From: a virus
Virus record (IMG/VR): IMGVR_UViG_3300032893_000002
Span: 1-46,667 of that record
Strand: one strand, 5' to 3'
Length of the DNA stretch: 46,667 bases
How positions within the stretch are numbered: position 1 is the first letter of the stretch; each line of letters starts with the position of its first letter. Under the pieces are notes generated by a model, which was not told the DNA's origin, searched no databases, and worked only from the letters and a program-made list of their open reading frames with translations. Made by a program: the position numbers and the translations under genes. Below are positions 1-46,667 of the stretch, in pieces.

Positions 1-34
1 ATTTCGACTTCTATTGTAAGCTTCATCTGTCCTC

Positions 35-277
35 CTAGTTGAGTGGATGCACTTCCTGATCGAGCTCCACTGTAAATTCGTGCTTCTCGAGATCGGGGTG
101 AGCTTCAATGTAAGCATCGATCTGTTCGTCTGTCAGTCCATTTTGCGTCACTTTCTCTTCGTTGAGAATAGGGACGCAGACAGTTAATGTATCGCCTTTC
201 TTTTTGCCTGCAAGCGATGTGATAACTGTCACTTGCCCTGTTTTTGGATTGAGTAAAGCGTAGTCGTGTTTTCTCAT
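35..277 (-). CDS. hypothetical protein (80 aa)
   Basis: Intact ATG ORF in the six-frame track; same strand and compact spacing as neighbouring minus-strand genes; no recognisable motif. Confidence 0.45.
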   Translation of the reverse strand: MRKHDYALLNPKTGQVTVITSLAGKKKGDTLTVCVPILNEEKVTQNGLTDEQIDAYIEAHPDLEKHEFTVELDQEVHPLN

Positions 278-350
278 GCTACGCGTCTCCTTTGTAGAGA
301 TTAGGAAACTTGTTGTGCAGCAGATCGAAGATCATTCTATTGTCCTTTCG

Positions 351-391
351 AAATGGTAAAAAGGGGAGCACTCAGGAAAGGTGCTCCCCTA
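351..391 (-). terminator. rho-independent terminator (minus-strand transcript)
   Basis: Perfect 10-bp GC-rich stem AGGGGAGCAC(362-371)/GTGCTCCCCT(381-390) with 9-nt loop; on the minus strand it is followed by TTTTTACCATTT; lies 20 nt downstream of the stop of the 412..924 gene. Confidence 0.65.
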
Positions 392-411
392 TCTTCTGCC
401 GCGTTGTTGGA

Positions 412-924
412 TTAAGCAGCGCTCGTCTCAGCCTCTTCGGCTTCCTCTTCGCTGCCCGTTTCGAACACTTCCTCGACCGTGCCCACTTCGTTCGCAGCAA
501 CCGTCTGCGTCTCTCCCGCAGGAGCCGCTGCCTTCTTCGCTGCCTCTTGCGCCTTCTTCACCGCACGGCCGTTCTGCGCGGCCAAGCGCGTGTCGCCTTC
601 GATTGCGGCGTCATAAGCAGTGCGCACGCCGTCTTCCGGGTAAGAACGCAGATCGTCGATCACGATTCCAGCTTTCTTGCCAATCGAGATCTGCGGCCAG
701 GGCAGAGCGTTCGGGTCCGGCTTGCCGTCGGCGCCCAGAGTCTGTCCGTGCATGATCAACTTGCTCGTCGCCATGTCGTAAGTAAGCTTGAAGTCGACGT
801 TCGTCGGCCCCTGCTTGCGGTTCGCAACGCCTTCCATAATCCGCGTCGCCTGCGCTTCCTGCTCCTTCGTCGGCCCCTTCTTCACTTCCGGTTTTACTTC
901 CGGTGTCACTGCTGCTGTCGTCAT
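412..924 (-). CDS. hypothetical protein, paralog of 5731..6228 product
   Basis: Track ORF 412..1020 trimmed to internal ATG (MTTAAVTPEV...) preceded by AACGGAGAACGAAG SD; shares motif PWPQISIGKKAGIVIDDLRSY with EWPEIAVGKQGGIVIWVRTY of the other paralog; acidic and Lys/Ala-rich tails. Confidence 0.55.
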   Translation of the reverse strand: MTTAAVTPEVKPEVKKGPTKEQEAQATRIMEGVANRKQGPTNVDFKLTYDMATSKLIMHGQTLGADGKPDPNALPWPQISIGKKAGIVIDDLRSYPEDGVRTAYDAAIEGDTRLAAQNGRAVKKAQEAAKKAAAPAGETQTVAANEVGTVEEVFETGSEEEAEEAETSAA

Positions 925-1401
925 CTTCGTTCTCCGTTTCTGGCGTTTTTCCGGTCCGCCTTGACCCTTTGATTTATTATACAAGCTATTATATATGATT
1001 TTTAAGTAAAGGTCAAGCATTTACGGGCTTAAATTAAAGAATTCTGTGGAAATCTCTAGAAAACATTGGTTGATTCTAGGCGTAATCCTCGCAGTCTTAC
1101 TTTAAGTATAGTTAATTATATGGCAGCAGTAGACTTCATACTATTCTTTTGCGTCGCGAGTCTCTTCTTATTTAAAAATCTTCTGCTTACTCCCGGAGCG
1201 CAGATAAAAAATACAGTATTTCCCCTCCTCGTTGGTTTGGCGCGTAAGCGCGCGACAGCAAGCGCGCAGCGCCAGGACGATACACCAAGGGATTCGCCCC
1301 AATTACATCGAATTGTATTTAGTCATTCAGTAAGACCACCACCTTACTGTAAGCAGAGTAGCTTACATCTATCCCCCACTGTCACTGAGGGATAGTCTAA
1401 G

Positions 1402-1617
1402 CTACGGATGCTTCATTGCTTCAGTCGCCCAGTCTTGCGCATCGTTCCAGGCACACATGAGTAAGAGATAAACTATCTCACTCCATTCTGGAGGCGTGAC
1501 TTTATCTACTGCGTCGCGAATTGTCTTGTCGTATTCGTGTCCATTCCAAGATGCTTCACGAATTTGAACTGCGCGTTGAATGTAGCCAGCGAATTGCTTG
1601 ATGTCGGTTCTAATCAT
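1402..1617 (-). CDS. hypothetical protein (71 aa)
   Basis: ATG ORF, 15-nt spacing to next minus-strand gene. Confidence 0.45.
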   Translation of the reverse strand: MIRTDIKQFAGYIQRAVQIREASWNGHEYDKTIRDAVDKVTPPEWSEIVYLLLMCAWNDAQDWATEAMKHP

Positions 1618-1632
1618 TGTTTTTCTCCTTTG

Positions 1633-1905
1633 TTAGTCGGTGAAGTCTGAATTTCCGTTTGCGTACCAGCGTTCGATCTGTTCAATCGTTGGACAGTCTT
1701 CCTCTTCGTGAAAGAGCATGTCGCCTGATTCTTCCATTTCAGCGCAAGCGTCATGCGTCCATGATTCGTTCTGCTGATCGAACGTTCCATCTTCTTGTTT
1801 CCATGCTCCTGTTATTCCGGCAATTTTACCGGATTCAACAAAGCGATGGATAGTTAACAACACCTTGTCATCATCAACATACTTCCGTTCAGCTGATTTG
1901 ATCAC
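1633..1905 (-). CDS. hypothetical protein (90 aa)
   Basis: ATG ORF, GGAG-type SD region upstream, tight packing. Confidence 0.45.
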   Translation of the reverse strand: MIKSAERKYVDDDKVLLTIHRFVESGKIAGITGAWKQEDGTFDQQNESWTHDACAEMEESGDMLFHEEEDCPTIEQIERWYANGNSDFTD

Positions 1906-1920
1906 TGTTGTTCTCCTTTG

Positions 1921-2541
1921 TTAGACATACAGCAGGGAATAGCCATTTCCGTCGAAATAGATATGAGCAGCTTCTTCCCAATAGTGATTACCCGGTCGAG
2001 GTGATCCTTTGTCAAATCCTTTCATCGCTTCCTCCAGTGTTAAGTAGTAATCGTAAACTCCATAACCAAGGGACAGAAGCTTTTCTGGCACGCTTGAATC
2101 ATCTTCAAGTTCTTGAACCACCGGTACGTATTCTTTTGTTCCTGTGTAGATATGCGCTTCGACTTCTCCAAAGATTGGATGTTCCCAGCGCTTTCCTTCG
2201 TATGTAGCTTCAAACTTAGTACGAAGGAAAAAGTCTACTGCAGTATTCGGTTTTGTTTTCATTGTTTTTTCGATTAGCGTTGTTTCTTTTGGAAATGAAA
2301 TGATTCTGAATGGTCCTCTGGGTGGAGCATAATCATCCATCATTTCGAATTCAAGTCCTGGATGAATCTTCTCCAACGCTTCGAGCGCAGGCCGTAGATC
2401 ATCTGTGCATCCGGAATTGCCGTCGTGAAAGTTTACCCATCCGTTTGCGTCCAATGATTCGGACATTTTATCTGGCCAGTCATCCGAATCGATGTCTAAG
2501 CCATGAGCCTTTGACCATTCTACAGCTGTTGTATATTTCAT
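1921..2541 (-). CDS. hypothetical protein (about 206 aa)
   Basis: Track ORF 1921..2619 trimmed to MKYTTAVEW... start at 2541 with GGAGAGTAATA SD; stop of the upstream gene abuts it. Confidence 0.5.
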   Translation of the reverse strand: MKYTTAVEWSKAHGLDIDSDDWPDKMSESLDANGWVNFHDGNSGCTDDLRPALEALEKIHPGLEFEMMDDYAPPRGPFRIISFPKETTLIEKTMKTKPNTAVDFFLRTKFEATYEGKRWEHPIFGEVEAHIYTGTKEYVPVVQELEDDSSVPEKLLSLGYGVYDYYLTLEEAMKGFDKGSPRPGNHYWEEAAHIYFDGNGYSLLYV

Positions 2542-2543
2542 TA

Positions 2544-2942
2544 TTACTCTCCATTCTCCACAATGCTGATTGCATCGTTGTATGCAACTGCCGCAGCACG
2601 GTGCTGATCGACAGTCCATCCAGGATGCAGTTGGTTTGAGCTTGAGCCATTCGCATATGCCTCAGCAATATCCTTCAGCTTATGCAATTGCTCCAAGACT
2701 ATGTTCTTGATAAACTCGGCAACTCCAATCTTGTAGACGATCTTGCCTGGATATTTGTCTCGAAGCTGTTCCATTTGCAAGTCGACTACGCCGTACGCCC
2801 AGTCGTTGCTGATAAACAATCCGACGTCTTCCACAAAGATGATAGCGCGGAATGGATCCCGCGCGTTAGAAAGACGTCCGCGATCCTGCGCTAGCAGGTT
2901 CTGAGTGTCTGAAAGAGCTTGCATTAGTTGATCTTTAGTCAT
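2544..2942 (-). CDS. hypothetical protein (132 aa)
   Basis: Track ORF 2544..3083 trimmed to MTKDQLMQAL... start at 2942 with GGAGAGGATAAC SD; avoids overlap with 2944..3177. Confidence 0.5.
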   Translation of the reverse strand: MTKDQLMQALSDTQNLLAQDRGRLSNARDPFRAIIFVEDVGLFISNDWAYGVVDLQMEQLRDKYPGKIVYKIGVAEFIKNIVLEQLHKLKDIAEAYANGSSSNQLHPGWTVDQHRAAAVAYNDAISIVENGE

Positions 2943-2943
2943 G

Positions 2944-3177
2944 TTATCCTCTCCTTGATACATAGGTTGAAAGTAGGTATTGGCACCGATTGATAGCCTT
3001 AACTCGTTCATCGAGTTTCGGGTTGATTGGAGGCGAATGCTTAATCGCTTTCCTCCAATAGTGCAATTCGTCTTCTGCATCACAAAGGTTGTCCCAAATC
3101 AAAGCTAGTGACAATCCAAGCTCATTAGCTTCGTTTTGGAGCTGCTCGAACTCCTTGTCAGTTACCTTTTGCATCAT
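2944..3177 (-). CDS. hypothetical protein (77 aa)
   Basis: ATG ORF, stop/start junction with downstream gene. Confidence 0.45.
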   Translation of the reverse strand: MMQKVTDKEFEQLQNEANELGLSLALIWDNLCDAEDELHYWRKAIKHSPPINPKLDERVKAINRCQYLLSTYVSRRG

Positions 3178-3240
3178 TGTTATTCTCCTTAAAGAAAGTT
3201 AAGGGAGGATGCTTTCCTGTTACATCCTCCCGATTGGTTG

Positions 3241-3528
3241 TTAGATGATCGGATCATCACAAATCATCGATCCATATCGTCCGCGAAGTTCTCTTCCAAG
3301 ACGGTGTTCAATATCTTCTAGAGATTTTCCTTCAACAATTTCATGCTCATTCACATGTTCTTGGAATTCTTCTTTGACGAATCCCTCTGTGATAAGCAGT
3401 TGAAGTTCTTCATACGTTACATTGACGTGCAGCATTGTTGTTGTTTTCACTTTCTTCGGTCCAAACTCCGCAGGGTAGATGTCGTAATATACTCTGTATT
3501 GTTCAGGCATTGTTGTTCTCCTTTGCAT
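3241..3528 (-). CDS. hypothetical protein (95 aa)
   Basis: ATG ORF with GGAGAACAACA SD-like sequence. Confidence 0.45.
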   Translation of the reverse strand: MQRRTTMPEQYRVYYDIYPAEFGPKKVKTTTMLHVNVTYEELQLLITEGFVKEEFQEHVNEHEIVEGKSLEDIEHRLGRELRGRYGSMICDDPII

Positions 3529-3688
3529 CCATGATGTTGAGTGTAAATACTTTCATCCAAGTTAATCCATCTTTGTGATACTGCTTTACTTCCGCCTGCG
3601 CATTTGCATACTCAAGGTATGCACAGTTGGAAGACATTGGCTCAGGACCATGCGTTCCTTGCATGGCTACGATGAAGATCTCTTTCAT
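3503..3688 (-). CDS. hypothetical protein (61 aa)
   Basis: ATG ORF overlapping neighbours by a few nt (operon-style coupling). Confidence 0.35.
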   Translation of the reverse strand: MKEIFIVAMQGTHGPEPMSSNCAYLEYANAQAEVKQYHKDGLTWMKVFTLNIMDAKENNNA

Positions 3689-4122
3689 TGTTGTTCTCCT
3701 TTTAGCGTATTCGGAGTTACACGCTTAGTTTCTGTGCATGGTTTCGCATAGCGTGGACGCCTCTTCTGTGGATTGGAATAGTCCCGCTTTCTGGTTCCAT
3801 CTAGATTCTCCCAATACAGAGGATACAATCCGAGATGTTGTCCAAATCTTCCAACAGGAATATGTCCTCCGCAGTGATTGCAGATTGCATATGTTCTGTG
3901 GAAGCGTCCAGTCGATTTTGCTTCTTCTCTGCTGATGACATAGACCCAAGTATCGCCCAGTAGCTTCTTAGGAACAGCAGTTACTGGAAGCTTCTTGGGT
4001 AAGCCCATTGCTTGTTTGATGTGATGTTCTTGAGCAATGCCGCGATGCCGATTGTCTTGATCGCCTTCGAAGCATAGCCGCAGGTCTTTTCCGATTGTGT
4101 ACTTATCCCAATTGATTGACAT
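3685..4122 (-). CDS. putative HNH-like / zinc-binding nuclease (145 aa)
   Basis: His/Asn-rich segment DNRHRGIAQEHHIK plus CNHCGGH cysteine/histidine cluster; weak resemblance to HNH motif only. Confidence 0.3.
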   Translation of the reverse strand: MSINWDKYTIGKDLRLCFEGDQDNRHRGIAQEHHIKQAMGLPKKLPVTAVPKKLLGDTWVYVISREEAKSTGRFHRTYAICNHCGGHIPVGRFGQHLGLYPLYWENLDGTRKRDYSNPQKRRPRYAKPCTETKRVTPNTLKGEQQ

Positions 4123-4133
4123 TGTTATCTCCT

Positions 4134-4565
4134 TTAGATTGTGAACTCGTCGTTCGGAAACTGATTCAGTTCTTGTTGAACTTCGTGAAGATGCAGTTGA
4201 CGTTCTTCTCCTACTTCATTCAATATATCTAGAATGAATTGAACGTTTCCTGCTTTTGTTTGAATGGTACGGAGACGAACGTTCGTAAACCATTGCTCCG
4301 TTCCGCGAGGTATCTTGCTCGCATCTCCTTGTAGATCATTATCTCTGATGTGAATTCTGAATCCTCCATCTGCTTCTTCTACTCTGTATCCATCTGTTTG
4401 TCCATGCTTCATGAACAAGACATGTGGATTACCTTCATACTTCCACGGTGAATGAGCGTTAGGCTTTGGTATCTTCATCTGGAGTGCTCCATCCTTTCCT
4501 TTGATATTCGTTTTCGAGAAGAATTTGATCTCTGATAGCATCCCAGTCTTTTGGATTCTTCTCAA
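4134..4565 (-). CDS. hypothetical protein (start uncertain, up to 143 aa)
   Basis: ATG ORF; internal start MKIPKP... at 4478 has AAAGGATGGAG SD and may be the true start. Confidence 0.45.
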   Translation of the reverse strand: MRRIQKTGMLSEIKFFSKTNIKGKDGALQMKIPKPNAHSPWKYEGNPHVLFMKHGQTDGYRVEEADGGFRIHIRDNDLQGDASKIPRGTEQWFTNVRLRTIQTKAGNVQFILDILNEVGEERQLHLHEVQQELNQFPNDEFTI

Positions 4566-4625
4566 GTTGTTGTTTTGTTTCTGCCCACCAGCGGTCGAGA
4601 GTTTCTTTGGGTATTTCGTGATAAG

Positions 4626-4838
4626 TCATATTTCTTCTCTCTTTGTTTCTGCCAGTGACATCATTCTGGCTGGTAGCTGTTCTGCTGTACAGATATTGCC
4701 TTTGGAGTCTACTATGAAAGAGACTCCTCCGACAGAATCTGGACTGAATTGGACAAGGATTAATTCACATACCCTGTCCGCTTTCGTTCCATACATCTTC
4801 TCGAGTTTGAGCAAACGTGCTTTCTGTGCAAGTGTCAC
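4626..4838 (-). CDS. hypothetical protein (70 aa)
   Basis: ATG ORF; its ATG overlaps the stop of the 4838..5017 mini-gene. Confidence 0.45.
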   Translation of the reverse strand: MTLAQKARLLKLEKMYGTKADRVCELILVQFSPDSVGGVSFIVDSKGNICTAEQLPARMMSLAETKREEI

Positions 4839-5017
4839 TATTCAACCTCCCAAGGTTCGAACACACGTGGTTCATCTGGAATTGGTACGCTTGTGCCTCC
4901 TACAACATCGAAGGGCTTTCCGCATGCGTTACACTTCCAGCTCTGTCCATATCCAGGAGCTCCGTACTCTCCTTGATACTCAGTATTGGTGCTTTTGCAG
5001 TATGCGCATTCTTTCAT
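4838..5017 (-). CDS. small zinc-ribbon-like protein (59 aa, below 60-aa track cutoff)
   Basis: Hand translation MKECAYCKSTNTEYQGEYGAPGYGQSWKCNACGKPF...; CxxC..CxxC; GGAGGACTAACA SD; fills an otherwise unexplained gap. Confidence 0.4.
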   Translation of the reverse strand: MKECAYCKSTNTEYQGEYGAPGYGQSWKCNACGKPFDVVGGTSVPIPDEPRVFEPWEVE

Positions 5018-5019
5018 TG

Positions 5020-5187
5020 TTAGTCCTCCTTCCGTCTCTCGACGATTTGTTGTGATGGTTTCAGTCTAATTACTTTCCGATGACTGTAGCCGCTCTTCCT
5101 GTTACGGGAGCTGAAACGAATTCCAGTTCCTTTACATTCGCCGCAGCCTCGTCCCATACCAAAACACTTACCACACTGTCGTTTCAT
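5020..5187 (-). CDS. small Cys-rich protein (55 aa, below track cutoff)
   Basis: Hand translation MKRQCGKCFGMGRGCGECKGTGIRF...; TAAAGGAGGTCCT SD; stop overlaps SD of the next mini-gene. Confidence 0.35.
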   Translation of the reverse strand: MKRQCGKCFGMGRGCGECKGTGIRFSSRNRKSGYSHRKVIRLKPSQQIVERRKED

Positions 5188-5197
5188 AGGACCTCCT

Positions 5198-5530
5198 TTA
5201 CTTTCCGATTTGCGCCCAGGCGTCGGATGTGTAATGTTCGTTGAGATAGTCTACGATCTCGATCAGCCGTTCGTAGTAAGCTTTGTAGTTCGGAGAGTGT
5301 TTGTCTTCAGGTTCTTGTGTGTACTCGACAAATTGAGCTCTGGTCTGCTCCATTGTCTTTCCAATTGCCAAACGGAAGCCGATTGACTCGTACCACTCGT
5401 AATAATATCTTCCGCCAAGTGGCTCCGGTTCGACTCCAAAGTGTTTGCAGATCTCTTCGTCAATTTCTACGAAGCTGACTGGACCAGCTTTAAGATTGGA
5501 CTTCCGGGTAAGCTGAAAGTAATTGGGCAT
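5198..5530 (-). CDS. hypothetical protein (110 aa)
   Basis: Track ORF 5198..5578 trimmed to MPNYFQL... with AAAAGGAGAATAAGCAA SD. Confidence 0.5.
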   Translation of the reverse strand: MPNYFQLTRKSNLKAGPVSFVEIDEEICKHFGVEPEPLGGRYYYEWYESIGFRLAIGKTMEQTRAQFVEYTQEPEDKHSPNYKAYYERLIEIVDYLNEHYTSDAWAQIGK

Positions 5531-5730
5531 TTGCTTATTCTCCTTTTGGATGATACTATGGTATAGCCCCGCGCCCAACTATGCGTTAGACGCGGGACTA
5601 TTAAGGTTTAACTAGCAGGTAATTAGCTTTGGACGATCCCGGATCGTTCTGCGTTTGAGATGTCATCGACAATCATTGTGTACTTGTCCCAACGAATGTT
5701 ATCGATCTTAACTCCTCCCTGATTGATTAA

Positions 5731-6228
5731 CTACTGTTGCTGTTGCATCTTCGGTTGCGTCTCGTCGATTGCCTTTTGGAGCATATCAGCAAGACTTCCT
5801 TGTTCCTTTGCTTTCTGTTCTTTCTCTTTCATTTCGTCTTTCGTTGAACGAACCCGTTCCTTCTTGGGTGGAGCAGGAGGGACGTTCTTCTCGACGACGA
5901 CTTCTTCCTTTCCGACGCCAGCTTTCTTTGCGTCTCGACCGACTTGCTTTGCCAAGAGCTGATCTGCTTCCAAGGCCCATTCGAAAGCAGACTTCTTCGA
6001 TTCATCGTAGGTGCGAACCCAGATGACGATTCCGCCTTGCTTTCCAACAGCAATCTCGGGCCACTCCAGCGGTCCATGTCCTTGAAGAATCACCTTGCCG
6101 TCCCGTTCGCTCTGATCGAACGTCACATCCGGACGCAGTTCTTGCATCTTAGCCAGGAACTTCGCGACCATCGTGGTCTGCTTGGTTGCGATCACAGCGA
6201 CTTGGGTAGCAGTTTGATTGTTCGTCAT
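5731..6228 (-). CDS. hypothetical protein, paralog of 412..924 product
   Basis: Track ORF 5731..6294 trimmed to MTNNQTATQ... with TAAGGAGGATAAT SD; shared G(K/Q)xGIVI motif; Lys/Glu-rich C-terminus. Confidence 0.55.
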   Translation of the reverse strand: MTNNQTATQVAVIATKQTTMVAKFLAKMQELRPDVTFDQSERDGKVILQGHGPLEWPEIAVGKQGGIVIWVRTYDESKKSAFEWALEADQLLAKQVGRDAKKAGVGKEEVVVEKNVPPAPPKKERVRSTKDEMKEKEQKAKEQGSLADMLQKAIDETQPKMQQQQ

Positions 6229-6294
6229 ATTATCCTCCTTAAGGATAAAGGTTAGAGTTGCGTTGATGGTTGGGTTGCGAGAAACTTTTTGCAA

Positions 6295-6537
6295 TCAGAG
6301 AAGCAAGATTGGATGGCCGAGAATTTCTTCAGCCTGCGCAATCCTATCCTCTAGATCCTTCGCTCCGAAGACCCAGTCAAGAAGTTTTGCACTTGTCTCT
6401 GTTCTTTCGGTTACTGATGCTGTGAACAGATGTCGCTCAGTCTGTTTACGAAAGCTGTCCACGACAGAAGAAAAAGCAGCTTTTGCTTTTTCTTCAGTTT
6501 CAGCATCAAACTGGCATTCAATTACGAAGTGTTTCAT
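6295..6537 (-). CDS. hypothetical protein (80 aa)
   Basis: Trimmed to MKHFVIECQ... with AAAAGGAGAATCAAT SD. Confidence 0.45.
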   Translation of the reverse strand: MKHFVIECQFDAETEEKAKAAFSSVVDSFRKQTERHLFTASVTERTETSAKLLDWVFGAKDLEDRIAQAEEILGHPILLL

Positions 6538-6680
6538 ATTGATTCTCCTTTTTCTGGTTAGAGTTGCGTTGATGTTAGGTATTGGGTCGCTCGCCCTTTC
6601 GGGATTCACTCTTATACCTTTAGAAGCCGAGTTCTTTCAGCTTCTCGACAGCTACGGAACAGATAGCTGCGTTCAGCATG

Positions 6681-6833
6681 TTAGTCTCCTTGCTTAGTGA
6701 GTTGTTCGTACTGCTGTTCTAGTTGAGCAAACTTGGTTTCTAGCATGCGCTTCAAATACTTGTCCTTACAGCGTTTGATTTGTATTTGAAGTACTTCTGC
6801 ATGCGTGAGCATATCTTCGCGTGCTTTATCCAT
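6681..6833 (-). CDS. hypothetical protein (50 aa)
   Basis: Trimmed to MDKAREDML... with AGAAAGGAGCTGT SD; coiled-coil-like. Confidence 0.35.
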   Translation of the reverse strand: MDKAREDMLTHAEVLQIQIKRCKDKYLKRMLETKFAQLEQQYEQLTKQGD

Positions 6834-6879
6834 ACAGCTCCTTTCTCTGCGTGGTAAGTATGCGCAGCCCGCTGTTTTG

Positions 6880-7086
6880 TTAGAACCGCCAGACTGCTTT
6901 GACGTTATCCGGCAATGGTTCCGTCTTCCTGACACGGACCGATGCCGGCAAGTCACTTGTCATTCCTGCCAAAGGTTTGACATTTGTTACGCGTGACTGG
7001 CAAGTTACGATTGGTTTGTGTGTTGACTTTTTCAAGCTTGCAACTGAGCGAGCAAGCTCTCGGTAGATTTCCTCTTGTTTGAACAT
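6880..7086 (-). CDS. hypothetical protein (68 aa)
   Basis: ATG ORF, AAGGGACAATCTGT SD-like. Confidence 0.3.
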   Translation of the reverse strand: MFKQEEIYRELARSVASLKKSTHKPIVTCQSRVTNVKPLAGMTSDLPASVRVRKTEPLPDNVKAVWRF

Positions 7087-7199
7087 ACAGATTGTCCCTT
7101 CAGGTTGGTTAAGTTAGAGGAGATGTAGGTGGAGGACTAGCCACACCATAACTCTGACAATGGCTAATCCTAAGCAGAACAGTACGTATCTGATTGGTG

Positions 7200-7430
7200 T
7201 CATCTCACATCCATGATCAGCATTGCGCCGTCTCGGGTGTAAGCAGCCATCCACATCAGAGTGCCAATGTATCCAAGCCTGTGTCGTACAAGCCTGAATA
7301 TTTGGTACAGTACGTACCACTGTTCACGTGTGAACTGCGCGTGATTCATTTGTCTTTGTCCTTTCTTTTGTAACGTTGAAGTAAGGCCATGATGCCGCAG
7401 AATATCATCATGGCCATTGATACGTAGCAT
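7200..7430 (-). CDS. hypothetical protein (start ambiguous)
   Basis: Track ORF 7200..7544 overlaps 7451..7753 by about 90 nt, so an internal start (MLRING at 7430 or MNHAQ at 7349) is more likely; weak SD. Confidence 0.25.
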   Translation of the reverse strand: MLRINGHDDILRHHGLTSTLQKKGQRQMNHAQFTREQWYVLYQIFRLVRHRLGYIGTLMWMAAYTRDGAMLIMDVR

Positions 7431-7450
7431 CCGAACAGCATGGTTCTCAA

Positions 7451-7753
7451 CTACTTCTTCCCACGCAAGACCAGTTGCGCCGGAGCGTACTTGTTCATGT
7501 TCAAGATCTGTTGAGATCCGGGAAGGTAGTGATACATTGCACATCGAAGAGCCTTGTTATATGGTTCTCCATTCGTTACCTGATCCACAACGTTCTCTTC
7601 GAACTTCCGGATGCGTTCCAGAGCCTTCTCTTTGAACTCCACAGCGAGCATTCGGCATACTAGCCCGTAGGCTTTGTCTGCCGCCTCGATGGAAGACATG
7701 TTGGTGAGAAACTCCTTGTTCATGCGAAGGAGCACTTGTGTTGTTGCGTTCAT
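7451..7753 (-). CDS. hypothetical protein (100 aa)
   Basis: ATG ORF with AGAAGAGGATAATAACA SD. Confidence 0.5.
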   Translation of the reverse strand: MNATTQVLLRMNKEFLTNMSSIEAADKAYGLVCRMLAVEFKEKALERIRKFEENVVDQVTNGEPYNKALRCAMYHYLPGSQQILNMNKYAPAQLVLRGKK

Positions 7754-7977
7754 TGTTATTATCCTCTTCTGAGTCGTTTCCTGAGCGACTCTGTTAGTTG
7801 TTATTGGAAGTCAACGTACATCTTGGCAATTTCCACGATCTCGTGTTTGCCAATACGTTTGTTGACAGTCTTCTCACGGAACGCATTTCTTTGTTCCGTA
7901 AGACCCTCACTCTGAAGACGATCCGAGATATGTCGGATGACCTCTTCTGCTTACAGGTTGACTAGCTACACTGCCAA

Positions 7978-8145
7978 TCAGATCTCGCAAGCTATCTTAC
8001 TCAGCAGCATGTGGTTATAGCACTTGCTCATCCACACAGGTACTTCGTGAATGAACGGATCAGCTGCATTACGTAACTCATGCAGCAGCTTTGGATCGTC
8101 TGTCTCGATCACCAGAACGTTCCCTTCATCAAATGCAATTACCAT
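7978..8145 (-). CDS. hypothetical protein (55 aa)
   Basis: Trimmed to MVIAFDEG... with GGAGGTAGT SD. Confidence 0.45.
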   Translation of the reverse strand: MVIAFDEGNVLVIETDDPKLLHELRNAADPFIHEVPVWMSKCYNHMLLSKIACEI

Positions 8146-8146
8146 A

Positions 8147-8341
8147 CTACCTCCTTCCATTCCACCGCTCAGCGGTATTGTTGATTGAATCGTTAAGGAT
8201 TACAGCCGGAACGACATGAGCATCGTTAGGCCGTATGTCTACTACCTTTACAGTCTCAGCACCATCCTCATTCCAGTCTATACACACTAGACGGTATGAG
8301 CCATCAGGCGAGACTAGCACTGATACGTGATCTGCCATCAT
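8147..8341 (-). CDS. hypothetical protein (64 aa)
   Basis: ATG ORF, AAAGGGGGGATGT SD, 1-nt spacing to neighbours. Confidence 0.45.
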   Translation of the reverse strand: MMADHVSVLVSPDGSYRLVCIDWNEDGAETVKVVDIRPNDAHVVPAVILNDSINNTAERWNGRR

Positions 8342-8505
8342 ACATCCCCCTTTGCAATGTGCTTGTCAAACCACTGTTCGATCTTCCGTAGAGCAAGCTC
8401 CTTGTCTTGAAGACATAGCTTACCCTCCTGATAGCGGGGATTATCCGTTACCATGATATGCAGGCTTGGATAATCCCCACGGCTTTGATACAGAGCGATT
8501 GTCAT
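8338..8505 (-). CDS. hypothetical protein (55 aa)
   Basis: Trimmed to MTIALYQ... with CTAAGGAGGCTGTA SD. Confidence 0.45.
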   Translation of the reverse strand: MTIALYQSRGDYPSLHIMVTDNPRYQEGKLCLQDKELALRKIEQWFDKHIAKGDV

Positions 8506-8515
8506 TACAGCCTCC

Positions 8516-8680
8516 TTAGAGTTGAGGATTGGTTGTGAAGATCCACACAAAGCCCATGATCAATACTGTTAGGCTTAGTGCACGTTGTACGCTCTTTGTC
8601 TCGCCTTCAGCAGCAATGGTCATTAGGCTAGGAGCGCCACAGATCAGGAACAGCACTGCGATCGTTACTTGTAGTGACAT
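8516..8680 (-). CDS. small membrane protein (54 aa, below track cutoff)
   Basis: Hand translation MSLQVTIAVLFLICGAPSLMTIAAEGETKSVQRALSLTVLIMGFVWIF...; two hydrophobic helices; GGAGGAAGAAAATAGT SD. Confidence 0.4.
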   Translation of the reverse strand: MSLQVTIAVLFLICGAPSLMTIAAEGETKSVQRALSLTVLIMGFVWIFTTNPQL

Positions 8681-8681
8681 A

Positions 8682-8810
8682 CTATTTTCTTCCTCCGATC
8701 CTTAGGATTAACCCGATACCAGTTAGTAGTAACCCGAAGCACACTGCACCGAACAGTGCAGTGGCTACTAGTTGTTTCAACGCATCTGCTGCGATTTGAA
8801 GCTCTTGCAT
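8682..8810 (-). CDS. small membrane protein (42 aa)
   Basis: Trimmed to MQELQIAADALKQLVATALFGAVCFGLLLTGIGLILRIGGRK with CGAGGAGGAAGT SD; single TM helix; first gene of the minus-strand operon. Confidence 0.4.
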   Translation of the reverse strand: MQELQIAADALKQLVATALFGAVCFGLLLTGIGLILRIGGRK

Positions 8811-9010
8811 ACTTCCTCCTCGTTGTGTGATTTCTACTACTTGTATCACCATACTATGTATGATACCAATTAAGCCCATAGTCATTATACATGCTGTGTT
8901 AACATGCTATTGGTGTAGAACCAAAAGTTATTTTTAAATTACCCGCACTGCCTTTCTTAACTATGGAGAAGTTTTTAAATTTCTACAACTGGTAAATTGT
9001 ATAATATAAT
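8811..9010. promoter_or_regulatory. divergent promoter region between the two arms
   Basis: 200-bp AT-rich gap between the first minus-strand gene and first plus-strand gene; contains TTGTATAATATAAT directly abutting ATG 9011 and several TATAAT-like hexamers on both strands. Confidence 0.5.
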
Positions 9011-9877
9011 ATGACTAGAATTTTCAAACTACTGACTCTCCTTTACAATTTCTTGTGTTCCATACTAAACTTCAGCACTTCTTCCAACGCTTGTACTAAT
9101 ACTCCCGTTTCTACTAACACTTCTGTTCCAACAGAGGCTATAAAAGACAATACTCTGCCTAATCCTATATTACATGCAGAACCAAAAATTATAGAATTGC
9201 AAGAACATGAAATACAGAAAGTACTTCGTATTGAAATTGTTCCGGATAATGCGCATATTGAGCAGAATATTAAAAAGTCCGTGGTACCGCAGAAAGAGAA
9301 GATAGCAAGTCTTATTCAGAGAAAATTTCGGCCTATTGCCTCGTGGACATATGAGGTACAAGAAGAAATTTTGCAGCATCGTGACAAATGTTGGCGTATG
9401 ACTGGCGTTAGTGAGATTGGAGGCACGCCAATGATTGGGAATTTATCTGTAATACGCATGCTGTATAAAATGTATTATGGCTGTGATGCAGACGAATGCC
9501 TTAAGGCGGGCTGCGGACTACAAGGATTTATACGTGTAGGTTGTGTTAATTTCTTTAAGCACGATAGAAATTCGGGGCACATAGAATTGCGTGCAGATCG
9601 GAAACGTAAATTAATTAGTTTACGGCCCATTGCCGCAGCTAAGAGAACGATTGGCAAAGAGTATCCTTCTTTATATAAAGAAGCGCTTAATGATGAAGAA
9701 ACTGCTATCCTCGCCGATATACAGAAAATTTTTAATAAACTGGAAAAATCTGACTGCTATCTTGGGAAGAAAATTCCGCTCGACTGCATCATTGCGCGAA
9801 GCATTTATAAAAATAAACTAGGAATCATCGCAATATTAAAGCACGATAAAAGACTCGCTGCGCGTCTTCAATACTGA
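9011..9877 (+). CDS. hypothetical protein (288 aa) encoded in AT-rich island
   Basis: Long ATG ORF, about 30% GC, hydrophobic N-terminus (possible signal/lipoprotein-like), Lys/Ile/Asn-rich; no motif recognised. Confidence 0.5.
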   Translation: MTRIFKLLTLLYNFLCSILNFSTSSNACTNTPVSTNTSVPTEAIKDNTLPNPILHAEPKIIELQEHEIQKVLRIEIVPDNAHIEQNIKKSVVPQKEKIASLIQRKFRPIASWTYEVQEEILQHRDKCWRMTGVSEIGGTPMIGNLSVIRMLYKMYYGCDADECLKAGCGLQGFIRVGCVNFFKHDRNSGHIELRADRKRKLISLRPIAAAKRTIGKEYPSLYKEALNDEETAILADIQKIFNKLEKSDCYLGKKIPLDCIIARSIYKNKLGIIAILKHDKRLAARLQY

Positions 9878-10275
9878 GTAATAAAATTTCGGTTTCACAT
9901 TCTTCTTTTTCAAAAAGTGGGTACTTCGAGTTTTTATAAAAATTTCTATAACTCGGTAATAGTATAGGTTAATGATTCAGACCAAAAGGTCTTATGCTCG
10001 TTCTCCTCTGCACTGGACAGAGCTTCATCAATGAATAATCTTAATACATTATTCTGGCATATAAAACTGTGATCAAGTCTACTGCTATCTAATAGCCAAG
10101 ACCCATGCACTAGATGAGGATAAACCAGCCCATACGGCACTCGTTCACCTAAGAGAGTACCTACATGGCTTGAGGGCACTTCGCTGCATCATCAAGTGTT
10201 CCTTATGCCACCAACATCTATTCAACGTCTTCTAACATAGATAACTAATATAGAAGAGATAATATAGAGGTAGAT

Positions 10276-10482
10276 ATGTTTAATTTACTATCATGGATAT
10301 CAGCTTCTTTAACAGTTATCGGAATGTATCTAGTAGGTAGGAAGCTATGGTATGGATGGATTGTTAATCTGTTCATTTTAGCTTATATCAATTATACATT
10401 CCGATTGTATGGCTTCCTAGTATTGAATGGATTTTTGTTTATCCTGTTCATGAAGAATGCTGTTCAATGGAGATACAAATGA
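10276..10482 (+). CDS. small membrane protein (68 aa, 2 predicted TM helices)
   Basis: ATG ORF with AGAGGTAGAT SD; strongly hydrophobic sequence. Confidence 0.4.
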   Translation: MFNLLSWISASLTVIGMYLVGRKLWYGWIVNLFILAYINYTFRLYGFLVLNGFLFILFMKNAVQWRYK

Positions 10483-10751
10483 ATATGTTCTATATACCTG
10501 AGGATGAGATGCAATTTCAATTTCCTATCTTTCGTCGTGATTGTCATCCTGTTCATTTAACTGATGATACAGTTTTATCTTTTATCACTGGTGTTCGTGT
10601 ACTATATAATGCTATGACATATCTGTTTGAGCGGTATGATGATCGTTCAGTTCTCAACGTCTTTAAACAGGATATTGGTGATTACTACGCACTCCGCATA
10701 TTAGCTGCCTTACATTTAATCGTATCACAGGGTAGGGAAGAGCGGGTTTAA
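10467..10751 (+). CDS. hypothetical protein (94 aa)
   Basis: ATG ORF overlapping previous by 16 nt. Confidence 0.4.
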   Translation: MEIQMNMFYIPEDEMQFQFPIFRRDCHPVHLTDDTVLSFITGVRVLYNAMTYLFERYDDRSVLNVFKQDIGDYYALRILAALHLIVSQGREERV

Positions 10752-10806
10752 TGCGCAATCAAAATCGTTAATGCGCAATCAAAAGCAGGATATGCGCAAT
10801 CAAAAA
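10749..10806. repeat. three direct repeats of ATGCGCAATCAAAA at 20-21 bp spacing
   Basis: Seen directly: copies at 10751-10764, 10771-10784, 10792-10805, each preceded by TA/TT; immediately upstream of the CGGTAATAGTATAATTATATG motif. Confidence 0.85.
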
Positions 10807-10819
10807 GAGCGATATAGTG

Positions 10820-10840
10820 CGGTAATAGTATAATTATATG
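10820..10840 (+). promoter_or_regulatory. conserved motif CGGTAATAGTATAATTATATG (putative promoter, extended -10 like)
   Basis: Near-identical to 13719-13740 (CGGTAATTAGTATAATTATATAT) and similar to 9954-9974 (CGGTAATAGTATAGGTTAATG), 8991-9010, 37851-37863. Confidence 0.5.
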
Positions 10841-10860
10841 TCCAAAGGTTATACCTGGCA

Positions 10861-11091
10861 ATGCCAAAATTATATTCTTTCTTTGCTCACTTCAATCGTT
10901 GTAATATGCAACGTGGACTAAATAATGTCTGGACCGTCCACTTTCGAGGTGTTTGTTATCAAGTTGAAGGGATAGACTTTCGTGTTCCTACAAAAACTAG
11001 GTATAATAAAAGCGGTCGCCAGCCTAGAGCAACCATACGTGGACGTGCTAGATTTATTACGATACATAACAACTTTGCTGTTGTTAGATAG
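10861..11091 (+). CDS. hypothetical protein (76 aa)
   Basis: ATG ORF downstream of the putative promoter; poor SD. Confidence 0.3.
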   Translation: MPKLYSFFAHFNRCNMQRGLNNVWTVHFRGVCYQVEGIDFRVPTKTRYNKSGRQPRATIRGRARFITIHNNFAVVR

Positions 11092-11099
11092 GAGATAAT

Positions 11100-11315
11100 A
11101 TGCGTGAAACACTTGTAAAATGTGATAAGTGTGGACAATCGGTTACGTTCCATGGACCAACACCTCCTTCATTCAGACTCTTTAGAACGGAATCGGCTGG
11201 GCCGGAAGGGCCAACTGAACATTTCTTCGACTGTGATCTTTGTGTAAATTGTATCGTTGCTGCGTTCAACTTGATAGGAGAAGAGAACTTCAAAATATTT
11301 CTAAATAAGAGGTAG
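11100..11315 (+). CDS. zinc-ribbon protein (71 aa)
   Basis: CDKCGQ...CDLCVNC pattern; ATAGGAGATAAT SD. Confidence 0.5.
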   Translation: MRETLVKCDKCGQSVTFHGPTPPSFRLFRTESAGPEGPTEHFFDCDLCVNCIVAAFNLIGEENFKIFLNKR

Positions 11316-11325
11316 TCTTTTTTAT

Positions 11326-11739
11326 ATGGCTTCCAAACTAGAATATTTAGATAAACCCGTTCGTACAACACATGGTATTGAAACGATTACTCAGGAAGAA
11401 CTAACGTTACTGTATAAACTCCGTTATATCGATAACGATTGTAAAAATAAGAGAAATAAGCAAGCTCGCACGTTAACGCCAGAAGAGAGACAGACGAAGA
11501 CTGCTATTCAGCGAAAAAAGAATCGTATCAAATATGCGACAGATCGGCAAAAATTAACAGAAGAAGATTTTGAGCGTAAGCTGCAGAATATAGAACGATG
11601 CCATAAGCTTCTATCTAAATACTGGAATGATAGATTAAGTAAAGATGCGAAATTAAAATTCGCTAAGCAAATTAAAAGAAAGAAGGAAATTCAGTCTGCT
11701 GTAGAGGCATATAGGAAGATAACAGGAGGCCGGCCATAG
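11326..11739 (+). CDS. basic hypothetical protein (137 aa)
   Basis: ATG ORF, Lys/Arg-rich (nucleic-acid binding plausible). Confidence 0.5.
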   Translation: MASKLEYLDKPVRTTHGIETITQEELTLLYKLRYIDNDCKNKRNKQARTLTPEERQTKTAIQRKKNRIKYATDRQKLTEEDFERKLQNIERCHKLLSKYWNDRLSKDAKLKFAKQIKRKKEIQSAVEAYRKITGGRP

Positions 11740-11930
11740 CATATACAGGTGAATGCCAGGCGTGTAAGAATACAAAAGACAAGCAGTTAGAAGTTGTAGG
11801 CGCGCAAACAAAACTTGACTACTGCGATTCTCACCTAATCGAGCTTCGTGAATATACGAAAGGCTGGATGGCAGAAATGCAAGAGTTCCTCGTAGAGATT
11901 GAAAAAGAGATTGTGAATAGAGGGTTATAA
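11736..11930 (+). CDS. coding-like ORF with no ATG/GTG/TTG start (possible AUA start or decayed gene)
   Basis: 62 stop-free codons in an AT-rich region translating to ...ECQACKNTKDKQLEVVGAQTKLDYCDSHLIELREYTKGWMAEMQEFLVEIEKEIVNRGL; AGGAGG(11724-11729)-6 nt-ATA(11736); absent from the track because it lacks a canonical start. Confidence 0.3.
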   Translation: MAYTGECQACKNTKDKQLEVVGAQTKLDYCDSHLIELREYTKGWMAEMQEFLVEIEKEIVNRGL

Positions 11931-12051
11931 GTTTTTTGCTATTCCTGGACAAAACCCAGGCCGCTCAACGGGACTAAGTTACAGAGAACCGTTCACCTAA
12001 GTGACGAGAGGTAAGCTACCTGTAACGGACTGAAATTAGCAAATTTTAAAG

Positions 12052-12351
12052 GTGAGTATGGAAGAAAAAGCTAAGTGTGAAATATGCGGTGAACCAATGC
12101 CGGAGGGAGAGGAATCGTTTAAGTATCATGGGTATAGCGGACCATGTCCTAAACCCCCATTACCCAAATCTACAGAAATGCCGGATAGTGATAGAAAGTG
12201 GGTCGATGCATTAAAACCATATATCGGTGGCGGAATTGTGCCGTTCTATACGCTTCCGGATGGATCAGTTGATGCACAGAAGACGATAGACTCCTTTTGT
12301 ATGTTGAATGATGTGAATAAGAGAGTATATCCAAAAAGGAAGAATAAGTAG
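12052..12351 (+). CDS. hypothetical protein (99 aa)
   Basis: ATG ORF; alternative start MEEKAK at 12058 after AAAGGTGAGT. Confidence 0.45.
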   Translation: MSMEEKAKCEICGEPMPEGEESFKYHGYSGPCPKPPLPKSTEMPDSDRKWVDALKPYIGGGIVPFYTLPDGSVDAQKTIDSFCMLNDVNKRVYPKRKNK

Positions 12352-12452
12352 TAAAGAAGTAAGCAGTGGTGGTAGTTGGTTTAACGATATTTTAGTTCTT
12401 GCGACTTGAAACTCGCTCCGCTCGTGAAGATAAAACTTGAAGAGGTAATAAT

Positions 12453-12791
12453 ATGTATTGTACAAATGATTTAGAAGAATCTCTAAAGAGAGTATCGCTT
12501 CGTTCTGAACCTGTATACGTATTAAGTGCGTGGGGAAAAGCTGAAAGCCCAGACGTTTGTTGTCATATGGATTGGAGCGGAGGTTTTGTTCTTCTATTAG
12601 CAGATGGAGGTTTCGCTTATTTAGAAGGATGGTGTGATTATACTGGTTGGGGATGTCAGGACGGCGCTGAAATTAGATATGCAGATAGCCTAGCAGGATT
12701 AAAGCTTAGAAAAGATGTGAAGTGGGACAAACTTCCTCAAGATTTGAATAAATGGCTTTCATCAGGACGGAAACCTTGGGAGGAAAGATAA
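12453..12791 (+). CDS. hypothetical protein (112 aa)
   Basis: ATG ORF with GAAGAGGTAATAAT SD. Confidence 0.45.
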   Translation: MYCTNDLEESLKRVSLRSEPVYVLSAWGKAESPDVCCHMDWSGGFVLLLADGGFAYLEGWCDYTGWGCQDGAEIRYADSLAGLKLRKDVKWDKLPQDLNKWLSSGRKPWEER

Positions 12792-13211
12792 TTGGATAAA
12801 GTAGTTGACAGAATTTATGTAGGCGATAATCTAGATCCTCATGAATTACGCGTTAGTAATTCGGAGCAGATTGGAGCAATATTGAATGTATGCGAAACAT
12901 TTGATCCTGCTCTAGACGTTGCATCTTTGCATATGCCATTTGCCGATTGCGCTCCAATTCCTACATACGAATTTCAAACTTGTATGTCGTGGCTTGAGCA
13001 ACAGTATCGACGATCAGACAGAAATATTTTTATTCATTGCCATTTAGGGATAAGTAGAAGTCCAACGATATGTGCTTCATTTATGTTTTTACAGAAGATT
13101 TCACCGACAATACAAGAAGCATTAGCTACGATTAAAGCAGCTAGACCAATCATAAATCCTCATCCTTTAACACTTCAGTCAGCTATTACGTATTTAGAGG
13201 AGATGAAATGA
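12792..13211 (+). CDS. CX5R-type (dual-specificity / protein-tyrosine family) phosphatase
   Basis: P-loop IHCHLGISRSPT = HC(X5)R(S/T) signature plus upstream Asp (PFADCAP); TTG start after GGGAGGAAAGATAA SD; size typical of minimal DUSP or RNA/polynucleotide phosphatases. Confidence 0.65.
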   Translation: MDKVVDRIYVGDNLDPHELRVSNSEQIGAILNVCETFDPALDVASLHMPFADCAPIPTYEFQTCMSWLEQQYRRSDRNIFIHCHLGISRSPTICASFMFLQKISPTIQEALATIKAARPIINPHPLTLQSAITYLEEMK

Positions 13212-13714
13212 AAACAGATGGACTCTGCGGAATTGAATGGTTTAAAGCAAATAAAGAACTTCAAAACGCGTCAAGAGAAAAGTGGGATGTTAGATTTTTG
13301 GAATTGGCTAAGTTTATTGCCAGTTGGTCTAAAGATCCTTCTACTAAGACTGGAGCCGTAATTGTTCGGCCTAATAAATCGGTTGCTTCTGTTGGGTTTA
13401 ACGGCTTCCCTACTAAGTTAATTGATTCCGAAAAAGATTATTCTAATCGAGATGTAAAGTATAGTAAGATCATTCATTGTGAAATGAATGCGCTTCTATT
13501 TGCGCGTGAACAAGTAACAGGATATACACTCTATACCTATCCTCTTGCTTCTTGCGAACGTTGTGCAGTTCATATGATTCAAGCCGGAATTACAAGATGT
13601 GTATTTCCAAAGATTCCACACGATCAACAAGAACGCTGGCAAGATTCAGTAAATAGGACAAAGACGTATTTAACAGAAGCAGAAGTTGACTGGCGTGAAG
13701 TAGATTTTGAATAA
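13208..13714 (+). CDS. dCMP (deoxycytidylate) deaminase
   Basis: Zinc-binding motifs HCEMNAL (H-x-E) and SCERC (C-x-x-C) at canonical spacing; length and layout of ComEB/dCMP deaminase family. Confidence 0.8.
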   Translation: MKTDGLCGIEWFKANKELQNASREKWDVRFLELAKFIASWSKDPSTKTGAVIVRPNKSVASVGFNGFPTKLIDSEKDYSNRDVKYSKIIHCEMNALLFAREQVTGYTLYTYPLASCERCAVHMIQAGITRCVFPKIPHDQQERWQDSVNRTKTYLTEAEVDWREVDFE

Positions 13715-13718
13715 GGAC

Positions 13719-13740
13719 GGTAATTAGTATAATTATATAT
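13719..13740 (+). promoter_or_regulatory. conserved motif CGGTAATTAGTATAATTATATAT (putative promoter)
   Basis: Second copy of the 10820-10840 motif; TATAAT at 13728-13733, ATG of a small ORF 5 nt downstream. Confidence 0.5.
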
Positions 13741-13900
13741 GGCAAAGATTTTTAAGCTTGTACTACCAAACGAAAAAGGTATTTTCGTAATTCCAGCGGA
13801 ATACAGTGGCTGCAAGTTTATAATTAGAGATCATAGATGTTTTGTTATTCTAGAAGAAGGTAAACAAGAAATTCTTGAAAATGTACAGGAGCTTGCATGA
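13739..13900 (+). CDS. small ORF (53 aa, below track cutoff)
   Basis: Hand translation MAKIFKLVLPNEKGIFVIPAEYSGCKFIIRDHRCFVILEEGKQEILENVQELA; stop overlaps ATG of the next gene (ATGA); no SD, so leaderless or near-leaderless if real. Confidence 0.3.
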   Translation: MAKIFKLVLPNEKGIFVIPAEYSGCKFIIRDHRCFVILEEGKQEILENVQELA

Positions 13901-14292
13901 AATTCTTTCAAAAGGCTTCCGATGGAGGAAAAGATTCGGGCGTTACAGCTTATTTCTTAGTAGAAATTAAATCTTTATTCTCGATAACGCTTTTACATTT
14001 CGAACCTAGTCACAGAGAAGCTTTTCATAGTCACGCATTTAATGCTGTGACTCTATGGTTAAAGGGCGTTGCAGTAGAAGAAGTTAGAGACGAAAAAGGA
14101 ATAACCGTTAATTTGTGGGCAGCGGGTAAGTTTAAGTATACGCCACGAGAGTTAATGCATAGGATTAAAGTATTACGAAAGGGAGCTTGGGCTTTATCTA
14201 TTCGCGGCTCTTGGCAAGAACAGTGGCAAGAGTATCATCCAAGTATACGAAAAGTAATTACTTTAACACATGGCAGAAAACAAATTAATTAA
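13897..14292 (+). CDS. hypothetical protein (131 aa), possible cupin-like His cluster
   Basis: HFEPSHREAFHSH histidine cluster; otherwise no motif. Confidence 0.4.
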   Translation: MKFFQKASDGGKDSGVTAYFLVEIKSLFSITLLHFEPSHREAFHSHAFNAVTLWLKGVAVEEVRDEKGITVNLWAAGKFKYTPRELMHRIKVLRKGAWALSIRGSWQEQWQEYHPSIRKVITLTHGRKQIN

Positions 14293-14312
14293 GGAGAACG
14301 CAGGAGATTTTT

Positions 14313-14495
14313 GTGGAAGATAATCAATTGAAGTGTAGCCTTACGACATATGATCAATTAAAAGACTATGCTTATTACTTTCTATCTCAAAAACTAATTA
14401 CAGAACCTCAATTTCATAACATCATGGAATTTTTAGGGAAGAAAGAATTACAAGAAAAGAACGCATATAAGGCAGTTTGGGGAGCAGGAGAATAA
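14313..14495 (+). CDS. hypothetical protein (60 aa)
   Basis: Non-ATG (GTG) start in track, GGAGATTTTT SD. Confidence 0.3.
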   Translation: MEDNQLKCSLTTYDQLKDYAYYFLSQKLITEPQFHNIMEFLGKKELQEKNAYKAVWGAGE

Positions 14496-14497
14496 GT

Positions 14498-14668
14498 ATG
14501 AGTAAAATAGTCGAATATACTGTTTACATAGATGACGATTCGCTATCTGTTTTTGCCGATCGTTTTGACTACTCTATTTCAGGAAATAGTATTACGTTTT
14601 ATATTGGAGATGATACAGTTGCGCTCTTTAATATGACTTATACAAGAGGCATCGTGAGAACAGGTTAG
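14498..14668 (+). CDS. hypothetical protein (56 aa)
   Basis: Trimmed to MSKIVEY... with GGAGCAGGAGAATAAGT SD. Confidence 0.4.
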   Translation: MSKIVEYTVYIDDDSLSVFADRFDYSISGNSITFYIGDDTVALFNMTYTRGIVRTG

Positions 14669-14728
14669 GAATAATTTTTAGTAACCCTTGAAAAATCACA
14701 CAACTTTTAATATAATACATATCCCGCA

Positions 14729-15490
14729 ATGCACAAACCTCTAGGCATTAAAAATTACGGAAGCATCGGCCATCTACCTCAGAGCCGTCTGGGACCAGGA
14801 GATCATAAGGTTCCAGACGGACAGGCCGCTATATGTATTGAACAAACAAGAGATGAGTATGATAGAGTAATTGTTACAGAAAAATTAGACGGTTCGAATT
14901 GTGGTGTAGCTTTACTTGATGGACAGATTTTAGCTTTAGGTAGAGCAGGATATTTAGCACAATCCTCTCCTTACGAACAGCATCAACTATTTGCCTACTG
15001 GGTTAGACAAAATGAAGCAAGTTTTCGTAAAATTCTACGAGAAGGCGAACGATGCGTCGGCGAATGGCTGGCGCAAGCACATGGAACTAAATACGACTTG
15101 CCTTGTCCGCCGTTCTGCGTTTTTGATATTATGAAAGGACGTGAGCGCGCTCCGTGGAGCGAAGTATTAGAACGTTGCTATCCTTTAGTTAATACTGTTC
15201 CAGTATTACATGATGGAGGAGCCGTAGCGATAGAAACAATTATGCATGATTTAAATGCTGTTCCAAGGGCGTATGGACAATGCGATGAAAAAAGATTTTA
15301 TGGTTGGTTTGGTGCGATGGAAGAAGTAGAAGGAGCTGTTTGGCGAGTTGAAAGAAAAGGAAAATTTGACTTTATGGCGAAGTATGTCAATCCAGATAAG
15401 CTTGATGGGAAGTACTTAGAAAAAGTAAGCGGACAGCCGCCTATATGGAATTGGAGACCAAATGCTGAAGATAGTGTTATCAATTTATAA
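14729..15490 (+). CDS. ATP-dependent polynucleotide ligase-like nucleotidyltransferase (RNA ligase-like, 253 aa)
   Basis: Covalent nucleotidyltransferase motifs in order: I VTEKLDGSN (KxDG), III CVGEWL, IV EGAVWRVERKG, V KYV; size fits small RNA-ligase family (PF09414-like) rather than DNA ligase. Confidence 0.55.
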   Translation: MHKPLGIKNYGSIGHLPQSRLGPGDHKVPDGQAAICIEQTRDEYDRVIVTEKLDGSNCGVALLDGQILALGRAGYLAQSSPYEQHQLFAYWVRQNEASFRKILREGERCVGEWLAQAHGTKYDLPCPPFCVFDIMKGRERAPWSEVLERCYPLVNTVPVLHDGGAVAIETIMHDLNAVPRAYGQCDEKRFYGWFGAMEEVEGAVWRVERKGKFDFMAKYVNPDKLDGKYLEKVSGQPPIWNWRPNAEDSVINL

Positions 15491-15653
15491 GGACGATAAT
15501 GCTCAACCGCTGTTTCAAATTCGTGGAGATGCTTTTGAATCATTATGTTGGGTGGCAGAAGATGATAAAAAAGGGATTAAAGATGATGGAAGGGTATTGA
15601 AAAATCTCGGTTATTGGCCAAATCTACCGCGCAAAGAGGAAAATAAGGATTAG
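15462..15653 (+). CDS. hypothetical protein (63 aa)
   Basis: ATG ORF with GGAGA SD, overlaps previous gene end by 29 nt. Confidence 0.35.
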   Translation: MLKIVLSIYKDDNAQPLFQIRGDAFESLCWVAEDDKKGIKDDGRVLKNLGYWPNLPRKEENKD

Positions 15654-15656
15654 TAT

Positions 15657-16055
15657 ATGGGATCGAGAGCGCCAAAACCTACAAAGAGGGAAGTTGACGC
15701 TGTACTTGCGCAATTAGAAAAATTAGATGTTCCTCCAGTAGATTATTCACAACGTTGCCTTACAGATGGTTCTCCTATAACTTCAGATCATAAAGAAATT
15801 GATCCTATTACAAAACAACAGAAAGACTATATAGTTCTGACAGCAGAGGAACGTGCTAAAGGATTCGTTCGTCCAGTTCGAGATACTTACACACATCTGA
15901 AGTGCAATTCTGATACAACAATGGGCAGAGCTATTGCAGAAACCTACGCGCGTGAACCAAAATTTTATAGCGGAACATTCTGCTGTACTTGCCAACAACA
16001 TTTCCCGCTAGACGAATTTGTCTGGAAGGGTACAGAAGAGATACTAGGAACATAG
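15657..16055 (+). CDS. hypothetical protein (132 aa)
   Basis: ATG ORF; Cys cluster FCCTCQQH near C-terminus. Confidence 0.45.
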   Translation: MGSRAPKPTKREVDAVLAQLEKLDVPPVDYSQRCLTDGSPITSDHKEIDPITKQQKDYIVLTAEERAKGFVRPVRDTYTHLKCNSDTTMGRAIAETYAREPKFYSGTFCCTCQQHFPLDEFVWKGTEEILGT

Positions 16056-16156
16056 AGTATGAGACTGAGACGTAAGTAGGCGGCAGGTTCCGCACTCAAC
16101 CAAAGCCGGTAAATTCTCAGATATAATCCGGCAGAATTAAGCAAAAAGTAAGAAAA

Positions 16157-16516
16157 ATGGAGAAAATAGCATTAATGGACTTTAATTTCTATCATGAAGA
16201 AGCATTAAAATCGGCTGTTTATCCGAATATTGGTAATAATCCGCATTATCCGCTGATGGGTTTGGCAGGAGAAGTTGGTGAAGTAGCAGAGAAGATTAAG
16301 AAACTATGGCGCGATAAGAACCAATCTAAAGGTGCAGAATTCTCTGCAGAAGATAAAGAAGCTATAGCACTAGAACTTGGCGATGTACTTTGGTATGTAT
16401 CAGCTCTGGCTAGAGAAATAGGTTTGCCATTAGAAAAAGTAGCATCTCTAAATTTGGCAAAGTTGGGTTCTCGCAAACAGAGAAATAAAGTACATGGTTC
16501 GGGGGATAATAGATAG
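16157..16516 (+). CDS. mazG: MazG-type nucleoside triphosphate pyrophosphohydrolase
   Basis: Canonical MazG motifs LAGEVGEVAEKIKK (E-x-x-E-x-x-E) and ELGDVLWYVSALA. Confidence 0.8.
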   Translation: MEKIALMDFNFYHEEALKSAVYPNIGNNPHYPLMGLAGEVGEVAEKIKKLWRDKNQSKGAEFSAEDKEAIALELGDVLWYVSALAREIGLPLEKVASLNLAKLGSRKQRNKVHGSGDNR

Positions 16517-16813
16517 ATGATGACTACAGAGAGCATGCTCAAGCAATTTGAAGAGTTAACAAAGAAGATGGTCGAAGTTGTTACAGCGAAGAATAAAGAT
16601 TACTCACGCGGGGAATCTCCATTTAAAAATCTTGTACGACACGGAACTTATGGAATAGTTGTTCGAATGGACGACAAGATTTGCAGATTAGATTCATTAA
16701 CAAGTCCGAAATATGGTGGGGAACCAGCAATAAAATCGGAATCAATTGAAGATACGGCGTTAGATTTGGCTATATATAGCTTACTTCTGATACTGTTACA
16801 TAGAGATTCATGA
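16517..16813 (+). CDS. hypothetical protein, possible second all-alpha NTP-pyrophosphatase-like protein
   Basis: Weak MazG-like helix IEDTALDLAIYSLLLIL; low-confidence functional guess. Confidence 0.3.
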   Translation: MMTTESMLKQFEELTKKMVEVVTAKNKDYSRGESPFKNLVRHGTYGIVVRMDDKICRLDSLTSPKYGGEPAIKSESIEDTALDLAIYSLLLILLHRDS

Positions 16814-16983
16814 AAGACATTGCGTATTATCCAGCTCCAAATCAGTATTTTTACGATAGAAGAGCTAAAATTAAAGAGGAAAATCGGTGTTCTAAATGCG
16901 ATGGCTTCGGATATATTTTAGTTGAGGAGCATAGCTGGGAATTATGTCTAGCATGCTATGCGACAGGACAACAGATTGACTGA
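16810..16983 (+). CDS. small zinc-ribbon protein (57 aa, below track cutoff)
   Basis: Hand translation MKDIAYYPAPNQYFYDRRAKIKEENRCSKCDGFGYILVEEHSWELCLACYATGQQID; ATGA overlap with previous stop. Confidence 0.35.
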   Translation: MKDIAYYPAPNQYFYDRRAKIKEENRCSKCDGFGYILVEEHSWELCLACYATGQQID

Positions 16984-17167
16984 CTACGAACTTGGACGGA
17001 TTGATGCTACGCGAGACATTCTTAAGGAGTGGCTTAAGTTCCGGTATAGTATAAATGGACGTCAGCCTTTTATGTTCGACCGTCGAGATATAATCGATCC
17101 AGGAGCAAAAGGTTTGATAGATGATAACTTTTTTCCAAGAGGAAATCCTAATGCTCAAGACGACTAG
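16958..17167 (+). CDS. hypothetical protein (69 aa)
   Basis: ATG ORF; overlaps the 57-aa mini-ORF so one of the two may be spurious. Confidence 0.3.
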   Translation: MRQDNRLTDYELGRIDATRDILKEWLKFRYSINGRQPFMFDRRDIIDPGAKGLIDDNFFPRGNPNAQDD

Positions 17168-17522
17168 ATGTACTCACTGCAGCGCAGAATTTACAGATCA
17201 AGAATTAGAGAATGTAACAAGTTGTCCGAAATGCGGAACAACTGGAATTCCATGTTTAATTGCAGACGATGTGTTGTTAAAAATAAATTGGCATGAACTT
17301 CGTATTCTCGGAATTTGGGCAGATAATTATGCTAAAGCAGCACATATTGAAGACAGTTCTGCAAAAGTAATTGCAGCTATTTTAGCACGTTGTGAGAAGC
17401 AATTTCCTGATAAAACGCCCCTAACTTTGGGAGGAGAAATAAGAAAAATACAAGAAGAACATCCAGAAATCAGTTTAATGCGTGGAGGAAAGATAGAAGT
17501 TTCTTCGAAACGAGTAAATTAG
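17151..17522 (+). CDS. hypothetical protein with N-terminal zinc ribbon (123 aa)
   Basis: Trimmed to MLKTTRCTHCSAEF...CPKCG with AGAGGAAATCCTA SD. Confidence 0.45.
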   Translation: MLKTTRCTHCSAEFTDQELENVTSCPKCGTTGIPCLIADDVLLKINWHELRILGIWADNYAKAAHIEDSSAKVIAAILARCEKQFPDKTPLTLGGEIRKIQEEHPEISLMRGGKIEVSSKRVN

Positions 17523-18098
17523 ATGAGAAAAGGTGGTTGGATTACTACATATTCCGGCAAGAAGTTTTGGCCATTAGATCCAAAAGCTGAAGATATTTCT
17601 ATTTATGATATTGCGCATGCTTTATCTTTAATATGTCGATTCGGAGGACACTGCAGAAATTTCTATAGCGTAGCGCAGCATAGTATTCTCGGAGCGCAGC
17701 ATATTTTATTAAAAGAAAAAAGCAACGCGTTAGCAGCTTATGAATTTCTTTTTCATGATGCATCTGAAGCTTATCTATGTGATCTTTCGCGGCCAATTAA
17801 ACACGACTCTCTATTAGGTAGTTTATATAAAAAGGCTGAGAAAAAGTTGGAGCAAGCTATTGCAGAGAGATTTAATGTTAGCTATCCGCTTTCACAAATA
17901 TGTAAAGATACAGATATGAGTATGCTCTTAACAGAAGCTCGTGATTTAGGATTAGATACAACGGGCTGGATTGTTGCACCGCAAGATCGTTGTTTTGAAG
18001 ATAAAATTGTACCTTGGTCTCCTGTCGAGTCTGAACAAGGTTTTTTACGCATGTATGATTCTCTTTCTGCGACTTTGTTTATTCAAGCAGTAGTCTAA
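17523..18098 (+). CDS. HD-domain phosphohydrolase
   Basis: HD motif FLFHDASEAYLCD preceded by conserved His (IAHALSLICRFGGH) in the order expected for HD superfamily (YfbR-like nucleotidases). Confidence 0.55.
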   Translation: MRKGGWITTYSGKKFWPLDPKAEDISIYDIAHALSLICRFGGHCRNFYSVAQHSILGAQHILLKEKSNALAAYEFLFHDASEAYLCDLSRPIKHDSLLGSLYKKAEKKLEQAIAERFNVSYPLSQICKDTDMSMLLTEARDLGLDTTGWIVAPQDRCFEDKIVPWSPVESEQGFLRMYDSLSATLFIQAVV

Positions 18099-18116
18099 TT
18101 CTACAGGAGATATTAT

Positions 18117-18647
18117 ATGGCCGAAAGAATGCAATTGCCCACTACGCGTCAAAGTATTGTTCATCATTTTGCTGTTGGCGAATATGAAGGTTATTTAACA
18201 GTTGGTTTGTATGAAACGGGACTTCCAGGCGAAGTATTTGTGAAGATGGTAAATAAAGATACAACAGTCTCAGGCTTTATGGATAGTTTTGGATTAGCCG
18301 TGTCACTTGCACTTCAGCATGGTGTTCCATTAAAATTACTTTGCGACAAGTTTAGCTATATTCAATTTGATCCAAAGGGAGAAACAGCGAATAAGAAACT
18401 TCCGACGGCGAAATCTCTTATAGATTATTTATTCAGATGGATGGATTTATACTTTATTAAAGGCGATGTCTCTGCGTTGGAAAATTATATTAAACCGGAA
18501 GTAAAGAAATCAATCAAGCACGTCGTTACAAAGTCTTCTGGAATAGGATCGGATGCGCCTCCCTGTAGACAGTGTGGAGAATTGATGCAGCCAAATGGAA
18601 GTTGTCATGTTTGTAAATACTGCGGAGAAACTAGTGGTTGTTCATAA
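18117..18647 (+). CDS. hypothetical protein with C-terminal zinc ribbon (176 aa)
   Basis: C-terminal CRQCG...CHVCKYCG; no other motif. Confidence 0.45.
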   Translation: MAERMQLPTTRQSIVHHFAVGEYEGYLTVGLYETGLPGEVFVKMVNKDTTVSGFMDSFGLAVSLALQHGVPLKLLCDKFSYIQFDPKGETANKKLPTAKSLIDYLFRWMDLYFIKGDVSALENYIKPEVKKSIKHVVTKSSGIGSDAPPCRQCGELMQPNGSCHVCKYCGETSGCS

Positions 18648-18655
18648 GGAGATAT

Positions 18656-19573
18656 ATGGCAGAAGTAGTAAAGAAAGAAGATGGGAAAGTAGCAGAAGTA
18701 AAATCTATTATAAGCGATAAGCCAGCTACTGCTACTATACAAAAGTCCGAAACTAAGTTAAGTGAAATTAAAGATGGTACTGCAGTAGCAAAGACATTTA
18801 AAGCTGAACGAGATCCAAAATCGACATACATCTATGCCGGTGTTCAGGAAGGTATGCGTGCTGCGACTGAAACTCCCTCCAATGCTAAACCAGTTGTCGA
18901 TGTTGTACCACAAGATACAGAAAAAATAGCTAAGAAAGTACAAAAATCAATAGTTCCAAAAGTCGAACAAAAGAAGAAGCCAGAAGTTCCAACATTGACG
19001 ATTGGTAAAGATATTTTCTCTGTCGATTTATCTGCATTGGCAGAGTATGTAGCATTCGATGTTGATGCGCATCGTTACTTTACGCAAGAGAATACATATA
19101 AAATTCTTGCACACCTTTCAAAACAACTGCCGAAAGGATCTAAAGTTGCAGATCTCGGAACTGCGTGTGGTTCCTCTGCGCTTGCCTTTGCATCAAATCC
19201 GGATGTTCAAGTATCTACTATTGATTCCAGGAAGTTGCTGCCACAAAACTTAAAGAATGCCTCTTCTCTTCCAAATGTATCTTTTATTCAAGGAGATATT
19301 GCAAACTATATTAGTATATATGCAGATGCTAAGATTATATATTTGGATGTTCATCCGCATGACGGCATTCAAGAAAGTAAAATATATAATGAATTAATTG
19401 CTAGCGAATTCAAAGGTATTTTAATTCTTGATGATATACATGCATTTGAAGGACTTAATTCGTTTTGGAATACAATTTCAAGGAAGAAGATTGACGCAAC
19501 AGAATATGGACATCATTCAGGAACAGGAATTGTCGTATTTTCTCCGACTGATTTAGATGTTGTTATTTCTTAG
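18656..19573 (+). CDS. class I SAM-dependent methyltransferase with N-terminal extension carrying a capsid-like peptide
   Basis: Rossmann motif I VADLGTACGSSALAFA, acidic IIYLDVH and ILILDDIH strands; ATAAGGAGATAT SD; N-terminal aa 49-76 KAERDPKSTYIYAGVQEGMRAATETPSN nearly identical to aa 125-152 of the putative capsid protein. Confidence 0.6.
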   Translation: MAEVVKKEDGKVAEVKSIISDKPATATIQKSETKLSEIKDGTAVAKTFKAERDPKSTYIYAGVQEGMRAATETPSNAKPVVDVVPQDTEKIAKKVQKSIVPKVEQKKKPEVPTLTIGKDIFSVDLSALAEYVAFDVDAHRYFTQENTYKILAHLSKQLPKGSKVADLGTACGSSALAFASNPDVQVSTIDSRKLLPQNLKNASSLPNVSFIQGDIANYISIYADAKIIYLDVHPHDGIQESKIYNELIASEFKGILILDDIHAFEGLNSFWNTISRKKIDATEYGHHSGTGIVVFSPTDLDVVIS

Positions 19574-19600
19574 AAGTAGCCAACGAATAAAAATATTTAC

Positions 19601-19630
19601 TTGACATTATCAGGTTTGGCAATATATAAT
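19601..19630 (+). promoter_or_regulatory. sigma70-like promoter
   Basis: TTGACA (19601-19606) followed 17-18 nt later by TATATAAT (19623-19630), upstream of ORF 19671. Confidence 0.5.
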
Positions 19631-19670
19631 TCAAGATTGTAAAGTTCCATCCCTATTTTCAGGAGTAAAA

Positions 19671-19904
19671 ATGTCAACTGAGCATCTCGATTTCTGGATT
19701 ATAGTAGACGAAATTAAGAAAGTCGTTATTATAACTAGACGCGACGACTTAGCCGATTTCTTAGTGACGTATTCACATCAAAATGCTAAGAAAAGTAAAA
19801 TCTATTTCAATCCGACAGAATTAAATCAAGCGATCGAGACGTATAAGTGGCACGGATTTTCAATCCTAGCCGACGAGAAGGAATTTGGAGAAATGAGTAA
19901 TTAA
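19671..19904 (+). CDS. hypothetical protein (77 aa)
   Basis: ATG ORF downstream of consensus promoter; CAGGAGTAAAA SD. Confidence 0.45.
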   Translation: MSTEHLDFWIIVDEIKKVVIITRRDDLADFLVTYSHQNAKKSKIYFNPTELNQAIETYKWHGFSILADEKEFGEMSN

Positions 19905-19905
19905 A

Positions 19906-20148
19906 ATGGGAAAAACTCCAAGTAGGGATATTAGAGAACTCGGTCCGGGAGATTTTGTGCGAGTTGGGCAAAAACTTCTGAAAATTAAGAGCGTGTATGG
20001 TGTTAACTGGGATGGCACGCTCGTACCGGTCAGTAAAGGCGGCTATGGTTGTATAACAGAAACTGACGAAGATGTTTCTATGTGGAGAGCAACTGGGTAT
20101 TTTAAGAAAGAAGATTTAGATGAGAAAGGAAATTTGATCGGCGGGTAA
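19906..20148 (+). CDS. hypothetical protein (80 aa)
   Basis: ATG ORF, 1-nt spacing. Confidence 0.45.
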   Translation: MGKTPSRDIRELGPGDFVRVGQKLLKIKSVYGVNWDGTLVPVSKGGYGCITETDEDVSMWRATGYFKKEDLDEKGNLIGG

Positions 20149-20372
20149 TGAATCCATCTACACATCCTGAAAATTTTGATTTATGCCGTTATTGCGGTGA
20201 TCCTTATTGTGATAGATTAATAGAAAAATCAGATGGTAGTATTCGTTCAAATCACGATACGGGTTATAGATTTATACCCGCAAAACATATAGTAAAACCA
20301 TTTGCAACAAAATTTACAGCTCCTCTCAGAGATAAACATTTAATGCTTGCAAAACGTAATACTCTAAGTTGA
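20148..20372 (+). CDS. hypothetical protein with CxxC..C motif (74 aa)
   Basis: ATGA overlap with previous gene; CRYCGDPYC. Confidence 0.4.
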   Translation: MNPSTHPENFDLCRYCGDPYCDRLIEKSDGSIRSNHDTGYRFIPAKHIVKPFATKFTAPLRDKHLMLAKRNTLS

Positions 20373-20423
20373 TCACGTAATTCTCTTGACAAAGTTTTAA
20401 CTTTCCCTTATTTTCATTAGTAA

Positions 20424-20966
20424 ATGTCTCGCCTTCTTCTAAGTATCTGCGCTCTAATTTCTATCTCTTTAATTGTGCTCGCTCCTATTTTATTAGGAGA
20501 TGCGCATCCGCGTCATCATATATTTGGAGATACATTTGATGTTCAGCCCCTAATTAACGCGAGCGGGCAAGTCATCCAGATGAACATCAGTGTTTTTAGT
20601 GGAGGTCTTGTAAAAGGCTCTTACAACAGTAAGAAGTATGGCGGTATTTGTAACACAAATGCCCCACATTGTTATGGAACTGATGGGCTGGGCAATTGGC
20701 GTTTTCTTTTCACTGGCCAGCATTTTTGTGTTAATACTTGTACATATACAGCTACAGGCGATTTGATAGTAAATAAGCCGATTCAATTACCGGATGGTTC
20801 TACGACTCTGCAGCTTTACGCTATACTATATGGGACTTATGTCAGCGATTCAGGTGTTGTAAGAGATAACGTGATGGCATATTACAATTCATATACAGAC
20901 CCTGCAGTTGACAGCACGACAGCGCTTGCTTACGGCGGTCTAACAATAGTATTTCAGGATAATTAA
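20424..20966 (+). CDS. secreted or membrane-anchored hypothetical protein (180 aa)
   Basis: N-terminal hydrophobic helix LLLSICALISISLIVLAPILLG; Gly/Thr/Tyr-rich beta-type composition; TTGACA-like promoter upstream at 20386. Confidence 0.45.
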   Translation: MSRLLLSICALISISLIVLAPILLGDAHPRHHIFGDTFDVQPLINASGQVIQMNISVFSGGLVKGSYNSKKYGGICNTNAPHCYGTDGLGNWRFLFTGQHFCVNTCTYTATGDLIVNKPIQLPDGSTTLQLYAILYGTYVSDSGVVRDNVMAYYNSYTDPAVDSTTALAYGGLTIVFQDN

Positions 20967-21071
20967 GCAAAGGTGAGATTATGGCAACAAAATGGCCAAT
21001 CACAACGCATTGACGCATCCTTAACAATATAAAATTACAGCTTGACATTTGAACATACCTATATTATCTTT

Positions 21072-21108
21072 ACAAGTAAGTAATATTACTTGCTACTTAC
21101 TTGTACAA
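21072..21108. promoter_or_regulatory. nested palindromes upstream of terS
   Basis: ACAAGTAAGTA(21072-21082)...TACTTACTTGT(21094-21104) inverted repeat flanking self-complementary AGTAATATTACT, followed by TTGTACAA palindrome ending at the terS ATG. Confidence 0.4.
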
Positions 21109-21843
21109 ATGCGCGTTAAACTACAAGAACAGCCTATACAAGCGCGGCCGGTAAAGTCGCTCCCGGCTCCAGCCCATCCATCTGAGACAAGTAAAAGTAT
21201 AGAAAAAACTGAGAAAATAGATGCGTTATCTAAGAAATTAGGGTTAACGCCGAAGCAAAAACTCGCCGCAGACTATTACCTTCAAAACTTCAATAAGTAT
21301 AAAGCTGCGATTAAAGCAGGTTATTCAGAGTCTGTAGCAAACTGCGCAGAAGATAATATTTTTAGTGTTCCTGCTGTTCGCGACTACATCAATCAAAAAA
21401 TAAATCGACGCTTTAGAAAAGAAGAATTTTCAGCAGAACAAGTATTGATGCAGATTGAAAATGCGGCATCAGCAAATTTGCTTGACTATGGTAATGTTAC
21501 AGAAGATGGCGGATTTGAGTTGGATCTTACGAAAGTAGATAGATATTTAGCAGCAAACATTCAAGAGTACTACATCGATGCTGCAGGCAAACCTAAGATT
21601 AAGTTAATTGACAAGAAATGGGCACTTGAGAAGAAAGCTCAGCTATTGAAGATGTTTGAAACATCTCAAGGTCCAGGCGCCGAGAGCGAGCCTTTGACAA
21701 TTCAATCGCTCGATGCAATAGTACAGAAAGTTGTTACAAATAATACAATAAACCAAAATATTACAGTTAATGTTGGAGCAAGGGAAGCTCAGCAGTTTTC
21801 TCAAATTTTAGAAGGCAGCGATGATAGTTTATCTAATTCATAA
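21109..21843 (+). CDS. terS: terminase small subunit
   Basis: Trimmed from track ORF 21049..21843 to MRVKLQ...; contains the LTPKQKLAADYY motif typical of phage small terminase subunits; lies immediately upstream of terL with only a homing endonuclease between. Confidence 0.55.
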   Translation: MRVKLQEQPIQARPVKSLPAPAHPSETSKSIEKTEKIDALSKKLGLTPKQKLAADYYLQNFNKYKAAIKAGYSESVANCAEDNIFSVPAVRDYINQKINRRFRKEEFSAEQVLMQIENAASANLLDYGNVTEDGGFELDLTKVDRYLAANIQEYYIDAAGKPKIKLIDKKWALEKKAQLLKMFETSQGPGAESEPLTIQSLDAIVQKVVTNNTINQNITVNVGAREAQQFSQILEGSDDSLSNS

Positions 21844-22486
21844 TATACAAAACGAAAAAGTCTATGTTGGTATTACGAAGCATCAGTTTAAGCATAGATG
21901 GGATGAGCATTGTGATGCAGCATATAAGTATAATATGCAGTGGCATCTTTCAAATGCAATTCGTTTGTATGGAAAAGATTCTTTCTATCATGAAATCTTA
22001 GCTGTTGTTGCTACAGAAGAAGAAGCCAAGATATTAGAAAGGCTTTGGATTATAACTTTGCGTTCTTTTGATTCAGAATTTGGCTATAATATGACTTATG
22101 GAGGAGACGGCGTAAATCCGAGTTTTTTACGCGGAACTATCAGGAAAGAAATTTATGGAATTGAATCAGAAAAGCAAAGAGGCATAGCCATAAGTCTTGC
22201 AAAAAAAGGCAAACCAAGTTGGAAAAAAGGAACAACAAATATTGAACTTTATGGAGAAATAAAGGCTGCAAAAATTGCAGAGCAGGTATCAAAAACAAAG
22301 ACAGGTAAATCGAACATAAAACGAATAGGAAAGCCGGGTGCTCTTCTTGGAACTATTAGGAAATTAGCTTACGGAGAGCAATCCGAATTTGCAAGAGCAA
22401 GAGCTATAAGTGCAGCTAAAAAAGGAAAGCCTTCTCCCCGAAAAGGAAGAATCTTTCCGAAACAGATTGTAGCTGCATCATTATAA
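21821..22486 (+). CDS. GIY-YIG homing endonuclease with NUMOD-like C-terminal repeats
   Basis: N-terminal IYLIHNIQNEKVYVGIT...HRWDEH GIY-YIG core; repeated KKGKPSWKKGT / KKGKPSPRKG DNA-binding modules; paralog of 33779..34417; inserted between terS and terL. Confidence 0.85.
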   Translation: MIVYLIHNIQNEKVYVGITKHQFKHRWDEHCDAAYKYNMQWHLSNAIRLYGKDSFYHEILAVVATEEEAKILERLWIITLRSFDSEFGYNMTYGGDGVNPSFLRGTIRKEIYGIESEKQRGIAISLAKKGKPSWKKGTTNIELYGEIKAAKIAEQVSKTKTGKSNIKRIGKPGALLGTIRKLAYGEQSEFARARAISAAKKGKPSPRKGRIFPKQIVAASL

Positions 22487-22547
22487 AAAGTTAACAGGCC
22501 GGCAGATTGCCTTTTACTGCACAGATGTAGGTTATGGAATATTGTCT

Positions 22548-22712
22548 ATGAATATTTTTAATTTTTTTGTTGTTAATCGAGAAACAGGGGAAGAGATTGC
22601 ATTAGGCGATAATCCAGAATGCTCAATAGAGCAGGTTCTGTATATGATGTCACAAGGAACTACCCGAGAAAATTACTCAGAAAAATGGGCTTTCGAAATT
22701 AGAGAAGTATAA
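22548..22712 (+). CDS. small ORF (54 aa, below track cutoff)
   Basis: Hand translation MNIFNFFVVNRETGEEIALGDNPECSIEQVLYMMSQGTTRENYSEKWAFEIREV; no SD. Confidence 0.2.
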   Translation: MNIFNFFVVNRETGEEIALGDNPECSIEQVLYMMSQGTTRENYSEKWAFEIREV

Positions 22713-22723
22713 GAGCTAGTATA

Positions 22724-22975
22724 ATGGGAATTTGCGTCATCACACATAATCAGGCAAAGAAGTGGGAAGATACAGACGTTAGGCCGAATTGTTCACATCA
22801 TTTTCATATATCTGCAAAACAGGCATATATTGCCGTAGGCGAAGATAATGCGAATTGGTTCGATGGCCCATCTTCAAGAGCAATAGTTTTTCATGATTGC
22901 GTATTAAGATATGAGTGGCAGGCTAGAAAAAGTATAGGGTTTAACGTTTTGCAGATGGTACCAATTAGAAAATGA
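22724..22975 (+). CDS. hypothetical protein (83 aa)
   Basis: ATG ORF whose ATG lies inside a TAGTATAAT motif; stop overlaps terL start. Confidence 0.4.
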   Translation: MGICVITHNQAKKWEDTDVRPNCSHHFHISAKQAYIAVGEDNANWFDGPSSRAIVFHDCVLRYEWQARKSIGFNVLQMVPIRK

Positions 22976-25908
22976 GTATATCCCCTAGAGATCGAAGAAT
23001 TGCGGATACAGTACTAGATCCAGTTAAGTTTGCTAAACTATACTTCGATATTGATTTGTGGGGAAAGCAGAAAGAGATTTTAAACTCAATTGCTGTTAAT
23101 CAACGTACGGCTGTTAAGAGTTGCCACTCAAGTGGAAAATGTGTTGCTGCAGATGAGGTTCTAACGTTAGCAGACGGTTCGAGAATAAAAGCTAAAGATC
23201 TTATTGGCAGAAGTTTTGCATTGCCTACATTAGATGAAGAAGGACATGTTGTTGCTGCAGCAGCAAAAGCAGAATTTAATGCAGTTGAAGAAGTATTTAT
23301 AATAACTACGGAATCCGGAAAGCAGATTGTAAGAAATGCGGAACACCCGCTTTGGCGCGGCGAACGGCTGCCGTGGAACTTAGGTGAGAAAGATACAAAA
23401 TTAACGTTCGGACCCGGCAAAAATTTTGGCGCAAAGAAATTCAATTTGCCAAAAAACATTAGTTGGAGTGATGTAAGAGGAACAATATTTCCCAGAGGAT
23501 GGACTTCAGTTGCGGAGTTAAAAGAAGGCGATTACGTAGCTATGGCTGCTTCATTGCCAGTTTTTGGCTCAGAAGAAATATGTGAAGCAGAATTAAAAAT
23601 TCTTGCCTATTTAATAGGTGATGGGTGCGTTTCTCAGGACGGGGCTCCTGGGTTTACTCAACAAGAAAATAAACAATTAGAAGAATTTCGTTTTTGTGTA
23701 GAAGCAATAGGCTGTAGGCTACATAGACATAACGATCTGGACTACTCAGTTTACGGACAAGGAACGAAACACGTAAAAAGAAAAAATCCTGCATCTGAAT
23801 TAGTAAGAAAGCATGGATTAGCTGGTAAAAAATCAAAAGATAAATTTGTTCCAGAAGTAGTGTTCTCTTTAACAAAAGAACAGACAGCAATTTTTTTATC
23901 GCGCTTATTTGCAACAGATGGTTGGGCAGAGATAAGGGGAATTTATTATTCTAGTACTTCATTTCGTTTAGTACAGGATATTCGAGAACTTCTTCTTCGT
24001 TTTGGAATTATTGCTGATATTAGCAAGAAAAGTACATTTTGGCTATATAAAGGAGTAGAAAAAACAGGCATAGCCTACGATCTTAGCATAAACAGAGCTG
24101 CCAATATAATAGCGTTTTGCGAAGAAATCGGAATTTACGGAAAAGAGCAACAGACTGTAAGAGCATTGGCAAATGCTCGAGAATCTATTGCACGCTGTTC
24201 TGCAGAACATTTTCACAAAACTGGAACTTCGGCACGAACAAAGACGAATTTTGGAAGAGGCCAGCATAGCAGTTTATGGAGAATGAAAACTGCTCCAAAA
24301 GGCACATACTGGGAAAAGATTAAATCTATTGAATATAGAGGTATAGAAGAAACAGTAGCAATAGAAGTTCCAGACTACGGCACGTTTTTAACACAATTTT
24401 GGGAGCATAATACATTTACATCAGCACTAGCAACACTTTGGTTTCTTGCGTCGCATCCAAAAGAAGCAATTGTAATTACAACTGCTCCTACTTATAATCA
24501 GGTTCAGAAGCAGCTATGGGGCGAAATTAAGTCGTTACTAATTAAGAGTAAGCTGAAGTGGCCAGAGCCATCGTTAACAGAATTAAGATTACATCCGAAG
24601 AGATATGCAACTGGATTAACAACATCTGTTACTAAAGGCGATGAGGGCGTTAAGTTTCAAGGTTTTCACGCCGATGACATTCTAGTAATATTAGACGAAG
24701 CTCCAGGCGTAGAGCCAAAGATTTGGGAAGCTATTGAAGGCGCACGAGCTGGTGGCAACGTAAAGATTCTTGCTATCGGAAACCCAACAATTGCTAGCGG
24801 ACCGTTTCACGATGCGTTTGTAAATAATCGTTCCGGCTGGAATTGCATATCAATTAGCGCATTTGACACACCGAACCTTCAAGGTATAGAATTAGAACAG
24901 CTTATTGATCCAAATCATCCAAAATATCTTACGGATGCGCAATTAAAAGAGAATCAGCAGAGTTTTTTAACAACAAGATTTTGGGTTAAAGAAAAGTATT
25001 TTGAATGGGGTCCAACACATCCTGCATGGGAGACTCGTGTTCTTGGCTGCTTTCCATCGCAGAGCGATGATGCTTTATTCGGGCTAATGTACCTAGAGAA
25101 AGCACGAGATAGTGATCTTAAAGCATCGCCAGCGGACAAAGTTGTAGCAGGATTAGATGTAGCTGGACCAGGAGAAGATGAAACAGCGTTAGTAATTAGA
25201 AAAGGTCCGGAGATTCTATATAGTAATGCTTGGGCAACTGCTGATCCGAGAGGCAAAGTTGTTGCGGCATTGAATCAATACAGAAGTGAGTTATCTGCTG
25301 TTAATGTGGATAAGTTAGGAATTGGATGGGGAATGTACACTCACTTAAAAGAGTTGGGATTCCCAGTTGTAGCTATTAATATTACAGAGACAAGTACTGA
25401 TCCGGAACAGTTTTTTAACTCACGCGCTGAATTTTGTTGGGGATTTAGACTTAGACTTCAACAAGGACAAGTAAGCGGCCTTCTAGATGAAAAGACAATT
25501 GGGCAATTAGCTGGAATGCGATTTAAGCAGAATGCTAGAGGACAAACAGAAATTGAATCTAAAGATGCTGCATTTAAACGCGGTGTACATAGTCCAGATA
25601 GAGCTGAAGCTGTTTTGTTAGCTTTCGCAGAGCGAAATAAATCATATAGCGCACTTGAGTATTACAAAGGAGTTATGAGTAGTATGGAGAAAGCACAAGC
25701 AGCTTTAATGATGAAGCCAGCAATGCCAGACAAACCAAAGGAATGTCCTACATGTCGAGCCGTTTGCGTTGTACAGCTTGCGAGTGGGTTTCGTTGTAAT
25801 CAGTGTGGATGTCAATTCGGCGGAAAGGGAAGTTCAATCGGACAACCTAATCAGCGTACAGAGTACTTACAAAAATTGGATGCTGGTAGACGTAACTTAT
25901 GGAAGTAA
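22972..25908 (+). CDS. terL: terminase large subunit, interrupted by an intein (exteins 22972..23139 and 24412..25908)
   Basis: Spliced sequence gives Walker A KSCHSSGK|TFTSALATLWFLA; Walker B ILVILDEAPG; C-terminal nuclease-like region and terminal CxxC cluster; intein flanked by Cys1 and His-Asn / +1 Thr. Confidence 0.85.
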   Translation: MSISPRDRRIADTVLDPVKFAKLYFDIDLWGKQKEILNSIAVNQRTAVKSCHSSGKCVAADEVLTLADGSRIKAKDLIGRSFALPTLDEEGHVVAAAAKAEFNAVEEVFIITTESGKQIVRNAEHPLWRGERLPWNLGEKDTKLTFGPGKNFGAKKFNLPKNISWSDVRGTIFPRGWTSVAELKEGDYVAMAASLPVFGSEEICEAELKILAYLIGDGCVSQDGAPGFTQQENKQLEEFRFCVEAIGCRLHRHNDLDYSVYGQGTKHVKRKNPASELVRKHGLAGKKSKDKFVPEVVFSLTKEQTAIFLSRLFATDGWAEIRGIYYSSTSFRLVQDIRELLLRFGIIADISKKSTFWLYKGVEKTGIAYDLSINRAANIIAFCEEIGIYGKEQQTVRALANARESIARCSAEHFHKTGTSARTKTNFGRGQHSSLWRMKTAPKGTYWEKIKSIEYRGIEETVAIEVPDYGTFLTQFWEHNTFTSALATLWFLASHPKEAIVITTAPTYNQVQKQLWGEIKSLLIKSKLKWPEPSLTELRLHPKRYATGLTTSVTKGDEGVKFQGFHADDILVILDEAPGVEPKIWEAIEGARAGGNVKILAIGNPTIASGPFHDAFVNNRSGWNCISISAFDTPNLQGIELEQLIDPNHPKYLTDAQLKENQQSFLTTRFWVKEKYFEWGPTHPAWETRVLGCFPSQSDDALFGLMYLEKARDSDLKASPADKVVAGLDVAGPGEDETALVIRKGPEILYSNAWATADPRGKVVAALNQYRSELSAVNVDKLGIGWGMYTHLKELGFPVVAINITETSTDPEQFFNSRAEFCWGFRLRLQQGQVSGLLDEKTIGQLAGMRFKQNARGQTEIESKDAAFKRGVHSPDRAEAVLLAFAERNKSYSALEYYKGVMSSMEKAQAALMMKPAMPDKPKECPTCRAVCVVQLASGFRCNQCGCQFGGKGSSIGQPNQRTEYLQKLDAGRRNLWK
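23140..24411 (+). mobile_element. intein (424 aa) with LAGLIDADG homing-endonuclease domain inside terL
   Basis: Begins CVAADEVLTLADGS (block A, Cys1), block B T..H (NAEHPLW), LAGLIDADG motifs LAYLIGDGCVS and LSRLFATDGWAE, ends ...FWEHN followed by Thr; in-frame with terL. Confidence 0.85.
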
Positions 25909-25931
25909 ATTTTATGGAAGGAGCTTGCACA

Positions 25932-26120
25932 ATGCGTCTAGAAAAGCGCGTAGAACTCCTGCCTCCGTTTTGTCCTCTTCACAAAGACGAAGACGGAAAT
26001 CCTATTCCAGCTCCATGTCTATTTTGTTTAGTTCCAGAAGTTTACGATATTGTATATTCTACAGGAGATCATGAGCGTGAAATTATATATTTCACTGCTA
26101 GTGATGAAAATTCGAATTAA
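25932..26120 (+). CDS. hypothetical protein (62 aa)
   Basis: Trimmed to MRLEKRVEL... with GGAAGGAGCTTGCACA SD. Confidence 0.4.
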   Translation: MRLEKRVELLPPFCPLHKDEDGNPIPAPCLFCLVPEVYDIVYSTGDHEREIIYFTASDENSN

Positions 26121-26122
26121 TT

Positions 26123-26815
26123 ATGGATATTCCGAAGTGTAGTGTCTACTCTGTCTACTTCAAAAATATCGGCCAGTCTGTTTTAGACTATCAGAGAAAA
26201 TGCGTCGAATTTTTTCTTCCAGAAGGATGGACTTTTAAACAAGTTTTAAATTCTGAGAAGGATGTTTTCGAGGATGGTAAGCTCGTATACCCGCATGCTG
26301 CTATGCTGCGTGAATGTGTTGAAACTGCTGAGAATGATGCTATTATATTTCTAGATATCGACTGCATACCTGTAAATAAATTAGCTTTTCCAATGCTTGC
26401 TATGGGAGCTAAAGACGGAATACTAACAGGAGCAATTCAGCGAGCAAATCATATTCAGAATGACGAGCATTTGTATGTTGGTCCATTCTGCATGTCGTTT
26501 TCGAGACAGAAGTATTTTGAATTTGGAGCTCCTACTTTTAATGCTACAGCGCGTGGGGATATAGGAGAAGAATTAACGTATAGATGGCATGAACGAGATG
26601 GGATGGTAGCATATTTTTGGCCTTCACAGGTGGAAAAGCCGCTTTGGAAACTCTTTAATGATGTTGATTTTGGGTTAGGAACAACTTACGATAATCTATT
26701 TTATCACTTTTTCTGTATTCGCGAGGAAGCTGCTCAAAATATTTTTGTTGAAAGATGTAAGATGTTCTTAGAAAGATTTGAAGAAGAGAAGATAGAAATT
26801 ATAGCTGCAGTTTAA
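26123..26815 (+). CDS. putative nucleotide-sugar transferase (GT-A-like), 230 aa
   Basis: DxD-type motif AIIFLDIDCIP after a beta-strand, as in GT-A folds; weak call. Confidence 0.3.
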   Translation: MDIPKCSVYSVYFKNIGQSVLDYQRKCVEFFLPEGWTFKQVLNSEKDVFEDGKLVYPHAAMLRECVETAENDAIIFLDIDCIPVNKLAFPMLAMGAKDGILTGAIQRANHIQNDEHLYVGPFCMSFSRQKYFEFGAPTFNATARGDIGEELTYRWHERDGMVAYFWPSQVEKPLWKLFNDVDFGLGTTYDNLFYHFFCIREEAAQNIFVERCKMFLERFEEEKIEIIAAV

Positions 26816-26832
26816 TAAAAGGAGATAAAAGA

Positions 26833-27093
26833 ATGTCGACGCCCGCGATGGCAACAGAAGTTTTTATTGCAGAAGCAGTTCCAAACACAGCTGCTTCACA
26901 ACCGCAACTTATGGATGGCAATACTAACTTAGCAAATACGCCGCAAGCAACAGGGTTGATTACGGTACCGCAATCGCCTTCTGGTACTTCGACTACAAAC
27001 ACAGGACGAGCACTAGAAGCAACAGCGACGTATTTAGCATCAAAGTTGAATATTTTGAATGTTGGTACAACACCTCCGCCAGCACACAATTAA
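26833..27093 (+). CDS. hypothetical Thr/Ala/Pro-rich protein (86 aa)
   Basis: AAAGGAGATAAAAGA SD; low-complexity T/A/P-rich sequence. Confidence 0.45.
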   Translation: MSTPAMATEVFIAEAVPNTAASQPQLMDGNTNLANTPQATGLITVPQSPSGTSTTNTGRALEATATYLASKLNILNVGTTPPPAHN

Positions 27094-27112
27094 TTAGAGG
27101 TCTACCCTGTCT

Positions 27113-27868
27113 ATGTCAGAGAATCCGTTAAAGGTACTTCAACCGCGTCATGCTGAATTAAACATGTATGATGTAATGAAAGGTACAATTCAAAGATTTT
27201 TTGCTGTTGTTGCAACAGAGCCAATTACGTATTCAGGCGAGACGATCGAACCTAAACCCTTAATCGTCTCGCCTGATATATTCAGAGGTACAGCATGCCC
27301 AGAGATGTGCGGCGCGTGTTGTGTTCGCGGAACATTAGATTTTCTTCCTGGCGATCCTAGACCAAAAGAAGCTACACAAAGATTTGTAGAAGTAAATGGA
27401 AAGAAAATTGAGATTTGGTCGGATATGCAAGAAGATAACGCCGATAGATGGTGTCGGCATTTGAATTTGAAAAATGGACGATGTGGCATTCATTCCGAAG
27501 CATATTATCCTTGGTTATGTGATTTTGCATTAATCAATGTAAAACATTTTAAGGATAAGTATTGGCTTGGAACTACGAAATTTTCAAGAACATGGAATTT
27601 TAGAAAGATTACAGATACAGACGAAGAATTTAAAGCGCGGAAAGCTGCACATAAGCCCGGTGCGCTATGCAGCATAGAACCTTTTGAGCCAATATCTGAA
27701 CAGACGGTTGCTAATACAAGGAGAAAGCTGAGAGGACTAGAGAAGTGGATTAACCATTTCCAAATTGCGAATCGGATGAAAAGTATTATGGCTTGGGCAA
27801 ATATGGATCCGATTCCTACAAAGCCTTTATATCTAGGAATTAAATCAGAACGAGGAGTTTTAATTTGA
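27113..27868 (+). CDS. CxxCxxCC (YkgJ/FliB-like putative Zn/Fe-chelating domain) protein
   Basis: CPEMCGACC matches the CxxCGxCC signature of the YkgJ/FliB family; additional Cys/His downstream (WCRH, RCGIH). Confidence 0.4.
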   Translation: MSENPLKVLQPRHAELNMYDVMKGTIQRFFAVVATEPITYSGETIEPKPLIVSPDIFRGTACPEMCGACCVRGTLDFLPGDPRPKEATQRFVEVNGKKIEIWSDMQEDNADRWCRHLNLKNGRCGIHSEAYYPWLCDFALINVKHFKDKYWLGTTKFSRTWNFRKITDTDEEFKARKAAHKPGALCSIEPFEPISEQTVANTRRKLRGLEKWINHFQIANRMKSIMAWANMDPIPTKPLYLGIKSERGVLI

Positions 27869-29517
27869 GTAATACACCTGTCACCCCTGTCGAAAGAAAA
27901 GTTACAATTGTTGTATTAGCTAAGTACAAAGAAATTTTTCAAGGATTTGTTGAGTCAGTAGAGAAGATAGCTCCAAATTTTCAAAAAGTTTTAGTAGCTG
28001 ATGGAACAGAGGTACTTGAAGTATTAGAAGCTTTGCCAGCAAAAGCAAAAAGCACCTGGACAGTAATTCCTGGACCAGAGAAATTTGCTATGGCAGGGAA
28101 CGGAAATCTAGGACTTAAAGCTGTTCCTTCTGATAGCGATATACTATATGTTGGCGACGATGTTAGATTTCTACATGAAAAAACTGTAGAACGCTTACAA
28201 GAGTATGCTTATAGAGAACCAACTATTGGCATACTTTCTCCTAGATTATTAGGAAGAGCAAGCAATGCGTTAGCGAATCCTTCAGCAGACATTACGTTTA
28301 TTAGACCTATGGAAATGTGGTTTCCATGTGTTTATATCAAACGTGAACTGATTGAAAAAATAGGATATTTAGATGAAAGGTTTAATGATTTTGGATCTGA
28401 TGACCTTGACTACTGCATTCGTGCTCAGATTGCGGGCTATAAATTGGCTGCAACTTCGTTTGTTACTGTTCAACATGAAATGAGTGTTGAGGGAGGACCT
28501 ACAACATTCGTTAAGAAGTTAGGTGTTGCGCAGTGGCAACAGCAGCAAGCTAAAGCACTAGAAAAATTGCGTGAGAAATATGAAGTTAGCATTCCTATAT
28601 TCGAGCGCGCACTTAGATCAGGCGATAGTAAGCTGCTTGTTAAAAAGACGATTGAAGTTATAGATCAAACGAAGAAGAAGCCGCCTACACCAGAGGAAGC
28701 TAAGAAAATTCTTGAGAAACGAAGTATATACATCGCAACGCCCGCTTATGGCGGGATGATGACTGTTAATTATGTTACTTCGTTGTTAGGCATTAATGAT
28801 ATTTGTAGGAATTACAATGTTAAGCTTGAATATTCGTTCGTTTACAATGAAAGTTTAATTACGCGTGCTCGGAATAAGATGGTGTTCGACTATCTTAATA
28901 AGAGTAGCTGTACGGATTTTTTCTTCATTGATGCTGATATATCTTTTGATCCAAAAGATATTGTAAGTTTACTGTTTCATGACGAACCAATTATCGGATG
29001 CCCTTGCGTTAGGAAGAATTTAAGATTTGATCGTGTTGCTGCGGCTGTAAAACGGAACCCCGATAAAGAATATACAATTGATGAAATGGCTCGGATGTGT
29101 GGAGAATTCGTAGTTAATTTTCCTCCGACAGGCGCGCCTCAGATGATGAATTTGGGACAGTTGATAGAAGTACAGGATGTAGGAACCGGAATAATGCGTG
29201 TTAGACGTGAAGTCTTCGAGGAGATTGAGAAGAAATTTCCGGATCGCTATTACGTGCCAATGCAAGGTGAAGGCGAAGAAACTCAGCCGCATTATATGTT
29301 CTTTCAATCATGTATAGACGCAGAATCAGGAAAATTTAATCCAGGCGGATATCCGCATTACATTGCAGAAGATTTTGCATTTTGTAGATTAGCTCAGAAA
29401 GCAGGCTTTAAGATCTACTTAGCGCCTTGGATCAAAAGTGACCATATGGGCGCCCTCTTGTTTAAGGGAGACCTCGAGATGGTAGCCAAGGTGGGAGGAG
29501 GCCTCAGGCGCGCATGA
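27865..29517 (+). CDS. two-domain glycosyltransferase (GT2-like N- and C-terminal modules)
   Basis: N-domain: YVGDDVRF (DxD) and FGSDDLDYCIRAQIAGYKL; C-domain: FFFIDADISFDPKD (DxD) and AEDFAFCRLAQKAGFKIY; both pairs follow the GT2 pattern D-x-D ... ED-x-x-x-C/R-x-x-x-x-G-x-K-I. Confidence 0.55.
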   Translation: MSNTPVTPVERKVTIVVLAKYKEIFQGFVESVEKIAPNFQKVLVADGTEVLEVLEALPAKAKSTWTVIPGPEKFAMAGNGNLGLKAVPSDSDILYVGDDVRFLHEKTVERLQEYAYREPTIGILSPRLLGRASNALANPSADITFIRPMEMWFPCVYIKRELIEKIGYLDERFNDFGSDDLDYCIRAQIAGYKLAATSFVTVQHEMSVEGGPTTFVKKLGVAQWQQQQAKALEKLREKYEVSIPIFERALRSGDSKLLVKKTIEVIDQTKKKPPTPEEAKKILEKRSIYIATPAYGGMMTVNYVTSLLGINDICRNYNVKLEYSFVYNESLITRARNKMVFDYLNKSSCTDFFFIDADISFDPKDIVSLLFHDEPIIGCPCVRKNLRFDRVAAAVKRNPDKEYTIDEMARMCGEFVVNFPPTGAPQMMNLGQLIEVQDVGTGIMRVRREVFEEIEKKFPDRYYVPMQGEGEETQPHYMFFQSCIDAESGKFNPGGYPHYIAEDFAFCRLAQKAGFKIYLAPWIKSDHMGALLFKGDLEMVAKVGGGLRRA

Positions 29518-29639
29518 TATTGGTTTATTTAGTACATTCAACTTCTAGTGGAAAGTATTATGTAGGCTGGACTAGTAAAACTTTCGCTGAGCGTTGGTCT
29601 GTTCACTTAGACTCAGCAAAACATGGAGCAAAATGGTGA
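29514..29639 (+). pseudogene. decayed GIY-YIG homing-endonuclease remnant (41 codons)
   Basis: Translates MILVYLVHSTSSGKYYVGWTSKTFAERWSVHLDSAKHGAKW*, matching the N-terminal GIY-YIG core of the two intact paralogs but truncated. Confidence 0.55.
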
Positions 29640-30051
29640 GCTGTTGGCTACCGAGCGGGCACAGGAAACCGCACCAAATATTATGGCAGACGATACACAA
29701 TTAGCTGTAGCAGATACGCTGTTAACTCCTCTGCGGTGGATTGCAGTCATTCTTGCATTACCTATTAATTTTATTGCGTCCATAACAGAATTTGTTAGAA
29801 AAAGGCGATATAATCCAGAGAAGGTAGTATGTCCTGGATGCGGCTTTAAAGGCGATAGCGGCACAGATTATAAGACATGCCGTATTGAGCATACGTTAAC
29901 AGGCGGACCAGAAAAAGCTGTTAATGAGCATACATGTTTTAGATGCGGCGCATTATATTACACATCGCTTTTCTTGCCTGCCGAAAAATGGTTGGCTAAG
30001 CAGCCTATTAGTGATAAGATAGTAAGAGCTGCGCAGCGGACAGTCCTATAA
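29623..30051 (+). CDS. hypothetical protein with TM helix and zinc-ribbon (142 aa)
   Basis: Hydrophobic segment WIAVILALPINFIASI; CPGCG...CFRCG. Confidence 0.4.
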   Translation: MEQNGELLATERAQETAPNIMADDTQLAVADTLLTPLRWIAVILALPINFIASITEFVRKRRYNPEKVVCPGCGFKGDSGTDYKTCRIEHTLTGGPEKAVNEHTCFRCGALYYTSLFLPAEKWLAKQPISDKIVRAAQRTVL

Positions 30052-30061
30052 GGAGAGTGAA

Positions 30062-30247
30062 GTGGCTTACTCGACATTAACAATAAGATTAGTTCCAAAT
30101 TCGTCTACGAATACTACTACGCTTACGCTCCAATCGTCAAGTTTAGTGGAAGCACGGTCATATGTTCAAAATCTGACTAACGGACTATTTGACGACACTG
30201 GCGTATTTTTTCCTTTGACAAATGTAATTAGTATTACGATAAGTTAA
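30062..30247 (+). CDS. hypothetical protein (61 aa)
   Basis: Non-ATG start in track; Thr/Ser-rich. Confidence 0.3.
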   Translation: MAYSTLTIRLVPNSSTNTTTLTLQSSSLVEARSYVQNLTNGLFDDTGVFFPLTNVISITIS

Positions 30248-30250
30248 ATT

Positions 30251-31843
30251 ATGGCACCGAAATCTATTTTTGGTTTTGGCGGAACTCCGAATGTAATATT
30301 TCGACAGCTTGCTCCAATTACAAATGCGGCAGCAAAATTAAAATCGTCGTTATATTCACCGCCTCAGGAAACTATTGATACGATCGTGGATGGGCTGTGG
30401 CCTAATCCGCTGCAGCCTATTACTCCGATTAGGCCTCCCGGAGCAGAACCGCTTAGTTGGCCTTTTAATTGGGGCCAGAATATTATGTATACTCCGCGCC
30501 AAGATGCGGAGTATTCTTCTGAGGAACTTCGAAGATTATCAAAGTATCCATTAGCTAGAATTTGTATTGAAAATAACAAGGATCTGCTCACTAGGATGCC
30601 TTGGAAGATTCAATTAAAGCCTCTTCCAGGAGAAACGAGTAAAGCTAGAGCTTCAAAAAGTAAGAATGATCCCAAGTTGAAGCAGCTGAATGATTTCTTT
30701 GCGCGTCCAAATTGGGAGCAAGATTGGCCAGAATTTATTCGCCCCGTATTAGAAGATATGCTCGTAATCGATGCTGCAAGCATATTTGTAGGCAGGGACA
30801 TAAAGACGAATAAAGTTACAGAATTGAGATGGGTAGAAGGTGCTTCGATCACAAGGTTAATCGACCAACATGGTTGGACACCTAAGCCGCCTAATCCTGC
30901 ATACCAGCAGAATTGGGAAGGATACCCTAGAATTGATTTAACAACAGACCAATTAGTATATAGACCTAGAAATATTTGTCCTCGCGGAACATATTCAAGC
31001 TACTTCTATGGTATGAGCCCAACAGAGCAGATAGCAAAAGAAATTCTAATTGGTATGGAACGTTTACAATACACATGGGATTTTTATTCGGAAGGATCAG
31101 TTCCAAACGCAATGTTATTTGCGCCAATTAATACTCCGCCTGATAAGATTAAAGAAGCACAACAGATTATTGATGCCGCATTAGCAGGCAAACTTGGTCC
31201 AAGACGCAGATTACAAGTAATGCAAGGATTTCAAGAAGAAGGAAAAGCAGAGCAATTGCATTTTCCAAAAGAACCTTCTATGGCAGACACATTTGATGAT
31301 CTGCATATTAGAAAAGTTTGTTTTGCATATGGAACAAGTCCACAGCGTTTACAAAGACAGATGAATAGAGCTGCTGCAGAACAAGCACAAGAATCTGCAG
31401 AAGAAGAAGGAACGTTACCTTGGTTGAAATGGATGAAAGGAACTGTAGATTATATCATCCAAGTTATAATGCAGGAACCAGATTACGAATTTGCATTTGA
31501 ACCATTTGTCGAGACAAATAGATTAAAACAAATGCAAGCAGATGAAATTGCTGTTCGTTATGGAATATATTCAATTAACGAAATTCGAGAACAGCATGGA
31601 GATGATCCGCGCCCAGAAGCAGAAGCCGATGAGATCGGAACAATGACTCCAAGTGGATTCTTGTCGATTACAGAACGTATTAAGCCGACAACAGGAGGCG
31701 GATTTGGTTCTGTAGCGAAGACTGTGAAGCCTAATGGCCGGCTTGCTTCGTTTGACGAACTTGAGTTTACTCCACACTGTAGCAGCCATGCATATAACTT
31801 TCATGGTTGTTTAGAATGTGACTATCTTAGAGATTCAAAATGA
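30251..31843 (+). CDS. putative portal protein (530 aa)
   Basis: Size, position (after terL, before protease/capsid) and acidic helical C-terminal region; no residue-level signature, so positional inference. Confidence 0.45.
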   Translation: MAPKSIFGFGGTPNVIFRQLAPITNAAAKLKSSLYSPPQETIDTIVDGLWPNPLQPITPIRPPGAEPLSWPFNWGQNIMYTPRQDAEYSSEELRRLSKYPLARICIENNKDLLTRMPWKIQLKPLPGETSKARASKSKNDPKLKQLNDFFARPNWEQDWPEFIRPVLEDMLVIDAASIFVGRDIKTNKVTELRWVEGASITRLIDQHGWTPKPPNPAYQQNWEGYPRIDLTTDQLVYRPRNICPRGTYSSYFYGMSPTEQIAKEILIGMERLQYTWDFYSEGSVPNAMLFAPINTPPDKIKEAQQIIDAALAGKLGPRRRLQVMQGFQEEGKAEQLHFPKEPSMADTFDDLHIRKVCFAYGTSPQRLQRQMNRAAAEQAQESAEEEGTLPWLKWMKGTVDYIIQVIMQEPDYEFAFEPFVETNRLKQMQADEIAVRYGIYSINEIREQHGDDPRPEAEADEIGTMTPSGFLSITERIKPTTGGGFGSVAKTVKPNGRLASFDELEFTPHCSSHAYNFHGCLECDYLRDSK

Positions 31844-32034
31844 ATATAACAAAAGAAGCACTTTTATCAGCAGGCGCACAATTGATAAAAGGCCCGAATG
31901 GTGAAGAATGGATTGTGTGTCCAAAGGGCATATACAATAATCTTGCGAGAGTAGCAGCAAGTAATAAAGTAGAGCAAGCTATTGAGAAGGCGCGAGATGA
32001 AGGATTTGAATCCTTCTTGAAGGGAGAGTTTTAA
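31840..32034 (+). CDS. hypothetical protein (64 aa)
   Basis: ATGA overlap with portal stop. Confidence 0.4.
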   Translation: MNITKEALLSAGAQLIKGPNGEEWIVCPKGIYNNLARVAASNKVEQAIEKARDEGFESFLKGEF

Positions 32035-32036
32035 GT

Positions 32037-32279
32037 ATGCCCTATACTGCTAGCACTGTGCCATCTTATGTTCCGAAGGATAAAGCAAAACAATGGGCGG
32101 CGATATGGAATTCTGCTTATGAGCAAAAACTAAAAGAAGGTGCATCAAAAGAAAAAGCAGAACAATATGCTTTCGCAGTTGCTAGCGGTAAGGCTGGTCC
32201 AAATGCTAAAGCTTACGATATCGACGAAGAATTGGCCATGCTAAAGTTGGAAGAAGGCTTAACCGGCTTCAAGTATTAA
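32037..32279 (+). CDS. hypothetical protein (80 aa)
   Basis: ATG ORF; followed by terminator. Confidence 0.4.
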   Translation: MPYTASTVPSYVPKDKAKQWAAIWNSAYEQKLKEGASKEKAEQYAFAVASGKAGPNAKAYDIDEELAMLKLEEGLTGFKY

Positions 32280-32307
32280 ATTCACCTATGGAACTTCGGT
32301 TCTATAG

Positions 32308-32339
32308 CCCCCGACTCTTCAGGGAGTCGGGTTTATTTT
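32308..32339 (+). terminator. rho-independent terminator
   Basis: Stem CCCGACTC(32310-32317)/GAGTCGGG(32324-32331), 6-nt loop, followed by TTTATTTT. Confidence 0.7.
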
Positions 32340-32362
32340 CGAATTAATAGGAGTAATTACAA

Positions 32363-33778
32363 ATGGCAGAGCAATTTAGAAAATTTGTCCAACTCATGAA
32401 GGTGGACGAAGAGAATCATATGACTTGGGGCATCGTTACGAGCGAAGTTCCCGATAAGGAAAATGAAATCTGCTCATATGCCGACGCTAAAAAAGCATAT
32501 AAAAAATGGTCTGAAGATTTTCTTGAAAAGACTACTGCCGCAGGGCAAGAACCGTCAATGGGTAATATTAGAATAATGCACGGCCTTCAGATTGGCGGAA
32601 AAGTAATTAAGTTGGAATTTAAAGATGAAGAGAAGCAAGTTTGGTTGGGAACGCAGCCTGCTACCGATGAAGTATGGAAGCTAATTAAAGGCGGGTACAT
32701 AACTGGGCTTTCTCACGGCGGGCGGTATCTCTGGAAGAAAGAAGTAGGAGAGTATACAAGATACGCACCAGAGATTTCAGAAGTGTCTTATGTTGATAAT
32801 CCGGCTAATCCTGATGCATCATTTGCTTATGTAAAGGCAGATGGTTCTATGGAATTGCGGAAATTTGCTAAAGATGTGCCTTCTGATCCAGAACTTGCAA
32901 AGCTACTTAAAGGTAGTGAGCCAGCTATACCGACAGAAGTAGGTTCTATGCCGACTGCGACAATGCCTGTGCCTGAAAAAGTAACTCCAGGAGTTAGCAC
33001 TTGTTCTTGCTCTTGTCCACAGTGTAAAGGCAGCAATTGTGGTAATTGTCAAGCAGAGGCTAAGTGTGAATCTTGTAAAACGGCTAAAGCAGCAGGATGT
33101 TCCTGCGGATGCGCGAGTTGTAAAGAAGGTAAATGCTCTAATTGCTCAGCCGAAACAAAATGTGAGATGTGCATGAGTGCAGGCGTTAGTACAGAAACAG
33201 GGTTTAACTACTACGATCTTGAAGGGCAAAAGAAGATGGCAGGTAAAGCTGTAAAGTATTTAGTTACTGACTCTGATGGGAAAGGCCATCTTCCATATAC
33301 GTCATCTAGCGGAACTCCTAGCAGACGCCTTTGTGGTGCTGCGTGGGCTGCTTTATTTTCTCCAGGCGGACATCGTGGAAATAAATACGAAGGTCCGGAC
33401 AAGGAGAAAGCAAAAGCGAAGCTAAAACAAGTGTATTCAAGTCAAGGATGGGATACTCCATCTGAGAAGACAGTTGCTGTAGAAGATATGTTAAAGGCTC
33501 TACTGGAAGACAGAATTGATAATGCAGTCCAAAGCAGATTTTATGGATTAACAAAACTCACAAAAGGATTATACAATGTTAGTAGATTTGCTGAAATAAT
33601 TGAGGCATTGAAATTTCTGTGTTTAACAATTAAAGACGAAGGAAATATAGAAGGAGGAGACGAATTTGATTTTAGTGTTTCTGCGGATTTATTGGAGGCA
33701 CTTGATGCGCTTCTCGGCTCGTTTTTAGATTATACAGAAAATCAAATTGCTGAAATTAGAAATGAACATATTTTATAA
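32363..33778 (+). CDS. prohead protease-like protein (S78/HK97-type N-domain) with metallothionein-like Cys repeats and helical C-domain
   Basis: NIRIMHGLQIGGKV...ITGLSHGG resembles the His...G-x-S-x-G layout of the HK97 prohead protease family; aa 214-270 contain two about 28-aa tandem repeats with 8 Cys each; AATAGGAGTAATTACAA SD. Confidence 0.45.
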   Translation: MAEQFRKFVQLMKVDEENHMTWGIVTSEVPDKENEICSYADAKKAYKKWSEDFLEKTTAAGQEPSMGNIRIMHGLQIGGKVIKLEFKDEEKQVWLGTQPATDEVWKLIKGGYITGLSHGGRYLWKKEVGEYTRYAPEISEVSYVDNPANPDASFAYVKADGSMELRKFAKDVPSDPELAKLLKGSEPAIPTEVGSMPTATMPVPEKVTPGVSTCSCSCPQCKGSNCGNCQAEAKCESCKTAKAAGCSCGCASCKEGKCSNCSAETKCEMCMSAGVSTETGFNYYDLEGQKKMAGKAVKYLVTDSDGKGHLPYTSSSGTPSRRLCGAAWAALFSPGGHRGNKYEGPDKEKAKAKLKQVYSSQGWDTPSEKTVAVEDMLKALLEDRIDNAVQSRFYGLTKLTKGLYNVSRFAEIIEALKFLCLTIKDEGNIEGGDEFDFSVSADLLEALDALLGSFLDYTENQIAEIRNEHIL

Positions 33779-34417
33779 ATGAATAAAAGTTGGGTTATTT
33801 ACCAAATTCAAAACGTTGTAAACGGAAAGTACTACATTGGCTATACAGAGAATTTTACTGTTCGATGGGAGTTACATCGTCAAGATGCCAAAAATGGAAA
33901 TACATGCCATTTCTACTGCGCAATCAGAAAGTATGGTGTTGCTGCATTCAAACATCAAATTCTAGCGCAAACTAGGAGCTTAGAAGACGCTAAGCAATTA
34001 GAGAAGTTATGGATAGCTGCATTGCGATCATTTGATCGTTCTATAGGTTATAACATGACCTATGGAGGCGATGGCGTTGTTCATTTACCAGAAACTAAAG
34101 AAAAAATGAGCCGTAAATGCAGAGAAGCTTGGATTAAAAGAAAACAATATAGATCCATAACAGATGGGGTTACGCAGAAACGGATTTTAATTCAGGAAGC
34201 TATTCCAATAGGATGGAGGTATGGAAGAACTCCATTTAAGAAAAAGAATTCTATAACAGCAGTTCAGAAATTGTGCTGGGCTAGGCAAAGACGAGCTGCA
34301 AAACTAGTTTGTTATTTTTGTTATAAATCATTTACGCCAAGTTCAAAAGAGCAAGTATTTTGCTCTAACTCGTGTTCAAATAAAGCGCAAAGAACACTTG
34401 GATACGAATTTAAATAA
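33779..34417 (+). CDS. GIY-YIG homing endonuclease
   Basis: WVIYQIQNVVNGKYYIGYTENFTVRWELH GIY-YIG core; LWIAALRSFDRSIGYNMTYGGDGV nearly identical to the 21821 paralog; C-terminal Cys4 zinc finger. Confidence 0.85.
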   Translation: MNKSWVIYQIQNVVNGKYYIGYTENFTVRWELHRQDAKNGNTCHFYCAIRKYGVAAFKHQILAQTRSLEDAKQLEKLWIAALRSFDRSIGYNMTYGGDGVVHLPETKEKMSRKCREAWIKRKQYRSITDGVTQKRILIQEAIPIGWRYGRTPFKKKNSITAVQKLCWARQRRAAKLVCYFCYKSFTPSSKEQVFCSNSCSNKAQRTLGYEFK

Positions 34418-34438
34418 ATTCATAAGGAGAAATAAGCA

Positions 34439-35170
34439 ATGTCTGATCTTTTCAAGATGCATCCAAAAGCTTTGGCTGCACACTTCAAGAAAGCCGCTGC
34501 TCATCATGAGAAAATGGCCGATCATCACGAAAAGTGCATGAAGGCACACGAAGCTCATGCTGACCATCATGAAGATATGCAGGATAAAACTGAGGATGTT
34601 CATAAGGGACATCACAAGGCCAGCGCGCAATTTCATAAATCGATGGCTAGTCACCACGAGAAACTTCATAAATCTCATGCTGCACACGCAGAGCATCTTC
34701 ACAAAGTATGCGCTGCATGTCAAGCAGGCGAGGATACAAAGAAAGTAGCAGAATTATTGGAAATTGAAGAAGGAGAATTAAGCATGGAAAAGGCAACAGA
34801 AGTCACAACTCAGAATCAACCAACTCCGGCAGCTCAGCCAACTGCTGCACCTCAGCCAGTTAGTACAGCTCCAGGCGCTGGAATTGATGTAAACGAAACA
34901 ATTAACAAGGCGCTGGACAACAAGCTAACAGAAGCTGTTGATTCTGCCTTTTCACGTGTTCTTAACAGCGAGGACTTCAATCGTAAGGTTGATCAGGCAA
35001 TCGCTGGTAAATTACTTGAGAAACTTGGACAGACAACTGTTCCGGGCGAGATCAAGACTTTCGCAGTCCCACGTCCAGGTGAAGGCAACCTAGGCAAAGT
35101 AAATGGACAAGTTAAGCCAGATTTCACTGGTGTAGATCCTGAACTTGCTCATTTTGCTGCAATCGAGTAA
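34439..35170 (+). CDS. His-rich protein, possible scaffolding protein (243 aa)
   Basis: N-terminal 95 aa contain repeated (A/S)HHEK / HxxH units (more than 20 His), followed by acidic coiled-coil and Pro/Ala/Gln linker; sits between protease and capsid gene; AAGGAGAAATAAGCA SD. Confidence 0.35.
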   Translation: MSDLFKMHPKALAAHFKKAAAHHEKMADHHEKCMKAHEAHADHHEDMQDKTEDVHKGHHKASAQFHKSMASHHEKLHKSHAAHAEHLHKVCAACQAGEDTKKVAELLEIEEGELSMEKATEVTTQNQPTPAAQPTAAPQPVSTAPGAGIDVNETINKALDNKLTEAVDSAFSRVLNSEDFNRKVDQAIAGKLLEKLGQTTVPGEIKTFAVPRPGEGNLGKVNGQVKPDFTGVDPELAHFAAIE

Positions 35171-35254
35171 TTTAAATCTTTCTTCTTCGCATCCTGTCGC
35201 GATGAGATTTAATAGTTTGTAATATTTTTGTTTTCATAACAGGAGAATATAGCA

Positions 35255-37222
35255 ATGAGAATTAGCGATGAAACATATGTTCAGCGAACTTTGCTAGCAC
35301 GTGCAGCAGTAGCCGAGGCACTCAAAGATCCAAAAATTACAGATCTTTGTAAGCGTGCTAAGGAGCTGAGCCCAACCTCTCAAGACGAAGCTAAGAGATG
35401 GCGAATGGACCATCCACTAGTTAAAGCTGCGACTCGTGCGATTTTAAAGGCGCAGCATGAAGCTTTACAAAAAACAAATCCCCCGGGCGTAGGAACTTGG
35501 GTAGGATTTAACTTCTACGATTTGCGTGGTCCGGCTTATTTTCTATTCCCGATTCTAACGCCTTTCATTCAGATGATTGGTAAGCGTGGAAAAGTTAATG
35601 CTGGCGTCGGCACAGTAGCGCACTGGAAGGCATCTCGCAATCCAAACTCTACATATATTTATGCTGGCGTACAGGAAGGCCAGCGAAACGCAACATCAAC
35701 ACCAAACGAAATCGACTACCTAGCAACCTACAAAGAACTCGGCATGGAAGGTGGAAACACATTCACATCGCAGTGGGCTGGTGAAGGGTATACAGATAAC
35801 CTAGCAGACGAACATTTCCGTAACCTTGCTCGCCTTCGCTTGCAAGAAGAAATGATTACTCTACTCGGTAACTCTGGTACTGCTACTGGTAACCTTGGTT
35901 TCCAACTTGGGCAAGCTCCTAACGTTACTGCTGCTCTTGTAATATCTGACTCATACAATGTCCCAGCATCAGCTGGTTTTGCTGCAAATACAAACGTTTC
36001 AGGCGCAGTAGTCGCACTAACCGGTATGGGCATCAACCCAGGCGGACAAGGTGGATACGGCGCGCCCCCAACAGTAACAACTGGATTAACTCCGACTTCT
36101 ACACGTACAAACGTAGACGGAACAACTCTGGCTGTTAATGGTGGAACTTCGGCAATTTCGAACGTTTCGAATGCGGTTATGACTAACGCAACAGCAAAGT
36201 GGGTGAAATTCACTTGCGCTGCTGTTCAAGGCGCAGTTGCATATGCTTGGTATTTTTATACAGGAGCAACATCAACTGCTGCGGGCACAATTGGTCAGAT
36301 GACTCTAGGTGCAATTACACCAGCTCCATTTTACATTGCTGGTGCCAACCCAACAGGAACTCAGCTTGGCAACGCTGCAGGCTTAAGTACTGACTACAGC
36401 TCACAGTCGACTGACTTTGATGGACTATTAACATATGCATTCAAGAATGGTTATTGGAATGACATGTCTTATGGTTCTTTCACACCAGTAGGCAATGGGC
36501 AGGTCAAGGAAGTTGAAAACGATCTTGAATACCTGTGGAATAACTATCAGGCGCAACCTGATGCAATCTGGGTTTCTGGCGATGTCCGTCAGTCACTAGA
36601 TGCAGCAATTCTATACAGCTCGAGCGGTACTAACAGCTATATCTTCCAGGTATCTCAGGCGCAGCAAGCTACCGGCTTAACCGGTGGTTTCATTGTTACT
36701 GGATACAAGTCGAAATATAGTATTAATCCTGAAGGCGGAGCGGTAATTCCAATTAGAATTCACCCGATGATGCCTCCTGGGACAATGTACTATGACATCA
36801 ATAGCAATCCGTATCCGCATAGCAGAATTCCTGCTGTGAGAGAATTTTTCACACAGCGTGATTACTATGCAATTGAATGGCCGGTCGTAACACGTGAGTG
36901 GACCTATGGTACTTACATCCATGAGGTGTTGGCACACTACCTGCCATGGATTTCAGCAGTCAGAACTGGCATTGGACCATTCGTGGCTCCTTGCTGGATT
37001 GCTGCTGTTGTATTCGACGAGGATTTTGCAACTGGCGTGAAGACAAATATTGTTCGCAACTACTTGCTAAACTGGGAGAAGAACTCTGGTCTTGGCAAGA
37101 TTGTTGTTGGGCTGTATCGTCTACACGGCGAAGCTGTCAGCGAAGTTGTAAAGAAGAGCGCACTAGTAAAGAAAGTATTTACTCGTATCTTCACCGCCGT
37201 CTTAAACAAAGCAGAAAAGTAA
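35255..37222 (+). CDS. putative major capsid protein (655 aa) with N-terminal propeptide-like region
   Basis: Largest structural ORF after portal/protease/scaffold, higher GC and strong SD (AACAGGAGAATATAGCA) consistent with high expression; Gly/Thr/Ala-rich beta composition; positional inference only. Confidence 0.45.
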   Translation: MRISDETYVQRTLLARAAVAEALKDPKITDLCKRAKELSPTSQDEAKRWRMDHPLVKAATRAILKAQHEALQKTNPPGVGTWVGFNFYDLRGPAYFLFPILTPFIQMIGKRGKVNAGVGTVAHWKASRNPNSTYIYAGVQEGQRNATSTPNEIDYLATYKELGMEGGNTFTSQWAGEGYTDNLADEHFRNLARLRLQEEMITLLGNSGTATGNLGFQLGQAPNVTAALVISDSYNVPASAGFAANTNVSGAVVALTGMGINPGGQGGYGAPPTVTTGLTPTSTRTNVDGTTLAVNGGTSAISNVSNAVMTNATAKWVKFTCAAVQGAVAYAWYFYTGATSTAAGTIGQMTLGAITPAPFYIAGANPTGTQLGNAAGLSTDYSSQSTDFDGLLTYAFKNGYWNDMSYGSFTPVGNGQVKEVENDLEYLWNNYQAQPDAIWVSGDVRQSLDAAILYSSSGTNSYIFQVSQAQQATGLTGGFIVTGYKSKYSINPEGGAVIPIRIHPMMPPGTMYYDINSNPYPHSRIPAVREFFTQRDYYAIEWPVVTREWTYGTYIHEVLAHYLPWISAVRTGIGPFVAPCWIAAVVFDEDFATGVKTNIVRNYLLNWEKNSGLGKIVVGLYRLHGEAVSEVVKKSALVKKVFTRIFTAVLNKAEK

Positions 37223-37236
37223 TTCTGCTAATGATC

Positions 37237-37302
37237 TTCTGTCGCGAGACAGATAGCCTGTGGAGTAGGGTCAGCAATCTTAGACAGGGGGTTGCTGCCC
37301 TA
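37237..37302 (+). promoter_or_regulatory. two RNA hairpins downstream of the capsid gene
   Basis: TCTGTC-GCGA-GACAGA (37237-37252) and GTAGGG(T)CAGCAA...TTGCTGCCCTAC (37265-37302); no U-tract, so a stability/processing element rather than a classic terminator. Confidence 0.35.
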
Positions 37303-37345
37303 CTTCCTCCGGACTCATAAGCTCATATTCTAGGAGAAATAAAAC

Positions 37346-37810
37346 ATGTATAGACGCTATGCTACAACTGGCTCAATGGGCGGCGCTGCAATGACTTCGT
37401 CTTACAAAACACTAATTTTGGAGACATCGACCGCTGCAATTAAGCCATATATTTATGACTTCACATTTGGTACTACAGGAACACCTTCTGATTCGGTTGT
37501 CCAGTTAACCTGTACTAGATTTTCTGCGACAGCTGCGACAGTTGGATCAGCGGCTACACCCGTAGCATTAGATGTAACAGATCCTACCTCAACTCTTACT
37601 GCTGTGTATGCTCTAACAGCAGAAGAATCAGCAGGTGTTGTTCTGTTTCAGGTTGGCCTCAACGTTCGCGCTACTTACCGCTGGGTTGCAGCTCCAGGCG
37701 GAGAACTTGTTATGGCTGCATCGACAACAACAAATGGCTCAATTGGTATTCGTGCGCAATCGCCCGCATACACTCTTGATGCTAACGCTACAGTGTATCA
37801 CGCAGAGTAA
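37346..37810 (+). CDS. Thr/Ala/Ser-rich structural protein (possible head decoration protein), 154 aa
   Basis: AGGAGAAATAAAAC SD; beta-rich T/A/S composition; directly follows capsid gene. Confidence 0.35.
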   Translation: MYRRYATTGSMGGAAMTSSYKTLILETSTAAIKPYIYDFTFGTTGTPSDSVVQLTCTRFSATAATVGSAATPVALDVTDPTSTLTAVYALTAEESAGVVLFQVGLNVRATYRWVAAPGGELVMAASTTTNGSIGIRAQSPAYTLDANATVYHAE

Positions 37811-37879
37811 TCAAAAAATTATTTTGTGGGGTGGAGCAATCTGCCCCACAAGTAATTGTATAATTGGGAAAGGAGATTT

Positions 37880-38026
37880 ATGAAAAAAGTTTGTAATGGA
37901 TGGACTTCTAATAGTTCTTCTGTAGCAGGAACGATAGGATCAACTATAGCTACTGATTCGACATGGACAAATTATGGAACTCGTGGATGTAGTACGCAGT
38001 TACATTTTTATTGTCTTCAACAGTAG
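37880..38026 (+). CDS. small ORF (48 aa, below track cutoff) with its own promoter-like motif and strong SD
   Basis: GTAATTGTATAAT (37851-37863) then AAAGGAG-7nt-ATG; translates MKKVCNGWTSNSSSVAGTIGSTIATDSTWTNYGTRGCSTQLHFYCLQQ. Confidence 0.35.
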   Translation: MKKVCNGWTSNSSSVAGTIGSTIATDSTWTNYGTRGCSTQLHFYCLQQ

Positions 38027-38040
38027 GATTGAAAGCGAAA

Positions 38041-38721
38041 ATGATTTCTATTCTACTGCCTACAAGAAAGCGGTTTTTACGTCTTCAAAAAATGGTTCTT
38101 TCTATCAAAGAGACAGCGCATACTTACCCGGAGATTGTAGTTTATATAGATGAAGACGATAGAGAAAGCATAGAGAAAGTCGTTGAGTTGGATGTAAAAG
38201 CTATAGTCGGCCCTAGATTAGTATTTTCTGATAACTGGAACAAATGTCATGAAAAGGCGATTGGCGATATTTTAATGATGGGTGCCGACGATCTAATCTT
38301 TAGGACTCCTGGGTGGGATCTTATAGTAGAGGAAGAATTTGCAAAATCAGCAGATAAGATCGTTCTTGTATACGGCGACGATCTTCAAATTCATGTTCCT
38401 TCGCATCCATTTATTCATCAACGATGGGTAGAAGCAGTCGGCTACTTCAGCCCGCCATATTTTCAATATGGCGGTTGCGATGTCTGGTTGCACGATATAG
38501 CTCGTTTTCTTGGCCGAAAACGATTTGCTAACTTTGTTATCGAACATATGCATCCTGAAACAGGGAAAGCTGCAATGGATGCTACATATTATGATCGCGT
38601 AGAAAGACAAAAGAAATATGATGTAATCAAACAATACGGCGAACTCGCATTCAAGAGAATCGAAGATGCCGCAAAACTTATGGATGTTATAGAAAGCAAT
38701 ACGAATAAAGTAATTGTATAA
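38041..38721 (+). CDS. putative glycosyltransferase (GT2-like)
   Basis: N-terminal ISILLPTRKR matches the conserved GT2 first strand (I-x-I-P-T-x-N/K-R); MGADDLIF DxD-like; trimmed from track start 38011. Confidence 0.4.
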   Translation: MISILLPTRKRFLRLQKMVLSIKETAHTYPEIVVYIDEDDRESIEKVVELDVKAIVGPRLVFSDNWNKCHEKAIGDILMMGADDLIFRTPGWDLIVEEEFAKSADKIVLVYGDDLQIHVPSHPFIHQRWVEAVGYFSPPYFQYGGCDVWLHDIARFLGRKRFANFVIEHMHPETGKAAMDATYYDRVERQKKYDVIKQYGELAFKRIEDAAKLMDVIESNTNKVIV

Positions 38722-38908
38722 TTCATTTATGGCGCTTTACTATTGTCAAGCACAAGTTTTAGCAAAGAGCGGAGCTATAAAAGTAGGCATGCATGACACT
38801 GTTAAAGCAGCGCATGAATGCGCAATTCTAAATTTAGCGCTTCGCGATAGGGGTATAGCAGAAGAGGCAGCTATATTATTACATCCAGAATTAAAAGAAG
38901 ATAACTAG
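38714..38908 (+). CDS. hypothetical protein (64 aa)
   Basis: ATG ORF overlapping previous stop. Confidence 0.3.
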   Translation: MYNSFMALYYCQAQVLAKSGAIKVGMHDTVKAAHECAILNLALRDRGIAEEAAILLHPELKEDN

Positions 38909-38922
38909 AAAGGCAACCTGTC

Positions 38923-39882
38923 ATGCCGAAATTTTACTTAGTAACAGGCTCGACCGGGTTTATCGGCCGATCTTTAGTCAGAGCTTTACTTAAGCAAGGA
39001 CATAAGGTTCGTTCGTTCGATAACGACTCGCGCGGAAGTAAAATACTTCTTAATGATGTAAAAGATGATATTGAATTTATAACAGCAGATATTAGAGATC
39101 TTGCTGCAGTTAAAGAAGCAACAAAAGATATCGATTGCGTTTGTCATTTAGCATATATCAATGGCACGCAGACATTTTACGAAAAACCTGTTCAGATTTT
39201 GGATATTGCAACAAAGGGAATGCTTAATGTTCTCGAAGCTTGCATAGAGAATAAAGTTCCTGAACTTGCCCTTGCATCTAGCCCAGAAGCTTATCAGGCA
39301 GCTTCTATAATTCCTACCGATGAAACAGTCGGGCTTAGTGTTCCCGATCCTCTCAATGCGCGCTTTAGTTATGGCGGCGGAAAGATAATTTGTGAACTGC
39401 TCGCGATTAACTACGGACGCGAATATTTTGATAAAGTTACAATCTTTCGGCCACATAGTGTTTATGGCCCAAAAATGGGCAATGCGCACGTAATTCCGCA
39501 GCTCGTTAATCGCATCAAACCTCTTCTTTCCTCTAATCCAGTAGTGAAACTGCCCATCCAAGGTGATGGATCTGAAACTCGATCTTTCTGTTATATAGAT
39601 GATTGTATTCAAGGAATTCTAATTACGATGGATCGAGGAGAACATTTAAATATCTACCATATTGGAAATGAAGAAGAAGTTACAATAGCCAAGCTCGCAG
39701 AAAAGATCGGCGCTGTATTTGGTAAAGTTGTTAGAATAATTCCAGGTCCGTTGCAGCCAGGCAGCACATTGAGGCGTTGTCCTGACATTAGAAAGATTAA
39801 AGCTTTAGGATATAATCCGACGACGAATCTTGATCGTGGATTAAGACTTACAATAGAACAAAGCATTGAGGTGCCTGTCTAG
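38923..39882 (+). CDS. NAD-dependent nucleotide-sugar epimerase/dehydratase (extended SDR family)
   Basis: N-terminal LVTGSTGFIGRSLVRAL (GxxGxxG Rossmann), catalytic YGGGK (YxxxK), overall length and layout of UDP-glucose 4-epimerase / dTDP-sugar reductase family. Confidence 0.8.
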   Translation: MPKFYLVTGSTGFIGRSLVRALLKQGHKVRSFDNDSRGSKILLNDVKDDIEFITADIRDLAAVKEATKDIDCVCHLAYINGTQTFYEKPVQILDIATKGMLNVLEACIENKVPELALASSPEAYQAASIIPTDETVGLSVPDPLNARFSYGGGKIICELLAINYGREYFDKVTIFRPHSVYGPKMGNAHVIPQLVNRIKPLLSSNPVVKLPIQGDGSETRSFCYIDDCIQGILITMDRGEHLNIYHIGNEEEVTIAKLAEKIGAVFGKVVRIIPGPLQPGSTLRRCPDIRKIKALGYNPTTNLDRGLRLTIEQSIEVPV

Positions 39883-41102
39883 TGTTCGGAAAAGTACTCT
39901 ATTGCAGAATGTGCGGGTCGGCACAGCTAAAGTCTTTCCTTAATTTGGGGCTAATGCCTCCTGCAGATCATTTCCTAAAAAGCAAGACAGAGATAGAACA
40001 GAGATTTCCTTTAGAAGTAAGAACATGTGTAGAATGTGGATTGGCGCAGCTAAGCTACGTTGTCGATCCAAAAATACTATACTGTCAAGATTACCCATAC
40101 GATGCGTCTACAGCATTAACCGCACAGAAGCATTGGCAACATTTCGCAGATGTAGTTTGCGCACGAGGTTTAGCAAAGAAGGATGATCTTGTTGTAGACA
40201 TAGGCAGTAATGTCGGCGTATTATTGCAGGCTTTTAAAAATAACGATACCAAAGTATTAGGCGTCGATCCCGCCTCGAATATAGCTAAAATTGCGCAGGC
40301 AAATGGTATCGAAACAATAGATGCTTTCTTCGATATAGAAGTAGCTAATAAAATAGTTCGGAAGTATGGACGAGCAAAAGTTATAACAGGAACTAACGTA
40401 TTTGCACACATTAACGATTTGAACGAATTTATGAAAGCTGTTCAAACTCTTCTGCTAGAAGATGGAACATTTATATTTGAAGTTCCTTATTTTGTTAATC
40501 TAGTGCGCTATATGCAGTATGACACGATTTATCATGAACACTTGTCTTACATTTCTATCATGCCTTTATTAAAATTTTTCAAGAAATTTAATATGGAGAT
40601 TTTTAATGTGGAAGACAAGAATTTTCATGGTGGGTCGATTAGAGTATTTGTAAGGAACAGAACCGGAAAAGATATTCCTTATAGAATAGACGAACTTGTT
40701 CAATTGGAAAAATCTTGTGGTATTTATGACTTCGGCAAGCTGACTAATTTTGCAGCAGATGTAGAGGCAAATAGAACAGCGCTTAGAAAATTAGTTATAG
40801 GTTTAAAGCGAGACGGAAAAAGTATAGCAGTAGTTAGCGCCCCAGCTAAGGGAATGACGCTGTTGAATTTTTGTGGTTTAGATAATTCGATAATTGATTA
40901 TGCTACGGAGAAAGCAAAGTTAAAGATTGGTAAGTATACACCAGGAACAAGAATTCCCGTTGTTCCTGACAGTTGCCTACTAGACAAAAGTCCAGATTAT
41001 GCGTTACTATTAGCTTGGAACTTCGCAGACGAGATAATCAAAAATAATCCAAGATATAGAGGCAGATATATAATTCCTATTCCAAATCCAAGGATAGTAT
41101 AA
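39882..41102 (+). CDS. NDP-hexose C-methyltransferase (Zn-ribbon + class I SAM MTase + C-terminal C-MTase domain)
   Basis: N-terminal CRMCGS...CVECGL zinc-binding domain followed by LGLMPPADHFL as in TylC3/NovU-type sugar C3-methyltransferases; SAM motif VVDIGSNVGVLL; about 400 aa. Confidence 0.65.
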   Translation: MFGKVLYCRMCGSAQLKSFLNLGLMPPADHFLKSKTEIEQRFPLEVRTCVECGLAQLSYVVDPKILYCQDYPYDASTALTAQKHWQHFADVVCARGLAKKDDLVVDIGSNVGVLLQAFKNNDTKVLGVDPASNIAKIAQANGIETIDAFFDIEVANKIVRKYGRAKVITGTNVFAHINDLNEFMKAVQTLLLEDGTFIFEVPYFVNLVRYMQYDTIYHEHLSYISIMPLLKFFKKFNMEIFNVEDKNFHGGSIRVFVRNRTGKDIPYRIDELVQLEKSCGIYDFGKLTNFAADVEANRTALRKLVIGLKRDGKSIAVVSAPAKGMTLLNFCGLDNSIIDYATEKAKLKIGKYTPGTRIPVVPDSCLLDKSPDYALLLAWNFADEIIKNNPRYRGRYIIPIPNPRIV

Positions 41103-41103
41103 A

Positions 41104-41466
41104 ATGGGACAGTATAGAGATGAACGAGGAGTCATTGCAGATCTTATTCCCAATATTATTGGTCAAGGGATAAATTCTGTAACGGCAATCGCATCGTTCA
41201 AAGGAGCAGTGCGCGGAAATCATTTTCACAAAGAAACAGATCAGTGGACATACATAGTTAGCGGAAAGACTCGAGTTGTTAGTATTATCAATGGGCAGCT
41301 TATAGATGCAGTTTACAATGCCAGAGAACTAATAATGCATCCCGCGGGAACGCCGCATGCTTTCGAAGCCATAGAAGATACAGAATGGCTTGTTTTTGCT
41401 AAAGGACCAAGAGCGGGCGATAATTATGAATTAGATACATTCCGGCTAGAAATTCCGCTAATATGA
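41104..41466 (+). CDS. small cupin-fold protein (120 aa; could be a sugar isomerase/epimerase)
   Basis: AVRGNHFHKETDQWTYIVSGK and MHPAGTPHAF form a two-motif cupin metal site; about 120 aa as in WxcM-C/FdtA-type cupins. Confidence 0.45.
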   Translation: MGQYRDERGVIADLIPNIIGQGINSVTAIASFKGAVRGNHFHKETDQWTYIVSGKTRVVSIINGQLIDAVYNARELIMHPAGTPHAFEAIEDTEWLVFAKGPRAGDNYELDTFRLEIPLI

Positions 41467-42197
41467 AAGCGATTAAAAAGACAATCTATACGTTAAACGT
41501 TAATAGCTATTCTGAGAAAATTACTGCTTTAACGTATCCTTTTATTCGAGATTATGCAGAAAAGATAGGCGCGGCCTTTCATATTATTAAAGATAGAAAA
41601 TTTCCTGACTGGCCCATAACATATGAAAAGCTCCAGATTTATGAACTTGGCCAAGAAAATGATTGGTCGATATACGTAGATAGTGACGCACTTATTCATC
41701 CGGATACTATTGACTTTACGACCTTACTAAAGAAAGATACAGTTTGCCATTTTGGTAAAGATTTGGCAGGAAATAGATGGAAGTACGACAACTACTTCTT
41801 ACGTGATGGTAGAAATATTAGTTCATGTAACTGGTTTACAATCTCGTCAGATTGGTGTATAGATCTTTGGAAACCAACTGAGCAAACATTTGGAGAAGTT
41901 TTAGCACAAATTCATCCAGTTTTAGCTGAACAGAAAGCAGGCATTCTTGCTCCGCATCTAGTAGATGACTACGTGTTAAGCAGAAATATTGCAAAGTACG
42001 GATTAAAATTTACTACATGTAAAGATATACTGGATGATGTAGATTGCGGTAATCCAGGGAAAGATAATTACTTTTTTCATGAGTATTTAGTTCCAGAAGA
42101 AAGAAAGGTTAGTTTGATAAAAGAGCGACTCAAGTTATGGGGTCTTGCTCCATGGTATTTTGATATTCCAGAAATAGTAACAAAAGGTGCATTTTAA
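41463..42197 (+). CDS. putative glycosyltransferase-like protein (244 aa)
   Basis: SIYVDSDALIHPD DxD-type motif after hydrophobic strand; weak. Confidence 0.3.
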   Translation: MKAIKKTIYTLNVNSYSEKITALTYPFIRDYAEKIGAAFHIIKDRKFPDWPITYEKLQIYELGQENDWSIYVDSDALIHPDTIDFTTLLKKDTVCHFGKDLAGNRWKYDNYFLRDGRNISSCNWFTISSDWCIDLWKPTEQTFGEVLAQIHPVLAEQKAGILAPHLVDDYVLSRNIAKYGLKFTTCKDILDDVDCGNPGKDNYFFHEYLVPEERKVSLIKERLKLWGLAPWYFDIPEIVTKGAF

Positions 42198-42205
42198 GGA
42201 GACGA

Positions 42206-42856
42206 ATGCTTCTTCCTGCGGAAGATATAGGTAAAAGTTATCTACTTGTCGGCATTCCAGCCTGCGGACGAGCTACAACAGTTCGTTGGTCGATCAATCT
42301 AGCTTCGCAGATTTATCCATTGAGTATGTCTTTCAATTATTTGAAAGTACAAGGCGCCGAAGCTGGCGATGCTAGGAATAGAATAGCTGATTTTGTAAAA
42401 GAAAGTAAAGCAAAGTTATTATGGATGGTCGACGATGATGTTCTTCCGCCACAATACGCAGTACAGAAATTGCTGTACGCAATGGTAGCAAAACCAAAGG
42501 TGTTAGCATGTGCTGGAATAGTTTATACAAAAACTCCAATTCCTGAACCTTTGGTATTTGCACATGATGGCGCTGGAGCATACCGCAATTGGAAGCAAGG
42601 TGAAATTTTCGAGGTGCCGGGCTTTATTAGTACAGGATGCATGTTAGTAAAAGCTGAAGCTTTTGAGAAGTTAGAATATCCATGGTTTAAGACAACTGAC
42701 TACCCGGATAAAATGACAGAAGATGCGTATTTCTGTTTAAAAGCAAGAGATGCGGGATATAAAATTCTTGCGCACGGCGGCGTATTGTGCGGGCATTATG
42801 ATTTTAGAACTAAGAAAGTGATTAAAGCTCCGAAGGAGTTATCGTTAATATCATGA
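42206..42856 (+). CDS. putative GT2-like glycosyltransferase, paralog A (216 aa)
   Basis: WMVDDDVLP (DxD) and TEDAYFCLKARDAGYKIL (ED...GYKI) GT2-like pair; about 30% identical to next ORF. Confidence 0.4.
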   Translation: MLLPAEDIGKSYLLVGIPACGRATTVRWSINLASQIYPLSMSFNYLKVQGAEAGDARNRIADFVKESKAKLLWMVDDDVLPPQYAVQKLLYAMVAKPKVLACAGIVYTKTPIPEPLVFAHDGAGAYRNWKQGEIFEVPGFISTGCMLVKAEAFEKLEYPWFKTTDYPDKMTEDAYFCLKARDAGYKILAHGGVLCGHYDFRTKKVIKAPKELSLIS

Positions 42857-43491
42857 GCGATAAAGTAGGATTCGGCGCAAATAAGTTAATAATTAGCGTT
42901 CCTCCGTGTGAGACTCCGGCAACAGTTGATTGGGCAATCAACCTAGCTACTCAGTATTGGCCATTAGGCATTTGTCGTGAATTTACTTCGCAGGAAGGTC
43001 TAGGCGACGATTTAGATCTTCTTCGCAATCATACTGCGGGATACGCTTTAGCAACAAAAGCAAGATATATTTGGTTTTTATCGGAACGTTGTTTACCTCC
43101 AAATTGGGCAGTTCATCGGTTACTAGAAGCTATGCGTACAGATCCGAAGATTATGATTTGTGCTGGGGTTAGTCGGACAAATACGCCAGATTCTATCGAC
43201 TATAATGAAGAAGTAGCATTATTTAAAGATGAGCAAGGCAATGAGTTCGAAGTTCTGTCACTAAAACGTAATAATTACGTAGGTTTAGAATGTACAATCG
43301 TTCGCGCTGAATTGTTTGATGTTTTGCCCGAGCCTTGGTTTAAATCGAACGATCTTGTTAAATCTAATGCCTTGCTAAGCTATAAAGCGATAGAAGAAGG
43401 ATTTAAAGTTTGTGTACATTCTGGTGTAATGTGTGGTCATGTTGATGAATCTGGCAGAGCGATTTGGCCTAGTGAGGTACTTGTTGCATGA
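42853..43491 (+). CDS. putative GT2-like glycosyltransferase, paralog B (212 aa)
   Basis: Collinear with previous ORF (V..P.C...TV.W.INLA.Q..PL...KI..CAG...T.TP); ATGA overlap. Confidence 0.4.
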   Translation: MSDKVGFGANKLIISVPPCETPATVDWAINLATQYWPLGICREFTSQEGLGDDLDLLRNHTAGYALATKARYIWFLSERCLPPNWAVHRLLEAMRTDPKIMICAGVSRTNTPDSIDYNEEVALFKDEQGNEFEVLSLKRNNYVGLECTIVRAELFDVLPEPWFKSNDLVKSNALLSYKAIEEGFKVCVHSGVMCGHVDESGRAIWPSEVLVA

Positions 43492-44234
43492 GAGATTTAA
43501 CTATTGTAGCTCCCGCATACTACCCAGATTTTCTTAAGTGCGGAATGCTTATTGATTCATGCAAACATTTTAAACTGAATTTGCATTTGTATGGACAAGG
43601 AGAAGAATGGCCTTGGTATTTTAATGCCAAAGTTATTCAACTAGCCAAAGAACTTGAGCAAATTGATTCAGAATATATAATGGTATGCGATGCAGATGAT
43701 GCATTTGTAATGGCATACGAATCTGAAATAATGCATAAATATACAAATATAACAAGTAAAATTCTTGTATCAGCTGATCGTATTGGAAAAGGAGATGAAT
43801 TATTTCCGCAATGCCTATTTCGTGATTTATATCCCCCATCAACAACGCCTTGGCGTTACTGTAACTCAGGCGGATATATAGGCAAGAAAGCAAACATATT
43901 AGATCTTTTACAAACAATGGCAAGTACTGAAGAAGCATCTTTTATTCCAGTATGGAGAAGTAAAGATTGGAGTAACGATCAATTTCGCATGTCTGTTTGT
44001 TTCTTAAATGGATACGACTTGAAGATTGATACAGAATGTAAAGTTTTTCAAACAATGGGGTGTATCGAACCTCACGAATATAAGTGGGGACCTCCAAATG
44101 GAGTTCGTACTGTAACGCAGTATTTTTTAAATACGGTAACGCATTCTTATCCATGCGTTATTCATTTCAATGGCAATGCGCCTGGAATAAAAGAGGCTTA
44201 CGATAGATGCTTCGAGCTGGCAACTACTCAATAA
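43488..44234 (+). CDS. putative glycosyltransferase-like protein (248 aa)
   Basis: YIMVCDADDAF DxD-type motif; ATGA overlap with previous gene. Confidence 0.3.
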   Translation: MRDLTIVAPAYYPDFLKCGMLIDSCKHFKLNLHLYGQGEEWPWYFNAKVIQLAKELEQIDSEYIMVCDADDAFVMAYESEIMHKYTNITSKILVSADRIGKGDELFPQCLFRDLYPPSTTPWRYCNSGGYIGKKANILDLLQTMASTEEASFIPVWRSKDWSNDQFRMSVCFLNGYDLKIDTECKVFQTMGCIEPHEYKWGPPNGVRTVTQYFLNTVTHSYPCVIHFNGNAPGIKEAYDRCFELATTQ

Positions 44235-44470
44235 TTTCTGATCCTGATGGACACAGAGTTGAACGTGATAATTTTACATGTGGGCATTGTGGTAAAATAG
44301 TTTTTGTCAAACCAGGACAACGTGGAGAGGACGTTGGAGGTATGTGTAAACTATGCTACAACCTTATTTGCGGAGAATGTGTTGATTTGCTTGTTTGTGA
44401 ACCATTAGAACGTAAATTAGAAAGAGACGAAAAACGAGAGAGATTTTTACGGCAAGCAGGGTTATTATGA
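44207..44470 (+). CDS. zinc-ribbon protein (87 aa)
   Basis: CGHCG...CKLCYNLICGEC; overlaps previous gene by 28 nt, so the true start may be internal. Confidence 0.35.
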   Translation: MLRAGNYSIISDPDGHRVERDNFTCGHCGKIVFVKPGQRGEDVGGMCKLCYNLICGECVDLLVCEPLERKLERDEKRERFLRQAGLL

Positions 44471-44775
44471 TTTATAATCTATTTCTATATATTGCGCTCG
44501 GCCATTTTGTATTAGCTCAAGGACCACAACATTCGGCAACATTGCAATGGGTTCCTTCTCCTACACAAGGAGTAACTGCTACTTATATCTACAGGGCCAA
44601 ATCTCCGTGTACCAGTTTTGCAAAGAAAGCGCAAGTGAGTAATAATATCACAATGTGGATAGATACAAGTGTGACACAAACAAAAACGTATTGTTACTAT
44701 GTCACAGGACATTGTCCAAAATGTAGTCCACAAGATTCAAATCCTTCAAATAAAGTACAAATTAAGATTCCATAG
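44467..44775 (+). CDS. secreted FN3-like protein, paralog A (102 aa)
   Basis: N-terminal signal-like hydrophobic stretch ending LAQG; ATLQWVPSPTQGVTATYIY...KTYCYYVTGHCPKCSPQDS collinear with next ORF. Confidence 0.45.
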   Translation: MIYNLFLYIALGHFVLAQGPQHSATLQWVPSPTQGVTATYIYRAKSPCTSFAKKAQVSNNITMWIDTSVTQTKTYCYYVTGHCPKCSPQDSNPSNKVQIKIP

Positions 44776-44783
44776 GAGAAAAT

Positions 44784-45137
44784 ATGAAGAAATTTGCTTT
44801 TCTATTCACTTTACTTTTTGCGTCTGCCTGCTTTGCGCAGAATACGCATACTGCAACTTTAACATGGAGCCAGTCGCCATCTTCGGGCGTTACAAGTAAT
44901 AATGTGTACTTTTCTACAACAAAGGGCGGACCTTATACTTCTGTATTTTCATCTGCATCGCCCATCACGACATATACAGTAACAAATTTGGCGCCAGCCA
45001 CAACATACTATTTTGTTGTGACTGCTGTTTGCGCAACGTGTAGTCCACAAGAATCAGCATATTCAAATGAAGCATCTGCAACAACAAAGAACGGACAGCC
45101 GCAATCGCCGTCGAGTTTAACAGTTACTGCTAACTAG
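44784..45137 (+). CDS. secreted fibronectin-type-III-like protein, paralog B (117 aa)
   Basis: Signal peptide MKKFAFLFTLLFASACFAQ; FN3 pattern ATLTWSQSPSSGVTSNNVYFS...TTYTVTNLAPATTYYFVVTAV; shared CxTCSPQES motif. Confidence 0.5.
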   Translation: MKKFAFLFTLLFASACFAQNTHTATLTWSQSPSSGVTSNNVYFSTTKGGPYTSVFSSASPITTYTVTNLAPATTYYFVVTAVCATCSPQESAYSNEASATTKNGQPQSPSSLTVTAN

Positions 45138-45147
45138 TGAGGATTCA

Positions 45148-46530
45148 GTGAGAAACAGTTTATTACTCTTAATGCTTTCTTGTTTTGCTGCTGCACAAGC
45201 TCCTACAACGTATTCCGTTGCAAGAACTGATGTAGCAGTGACACAACTCCCAAACCCTATGCCAAAATGGGGTCCAACAGGGCTAGGGCAGAAGTACTGT
45301 AATCCTGCGTTTAATGGAATATGCATTATCCGCCTAACAGATAGTACATCCTTTTCGAACAAAGGATCTGGTGTATCTGTAGAAGATGGAAAAGAAAATC
45401 CATTTTCGAAAGATAGCAAATTTATAATGGTTTCTTCACCAAACGGTTCATCAAAAATCATTTCGTTTAATCCAAAGAAAGAAACAGTAGGGACTACTCC
45501 AACAGTATTCACAAATGGGCCTGCTGAATTTTCTTATAATACTACAGGCGTTGCATTCCAAAGACAGAATAAAACGCAAATTTACAAACTCTCAACTAAG
45601 AATAATTGGACGACTTATACAAGTGTGCTCGTATACGATTTTAAGAACTGTTTGCCTGCAGGATATAATCCTTCCTGGGTAAGTTCGTGGAATGTATCCA
45701 CATCTGATACTTCGTTTGTATCTATTTACTCAAATAATGGCGGGCAAGGTTCAGGCGGAAATGTTGTAGCTTATAGAAAAGGCATAGGTTGCGCAACATT
45801 AAATACGTTAACAGGACAAGTAACTGATTTTAGCGGAAAGTCTTTGGGAACGTTTGATGATGGTGCTAATCCTTTGCCAGATAGATTCGTTGTTCATGAT
45901 GGAGGAACAGGGAAAAATGCGAATGTAATGAATATTGGTTATTCTGTACAAGATAACAGTTGGTCAGGTAAAGGAACATCGGGATGTAAGGCTGGAAATT
46001 GCGCAGATGATACTCCATATTTTTGGGAAATTGGTACTACGCATTTACGGCCATGTGGGCCATATAAGTGTGGGGGACACGGAGATTCAGGTCAGCAGCA
46101 TTATGCAGATGGCAAAAATTTAATGTTGCATTTGCTACTAAATCCTTCCCAACCGCTTTTAAAACTAGCAAAATTACCATGCTGTGGATATGATTTTCAA
46201 GGTAGTTGGAATAATGCAGATTCTACAGATGAACAACCATTAGGAGGCGTTACATCATTAGTAACAAATGTCCCGGGACCTCCATTCAACGGCCCTTATG
46301 AGGATGAAATTTTTGCTGTAGCTTCTGATGGAAGTAAAACTTGGCGATTTGGCCAGACTTTGAATACCGGAATGTCGCCGTACTATATTTGTCAAAATGC
46401 GCACACTGCATTTAGTTCAGATGGGCATTGGGCACTTTTCTCGTCAGATATGGGCGGAAATGGAGCATTAGGGTACGAAGCAGATGGGGTAACGTCACGC
46501 TGCGATGCATTTCTTATGGAGTTGAAGTAA
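45148..46530 (+). CDS. large secreted protein (460 aa), possible receptor-binding / tail-associated protein
   Basis: Signal peptide MRNSLLLLMLSCFAAAQA; Gly/Ser/Thr/Asn-rich beta composition; no catalytic motif recognised. Confidence 0.45.
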   Translation: MRNSLLLLMLSCFAAAQAPTTYSVARTDVAVTQLPNPMPKWGPTGLGQKYCNPAFNGICIIRLTDSTSFSNKGSGVSVEDGKENPFSKDSKFIMVSSPNGSSKIISFNPKKETVGTTPTVFTNGPAEFSYNTTGVAFQRQNKTQIYKLSTKNNWTTYTSVLVYDFKNCLPAGYNPSWVSSWNVSTSDTSFVSIYSNNGGQGSGGNVVAYRKGIGCATLNTLTGQVTDFSGKSLGTFDDGANPLPDRFVVHDGGTGKNANVMNIGYSVQDNSWSGKGTSGCKAGNCADDTPYFWEIGTTHLRPCGPYKCGGHGDSGQQHYADGKNLMLHLLLNPSQPLLKLAKLPCCGYDFQGSWNNADSTDEQPLGGVTSLVTNVPGPPFNGPYEDEIFAVASDGSKTWRFGQTLNTGMSPYYICQNAHTAFSSDGHWALFSSDMGGNGALGYEADGVTSRCDAFLMELK

Positions 46531-46531
46531 C

Positions 46532-46667
46532 GTGCGTAAATTTATTTTTATTGATAAAAAATCTGGAGATGATGCCAATGATGGATTATCTCCAGATAAG
46601 CCACGACGGACGTTTCTAGCGTCCACTTCAGATATCATTTATGAAATAGCAGATACCAGAATAACAT
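46532..46667 (+). CDS. 5' end of a gene for a right-handed beta-helix (pectin-lyase-fold, tailspike/depolymerase-like) protein; partial
   Basis: GTG start 3 nt after previous stop; VRKFIFIDKKSGDDANDGLSPDKPRRTFLAS matches the common N-terminal G-x-D-x-N-D-G-(S/T)-x-x-x-P-x-x-T signature of beta-helix proteins; runs off window. Confidence 0.35.
   Translation, partial: MRKFIFIDKKSGDDANDGLSPDKPRRTFLASTSDIIYEIADTRIT

Follow-up and report, generated by a model that had tools for sequence, protein, structure and literature searches.

Selfish endonuclease genes among phage head genes are already a well-known sort of phage parasite. Phage T4 carries 12 free-standing seg and mob genes in intergenic positions; several of these are promoter-less cassettes, and one, segD, separates head genes 23 and 24 (PMC2988022). 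'HEG islands', groups of endonuclease genes in the vicinity of terminase and capsid genes, have also been described (PMC10055350). The structural reference for the catalytic domain used below, I-TevI, is encoded in the T4 td intron; it has a zinc finger in its linker and a helix-turn-helix at the end of its tail.

The window (the whole stretch of 46,667 nt that was analysed) very probably carries two free-standing GIY-YIG homing endonuclease genes, HEG1 and HEG2, and at 29514–29639 the 5′ stump of a third, whose catalytic half was deleted. HEG1 and HEG2 are in all likelihood selfish cassettes, each lying in a short gap that separates conserved morphogenesis genes. Their carrier is an uncultured phage of ~180 kb. 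The features are as follows (supporting evidence in brackets).

21821..22486, + strand: HEG1, very probable free-standing GIY-YIG homing endonuclease gene, 221 aa (Pfam, PHROG, catalytic residues, absence in L001)
21821..22114, + strand: catalytic GIY-YIG domain of HEG1, aa 1–98 (AF2, similarity to HEG2 and P0147)
22118..22447, + strand: DNA-binding tail of HEG1, three NUMOD3-like helical repeat units (unit alignment, PF07460 in homologues)
22542..22712, + strand: w56, orphan 56-aa ORF between HEG1 and w83 (extra DNA relative to L001)
22724..22975: w83, conserved small gene after w56 and before terL
23140..24411, + strand: intein with LAGLIDADG endonuclease domain within terL, aa 57–480 (Pfam, gapped alignment of relatives)
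29514..29639, + strand: remnant, first 41 codons of a GIY-YIG gene, native start MILVYLVH... (Pfam, BLASTP)
29640..29682, + strand: spacer of 43 nt, GC-rich (0.56), from the remnant stop to the conserved w142 start (ATG 29683)
33779..34417, + strand: HEG2, very probable free-standing GIY-YIG homing endonuclease gene, 212 aa (Pfam, phmmer, AF2/Foldseek, absence in relatives)
34157..34228, + strand: beta-hairpin module of HEG2, 'ITDG-x14-IPxGWxxGR', aa 127–150 (AF2 strands, recurrence)
34310..34375, + strand: C-terminal Cys4 zinc ribbon of HEG2, C178-x2-C181-x13-C195-x3-C199, 'FCS' motif (invariant Cys)

Catalytic domains and DNA-binding tails

The three GIY-YIG ORFs lie exactly where the earlier note had placed them, and each matches Pfam GIY-YIG (PF01541): HEG1 with E 4.4e-10, HEG2 with E 8.7e-12 and the remnant with E 4.4e-06 (27.4 bits against a cut-off of 22.6, profile positions 2–39 of 78). 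HEG1 matches the PHROG 'homing endonuclease' as well (E 2.6e-21), and HEG2 matches I-TevI by phmmer (E 9e-06). Six-frame tblastn with 17 family members as queries found only these three GIY-YIG family loci in the window.

Alignment to I-TevI (1mk0/1ln0) gives the catalytic set Y4, Y15, R26, H30, E73 and N90 in HEG1 and Y8, Y19, R29, H33, E75 and N92 in HEG2. Both enzymes carry every I-TevI catalytic residue, including the Arg and Glu singled out in the earlier note, and most of these residues are invariant or nearly so (20 homologues for HEG1, family alignments for HEG2). The AF2 model of HEG1 has pLDDT >92 across aa 1–90; that of HEG2 (pLDDT 89.3) superposes on I-TevI with TM 0.85, rmsd 2.1 Å and 29% identity, and Foldseek matches it to 1mk0 (E 8e-06).

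The tail of HEG1 consists of three units, A (aa 100–137), B (138–171) and C (172–209), with 63% identity between A and C across 38 aa. The description of these units as NUMOD repeats holds in part: the repeats are there, and the presence of PF07460 in the HEG1 homologues P0129–P0134 supports a NUMOD3 assignment, while HEG1 itself matches NUMOD3 at E 0.059 and 13.7 bits, short of the Pfam cut-off of 20.4. AF2 confidence is low in this tail except for unit B, whose motif 'KGxTNIELYGExKA' is also found in P0151, P0159, P0148, P0268 and P0146.

HEG2 has a hairpin of two strands (E124–128 and E133–137, pLDDT ~95), a module that recurs in P0137 and P0141 and is present in two copies in P0123 and in one in P0122. 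The Cys4 finger proposed for this protein is borne out by C178, C181, C195 and C199, all invariant in 11 homologues; the ribbon has two weak matches, one being Pfam DUF2116 'probable treble clef' (E 1.2) and the other the zinc finger of YacG (4tma_J; prob 0.72, TMt 0.53). DNA-binding tails appear to have been shuffled between enzymes, as the zinc-ribbon architecture of HEG2 is shared with L018hegA, L002heg and P0137 and HEG1 units occur in P0151 and others. Judging by their differing tails, HEG1 and HEG2 would have different target sites.

Occupied junctions in the window and empty ones in relatives

The HEG1 ATG lies 23 nt within the 3′ end of terS. Its placement 'between terS and terL' was thus loose: HEG1 overlaps terS, and w56 and w83 precede terL. 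The HEG2 ATG abuts the protease stop (TAA directly followed by ATG), and its stop is 21 nt upstream of the scaffold ATG, with the AAGGAG ribosome-binding site of scaffold uninterrupted. GC content is lower in the endonuclease genes than in the flanking genes (0.356–0.373 vs 0.376–0.452). A promoter scan yielded 36 sites, with 36.3 expected.

Relatives were gathered via the portal protein; protein identity of flanking genes is 37–68%, and the closest relative, L001, has 68% portal identity. Comparison of gene order revealed endonuclease-minus alleles at all three sites: relatives that retain the junctions terS–w83/terL, glycosyltransferase (GT)–w142 and protease–scaffold have no gene there. In L001 a 75-nt spacer separates terS from the w83 homologue, and HEG1 is absent. 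The GT stop and the start of the w142 homologue overlap by 4 nt in L002, L004, L005 and L018 and by 1 nt in L003 and L013, and are 41 nt apart in L001. Protease and scaffold are separated by 30–46 nt in L001, L004 and L013, their ORFs overlap in L018, and their tblastn matches are ~50–75 nt apart in L005 and L008. Same-family endonucleases occur elsewhere in relatives: before portal in L002, and after portal and inside the protease gene in L018. Such presence and absence is the pattern that would be expected for free-standing homing endonuclease genes.

Because these relatives are distant (37–68% protein identity), a recent homing event, a co-conversion tract or a cleavage site is not readable from the comparison. 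The earlier reading of 'ongoing homing and decay' accordingly stands as to presence/absence and the truncated copy, while 'ongoing' extrapolates from relatives that are 40–68% identical in protein. We found no near-identical copy of HEG1 or HEG2 in a second phage; the sole 100% matches are to the same phage in other assemblies. Two such contigs, ENA ERZ27256510 (27758–34554) and Logan SRR8879131 (33475–34443), match at 100%, so neither HEG2 nor the stop codon of the remnant is an artefact of a single assembly.

Near HEG1, w56 has no tblastn match in related loci and no Pfam or PHROG match; its GC content of 0.339 is low like that of HEG1. Within terL, the intein begins at Cys57, right after 'CHSSGK', and ends with HN480, which precedes T481; it matches Pfam LAGLIDADG_3 (E 7.7e-15). 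All terL-containing relatives align at aa 1–64 and then from aa 481, omitting 57–480, and the intein-less terL of L001 reads '...CHSSSKTFTSAL...'. The intein is a fourth selfish element inside the range that the earlier note had covered.

The third copy is truncated, and its frame differs from that of its neighbours, as had been described: frame 0 (29514) vs frame 1 for both GT550 (27865) and w142 (29623 or 29683). BLASTP relates it to HEG1 (E 1e-09; 41% identity) and HEG2 (E 2e-08; 39%); identity is 49% to P0123 and 60% over 35 aa to P0147. It retains Y5, Y16, R27 and H31 and ends ahead of the Glu/Asn half, which six-frame tblastn did not find in any frame of the window. Lacking Glu and Asn, it cannot be a nuclease. 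Nor is it the head of a longer ORF: w142 homologues in seven relatives start near window M21 (nt 29683) without a GIY-YIG extension. Compared with the relatives, remnant and spacer together add ~165 nt.

Kinship, alternative explanations and proposed mode of spread

The cores of HEG1 and HEG2 had been called near-identical. They share 49 of 97 aa (51%) and 59% of nucleotides, and close similarity is confined to the quoted block of 27 residues (21/27 aa, 68% nt). The two genes and the remnant are unlikely to be duplicates made within this genome that took on different tails afterwards. All three copies do fall inside one subclade (26 of 159 tips), and HEG1 and HEG2 have the block LWIxxLRSFDxxxGYNMTYGGDGV in common, but this block is subfamily-wide, being found in P0123, P0128 and L018hegA too. 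In a neighbour-joining tree of 159 domains HEG1 and HEG2 are not sisters (mutual neighbour rank ~22nd–24th), and the nearest relatives are in other phages: P0147 (60%) and P0155 (58%) for HEG1, P0136 (58%) and P0122 (57%) for HEG2, and P0147 for the remnant. Closer relatives of each gene elsewhere thus argue against within-genome duplication, and the term 'paralogous', applied earlier to the two genes, would be valid only as membership of one subfamily.

HEG1 and HEG2 might also be domesticated GIY-YIG nucleases working for the phage and not selfish homing elements, which we regard as very unlikely. Under that reading, candidate roles would be exclusion of competing phages or satellites, degradation of host DNA, repression of neighbouring late genes or amplification of nearby loci. 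I-TevI reportedly represses its own promoter, and T4-type SegB is said to promote amplification of nearby loci. Both window genes are intact, in the same orientation as essential late genes and tightly coupled to them. Both domestication of endonuclease domains and secondary roles have been described (PMC10055350; PMC13096335). However, the junction genes are absent from every relative examined, the closest included, and therefore have no conserved function in the clade; their composition is foreign-like, and their build, a catalytic domain with a modular DNA-binding tail, is canonical for homing enzymes. For the 41-codon ORF, retention for use, either as a coupled start that was formerly w142's or as a small peptide, is improbable. 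Its start codon and the stop of GT550 overlap in ATGA, the same arrangement as for the w142 homologues of L002, L004, L005 and L018; the ORF is free of internal lesions, and GGAGGAGG lies ~12 nt upstream of the ATG. A clean ORF of this length is, however, the expectation immediately after a deletion, and its clean state is known from one strain's sequence; nuclease function is impossible for the reason given above. Finally, homologues carry the JGI label 'group I intron endonuclease', but location in group I introns, or carriage by a transposon or insertion sequence, is extremely improbable: no Rfam family reaches the gathering score in the window, no group I intron was found at E≤1 in 20500–35500, the flanks are separate complete genes in relatives and complete on both sides in the window, and there are no terminal inverted repeats, target-site duplications or flanking inverted or direct repeats.

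If HEG1 and HEG2 are selfish homing cassettes, we infer that they would be expressed, cleave target sequences, leave their own genome immune and home. By analogy with T4 Seg and I-TevI, each cassette, with no evident promoter of its own, would be carried on a late polycistronic message; the overlaps suggest translational coupling to the upstream gene. On co-infection with a related cassette-free phage, the C-terminal modules would recognise and bind a particular sequence close to the unoccupied junction, HEG1 through its NUMOD3-like helical repeats and HEG2 through a NUMOD3-like helix, the beta-hairpin module and the Cys4 zinc ribbon. The N-terminal GIY-YIG domain would then make a double-strand break, and repair by recombination from the carrier genome would copy the cassette, along with markers on its flanks, into the recipient. 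A fixed cassette without further targets would be free to decay, as may have happened at the GT550–w142 junction.

Comparison with known systems

Like T4 SegA–G, the window enzymes combine an N-terminal GIY-YIG domain with a C-terminal DNA-binding tail, and their genes are intergenic between conserved genes, head genes included, with presence/absence polymorphism among relatives. They are also co-oriented cassettes, apparently promoter-less and carried along by the host operon. Unlike the Seg enzymes, they are known from sequence alone, their best GenBank phage tblastn matches are 24–42% identical, HEG2 terminates in a Cys4 zinc ribbon with an 'FCS' motif, and the carrier is an unrelated uncultured lineage (~180 kb).

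With I-TevI (1MK0, 1LN0) they share the catalytic fold, the Tyr, Tyr, Arg, His, Glu and Asn residues, and a modular build ('beads on a string') that includes a NUMOD3-type helix and a zinc finger. In contrast to I-TevI, the zinc ribbon of HEG2 is C-terminal, HEG1 has no zinc finger, and no intron was found here. The remnant resembles the defunct I-TevIII of T4 (PMC2790892), a truncated inactive endonuclease gene near an active free-standing one, with activity in the window being predicted; I-TevIII is an HNH gene in an intron, mobilised in trans by mobE, whereas the 41-codon stump is GIY-YIG.

The 'HEG islands' of ICP1-like and other phages are found close to genes for terminase, capsid and ribonucleotide reductase (Barth et al., PMC10055350). 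As in these islands, several endonucleases of probably different specificity, together with an intein, bracket essential packaging and head genes, and the DNA-binding domains are repetitive and shuffled among enzymes. Unlike the islands, which are mainly of T5orf172 and HNH type, the window combines classical GIY-YIG enzymes with a LAGLIDADG intein in terL.

GIY-YIG genes of the head and packaging block

The window is part of a contig of 180,030 bp. No GenBank phage gave a megablast match to 21000-35200, and no sequenced phage is close at the DNA level; the best GenBank phage match of the window portal is 31% identical.

Table. Genes of the head and packaging block (window coordinates, strand, description and basis).
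21049-21843, +, terS (Pfam Terminase_2, E 1.5e-19)
21821-22486, +, HEG1, intact GIY-YIG ORF (ORF list and Pfam GIY-YIG)
22542-22712, +, w56, orphan 56-aa ORF (ORF list)
22724-22975, +, w83, conserved small gene (ORF list)
22972-25908, +, terL, with an intein inside (family assignment)
between terL and GT550, +, several small or sugar-related genes
27865-29517, +, GT550, putative glycosyltransferase (glycosyltransferase family 2 matches, weak, under the Pfam cut-off)
29514-29639, +, 41-codon ORF, the stump of a third GIY-YIG copy (Pfam GIY-YIG)
29623-30051, +, w142 (ORF list)
between w142 and portal, +, w61
30251-31843, +, portal
between portal and prohead protease, +, w64 and w80b
32363-33778, +, prohead protease
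33779-34417, +, HEG2, intact GIY-YIG ORF (Pfam GIY-YIG)
34439-35170, +, scaffold-like protein
35255-37222, +, major capsid protein
38923-39882, NAD-dependent epimerase/dehydratase, within the head/packaging module
39882-41102, C-methyltransferase, within the head/packaging module

The two intact endonuclease genes proposed in the earlier note were confirmed. Scores against the GIY-YIG profile (PF01541) are 40.2 bits for HEG1, 45.6 bits for HEG2 and 27.4 bits for the stump, all above the curated cut-off of 22.6 bits. With the I-TevI residues Y6, Y17, R27, H31, E75 and N90 as reference, phmmer alignment to PDB sequences identified the full catalytic set, Arg and Glu included, in HEG1 (Y4, Y15, R26, H30, E73 and N90) and in HEG2 (Y8, Y19, R29, H33, E75 and N92); alignments with 10 and with 19 homologues show little or no variation at most of these positions. 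The AlphaFold model of HEG2 (mean pLDDT 89.3) has a three-stranded sheet flanked by helices, like the I-TevI catalytic domain, which it matches in Foldseek (1mk0; E 8e-06, TM 0.85, rmsd 2.1 A). The HEG1 catalytic domain was modelled by AF2 with pLDDT above 92 and has the same order of secondary structures as the I-TevI domain.

The stump is indeed a truncated third copy. Its 41 residues span profile positions 2-39 of 78, with a native N-terminus (MILVYLVH versus MIVYLIHN in HEG1 and its homologues P0128 and P0147), and retain only Y5, Y16, R27 and H31 of the catalytic set, ending ahead of the Glu/Asn half. Six-frame tblastn of the 46.7-kb window found this second half in no frame and, with 17 family queries, no family members besides the three. 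An in-frame read-through, 'NRTKYYGRRY', resembles 'AIRKYG'; it overlaps the conserved start of w142, and the resemblance was judged to be due to chance.

Different DNA-binding tails had also been claimed, as NUMOD repeats versus a Cys4 finger. The difference holds, as NUMOD3-like repeats versus a Cys4 ribbon, but the NUMOD3 assignment in HEG1 is sub-threshold. The HEG1 tail consists of three helical repeat units (aa 100-137, 138-171 and 172-209; 63% identity between the first and the third), on which NUMOD3 (PF07460) scores 13.7 bits (E 0.059) versus a gathering cut-off of 20.4. We call the repeats 'NUMOD3-like' because, with a score below the Pfam threshold, the resemblance comes only via the homologues P0129-P0134, which carry PF07460 and align across 61-95% of HEG1, and the shared motif 'S-x-AKKGKPS'. 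AF2 confidence in this tail is low (pLDDT below 50 at aa 99-135 and 167-187). The tail of HEG2, modelled with confidence, has a NUMOD3-like helix (aa 104-122) after the catalytic domain, a beta-hairpin module 'ITDG...IPxGWxxGR', also present in four homologues (P0122, P0123, P0137 and P0141), and a C-terminal ribbon, C-x2-C-x13-C-x3-C, whose four cysteines are invariant across 11 homologues and which bears a faint resemblance to a treble-clef or YacG-like finger. The tail sequence modules of both enzymes are conserved. The tails are predicted to be modular DNA-binding domains joined to the nuclease domain, and HEG1 and HEG2 may reasonably be expected to differ in their targets.

Several other features of the region were observed. 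The small ORFs w56, w83 and w142 yielded no family in Pfam and PHROG scans; w142, a small protein with a hydrophobic stretch at the N-terminus (judged by eye), has conserved Cys-X-X-Cys pairs with zinc-ribbon matches that are only sub-threshold. The GC content of w56 (0.339) is similar to that of HEG1, and w56 is absent from every relative; it may have travelled together with HEG1. A strong terminator-like hairpin, unrelated to the cassettes, lies at 32310-32331, upstream of the protease gene. The protease itself has a Cys-rich, low-complexity mid-segment at aa about 212-275 (CSCSCPQCKGSNCGNC...CSCGCASCKEGKCSNC), variable or absent in relatives. Sugar-modifying genes are interspersed in the head/packaging module (26123-29517 and 38923-41102), with the same arrangement in the relative L001; GT550, the epimerase/dehydratase and the C-methyltransferase suggest glycosylation of the virion or of DNA. 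Window 1-8500, with GC of 0.44-0.53, negative GC skew and minus-strand ORFs, is a separate transcriptional module; the + strand block runs from about 9000.

Insertion sites in related phages

An IMG/VR single-protein portal scan revealed no relative, and scans with profiles yielded just a few loci fit for use from IMG/VR and the JGI metagenomes. Hundreds of portal homologues were present on long metagenomic contigs. The nearest relative by portal (P0001, 97% identity) is on a JGI contig of 3 kb. The comparison set comprised about 20 kb around the portal from eight distinct relatives, with the window proteins mapped onto each. Gene-order comparison, the check proposed in the earlier note, did uncover endonuclease-minus alleles: L001 (68% portal identity) lacks an endonuclease gene at each of the three junctions, which are likewise empty in relatives keeping the same gene order.

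In L001 the first site reads terS, 75 nt of spacer, then the w83 homologue and terL; the window has 880 nt there, containing HEG1 and w56. The spacer between terS and w83 is a variable region, since another relative, L005, carries unrelated cargo there. HEG1 does lie between terS and terL, as had been noted, but two small ORFs precede terL.

At the second site the glycosyltransferase stop and the w142 start overlap by 4 nt in four relatives (L002, L004, L005 and L018), with ATGA at the equivalent window junction, and by 1 nt in L003 and L013; L001 has a gap of 41 nt. The window has an overlap of the same ATGA type (29514-29517), but with the ATG of the stump. As the conserved part of w142 starts at M21 (nt 29683), the stump and a GC-rich spacer of 43 nt amount to about 165 nt of extra DNA. 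It appears that an incoming endonuclease gene took over the coupled start, with the w142 start pushed to 29683 (or 29623).

At the third site the protease-scaffold spacers of L001, L004 and L013 are 30-46 nt long and contain a Shine-Dalgarno motif; in L018 the two ORFs overlap, and about 50-75 nt separate the protease and scaffold tblastn matches of L005 and L008. In the window HEG2 is placed precisely after the protease stop codon and ahead of the scaffold AAGGAG.

In the relatives, genes of the same family are found elsewhere: ahead of the portal gene in L002, behind it in L018 (38% identical to HEG2 over the full length, zinc ribbon included) and within the protease gene of L018 (P0123, with 55% identity to the HEG1 domain). 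Counted over the window and three relatives, the insertion points number at least six. Presence and absence at the junctions together with copies at other sites are a classic hallmark of homing endonuclease genes of the free-standing kind. Cleavage sites cannot be read from the endonuclease-plus and -minus alleles, as the relatives are too divergent at the nucleotide level.

Other putative mobile elements were seen in the clade. The terL intein (424 aa, LAGLIDADG_3 domain, 23140-24411) lies directly after the P-loop 'CHSSGK' (Cys57 ... His-Asn480/Thr481), so that, of the 978 aa of the 'terminase', 554 are terminase and the rest is intein; absent from all seven distinct terL-containing relatives, it is the fourth selfish element of the region. 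A LAGLIDADG_3 domain (PF14528) in P0051, a portal homologue of 924 aa on a 41,644-bp JGI contig, suggests that a further member of the clade has an intein in its portal gene. In L018 (129,892-bp JGI contig, shared with L019) the protease homologue is split at 9134-11547: P0123 (337 aa, 10001-11014) stands between ORFs 9134-9997 and 11002-11547, which correspond to window protease aa 4-282 and 295-464, the split being at roughly the same position as the Cys-rich segment. No Rfam intron was found in this split gene, which may be a genes-in-pieces arrangement, with a precedent in Aeh1 nrdA/mobE. Also in L018 (12420-15413), about 246 nt (14093-14340) break up the major capsid gene beyond the position of window residue 560, with an ORF having a faint HNH match downstream (14718-15413); either an intron that escaped detection or a second split gene could account for this.

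Origin of the copies

The catalytic cores of HEG1 and HEG2, described earlier as near-identical, are not so: 49 of 97 residues are identical, with 59% nucleotide identity in the codon alignment. Only a 27-residue stretch, LE(R/K)LWI..LRSFD...GYNMTYGGDGV, is close (21/27 aa, 68% nt). In an exhaustive HMMER search (42,467 cluster representatives at E<=0.001) HEG1 ranks about 100th by score among HEG2 matches. The nearest proteins are P0147 (60%) and P0155 (58%) for the HEG1 catalytic domain, P0136 (58%) and P0122 (57%) for that of HEG2, and P0147 (60% over 35 aa) and P0155 for the stump; nearest database proteins are 40-60% identical, and best GenBank phage matches 24-42%. A neighbour-joining tree of 159 domains places HEG1 and HEG2 in a common 26-tip subclade. 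Paralogy therefore stands as membership of one subfamily but not as sister copies. Recent duplication was rejected on these grounds (51% aa and 59% nt identity, closer relatives elsewhere, not sisters in the tree); most likely the two genes arrived separately.

The nearest relatives of the HEG1 domain, P0128 (L020) and P0147 (L021), are in other phage contigs, beside genes for QueF, radical-SAM and PTPS proteins of the 7-deazaguanine pathway and recombination genes. As P0128 and P0147 adjoin this pathway, the subfamily circulates among phages that probably modify their own DNA.

For endonucleases borne by a group I intron, an interrupted gene would be expected. Rfam produced no group I intron match at gathering score in the whole window or at E<=1 in 20500-35500, and nothing relevant at gathering score on L001, L002 and L018; no gene is interrupted at any of the three sites, where complete genes, adjacent in relatives, flank each cassette. 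A transposon or insertion sequence was likewise rejected: no terminal inverted repeats or target-site duplication flank the cassettes, which have only chance-level short repeats, and Pfam and PHROG scans found no transposase domain. That the stump might begin a longer frameshifted gene, a possibility the earlier note had allowed for, is contradicted by the w142 homologues, which have no GIY-YIG extension. Mis-assembly is unlikely because two further assemblies have contigs that match at 100% identity over 27758-34554 and 33475-34443.

Free-standing homing genes remain the preferred reading. The cassettes are co-oriented with, and tightly abut, their upstream genes: HEG1 overlaps terS by 23 nt and the HEG2 ATG abuts the protease stop (TAA/ATG). 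Their GC content is slightly lower (0.356-0.373 vs 0.376-0.452 in flanking genes), which fits a foreign origin. A sigma-70 promoter scan was uninformative, with 36 sites vs 36.3 expected, no signal above chance. By analogy, the cassettes would ride an existing polycistronic message, as do promoter-less T4 seg/mob cassettes, a related phage infecting the same cell would have its empty allele cut by the enzymes, and recombinational repair would then copy the cassette into that allele; the truncated third copy would represent the decay phase of this cycle. Cleavage by HEG1 and HEG2, their targets, self-immunity and expression are putative. Of the 'ongoing homing and decay' proposed earlier, homing and decay are supported, but 'ongoing' is too firm a word.

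A bolder and rather doubtful proposal is that the head/packaging block of this uncultured 125-180-kb phage clade is a hot-spot in which one GIY-YIG subfamily retargets by tail swaps. Provided that the enzymes are active, these phages would form a natural series in which to follow the origin of new homing sites by tail shuffling, and would also be informative on how essential head genes tolerate splits.

Comparison with known systems

That free-standing GIY-YIG genes can lie between conserved genes of phages is textbook knowledge, and HEG1 and HEG2 are new sequences of a known kind of element; the current understanding of homing endonucleases is unchanged. For annotation, four genes or segments between terS and scaffold (HEG1, the terL intein, the stump and HEG2) are selfish and not morphogenesis genes. 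Endonuclease turnover (gain, tail shuffling and truncation) is documented in an uncultured large-phage lineage, and two new GIY-YIG enzymes with distinct tails become candidate site-specific nucleases.

'HEG islands', in which endonuclease genes and inteins cluster around terminase and capsid genes and repetitive DNA-binding domains are shuffled between endonucleases, have been described (PMC10055350), as has a defunct endonuclease beside an active one, I-TevIII and mobE (PMC2790892). The standard free-standing GIY-YIG genes are T4 segA-G, with segD between head genes 23 and 24, and promoter-less T4 seg/mob cassettes are carried on existing polycistronic messages (PMC2988022). HEG1 and HEG2 likewise lie between conserved phage genes and resemble these cassettes in abutting the gene upstream.

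Follow-up and report, generated by a model that had tools for sequence, protein, structure and literature searches.

A predicted class 1 LAGLIDADG intein in the Walker A motif of the large terminase of an uncultured phage

Inteins inserted after the invariant Lys and before the nucleophilic Thr of the large terminase subunit (TerL) represent the 'classic' P-loop insertion (Kelley et al., 2016, mBio, PMC5050341). The mycobacteriophage TerL inteins that have been tested, which reside at other TerL sites, were found to splice and to cut intein-less alleles (PMC5050341). We analysed a stretch of 46,667 nucleotides (the window) from an uncultured phage with a GC content of about 39%, in which the terL gene is interrupted between the Lys and the Thr of the Walker A motif (GK↓T, with the arrow marking the insertion point; Table 1). 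The insert is very probably a full-length intein of class 1, with a LAGLIDADG homing endonuclease nested in it. A first-pass annotation of the window had described the TerL P-loop as a known hot spot for inteins, which is borne out by the work of Kelley et al. (2016).

Table 1. Coordinates of terL, its intein and neighbouring genes in the window (residue numbers within the intein start at Cys1).
Feature	Position	Strand	Details
terS (small terminase subunit)	21049..21843	+	Pfam Terminase_2 E 1.5e-19; phrog_51
Free-standing GIY-YIG endonuclease gene 1, between terS and terL	21821..22486	+	Pfam GIY-YIG 40.2 bits; phrog_314
terL precursor ORF	22972..25908	+	978 aa, 108.9 kDa; stop codon included
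N-extein	22972..23139	+	56 codons; ends ...KSCHSSGK, the first part of Walker A
Intein	23140..24411	+	Codons 57-480; 1272 nt; 424 aa in frame; 47.5 kDa; Cys1 to Asn424
HINT N-terminal part, approx. residues 1-138	23140..23553	+	Block A (CVAADEVLTLADG) and block B
Block B, residues 60-72	23317..23355	+	GKQIVRNAEHPLW; N66-A-E-H69
LAGLIDADG homing-endonuclease domain, approx. residues 139-353	23554..24198	+	Pfam LAGLIDADG_3 E 8e-16
LAGLIDADG motif 1, residues 154-163	23599..23628	+	ILAYLIGDGC (D161)
LAGLIDADG motif 2, residues 253-262	23896..23925	+	LSRLFATDGW (D260)
HINT C-terminal part, residues 386-424	24295..24411	+	Blocks F and G; ...TVAIEVPDYGTFLTQFWEHN; His423-Asn424 at 24406..24411
C-extein	24412..25908	+	Thr+1 (24412..24414) is the Walker A Thr; Walker B ILVILDEAPG; nuclease domain
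GIY-YIG truncated remnant	29514..29639	+	41 codons, MILVYLVHSTSSGKYYVGW... to stop; tblastn E 6e-6 to intact copy; translation
Free-standing GIY-YIG endonuclease gene 2, after prohead-protease-like gene	33779..34417	+	Pfam 45.6 bits; phrog_314 E 1e-24

The reading frame of terL is unbroken through all 978 codons. Removal of the insert joins ...AVKSCHSSGK to TFTSALATLWFLAS... and leaves a protein of 554 amino acids with a C-terminal CxxC...CxxC zinc ribbon. The Walker A motif restored in this way had been called perfect, but it is actually an S-x4-G-K-T variant, SCHSSGKT, and not the textbook G/A-x4-GKT. The extein sequence matched the terminase large subunit family phrog_2 (E 2.4e-28), and tblastn of the spliced TerL aligned it to annotated terminases without a break across the P-loop. 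A Pfam search of the spliced protein returned nothing at E ≤ 0.1, placing it outside Terminase_1, Terminase_3, Terminase_6 and GpA, and a sequence search of the PDB gave no match. Because both searches were empty, a fold search was needed. The AF2 model of the spliced TerL (pLDDT 87) has a strand at residues 45-50, a loop at residues 51-55 and a helix from K56, with the junction located where the P-loop helix begins, and Foldseek matched the model to Sf6 gp2 (E 6e-20), T4 gp17, HK97 TerL and nuclease-domain structures. The spliced protein is therefore a TerL in PHROG terms, and its predicted fold is that of a TerL, an ASCE ATPase with Walker A and B motifs followed by an RNase H-like nuclease, in which the junction falls in the Walker A strand-loop-helix. 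This host TerL belongs to a divergent clade, for which PHROGs and the fold are the only means of recognition. Among deposited phages, a megablast search with terL gave no match. The best protein matches of the portal and TerL were only 31-36% identical, and a scan of genome contigs turned up one relative, with 57% identity, in an Acidobacteriaceae MAG.

The insert opens with a Cys codon (TGT at 23140), ends in ...FWEHN and is followed directly by a Thr codon. Both of the LAGLIDADG blocks reported in the first-pass annotation were recovered, with a Pfam LAGLIDADG_3 score of 58.5 bits (cutoff 22.5). The catalytic Asp residues of the two motifs (D161 and D260) and the block D Lys (K235) are kept, and all four endonuclease blocks are intact. 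Comparison with intein HMMs, which had been suggested as a check, gave a mixed outcome: Pfam Intein_splicing (PF14890; 23.7 bits, cutoff 35.8) and TIGR01445 intein_Nterm (residues 1-71; 21 bits, cutoff 24.5) scored below their thresholds with E values that are still significant (5e-5 and 5e-4, respectively), and blocks A, B, F and G were all located. The best match among curated models was NCBIfam PRK07773, a model of intein-containing DnaB (139 bits), and phmmer matched both termini to the NpuDnaB intein 4o1r. In the AF2 model of the intein (pLDDT 90.4, pTM 0.89), the endonuclease domain has a pLDDT above 95, residues 81-110 form a low-confidence, lineage-specific loop, and the loop of residues 354-385 is also without confident structure. 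Full-length Foldseek matches were obtained to TliVMA (7qsu, E 3e-18), PI-PfuI (1dq3) and PI-SceI (1vde), and partial matches to I-DmoI and the Ssp and Npu DnaB mini-inteins (6frg, 4o1r, 1mi8). For the endonuclease fold, I-Tsp061I was matched as well, along with the corresponding domains of PI-SceI and PI-PfuI. The predicted fold of the insert is a HINT domain combined with a pseudo-dimeric LAGLIDADG endonuclease domain.

At the level of sequence, the decisive evidence for insertion is a natural empty-site allele. The 554-residue TerL P0001, encoded on contigs L001 and L050, is identical to the flanking terminase at 546 of 554 positions (98.6%), is missing exactly residues 57-480 and reads …SSGK↓TFTS… across the site. 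The break between the window and this intein-free relative is clean to the base in the DNA (empty site GTTGTCACTCCTCAGGCAAG↓ACATTTACATCAGCATTAGC in L001 and L050), and the coordinates originally proposed for the 424-residue insert, with its Cys start and its His-Asn end before Thr, proved exact. The pattern is not a product of chance, since a natural protein without precisely these 424 residues exists. Both contigs are colinear with the window over about 15 kb at 89-96% nucleotide identity and differ from it by the intein, the GIY-YIG gene beside terS and a few short replaced segments outside terL. A more distant TerL, P0003 (84% identity), is also without the intein, which was absent from all 45 IMG/VR relatives and from all of the at least 120 protein relatives of P0001 among the matches listed. 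These comparisons contradict the counter-reading named in the first-pass annotation, in which relatives would carry the same residues as an integral terminase domain. When P0001 was aligned with intein-containing homologs, MAFFT put the N-extein into the intein; an intein-free alignment was used instead.

Conservation was assessed in an alignment of 86 inteins, comprising the intein of the window and 85 homologs. Cys1 and His69 are each conserved in 85 sequences and His423 and Asn424 in all 86, and the residue at position +1 of the homologs is Thr (70) or Ser (15). The insertion point is GK↓T/S in 79 of the 85, in TerL, DnaA, DnaC/IstB or DnaB hosts; together with the conserved residues and the two predicted folds, this placement upholds the original assignment of an intein to GK↓T of the TerL Walker A motif. 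The claim that the insert contains a T..H motif did not hold, as none occurs anywhere in it and block B reads N-A-E-H. At the block B position that is Thr in most inteins, Asn is found in 69 of the 86, among them the intein of the window (Asn66) and DnaA inteins from chromosomal contigs, and Thr in 15; the essential residue of this block is the His. Ala takes the place of the block F Asp, and position 414, which is His in 55 of the 86, is Gly. These three residues appear to be family traits or tolerated variants, although they may affect the rate of splicing. A defective block F was considered for G414 and discounted, as some DnaA inteins carried on chromosomal contigs are likewise without His at this position. 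An R-N-x-x-H block B and a TVAIEVP block F also occur in DnaA P-loop inteins, whose genes lie on chromosomal contigs as long as 3.96 Mb; DnaA is an essential protein, and this type of intein would therefore have to splice. The same insert architecture was seen in dozens of independent contigs. The closest relative of the intein is only 55% identical, and among TerL relatives the identities of intein and flanking terminase pair as 55/52, 52/46 and 44/37%. A tblastn search of the intein against 50,697 deposited phage records gave nothing above about 30% identity.

From these features we infer both protein splicing and DNA cleavage by the intein. A 109-kDa TerL precursor would be translated, in which the two HINT halves (residues 1 to about 138 and 386-424) would fold together; this precursor should be unable to hydrolyse ATP because its ATP-binding loop is interrupted. 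If the class 1 pathway is followed, Cys1 would attack the Lys56-Cys57 peptide bond to give a thioester, the hydroxyl of Thr+1, which is also the Walker A Thr, would take the N-extein to form a branched ester, and Asn424 would cyclise with the help of His423 to release the intein. An O-to-N shift would then give a TerL of 61.5 kDa in which the SCHSSGKT loop is intact. The free 47.5-kDa intein may cut the P-loop-coding DNA of intein-less terL in co-infecting relatives, and recombinational repair off the intein-bearing allele would copy the intein in, thereby completing homing. Current endonuclease activity is less certain than splicing, because the nearest intein is 55% identical and a signature of recent homing was not seen.

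No such signature, for instance a co-conversion tract, was found around the insertion site. In 40-nt comparisons (±20 nt), for which the reconstituted site of the window was used and L001/L050 and L003 served as candidate endonuclease substrates, identities were 32/40 between the window and L001, 35/40 between the window and L003 and 35/40 between L001 and L003. Within the gene, differences between the window and L001 are most concentrated in the 12 nt at −12 to −1 of the insertion point (6/12, all synonymous), and the Ser codon at position −3 is AGY in two intein-plus alleles and TCA in two close intein-minus alleles. As evidence of recent homing, a co-conversion or immunity signature was rejected, given that AGY is also present at this position in about half of 44 more distant intein-free relatives and that site identity is similar regardless of intein status.

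The first-pass annotation had further described three classes of selfish elements converging on the packaging and head genes. The two free-standing GIY-YIG genes and one decayed copy are indeed present, but together with the intein they make two classes. GIY-YIG gene 1 is absent from the intein-less relative, where 51 nt of L001 correspond to positions 21772..22491 of the window, and gene 2 is 51% identical to it over 97 amino acids. An Rfam scan of the window for group I and group II introns and a tblastn search of the window for a second intein were both negative. A single co-transfer of GIY-YIG gene 1 and the intein was also considered. The 638 nt between the two are 95% identical to L001, compared with about 91% elsewhere. 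No other region resembles L001 so closely, which gives no support to a donor tract shared by the two.

It is less likely than not that splicing is intact while the endonuclease is no longer active or has no susceptible target. In that case the intein would be a passenger handed down vertically, at a late stage of the homing cycle. Long co-divergence would fit the way in which intein identity follows flanking-terminase identity, and the distance to the closest intein, the lack of a co-conversion signature and a GC content of 38.5%, like that of the host gene (41%), point in the same direction. Degeneration of the endonuclease is opposed by a confidently modelled domain in which the acidic residue of each LAGLIDADG motif, the Lys of block D and the full set of four endonuclease blocks are kept, and the sporadic presence of the intein, with relatives at 98.6% and 84% identity free of it, is what ongoing gain and loss predicts. 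We consider it improbable that the intein now serves as a conditional switch, with splicing and hence the packaging ATPase gated by redox or some other signal; a disulfide linking Cys1 to C51, six residues upstream (extein −6), would be one such means. The P-loop would be inactive until the insert splices out, at least 90% of the TerL clade retains C51, and published work discusses P-loop inteins that splice conditionally (PMC5050341, PMC4760082; also indicated by the titles of PMC4513877 and PMC5790916). However, C51 is equally conserved in intein-free relatives and is therefore not there for the intein, a near-identical phage manages without the intein, and no sequence feature specifically points to regulation.

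Only a very small probability attaches to the remaining explanations, namely that the 424 residues make up an integral domain of the terminase or a HINT-like (bacterial intein-like) insert that does not splice, or that terL is an inactivated pseudogene or an assembly chimera. The scores of the curated splicing HMMs, which fall below threshold, would be accounted for in this manner. The 98.6% identical TerL without exactly that segment, the intact frame of 978 codons, the presence of every splicing residue and the recurrence of the architecture across dozens of independent contigs as well as essential DnaA genes all argue against these explanations. Bacterial intein-like domains are not known to occupy strictly conserved catalytic sites where a nucleophile at +1 is obligatory.

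The insertion in this terL is real and well preserved, and the predicted class 1 intein is an unremarkable member of a familiar group that adds no new principle; inteins between Lys and Thr of the TerL P-loop have already been described. For annotation, terL is to be treated as the intein-containing precursor of a 554-aa enzyme rather than a terminase of 978 aa. The window and L001/L050 constitute a natural, near-identical intein-plus/intein-minus pair suited to the study of homing, of the fitness cost of an intein in a packaging motor and of a possible seeding of P-loop inteins from phage terminases into cellular genes such as dnaA. As a tentative wider reading, which we think less probable than not by some distance, one intein lineage (45-55% identity across hosts) might have colonised GK↓T/S in three or more P-loop ATPase families that are not orthologous (TerL, DnaA and DnaC/IstB-like, with DnaB more distant), with phage terminases as a reservoir for ectopic jumps into essential replication genes guided by the short coding motif GGN-AAR-ACN that they share. 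In a rough NJ tree without support values, inteins of the cellular DnaA and DnaC proteins fall within those carried by TerL. If this reading is true, the pair is one in which the mobility of P-loop inteins can be measured.

Among known systems, the mycobacteriophage TerL1-a inteins (PMC5050341) occupy the same site between Lys and Thr of the TerL ATPase domain and likewise co-exist with intein-less partner phages. The TerL of the window differs in falling into no Pfam terminase family and in coming from an uncultured phage of about 39% GC. Splicing and cleavage were shown for mycobacteriophage TerL inteins at other sites, whereas the present intein is known from sequence; it is not close to the mycobacteriophage inteins, as tblastn gave nothing above about 30% identity. 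The site b inteins of DnaB in Actinobacteria and Cyanobacteria (PRK07773; Novikova et al., 2016, PMC4760082) share the Walker A position (SMGK↓T), the class 1 assignment and the LAGLIDADG endonuclease, but they reside in another host protein, have a canonical T-x-x-H, a block F Asp and a ...VHN end, and form an outgroup in the intein tree. PI-SceI, PI-PfuI and TliVMA have the same HINT domain with a nested LAGLIDADG endonuclease (Foldseek E 1e-11 to 3e-18), and the VMA inteins also interrupt an ATPase; their identity to the intein of the window is only 10-14%, their host proteins are archaeal or eukaryotic, and the intein of the window has lineage-specific loops. The metagenomic DnaA and DnaC/IstB inteins (for example P0048, P0062, P0068 and P0052) are 45-48% identical to it and have in common with it R-N-x-x-H, TVAIEVP, the ...FWEHN end, the GK↓T site and the LAGLIDADG motifs, but their hosts are cellular replication ATPases and they form tight clades of their own.

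The large terminase (TerL) precursor is encoded by one long open reading frame in which 424 codons are inserted in frame. The insert starts with Cys (CVAADEV...), ends with ...FWEHN and is followed by a Thr codon, exactly the coordinates and terminal residues assigned in the first-pass annotation. Its deletion in silico joined ...AVKSCHSSGK to TFTSALATLWFLAS... and left a 554-aa protein. A Walker A motif is indeed restored in this way, but as the variant SxxxxGKT and not the perfect form that had been claimed.

We searched 5.8 billion proteins for relatives. The top match, P0001, is a 554-aa terminase that shares 546/554 positions with the terminase sequence on either side of the insert and lacks exactly residues 57-480 of the precursor. 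It is encoded on two contigs, L001 (ENA, 6.6 kb) and L050 (JGI, 13.6 kb). Both run colinear with the window from 12078 to 27832, with 89-96% of nucleotides identical, and within terL their alignment with the window is interrupted cleanly at both splice junctions. An 84% identical relative (P0003) is also intein-free, as are 45/45 IMG/VR relatives (47-60% identity), each with an unbroken VKACHSSGKT peptide, and 120/120 P0001 relatives among the matches listed. Had the insert been a terminase domain, it would be integral in the relatives; the pattern is the opposite, with close relatives lacking it and more distant TerL homologs (P0002, P0005, P0006 and others) being interrupted at this very position by a homologous insert. 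Among the TerL relatives, the identities of intein and flanking terminase run in parallel (55/52, 52/46 and 44/37%), which fits an intein that has long been associated with this clade of terminases and has been lost or gained sporadically.

The spliced sequence had no Pfam match; it matched the terminase large subunit family phrog_2 (E 2.4e-28) and in tblastn aligned unbroken over the junction with annotated Arthrobacter, Streptomyces and Bacillus phage terminases. In an AlphaFold2 model of P0001 (pLDDT 87.4), residues 45-50 form a beta-strand, 51-55 a loop, and K56 starts a helix, a predicted strand-loop-helix that is canonical P-loop geometry. The top structural matches of this model were Sf6 gp2, T4 gp17, HK97 TerL and D6E TerL. 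Walker B (ILVILDEAPG) lies downstream of Walker A, terS is just upstream of terL, and portal and prohead-protease-like genes follow downstream. The TerL clade ends in a CxxC...CxxC zinc-ribbon extension, unusual for a large terminase, whose Cys residues (C501, C504, C518 and C521 in P0001) are all nearly invariant among 67 relatives; it is modelled as a small beta-hairpin pair, and some relatives are labelled 'ribosomal protein L37AE' by JGI.

The insert matched Pfam LAGLIDADG_3 over residues 248-331 (58.5 bits, cutoff 22.5), and in phmmer against PDB sequences both its termini aligned with the Nostoc punctiforme DnaB mini-intein (4o1r). Its top NCBIfam match was the intein-containing DnaB model PRK07773 (139 bits), followed by intein-bearing RNR, GyrA, RFC and RecA models; the splicing-domain HMMs PF14890 (23.7 vs 35.8) and TIGR01445 (21 vs 24.5) fell just below their curated cutoffs though their E-values were significant. 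An AlphaFold2 model built from the 86-sequence family alignment had a mean pLDDT of 90.4 and a pTM of 0.89, with only two poorly defined loops (residues 81-110 and ~354-385). In Foldseek searches of the PDB it matched TliVMA (7qsu, E 3e-18), PI-PfuI (1dq3) and PI-SceI (1vde) over the full length, I-DmoI over the endonuclease part, and the Ssp and Npu DnaB mini-inteins over the HINT domain. The T..H said to be in the insert is absent; block B reads N66-A-E-H69. Gly414 is the sole departure from the family majority, and it is no warning sign since DnaA inteins on chromosomal contigs carry Glu or Gln there. The proposed LAGLIDADG intein in the TerL P-loop is supported by the exact empty-site allele, the catalytic residues and the predicted HINT and endonuclease folds. 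The insert is very probably a genuine, splicing-competent intein, and the balance leans toward its nested LAGLIDADG endonuclease being currently active.

Features of the window (nucleotides) and residues of the intein (numbered from Cys1), with the supporting evidence or the state in the family of 86 aligned inteins
Feature	Position	Here	Family or evidence
GIY-YIG homing endonuclease gene 1	21821..22486	free-standing	Pfam and PHROGs
TerL precursor	22972..25908	978 codons, + strand	
Intein	23140..24411	424 codons	
TerL zinc-ribbon extension	25690..25830	precursor residues ~907-953	
Sugar-modification genes	26123..29517 and 38011..44234		
GIY-YIG N-terminal remnant	29514..29639	41 codons	
GIY-YIG homing endonuclease gene 2	33779..34417	free-standing	Pfam and PHROGs
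Cys1	1	Cys	85/86
Block B Thr position	66	Asn	Asn 69/86, Thr 15/86
Block B His	69	His	85/86
LAGLIDADG Asp161	161	present	78/86
Block D Lys235	235	present	84/86
LAGLIDADG Asp260	260	present	85/86
Block F Asp position	407	Ala	Ala 75/86
Position 414	414	Gly	His 55/86
His423, Asn424	423, 424	present	86/86
Residue after intein	+1	Thr	Thr 70/85, Ser 15/85 homologs

With its P-loop split, the 108.9-kDa precursor would be unable to bind or hydrolyse ATP. Along the established class 1 intein pathway, Cys1 would form a thioester at Lys56-Cys57, attack by Thr+1, the Walker A Thr, would give a branched ester, His423-assisted cyclisation of Asn424 would free the 47.5-kDa intein, and an O-to-N shift would yield the 61.5-kDa TerL. 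The targets of the freed intein would be terL alleles without an intein, which it would cleave within the DNA that codes for the P-loop; recombinational repair would then copy the intein in. Over ±20 nt, candidate targets are identical to the reconstituted site of the window at 32/40 positions in L001/L050 and 35/40 in L003, another intein-less allele; for comparison, 75% identity of the partner site was enough for cleavage by an active TerL intein of a mycobacteriophage (PMC5050341).

Most homologous inteins (79/85) interrupt a Walker A motif as GK↓C...HN↓T/S, in diverse TerLs, DnaA (GLGK↓TH), DnaC/IstB-like ATPases (GTGK↓TH) and DnaB (SMGK↓T). The other six (in P0070, P0072, P0073, P0077, P0081 and P0084, proteins of ~900-1150 aa) sit at ...[KR]F or KV↓C...HN↓SGKH and may reflect an ectopic move onto a second target. 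Dozens of bacterial DnaA (P0041-P0068) and DnaC/IstB-like (P0047-P0071) proteins carry a GK↓T intein 45-48% identical to that of the window, and the DnaA-borne inteins have the R-N-x-x-H motif of its block B and the TVAIEVP of its block F. Several of them come from contigs between 0.3 and 4 Mb long (largest 3.96 Mb). DnaA is essential, so this type of intein must be splicing-competent; of the indirect arguments that Asn and Ala at the two non-canonical positions do no harm, this is the strongest. Two published intein surveys do not name DnaA as a host (0 occurrences of 'DnaA'). In a rough neighbour-joining tree, the intein of the window falls beside that of P0002, from the same TerL clade, DnaB inteins form a distant branch, and the DnaA and DnaC clades are nested among TerL-borne inteins, a nesting that is only a lead because the tree carries no support values. 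Phage TerL inteins of this lineage may be the source from which P-loops of DnaA and DnaC in cells are seeded.

Both free-standing GIY-YIG genes and the decayed copy noted earlier were recovered, the two genes being 51% identical over their catalytic domains. With the intein, they make up two classes of selfish element in the module, not the three proposed. No intron and no second intein were found in the window. Gene 1, which lies between terS and terL, is missing from L001/L050, where 51 nt (L001 3499..3549) stand in place of 720 nt (window 21772..22491); the insertion overlaps the end of terS and takes the place of its final ~17 codons, and the TerS C-termini consequently differ. Because gene 1 and the intein are each absent from L001/L050, these contigs represent a near-identical relative without both mobile elements. 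A single joint transfer of the two is argued against by the intervening 638 nt, the stretch most conserved with L001 (95%). A further replacement separates window 20275..21021 from L001 2352..2751; the product of window 20424..20966 has 180 aa and is hydrophobic in an N-terminal segment, and the L001 counterpart has 117 aa and a weak VbhA match. No RNR catalytic body was found near window 18117..18647 or L001 105..635.

Sugar-modification genes (for GT2-type and PLOD-type glycosyltransferases, a nucleotide-sugar epimerase, a cupin and a CxxCxxCC protein) lie inside the packaging/head module, between terL and portal and again beyond the head genes. A similar cluster directly follows terL in a distant relative (L002, 13306..23016), and these genes may serve virion or DNA glycosylation. 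Window 1..9000 differs in its higher GC content (0.44-0.53) and opposite strand skews, and its only ORFs on the minus strand are small and have no Pfam match; it is presumably an early region with divergent transcription. At 310..1020, ORFs overlap on both strands, suggesting unusual composition.

TerL is the commonest intein host in mycobacteriophages; splicing was shown there for inteins placed elsewhere in TerL, two of which cut intein-less partner alleles (Kelley et al., 2016; PMC5050341). The position between the invariant Lys and the nucleophilic Thr of TerL is termed the 'classic' P-loop insertion in that paper, which bears out the description of the TerL P-loop as a known hot spot. Inteins generally prefer P-loops, with terminases among the listed hosts (Novikova et al., 2016; PMC4760082). 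Judged by sequence, the intein is new: its closest intein relative shares 55% identity, and deposited phages gave no match above about 30% identity. Its host TerL clade is divergent and Pfam-unassigned, and comes from an uncultured phage with a GC content of about 39%. The architecture, insertion site and presumed mechanism of the intein are ordinary.

Follow-up and report, generated by a model that had tools for sequence, protein, structure and literature searches.

A small cysteine-rich module, present twice in the putative head-maturation protease encoded by the 46,667-nucleotide viral DNA analysed here (the window), is read here, at a confidence somewhat above even, as a mobile accessory metal-binding domain that has been repeatedly fused to procapsid-internal proteins, in which it would act as a knot in a tether or as a docking element that modulates assembly. 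The module is a mini-domain that is uncatalogued in Pfam, NCBIfam and the PDB. The gene that carries it occupies positions 32363–33778 (+ strand) of the window and, from the ORF list, encodes a 471-amino-acid head-maturation protease/scaffold-like fusion. Repeat 1 (aa 214–238, CSCSCPQCKGSNCGNCQAEAKCESC; 33002–33076, +) and repeat 2 (aa 246–270, CSCGCASCKEGKCSNCSAETKCEMC; 33098–33172, +) are separated by a seven-residue Lys/Ala linker, KTAKAAG (33077–33097, +). The ORF reads as quoted in the preliminary description, so that the two Cys-packed repeats are real: the segment from aa 214 to 270 has 16 Cys in 57 residues (~30%), an excess beyond chance (P ~4e-14), in C-x-C and C-x2-C motifs, and is devoid of aromatic residues (no F, W or Y) and of H. 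That this segment is translated and is maintained by selection is supported. The two repeats share 55% nucleotide identity, and 10 of 16 conserved residues are encoded by different codons in the two copies, so the pair is an old duplication under purifying selection.

It is with repeat 2 that the lone module of most homologs aligns, and this repeat fits the core C-x-C-x-C-x2-C-K-x-G-x-[C/H]-x2-C exactly; repeat 1 retains all of the Cys spacings of this core and has its Gly at position 10, not 11. An AF2 model of the isolated repeat-2 module is predicted to be compact (mean pLDDT 78.8), with short helical turns and no beta-hairpins or other beta structure, and in the AF2 model of the full-length protein the pLDDT is only 51–69 across the repeats. 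A Foldseek search with the isolated-module model gave no match, and no structural neighbour of the repeats was found. Promoter-like or terminator-like sites were not found within the repeat region. A minus-strand ORF (32827–33036) overlaps the start of the repeats; we rejected it, as it is antisense to a widely conserved gene and is without support of its own.

The module is found at the same place in 43 of 120 homologs of the protein, as a single copy in 37 and as two copies in 6, and it has seven ligand positions in the pattern C-x-C-x-C-x2-C-K-x-G-x-[C/H]-x2-C-x-A-x2-K-[C/H]. Across 48 such modules, positions 1, 5, 8 and 16 are always Cys and position 3 is Cys in 47, while position 13 is Cys in 42 and His in 6, and position 22 is Cys in 42 and His in 4; the fixed non-Cys residues are K9, G11, A18 and K21. 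In the numbering of the 471-aa protein, C246, C250, C253 and C261 are invariant in the 43-sequence alignment and C248 is conserved in at least 90% of the sequences. Zn sites typically show Cys, His and Asp exchanging for one another at fixed positions, and Cys clusters in the reduced cytoplasm are normally metal-bound. The replacements of Cys by His fall exactly at ligand positions, which indicates that the module probably binds metal, most likely Zn, where the identity of the metal is something we infer from the ligand pattern. In some members of the protease family, the catalytic GxSxGG motif is followed by an inserted CxxC...CxxC ribbon.

A rough neighbor-joining tree implies at least four gains or losses of the module within the XkdF-like family, and protein P0008, which is ~93% identical to P0007 outside the linker, has a Glu/Lys linker in place of the module. 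P0008 is naturally module-less, so the module is accessory and dispensable, and the existence of this natural deletion variant means that any role of the module may be subtle. The suggestion in the preliminary description that the repeats sequester metal in the capsid is unsupported.

The protease identity of the 471-aa protein, an identical copy of which (P0001) is present on a 180-kb contig, is supported by gene order and by its N-terminal domain as follows: the order portal, protease, ~655-aa putative major capsid protein is the same in the window and in the related loci L003 and L005, the upstream portal matches PF04860 (1.3e-18), and the downstream 655-aa protein is phrog_13692. The domain from aa 1 to 175 (32363–32887, +) has a capsid-maturation protease fold like those of XkdF, T4 gp21 and herpesvirus assemblin. 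The candidate catalytic residues of this domain, H73 and S117 (the latter in a GLSHGG motif), are invariant across the 43 homologs. PHROG protease families match the protein at 1e-5 and several of its homologs have a precomputed PF14550 match, while the scores of the protein itself are below threshold for PF14550 (Pfam XkdF; 17.3 bits, cutoff 24), PF04586 (Pfam S78; 16.9, cutoff 21) and TIGR01543 (17.2, cutoff 59). Downstream of the repeats lies a domain of aa 295–365 (33245–33457, +; pLDDT ~90) with the signature AVKYLV...HLPY...AAWAAL...GGxRGNKYEGP, which has many near-invariant residues in the 43-sequence alignment and is weakly similar to DUF6582 segments (hhalign probability 50%, E 1.6e-4); in most homologs the Cys module is immediately 5' of this domain. 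The protein ends in a helical, scaffold-like region (aa 366–471; 33458–33775, +). The protease-scaffold fusions P2 gpO, lambda C/Nu3 and Mu gpI/Z and the prohead proteases T4 gp21 and HK97 gp4 are the known proteins that it most resembles: shared features are a serine-protease domain with the assemblin/gp21 fold at the N-terminus, a helical scaffold-like C-terminal part and a gene placed between those for portal and major capsid protein. To our knowledge, none of these five has a Cys-rich tether module.

The portal protein of the window has a C-terminal C-x2-H-x6-C-x2-C motif (aa 510–523, CSSHAYNFHGCLEC; 31778–31819, +), and the portals of the window, L003 and L005 all keep a C-x2-H-x(5-9)-C-x2-C motif at their C-termini. 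It is a second metal-ligand-like motif within the same group of head genes.

The preliminary description regarded the repeats as an unusual insertion in one protein, a view that does not survive their recurrence, not only in the 43 homologs above, but also in several unrelated head-protease families and in portals. IMG/VR was scanned with DNA patterns back-translated from the module motif, and the first such scan matched 61 loci, with 40 distinct proteins of 100 aa or longer (13 S78, 12 ClpP, 9 S49, 5 with Phage_capsid, 1 portal and 5 DUF6582); an independent scan with the His-13 variant gave 37 proteins (13 S78, 6 S49, 3 ClpP, 3 Mu-type portals and 6 DUF6582). The carriers are mostly head proteins, namely HK97-type S78, S49 and ClpP proteases, protease-capsid fusions and portals. 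In them the module lies either 15–36 residues before the C-terminus or immediately upstream of DUF6582; the order module-then-DUF6582 is found repeatedly among S78 and ClpP proteases, and portals carry the module C-terminally. The 471-aa protein has the same arrangement, a procapsid-internal host in which a core domain is followed by the module and then by a DUF6582-like domain. An exhaustive search of representatives gave only 8 matches at E <= 1e-3, among which P0121 and P0125 showed two contexts other than proteases.

Two further residues that the search pattern did not require, Cys21 and Cys26, are invariant in the wider family, and position 23 alternates between Asp and Cys, so that the second half of the module in the other proteases and in the free peptides (below) reads C16-x4-C21-x-[D/C]-x2-C26-x-C28. 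Modules of the type present in the 471-aa protein do not show this second half and read C16-x5-C22 with an optional x2-C25; they form a shorter, divergent subtype. Profile-profile comparison (hhalign) of this type with the S78/S49/ClpP modules gave a probability of 96.8% over 21 columns, a score that is partly circular because the compared sequences were picked partly by their shared motif. A DNA pattern for the second half of this subtype (A18, K21, C22) had no match in IMG/VR. A search of a 5.8-billion-sequence database with the 42-aa module alignment found nothing because the profile is too short for a database of that size, and tblastn of the modules against GenBank phages also found nothing, for which the low-complexity filter is the probable cause. 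When module-bearing S78 and S49 proteases were used as tblastn queries, the alignments to cultured phages ended before the module; the sole alignment that reached further was to Streptomyces phage Heather, which is without the Cys module. Literature on XkdF, DUF6582, prohead protease with zinc or cysteine, phage metallothionein and His-rich scaffolds yielded nothing relevant.

Free peptides of the same pattern, ~33 aa long (32–35) and with 11 Cys, are encoded in ~100 genomes of Bacteroidota (marine Flavobacteriia), and they have a coding signature (entropy of 1.20 at the third codon position against 0.59 and 0.51). An ECF sigma factor gene adjoins the peptide gene in 12 of the 16 Flavobacteriia loci examined. 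An exact look-up of eight of these peptides found none present in the protein collection searched. This conserved 33-aa ORF may encode a previously undescribed bacterial metallothionein or a metal sensor that partners the ECF sigma factor. Short Cys-rich, metal-binding C-terminal extensions that respond to Cd/Zn tune their host protein in the ECF238 sigma factors (CorE2) (PMC7826278); the Flavobacteriia peptide differs from these in being a separate gene upstream of the sigma factor, and the phage module in that its hosts are proteases and portals. One undescribed metallothionein-like domain may have been recruited independently by at least five unrelated procapsid-internal families (XkdF-like, S78, S49 and ClpP proteases, and HK97- and Mu-type portals) and also exist as the free ECF-adjacent peptide, a broader proposal that we put forward tentatively and consider doubtful as a whole.

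How closely is the module related to known small metal-binding domains? Metallothioneins (mammalian alpha/beta, yeast Cup1, SmtA/BmtA and MymT) are like it in their ~30–40% Cys content, C-x-C and C-x2-C motifs, lack of aromatic residues and unit of ~25–30 residues; SmtA also has occasional His ligands as the module does, and the 33-aa, 11-Cys Flavobacteriia version is free-standing. Cluster coordination of the metallothionein kind is plausible because 7–11 ligands do not fit isolated Cys4 sites. The module differs in being a domain inside a 471-aa protease and not a free metal buffer, and in its fixed K9, G11, A18 and K21. Neither it, nor the related modules, nor the free peptides had a match in Pfam or NCBIfam at E values up to 10, and no PDB metallothionein was matched. 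The term metallothionein-like in the preliminary description is thus apt for the Cys-rich composition and for the exchange of Cys for His at positions 13 and 22, but it does not extend to membership in a curated metallothionein family. Zinc ribbons and knuckles (Pfam DZR, Zn_ribbon) are likewise small Cys-based sites, from which the module differs in having C-x-C-x-C in place of paired CxxC, 7–11 ligands, no predicted beta-hairpins and no match to these Pfam families.

It could be argued that the module houses an iron-sulfur cluster in place of Zn, a reading that we consider improbable. Its C8-x4-C13-x2-C16-x5-C22 spacing resembles the C-x4-C-x2-C loop of [2Fe-2S] ferredoxin-type proteins, locally as CK.G.C..C, and the best PDB match is to the 2Fe-2S loop of a fumarate reductase Fe-S subunit (7d6v_B, NCKAGKCGSCSAE), although this match is short and, at E 0.045, not significant. 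The CKEGKCSNC of repeat 2 presumably fits the ferredoxin-type signature, and we take the spacing to resemble also the C-x2-C-x5-C of several [4Fe-4S] proteins. However, His at ligand positions 13 (6 of 48) and 22 (4 of 48) and the Asp/Cys alternation at 23 fit Zn better than a Cys4 site, the 7–11 Cys far exceed the need of one cluster, and the ~25 residues with their short helical turns (AF2) supply neither a beta-grasp nor another host fold; the combination of a beta-grasp (or SdhB/FrdB N-terminal) fold and four invariant Cys that marks a [2Fe-2S] ferredoxin-type site was not found in the module. The free peptide is, moreover, common in the genomes of Flavobacteriia, which are largely aerobic. 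It is less probable still that the module is a disulfide-bonded, knottin-like spacer or redox sensor, or a neutral low-complexity passenger. The high Cys density, the module-less P0008 and the several gains or losses in the XkdF-like family speak for such readings. On the other hand, seven conserved Cys is an odd number, single replacements of Cys by His or Asp are unlike the evolution of disulfide partners, and phage assembly occurs in the reducing cytoplasm; strict conservation of the spacing and of the four fixed residues, synonymous divergence between the repeats and the presence of the module in many protein families argue against neutrality.

More weight, although we still think it unlikely, can be given to a metal-dependent assembly or regulatory switch of the kind envisaged in the preliminary description, in which the Cys modules would share or exchange metal with a neighbouring His-rich protein and with the portal tail, and metal occupancy would bring about protease docking within the procapsid or set when the protease becomes active. 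The neighbour in question is a 243-aa protein (34439–35170, +) with 22 His in an HHEK-type heptad spacing. It is a likely scaffolding partner and is functionally tied to the protease gene: it is the stand-alone counterpart of a His-rich domain that many relatives carry at the C-terminus of the protease itself (fused forms P0017, P0071, P0073 and P0081), with 44% identity to aa 417–514 of P0081 (BLASTP, E 3e-17), and its gene is syntenic in L003 and L005. In favour of a switch is the presence in the window of three ligand-rich head proteins (the protease with its Cys repeats, the 22-His protein and the portal with its C-terminal CHCC motif); that relatives have a His-rich region in the same polypeptide as the protease, that portal C-termini elsewhere bear the module itself, and that the free peptide adjoins ECF sigma factor genes, with the Cys-rich extensions of CorE-type (ECF238) sigma factors, which switch activity when metal binds, as a precedent, also favour it. 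Yet a fused His-rich segment is absent from all 43 module-bearing homologs, and the His-rich motif occurs throughout the XkdF-like family with or without the Cys module. Among 77 other module-bearing viral proteins, a His-rich partner was found beside a single one (L032), which is itself XkdF-like, in a six-frame search whose output was dominated by out-of-frame His/Arg-rich ORFs of GC-rich contigs. P0008, furthermore, is without the module and otherwise intact. The link between the repeats and the His-rich neighbour drawn in the preliminary description is thus borne out by fusion and synteny among the relatives of this protein, but not by any general co-occurrence.

Under the accessory-domain reading that we favour, each ~25-residue repeat would be one autonomous, small Cys-rich metal-binding domain with 7 ligands and an optional eighth. 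It would fold round a small metal-thiolate cluster, probably of two Zn(II) per repeat, a stoichiometry that is a guess because the seven conserved ligands cannot be divided into two simple Cys4 sites. Phages would have fused this module repeatedly to XkdF-like, S78, S49 and ClpP proteases, protease-capsid fusions and portals, nearly always in the flexible stretch that joins the catalytic or core domain to a C-terminal element, which may be a short amphipathic tail, a DUF6582-type domain or a scaffold-like helical region. Capsid-targeting or scaffold function resides in the C-termini of HK97 gp4, P2 gpO and lambda C/Nu3, and it is by analogy with the HK97, P2 and lambda proteases that the C-terminal element is assumed to fasten the protein to scaffold or coat. 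In the 471-aa protein an ancient duplication left both copies between the protease domain and the DUF6582-like and helical regions. The presence of the module beside a presumed anchor in four non-homologous protease and two portal families argues strongly, by guilt-by-association, for a shared function in the procapsid. The module might, as a compact knot stabilised by metal, give the tether structure or protection, or it might present a surface for docking within the procapsid, and we hold with low to moderate confidence that such a role would modulate assembly or maturation and not be essential for it.

Our understanding of head-maturation proteases comes from a handful of model phages (HK97, T4, lambda and P2), and we know of no metal-cluster requirement in any of these four. 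If the broader proposal of one widely recruited domain is correct, head assembly would include, in a wide range of phages, a metal-dependent step that is absent from the model phages, such as docking of the protease and portal to scaffold or coat or the timing of protease activation, and bacteria would have a related metal-sensing peptide. Definition of the module would also improve the annotation of metagenomic phage head genes.

Two further genes near the protease were identified. A GIY-YIG homing endonuclease gene (33779–34417, +; Pfam GIY-YIG 8.7e-12, PHROG homing endonuclease 1e-24) separates the protease gene from the His-rich gene; it is missing at the equivalent position in L003 and L005 and is no part of the module's function. 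Upstream of the protease, an 80-aa protein (32037–32279, +) is 54% identical to aa 1–59 of P0042 (BLASTP, E 5e-19) and is fused to the protease N-terminus in P0042, P0079 and P0124.

The protease gene of the window (ORF 32363–33778, + strand) encodes a 471-aa product whose residues 214–270 (nt 33002–33172) hold the two tandem Cys-rich repeats of the preliminary description, and the sequence reported there matches the ORF translation exactly. Repeat 1 (C214–C238) and repeat 2 (C246–C270) are separated by KTAKAAG and have a period of 32 residues. Cys accounts for 16 of the 57 residues in this region (binomial P = 3.6e-14, against a background of 2.1% in the long + strand ORFs of the window), and only three Cys occur among the other 414 residues of the protein. 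The repeats have 16 of 29 residues in common, with different codons at 10 of these 16, their nucleotide identity is 55%, and no DNA repeat underlying them was detectable; they therefore go back to an old duplication that has been kept as protein sequence, and are not the product of slippage or misassembly. No promoter-like or terminator-like sites were found inside the repeat region, and an antisense ORF that overlaps the repeats (32827–33036) is without support.

When homologs were checked for presence and copy number of the repeat, as had been proposed, the motif was found at the same place in 43 of the 120 best homologs (one copy in 37, two in 6), usually immediately upstream of a conserved 'AVKYLV...HLPY...AAWAAL' domain. 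In a gapless alignment of 48 distinct modules, numbered from the first Cys, positions 1, 5, 8 and 16 are Cys in all 48 and position 3 in 47, while 42 modules have Cys and 6 have His at position 13, and 42 have Cys and 4 have His at position 22; Lys9 (33/48), Gly11 (41/48), Ala18 (33/48) and Lys21 (41/48) are also common, and the eighth Cys of the window repeats is present in only 10 modules. The homologs P0007 and P0008 are ~93% identical outside the linker, where a Glu/Lys stretch replaces the module in P0008, so the module is accessory, and by a rough NJ/Fitch analysis the family must have gained or lost it at least four times. Many relatives (P0081, P0083, P0085–P0101 and others) have a CxxC...CxxC zinc-ribbon-like insertion in the protease domain, directly after the presumed catalytic-serine motif GxSxGG.

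Proteins of other families carry the module too. A scan of IMG/VR with the back-translated motif C.C.C..CK.G.C..C found 61 loci, where by our own rough estimate random sequence would give fewer than one match. These encode 40 distinct proteins with a length of 100 aa or more, and only one of them is a relative of the window protein; by Pfam, the others include 13 Peptidase_S78 (HK97 type), 12 Clp protease and 9 Peptidase_S49 proteins, 5 to which a Phage_capsid domain is fused, 1 portal and 5 proteins with DUF6582. A second, independent scan with His at ligand 13 and Lys9 optional gave 37 proteins, among them 13 S78, 6 S49, 3 ClpP, 3 Mu-type portals, 2 capsid fusions and 6 with DUF6582. These scans, like that of GTDB genomes described below, are pattern-based, so the counts are lower bounds and are biased towards the motif used. 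The modules found share features that the patterns do not demand, namely Asp/Asn at position 12, Ser/Thr at position 17, Cys21 (32/32), Cys26 (29/32) and a position 23 that alternates between Asp and Cys. Either they lie 15–36 residues from the C-terminus, with an amphipathic Arg/Leu tail after them, or they stand directly before DUF6582; in some protease-capsid fusions (loci L021 and L029) the module is at about residue 146–189, well upstream of the capsid domain. Profile-profile comparison of window-type with other modules gave a probability of 96.8% across the first 21 columns. Since a motif had served to select the second set, this figure is in part circular, and the C-terminal halves are unlike (C16-x5-C22 versus C16-x4-C21...C26), which makes the window module a shorter, divergent subtype. 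A profile search of 1.84 billion representatives returned few matches. Among them are two cases of the module outside head proteins, namely P0121 (the L191/L264 region), whose 159 aa carry three His-type modules with acidic linkers in between and which is also contained in a 677-aa L264 ORF, and P0125, a 685-aa, putatively secreted protein (its N-terminal hydrophobic segment is signal-peptide-like by eye) with two His-type modules at the C-terminus and a weak DUF11-repeat match. Three small viral proteins with DUF3008 have the module at their end.

The repeat that had been described as an unusual insertion in one head protein is real and translated, and it is more general than that, extending to S78, ClpP and S49 proteases and portals. 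The module is conserved, translated and mobile, is found preferentially on proteins that act inside the procapsid, and sits between the core domain and the C-terminal element of its carriers. It is alike in composition to metallothioneins; no curated metallothionein, zinc-ribbon or other family matched it, and in the literature collection searched no paper ties Cys-rich or metal-binding modules to prohead proteases. By its sequence it appears to be a new form of small Cys-rich metal-binding domain, with a distribution that is unexpected and, it appears, undescribed, and the finding is wider in scope, hence more interesting, than the original proposal.

At its ligand positions the module accepts no residue other than Cys, His or Asp. 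Fixed positions where His takes the place of Cys, an odd conserved Cys count and a lack of aromatic residues point, by analogy with established zinc-site behaviour, to metal ligation and not disulfides. A disulfide-forming or neutral low-complexity sequence is very improbable. An Fe-S site is also unlikely, its sole suggestion being an insignificant match to a 2Fe-2S loop. We infer that the module holds a small metal-thiolate cluster, and consider metal binding as such quite probable; the His and Asp substitutions would favour Zn, and about two ions might be bound per window-type repeat and, by analogy with metallothionein domains, three to four in 9–11-Cys forms. In an AlphaFold2 model built with 43 homologs, the N-terminal domain (aa 1–175) is confident (pLDDT ~90), the repeats are of low-to-moderate confidence (pLDDT 51–69), a confident small domain follows at aa 296–360 (DUF6582-like by hhalign, prob 50%, E 1.6e-4), and the C-terminal part is helical. 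The window protein, whose order of protease, module, DUF6582-like domain and scaffold-like helices parallels that in the other carriers of the module, is a divergent, newly found protease-scaffold fusion. The module could be a compact, metal-stabilised element of a tether through which protease or portal is attached to scaffold or coat, and might rigidify or protect the tether or offer a docking surface; this role is tentative, and the statement as a whole, a metal-thiolate module with a tether or docking role in procapsid proteins, we regard as moderately probable.

A different possibility is a metal-dependent docking or activation switch that involves the His-rich neighbour and the portal tail. 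The His-rich protein (34439–35170; 243 aa, 22 His, many in heptad-like HHEKxxx spacing, AAHHEKMADHHEKCMKAHEAHADHHE) is conserved in the related contigs L003, L005 and L032 and has no Pfam or PHROG match. Its last residues form a '(F/L)(A/V)(P/G)R(P/D)G' motif that is conserved, and it is a possible scaffolding protein with a response to metal or pH. Many relatives (P0017, P0071, P0073, P0081) have it fused to the protease C-terminus, and P0042, P0079 and P0124 have, fused to the N-terminus, the product of an 80-aa ORF that is a separate gene in the window (32037–32279, beginning MPYTASTVPSYVPKDKAKQWAAIWNSAY), so the three genes are one polyprotein in other phages, and the suspected functional link between protease and His-rich protein is borne out. 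The portal C-terminus (31778–31819, aa 510–523) carries a C-x2-H-x(5-9)-C-x2-C motif that looks like a zinc knuckle and is present in all three related phages (the window, L003 and L005); in other phages (L018, L242, L254, L269) the portal C-terminus bears a full Cys module. Neither a Cys/His partnership nor metal sequestration in the capsid, both raised in the preliminary description, found support as a general feature, and we judge such a switch improbable, if less so than an Fe-S site. A strong terminator-like hairpin (32310–32340; 9-bp stem and T-run) separates the 80-aa ORF from the protease gene.

The protease gene is part of a head-morphogenesis block that runs from small terminase (21049–21843) through a 978-aa ORF (22972–25908), portal (PF04860, 1.3e-18) and two small ORFs to the protease gene, a GIY-YIG homing endonuclease, the His-rich protein and a 655-aa phrog_13692 member that is presumably the capsid protein. 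The 978-aa ORF (LAGLIDADG_3, 7.7e-15; a weak, sub-threshold match to an intein-splicing model, 8e-4, 19.6 bits versus a cutoff of 35.8) is probably a large terminase interrupted by an intein. The arrangement of portal, small ORFs, protease, His-rich protein and ~655-aa protein recurs on the 114–176-kb metagenomic contigs L003 and L005. The endonuclease gene (33779–34417), which starts one base past the protease stop codon and parts it from the His-rich gene, is missing at that spot there; a 41-aa GIY-YIG fragment was called upstream on L001 (~window 29514–29639). Cys/His motifs are unusually frequent in the head region. A 142-aa protein (29623–30051) encoded just upstream of the portal, and kept in L003 and L005, has a hydrophobic helix and a CPGC...C..H...CFRC zinc-ribbon-like motif, and PF03692, a CxxCxxCC domain with a putative role in Zn/Fe chelation, is present in a 251-aa protein (27113–27868). 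The capsid gene is followed by two small ORFs and then by NAD-dependent sugar epimerase/dehydratase and C-methyltransferase genes (38923–41102), a pair that is kept in L003 (12748–14894) and may point to sugar modification associated with the structural module.

The C.C.C..CK.G.C..C pattern of the module also matched at least 120 loci in GTDB species genomes, and about 100 of the matches listed (within L067–L186; for example L093:4343, L107:5361 and L126:3907) are in Flavobacteriia or other Bacteroidota. Here the motif is a stand-alone ORF of 32–35 codons with 11 Cys (MKN..CTCNCxGCKTGxCxNCTCENCTCxNCNC), and entropy at third codon positions (1.20) is twice that at first and second positions (0.59 and 0.51), which indicates that the ORF is coding. 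These peptides matched no Pfam or NCBIfam model and were not found in a 15-billion-protein collection. In 12 of the 16 loci examined, the gene directly after the peptide on the same strand encodes an ECF sigma factor. In sigma factors of the CorE2 type, also of the ECF class, Cys-rich extensions respond to Cd and Zn as sensors (PMC7826278), an analogy consistent with a metal-related role, and the free peptide is a candidate for a bacterial metallothionein that lacks annotation or for a metal sensor that partners the sigma factor. About 20 nt upstream of its ATG there is a conserved 'GTCTATTA..TGAAC' motif.

Follow-up and report, generated by a model that had tools for sequence, protein, structure and literature searches.

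Among the closest described counterparts of the locus analysed here are the glycosylation systems of mycobacteriophages (Che8, Corndog/cluster O and Myrna; Freeman et al. 2023, via PMC11600133 and PMC12619734). According to the summaries in these two articles, the enzymes decorate subunits of the capsid and the tail tube, and in cluster O phages a sugar O-methyltransferase and three glycosyltransferases (GTs) act on proteins of the capsid and the tail tube (PMC11600133, which cites Freeman 2023). As far as these summaries go, glycosylation has been demonstrated for mycobacteriophages, whereas for the present locus it is deduced from the genes. Methylations of giant-virus glycans are O-methylations, and the review PMC9614988 does not contain a 'C-methyl' sugar. 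In the literature searched, no description of a sugar C-methyltransferase (C-MT) in any virus was found.

The window, i.e. the whole stretch of 46,667 nucleotides analysed (IMG/VR record IMGVR_UViG_3300032893_000002), originates from a large, uncultured phage and harbors a cassette of sugar-tailoring and GT genes directly 3' of the capsid gene (positions 38041–44234; all features described below are on the + strand). With a probability of about 0.5, this cassette represents a glycan-building unit, which is expressed together with the head genes and decorates virion proteins.

Gene order and surroundings of the cassette

The window displays a phage head module with terS, an intein-bearing terL, a portal gene, a protease-like gene and the gene of a 655-aa major capsid protein homologue (35255–37222), which bears out the earlier note in placing the cassette inside the head-morphogenesis operon. 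The capsid homologue matches the 'major capsid protein' of Arthrobacter phage Mufasa8 and the capsid-position gene of Brevundimonas phages in tblastn searches, as well as phrog_13692 (3e-63), and has 25 relatives in IMG/VR. It is always directly followed by the gene for p154 (37346–37810), a Ser/Thr-rich (25%) protein of 154 residues with no match in Pfam, PHROG or PDB, which is 73–88% identical in three related contigs (L039, L040 and L041) and better conserved than the capsid protein itself. The cassette is situated between this pair and the downstream genes. In front of it lies the remnant of a DUF1554 gene (37856–38026) encoding the C-terminal 44 residues only, with 52% identity (E 3e-15) to the end of a 210-aa DUF1554 protein, which in the relative L015 is encoded between p154 and the first GT (GT1).

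The cassette is composed of eight tightly spaced genes and one small ORF of 59 codons (38729–38908), which was called on the ENA twin contig and has no homologue in L039–L041 and no Pfam match. The ORFs reported previously were all recovered at their positions and on the + strand, and an independent gene caller made identical calls on the near-identical ENA contig, including the ATG start of 38041 and the GTG start of 39882. The junctions measure −1 nt between the extended SDR and the C-MT, +1 nt between C-MT and cupin, −4 nt between the cupin and GT 41463, +8 nt between 41463 and 42206, and −4 nt each between 42206 and 42853 and between 42853 and 43488, which in turn overlaps the zinc-ribbon ORF 44207 by 28 nt (−28 nt). 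It follows from these spacings (−28 to +8 nt) that the core of the cassette is translationally coupled, as had been proposed; GT1 (38041) is preceded by a gap of 230 nt on its 5' side. The double CxxC zinc-ribbon protein (44207–44470, 87 aa) closes the cassette and is 66–79% identical at the same position in L039 and L041.

Between terL and the portal gene, a two-domain GT-like protein of 550 residues is encoded (27865–29517). It shows sub-threshold matches to GT2 and Glyco_trans_2_3 and is conserved across the lineage, with homologues in 13 relatives, mostly inside the post-capsid island, while its C-terminal half has homologues in many large phages, one of them annotated as glycosyltransferase. 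The second GT block suspected next to terL is weakly supported, by the sub-threshold GT2 matches of this gene; for the window ORF 26123 no match was obtained.

At least three further, diverged contigs have the same block at the same site (L039, L040 and L041; 48–88% protein identity), and the retention of the block in place in independent contigs indicates more than chance. Brevundimonas relatives that lack GTs have connector and tail genes directly behind the capsid gene. More distant relatives have other glycan genes at this site, namely FkbM and MT24 methyltransferases, GT2s, ATP-grasp and UDP-glucose dehydrogenase (L020), pyruvyl transferase, deacetylase, GT-D, GT2 and UDP-glucose dehydrogenase (L029), or GT1 only (L015). 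Across the lineage, the region behind the capsid gene forms a glycan island that is polymorphic, so that relatives would be expected to show differing surface glycans. In unrelated SU10-like podophages, the capsid gene (phrog_1357) is directly followed, in this order, by genes for a dehydratase, a nucleotidyltransferase, a C-MT, a cupin, a DegT aminotransferase, GTs and the adaptor, which is a case of convergence. The earlier view that such an arrangement is not described holds for the literature searched, but the arrangement is not unique, since it recurs in the relatives and convergently in these podophages. Sugar C-MTs are rare in phages (8 of 50,697 GenBank phage records) and were found in about 400 IMG/VR stretches.

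Sugar-tailoring enzymes and glycosyltransferases

The product of 39882 (39882–41102, GTG start, 406 aa) is an NDP-sugar C-methyltransferase of full length, combining a zinc ribbon, a SAM domain and a Methyltransf_14 domain (Pfam: Methyltransf_13 2e-18, Methyltransf_23 9e-14, Methyltransf_14 4e-45). The sugar C-MT C-domain, which the earlier note had named as its own test, is present within this complete architecture. Among PDB entries, MtmC matches with 1.7e-89 (40% identity over 401 residues), and KijD1 and TcaB9 with e-61 to e-66. The zinc and catalytic residues, comprising Cys8, Cys11, Cys49, Cys52, the DIGSNVG motif, His176, Tyr217, Glu219 and His220, are conserved in 39882 and its orthologues, and the enzyme is 61% identical in other contigs with the same block.

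Coupled to the C-MT is the gene of an extended, NAD-dependent SDR of the NDP-sugar dehydratase/decarboxylase type (38923–39882; Pfam Epimerase 3e-45, GDP_Man_Dehyd 8e-33), which is 66–73% conserved in relatives. Its best NCBIfam matches, a LegB-type 4,6-dehydratase (6e-41) and dTDP-glucose 4,6-dehydratase (4e-30), are all below cut-off, and no curated family cut-off is reached. With UXS (6e-26), the Ser-x-Glu, YxxxK and Arg residues can be aligned, and UDP-glucuronate decarboxylase matches as well as the 4,6-dehydratases do. By sequence, the SDR probably generates a 4-keto sugar. Since it is equally UXS-like and 4,6-dehydratase-like, a C-methyl pentose is also possible as product, and the deoxyhexose formerly suggested is one candidate beside it. 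Elsewhere, a Gmd-like 4,6-dehydratase takes this slot (31 of 91 further C-MT loci of viruses).

The third tailoring enzyme is a small NDP-sugar cupin (41104–41466, 120 aa; Cupin_1/Cupin_2) with the invariant motifs DxRGxIxD and RGNHxH and an invariant His85. Its AF2 model (pLDDT 92.9) is most similar to the cupin domain of CapF (TM 0.77) among PDB entries, and FdtA and FdtD also match, suggesting an epimerase or keto-isomerase acting on a 4-keto sugar. Of 91 viral loci, 36 have a cupin gene beside that of the C-MT, as does an O-antigen locus of Desulfurivibrio.

The GT-like ORFs are of GT-A type according to Pfam, PHROG and AF2/Foldseek, in agreement with the four to five GT-A/GT2-like transferases predicted. 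The set probably consists of four active GT-A enzymes and one pseudo-GT, 42853, which lacks the metal motif. GT1 (38041–38721, 226 aa) matches the glycosyltransferase family phrog_14945 (2e-31), with a sub-threshold match to Pfam GT2; homologues are located 3' of the capsid gene in many relatives, with one to three paralogues in L039–L041. The second transferase (41463–42197, 244 aa) gave no Pfam match and belongs to a family that has no Pfam model. Its AF2 model (pLDDT 87.8) displays a GT-A fold, for which Foldseek returned the capsid-glycosylating GT A64R of PBCV-1 as top PDB match, followed by GT6 enzymes, and viral GT34-like proteins in BFVD. The motif D73-x-D75 is invariant, and one of the more than 1,100 homologues lies among tail/tail-fibre-like genes of another phage. 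The third, probable GT-A transferase (42206–42856, 216 aa) has only sub-threshold matches to Glyco_trans_2_3 and GT2 besides phrog_1574 (2e-10), shows a conserved VDDDV (DDD) motif and is 71–72% identical in relatives. Its paralogue 42853 (42853–43491, 212 aa; 34% identity, E 7e-41) carries SER or REF in place of DDD in all three orthologues, and is nevertheless kept at 60–66% identity in relatives; it is probably a non-catalytic GT-like partner. The fifth protein (43488–44234, 248 aa) is of the PLOD type (PF25342 GT_PLOD, 2e-20, 73 bits compared to a cut-off of 27) and 65–67% identical in relatives. The PLOD-type GTs known to date use proteins as substrates. As the identities of the SDR, C-MT, cupin and GT-like ORFs hold in profile, PDB and AF2 comparisons, the enzymology formerly proposed is supported.

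Proposed pathway and candidate acceptors

Gene identities and folds are observed, as are the catalytic motifs, the synteny and the polymorphism of the island; from these we infer the pathway that follows, including its substrate, the sequence of its steps, the reduction and the acceptor. The SDR would oxidise a host nucleotide sugar at C4 and then dehydrate (4,6-dehydratase route) or decarboxylate it (UXS/ArnA route), giving an NDP-4-keto sugar. With SAM as cosubstrate, the C-MT would methylate the carbon beside the keto group, resulting in a branched-chain sugar, which the CapF/FdtA-like cupin could epimerise or isomerise. Candidates for the keto reduction are the NADH retained by the SDR, a further activity of the C-MT such as MtmC has, or a reductase of the host; the cassette contains no dedicated 4-ketoreductase, which counts against this explanation. 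Finally, the GT-As 38041, 41463, 42206 and 43488 together with the non-catalytic 42853 would assemble a short glycan containing the branched sugar in the cytoplasm. Among virion proteins, DNA and envelope or secreted molecules, virion proteins are the best guess for the acceptor, at about even odds, with the 655-aa capsid protein and/or p154 (as acceptor or decoration protein) as the likeliest candidates.

A possible yet doubtful alternative is a glycoconjugate of the host envelope or a secreted one. The rare sugar and oligosaccharide would then be built on a lipid carrier and flipped by the host, which would attach it to LPS, capsule or exported proteins, e.g. the co-encoded FN3 proteins, and the altered surface of the infected cell could cause superinfection exclusion or reduce the loss of progeny on debris. 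Two such FN3 proteins, which are small, rich in Ser/Thr and equipped with Sec-type signal peptides, are encoded beside the cassette (44467–45137; fn3 2e-7), and homologues lie inside it in L039; cassette and FN3 proteins travel together, which hints at an envelope-directed role. Moreover, SDR, cupin and GT clusters of cyanophages and jumbo phages were published as O-antigen/capsule modification (PMC7824862; PMC12801897), the nearest relatives of the C-MT are bacterial (53–59% identity), one of them in a Wzx-containing O-antigen locus with the same cupin, and in the isolated cyanophage DSL-LC02 (OR032571) a C-MT gene flanked by Gmd and GDP-fucose synthase, in a cluster with eight GTs, is located away from any annotated capsid gene. 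However, the cassette encodes neither a flippase nor a polymerase, nor an initiating phosphoglycosyltransferase, nor a membrane protein of the Gtr type or any other, and none of its products has a TM-like segment. Its position in a late head operon, kept beside the capsid gene across lineages, is unexpected for a host-surface moron, and the core head genes have the same GC3, the composition of the cassette being fully phage-like.

Hypermodification of DNA is a rival of similarly low probability. By analogy to phage clusters of the C5-MT/TET/GT or ThyS/GT type, the GTs would place the tailored sugar or a short chain on a hydroxymethylated base and thereby block host nucleases. Pyle et al. (bioRxiv 10.1101/2023.12.21.572611) described phage GT-As that build mono- to trisaccharides on 5hmC; several of these strictly require an SDR epimerase as partner. 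The top PDB match of these GT-As is A64R, and structural genes lie near some of the clusters. An A64R-like fold can therefore not separate the acceptors. The gene position of the cassette is circumstantial; late-expressed DNA modifiers such as Mu mom exist. GT1 homologues of Streptomyces BE-cluster phages are found in the replication module (polymerase, dUTPase, dNMP-kinase) beside a nucleotidyltransferase, and in the viral contig L011 a pair of GT2 and C-MT lies between C5 DNA methylase plus primase and terL. Yet the island is associated in two unrelated lineages with the capsid gene and not with replication genes, the pyruvyl transferase, polysaccharide deacetylase and UDP-glucose dehydrogenase of relatives are typical of glycan building, and no C5 DNA methylase, TET/JBP or thymidylate-synthase-like gene was detected among the window ORFs scanned (46.7 of ~180 kb).

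That the genes yield a glycosylated small molecule in free form or act as a nucleotide-sugar sink in a metabolic takeover, or that the cassette is a decaying passenger now without function, as the best-known role of this C-MT family in antibiotic deoxysugar pathways (MtmC, TcaB9, KijD1), the DxD-less paralogue and the DUF1554 remnant might suggest, is highly improbable, given that aglycone-forming genes are absent, catalytic motifs are all intact, identity across contigs is 48–73%, the genes are translationally coupled and the conservation of the DxD-less paralogue argues for function instead of decay.

Comparison with known systems

Regarded as a unit decorating virion proteins, the cassette can be compared with five groups of systems. 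Cyanophage and jumbo-phage clusters (P-SSM2 type; PMC7824862) likewise contain SDR, cupin and multiple GTs and are polymorphic between relatives, but are not located beside the capsid gene and are read as host-surface modification. The C-MT homologue of DSL-LC02 shares 28% identity with 39882 and differs in two active-site residues (H176 to D and Y217 to C).

In DNA hypermodification clusters (C5-MT/5mYOX or ThyS plus GT, with or without epimerase; 10.1101/2023.12.21.572611), GT-As are also paired with a sugar-supplying SDR, and multiple GTs, short glycans and sometimes nearby structural genes are common to both. In contrast, the capsid gene is the anchor of the present island, and the 46.7 kb yielded neither a base-hydroxymethylating nor a C5-methylating enzyme.

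Giant viruses (PBCV-1 A64R; UDP-Rha and UDP-viosamine clusters of Mimivirus) resemble the cassette in using their own nucleotide-sugar tailoring and GT-A enzymes for the particle; the tailoring enzymes include SDR dehydratases, epimerases and methyltransferases, and the clusters are clade-specific (PMC9614988). Unlike the cassette, these belong to viruses of eukaryotic hosts with a different capsid lineage, and are not part of a head operon (PMC9614988).

The bacterial TylC3, TcaB9, KijD1 and MtmC pathways and the predicted virenose pathway of Coxiella (PMC3539893) share the C-MT family, its architecture and active-site residues, and the logic leading from a 4-keto nucleotide sugar via C-methylation, an epimerase and reduction to a GT. 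Here, however, the enzymes are phage-encoded inside a morphogenesis operon, the cupin is small and CapF/FdtA-like instead of a classical RmlC-type epimerase, and the SDR is nearer to UXS or LegB than to RmlB or Gmd and is not accompanied by a dedicated 4-ketoreductase.

With the mycobacteriophage systems, as portrayed in the two summarizing articles, the cassette has in common tandem phage GTs, in the case of cluster O also a sugar methyltransferase, and an accessory nature, being variable between related phages. Sequence kinship was not found, as tblastn with the C-MT and GT1 yielded no Mycobacterium phage matches. Within the same accounts, mycobacteriophages combine an O-methyltransferase with host nucleotide sugars, whereas SDR, C-MT and cupin would here provide a new branched nucleotide sugar. 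If true, methyl-branched sugars would be a new sugar chemistry within the glycosylation of phage particles.

Head operon and position of the cassette

The window comes from a large phage genome: its proteins are on record from a 180,030-bp JGI contig, and a near-identical copy of it was assembled independently in two ENA samples. All genes from about 9 kb onward lie on the plus strand. Shine-Dalgarno-like sequences precede several of the window's genes, and no tRNAs were found in the window. The left arm (1–8900) lies on the minus strand and codes for small proteins without matches; its GC content is higher (0.43–0.53) and its AT skew strongly negative (to -0.32). The divergent junction at 7750–9010 is poor in long ORFs.

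Along the plus strand, an RNA ligase and other early/middle genes come first and are followed by the small terminase, a free-standing GIY-YIG endonuclease gene (21821–22486) and a 978-aa large terminase (22972–25908), which carries an intein with a LAGLIDADG domain. Next come genes for a 550-aa glycosyltransferase (GT)-like protein, the portal (PF04860) and a protease-like product, then the second GIY-YIG gene (33779–34417), and after it the genes for a 243-aa protein and the 655-aa capsid homologue (35255–37222). With one intein and two GIY-YIG genes, the packaging/head module is heavily colonised by selfish elements. Within 26123–27868, ORF 26123 (230 aa) has the motif LDIDC, a possible DxD; ORF 26833 encodes an 86-aa T/A/P-rich peptide, and ORF 27113 a CxxCxxCC domain. 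Neither ORF 26123 nor ORF 26833 has a family or PDB match.

Matches to the 655-aa protein are the product annotated as major capsid protein in Arthrobacter phage Mufasa8 and the capsid-position gene of Brevundimonas phages, which show the order terL, portal, X, capsid gene, small gene, head-tail connector. By capsid the Brevundimonas phages are the closest isolates, at 32%, and there is no close isolate; in a genome collection the protein matched one MAG fragment and nothing else. The C-terminal ~75 residues (~580–655; 36992–37222) are matched in closer relatives only, distant homologues stopping near residue 579, and are predicted to be amphipathic and not Ser/Thr-rich. PDB sequence searches with the capsid protein, the Ser/Thr-rich 154-aa protein encoded directly after it (p154, 37346–37810), the 550-aa GT-like protein and ORF 26123 returned nothing usable.

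The cassette starts 800 nt past the capsid gene. The earlier note had described in 38041–44234 a series of transferase genes together with a nucleotide-sugar epimerase/dehydratase, a sugar C-methyltransferase and a small cupin, and all of these ORFs are present as described. The core genes are closely packed, with junctions of -1, +1, -4, +8, -4 and -4 nt, and the two genes after the core follow at -28 and -4 nt. Upstream of the first transferase gene (GT1, 38041) there is a gap of 230 nt. It contains a 56-aa ORF (37856–38026) left over from the end of a DUF1554 gene: 44 of its residues align at 52% identity (E 3e-15) with the C-terminus of the 210-aa protein that is intact at the same position in the relative L015. 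With regard to a separate transcription unit, promoter- and terminator-like matches are no commoner than in shuffled sequences, and the gap between p154 and GT1 has none. The GC3 of the cassette (0.25–0.32) equals that of the core head genes (0.26–0.38); therefore this allele is not a recent arrival, and recent horizontal transfer was rejected on composition.

At its 3' end, the last transferase gene (43488) is overlapped by 28 nt by the gene for an 87-aa zinc-ribbon protein with two CxxC pairs (44207–44470). This protein has no family match and is 66–79% conserved at the same position in relatives. Each of the three successive proteins that follow (44467–46530) starts with a Sec-type signal peptide; two are small Ser/Thr-rich FN3 proteins, and the third, of 460 aa, has no family match. 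Two signal-peptide FN3-like proteins are also found inside the cassette of the relative L039, between cupin and GT1 (11603–12396). Exported proteins in a head operon are unexpected.

Predicted enzymes of the sugar pathway

The strongest call in the cassette is the protein encoded from 39882 (C-MT), a predicted NDP-sugar C-methyltransferase of the TylC3/TcaB9/KijD1/MtmC type. All three Pfam domains are above threshold: the zinc ribbon PF08421 (Methyltransf_13, 2e-18, residues 8–67), the SAM domain (Methyltransf_23, 9e-14, residues 99–240) with the loop DIGSNVG at residues 106–112, and the C-terminal domain (Methyltransf_14, 4e-45, residues 248–401, full profile), on which the earlier note had staked the assignment. 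The zinc ribbon depends on a GTG start at 39882, which is also the start called in the ENA copy; its Cys8, 11, 49 and 52 align with those of MtmC and KijD1 and are invariant across nine viral and bacterial homologues. End-to-end alignments were obtained with MtmC (1.7e-89, 40% identity over 401 residues), KijD1 (8e-66) and TcaB9 (3e-61). The motifs FAH(176)I and Y(217)-H-E(219)-H(220) are the same as in MtmC and are kept in the orthologues; residues of the His176/Tyr217/Glu219/His220 type are presumably catalytic, in line with reported mutagenesis of TcaB9. MtmC, the closest solved relative, has a reported second ketoreductase activity, which is not to be read across to the phage protein.

The gene at 38923 encodes a bona fide extended SDR (Epimerase, 3e-45, Pfam) with a NAD-type dinucleotide site and the motifs GSTGFIG at 9, FDND at 32, S120-P-E122 and Y150-GGG-K154. 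In the alignment with human UXS, the UDP-glucuronate decarboxylase, the catalytic Ser/Thr, Glu, Tyr and Lys and the C-terminal Arg all correspond. The best NCBIfam scores are those for LegB (TIGR04180, 140 bits, cut-off 475) and RmlB (TIGR01181, 105 bits, cut-off 365), and since all 70 NCBIfam matches fall short of the curated equivalog cut-offs, the protein is called a predicted 4-keto-forming dehydratase or decarboxylase without a set substrate.

The small cupin (41104) was modelled with AF2 at a pLDDT of 92.9. The closest PDB structure is the cupin domain of CapF (TM 0.77, 23–24% identity), and FdtA and FdtD were matched as well. In CapF, a keto-sugar epimerase/reductase, the cupin domain makes up the C3-epimerase half, and FdtA and FdtD are keto-isomerases. 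Asp6, Arg8, Gly9, Arg37, His40, His42 and His85 are invariant among 24 homologues, giving the patterns DxRGxIxD and RGNHxH. By sequence the protein scores highest with metal cupins of the oxalate decarboxylase type (2e-15) and reaches 0.066 with the Pfam FdtA model. However, the metal-motif Glu varies among the homologues while the motifs typical of sugar cupins are invariant, and by structure CapF matches best, making a metal-dependent, oxalate decarboxylase-like enzyme less likely. Fold, motifs and gene neighbourhood point to a predicted NDP-keto-sugar cupin of the RmlC/FdtA/CapF type.

Following the known logic of the C-MT family, the SDR would supply a 4-keto nucleotide sugar and C-MT would methylate the adjacent carbon. 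Gene order supports this chemistry: the SDR gene fills the slot that a dehydratase holds in other viral C-MT loci and overlaps the C-MT gene by 1 nt. No reductase or aminotransferase is present in the cassette.

The GT-A identity proposed in the earlier note for the transferase-like ORFs, taken as the fold together with a DxD metal motif, holds for 38041, 41463 and 43488 and, weakly, for 42206, but not for 42853, in which the DxD is lost. GT1 belongs to a phage GT family (phrog, 2e-31), and the protein from 43488 has a PLOD-type GT domain (GT_PLOD, 2e-20, Pfam). A collagen-like acceptor for the latter was rejected, as no GXY run of five or more repeats occurs in any frame of the window. No Pfam model matches the protein from 41463, a member of a very large and unusually conserved family with over 1,100 proteins at 55–60% identity (homologues P0122–P0240 among them). 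Its AF2 model (pLDDT 87.8) has a GT-A fold with an invariant D73xD75 motif. In Foldseek searches the top PDB match is PBCV-1 A64R, and viral GT34-like proteins head the BFVD matches; several family members are fused to a Methyltransf_24 domain. The protein from 42206 shows weak GT2 matches and a DDD motif. Its paralogue from 42853 (E 7e-41) has SER or REF in place of DDD in all three orthologues and is for this reason probably non-catalytic. In spite of the DxD loss it is 60–66% conserved, and it may act as a non-catalytic partner of the neighbouring GT.

A variable island after the capsid gene

Look-ups with C-MT homologues led to three further contigs (L039–L041), one of 164 kb from a forest-soil assembly and two from Logan. 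They share the order portal ... capsid, p154, a small ORF, SDR, C-MT, cupin, GT-type genes, the PLOD-type GT and the zinc-ribbon protein. Identity to the window is 74–76% for the capsid protein, 73–88% for p154, 66–73% for the SDR, 61% for C-MT, 48–55% for the cupin and 60–72% for the transferases from 42206, 42853 and 43488. Each contig has one to three GT1 paralogues, and the 41463 transferase occurs in one of the three. Downstream of the cassette in L039 the genes have no PHROG matches, and their identity as tail genes is presumed.

IMG/VR contributed 25 further capsid relatives (41–81% identity, contigs up to 176 kb), in which SDR, C-MT and cupin are absent within 10 kb. The post-capsid site of L020 holds a GT1-like gene, two methyltransferases (MT24, FkbM), two GT2s, an ATP-grasp protein and a UDP-glucose dehydrogenase, and that of L029 a GT1-like gene, a pyruvyl transferase, a polysaccharide deacetylase, a GT-D-like protein, a GT2 and a UDP-glucose dehydrogenase. 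L015 has DUF1554 and GT1 only, and L018 has no glycan genes after the capsid gene and the 550-aa GT-like gene upstream. What recurs is GT1 and the 550-aa GT-like protein. The presence of other glycan gene sets at the same site makes the post-capsid position a lineage-wide variable glycan island, of which the window holds one allele. The environmental phages with this island are large (about 125–180 kb) and form a widespread lineage.

Among 50,697 GenBank phage records, eight encode a C-MT homologue; they comprise metagenome assemblies of huge phages, three gut fragments and Synechococcus phage DSL-LC02. In the latter the protein is annotated simply as a methyltransferase, and its gene is flanked by those for GDP-mannose 4,6-dehydratase and GDP-fucose synthase, with eight GTs following. 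In IMG/VR, a profile-guided scan detected a C-MT relative encoded in about 400 stretches. Of 91 viral loci compared, 36 have a cupin next to C-MT, 31 carry a Gmd-like dehydratase, 25 a DegT aminotransferase and 24 a GFS-like reductase. In at least 12 of the loci the phage has a capsid gene of the SU10 type 3–6 kb upstream. In the SU10-like podophage contig L006 (2939–15268), the SU10 portal and major head protein (phrog_1357, 8e-53) are followed by a 4,6-dehydratase, an unknown protein, a nucleotidyltransferase, C-MT, a cupin, DegT, two GTs and the SU10 adaptor. A sugar block between major head and adaptor genes is likewise found in L001, L002, L054–L060, L062 and L063. This gene content predicts a C-methyl amino sugar pathway in the head module of SU10-like podophages.

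The window C-MT is 53–59% identical to bacterial proteins (Bradyrhizobium, Betaproteobacteria, Desulfurivibrio), as against 44% to the SU10-group enzymes. Being nearer to the bacterial proteins, it was acquired separately from that of the SU10 group. The O-antigen locus of Desulfurivibrio has the order Wzx, C-MT, small cupin, DegT, which marks the pair of C-MT and cupin as an ancestral bacterial module.

Acceptor and relation to known systems

The favoured acceptor of the tailored sugar is the virion's own proteins, at about even odds and on circumstantial grounds. Two unrelated lineages keep the island tied to the capsid gene, the cassette breaks an otherwise standard head-to-connector order, and all its enzymes are soluble. 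Moreover, the PLOD-type GTs of known function use proteins as acceptors, and one homologue of the 41463 transferase sits amid tail/fibre-like genes of another phage, with tape-measure/baseplate genes on one side and two Laminin_G proteins of ~1,700 aa on the other. Precedent is given by cluster O mycobacteriophages, in which, according to PMC11600133 (citing Freeman 2023), an O-methyltransferase and three GTs act on capsid and tail tube.

Envelope or secreted glycoconjugates are a rival, less likely product of the cassette. Sugar clusters of cyanophages have been read in this way (PMC12801897, PMC7824862), and Ser/Thr-rich FN3 proteins with Sec signal peptides lie beside the cassette here and inside it in L039. 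However, the cassette encodes no flippase, polymerase, bactoprenol GT or initiating transferase family (Pfam), and none of its proteins has a TM-like segment, no 19-residue stretch exceeding a mean hydropathy of 1.5. Transfer of the sugar onto phage DNA is a rival of about the same likelihood. Pairs of GT-A and SDR enzymes make glycans on 5hmC, with the same A64R top match and some clusters near structural genes (Pyle et al., bioRxiv 10.1101/2023.12.21.572611), and GT1 homologues of Streptomyces phages are located in the replication module. In a third viral lineage (L011, 3534–13558), a GT2 and C-MT pair lies directly upstream of terL, with a C5 cytosine DNA methylase and a primase/helicase within a few kb, and there DNA is a plausible target. 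Among the 40 plus-strand ORFs of at least 100 aa scanned in the window, Pfam detects no C5-cytosine methyltransferase, 5mYOX/TET or ThyS-like hydroxymethylase; another ~133 kb of the genome lie beyond the window.

With virion proteins as the preferred acceptor, the broader reading is that two unrelated groups, environmental phages of ~125–180 kb and SU10-like podophages, carry directly after the capsid gene a 'virion serotype' island that is polymorphic in the manner of O-antigen loci, and that they cover their capsids with rare nucleotide sugars of their own making. Among these would be a C-methyl branched sugar, for which there is no report from any virus. To this reading we tentatively assign a probability of roughly 0.4. 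The observation at the gene level is solid, and wider than the earlier note saw.

To our knowledge, phage virion glycosylation has been shown for a few mycobacteriophages only, with simple transferase sets, and the only counterparts that make rare sugars for their own surface are giant viruses of eukaryotes. In full-text searches, with most subscription journals outside them, no publication connected a sugar C-methyltransferase with a phage or virus; the term 'C-methyl' is absent from a giant-virus glycan review of 290,000 characters (PMC9614988). Judged by gene content, four elements appear to be new: a C-methyl branched-sugar pathway in a virus, the siting of a branched-sugar pathway in the head operon, the serotype-like polymorphism of the post-capsid site and the convergent arrangement in SU10-like phages.

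If the cassette decorates the capsid, phages would make bacterial-type rare sugars, here a branched C-methyl sugar, for their own surface; the site beside the capsid gene, for which one lineage shows at least four different gene sets, would act as a serotype locus, and the same solution would have arisen independently in an unrelated podophage group. A true 'virion serotype' island would imply diversifying selection on particle surface glycans in soil and water, far from mammalian immunity. Capsid decoration would be relevant to phage stability, adsorption and evasion of capsid-recognising defences, to predators of phages and to the immunogenicity of therapeutic phages. For glyco-engineering, the locus offers compact new enzymes, namely C-MT together with the small cupin conserved as its partner, and the GT-A enzymes of a family that has >1,100 members and no Pfam model.

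Functionally, the closest known systems are the virion glycosylation of mycobacteriophages and the capsid/fibril glycosylation of giant viruses with virus-encoded sugar pathways. No homology of C-MT or GT1 to the mycobacteriophage systems (Che8, Corndog, Myrna) was found, tblastn searches of 50,697 phage records with these two proteins having returned zero Mycobacterium phages; judging from these searches, the resemblance would be one of function, not of descent. Enzymatically, the cassette is closest to the branched-sugar pathways of bacteria.
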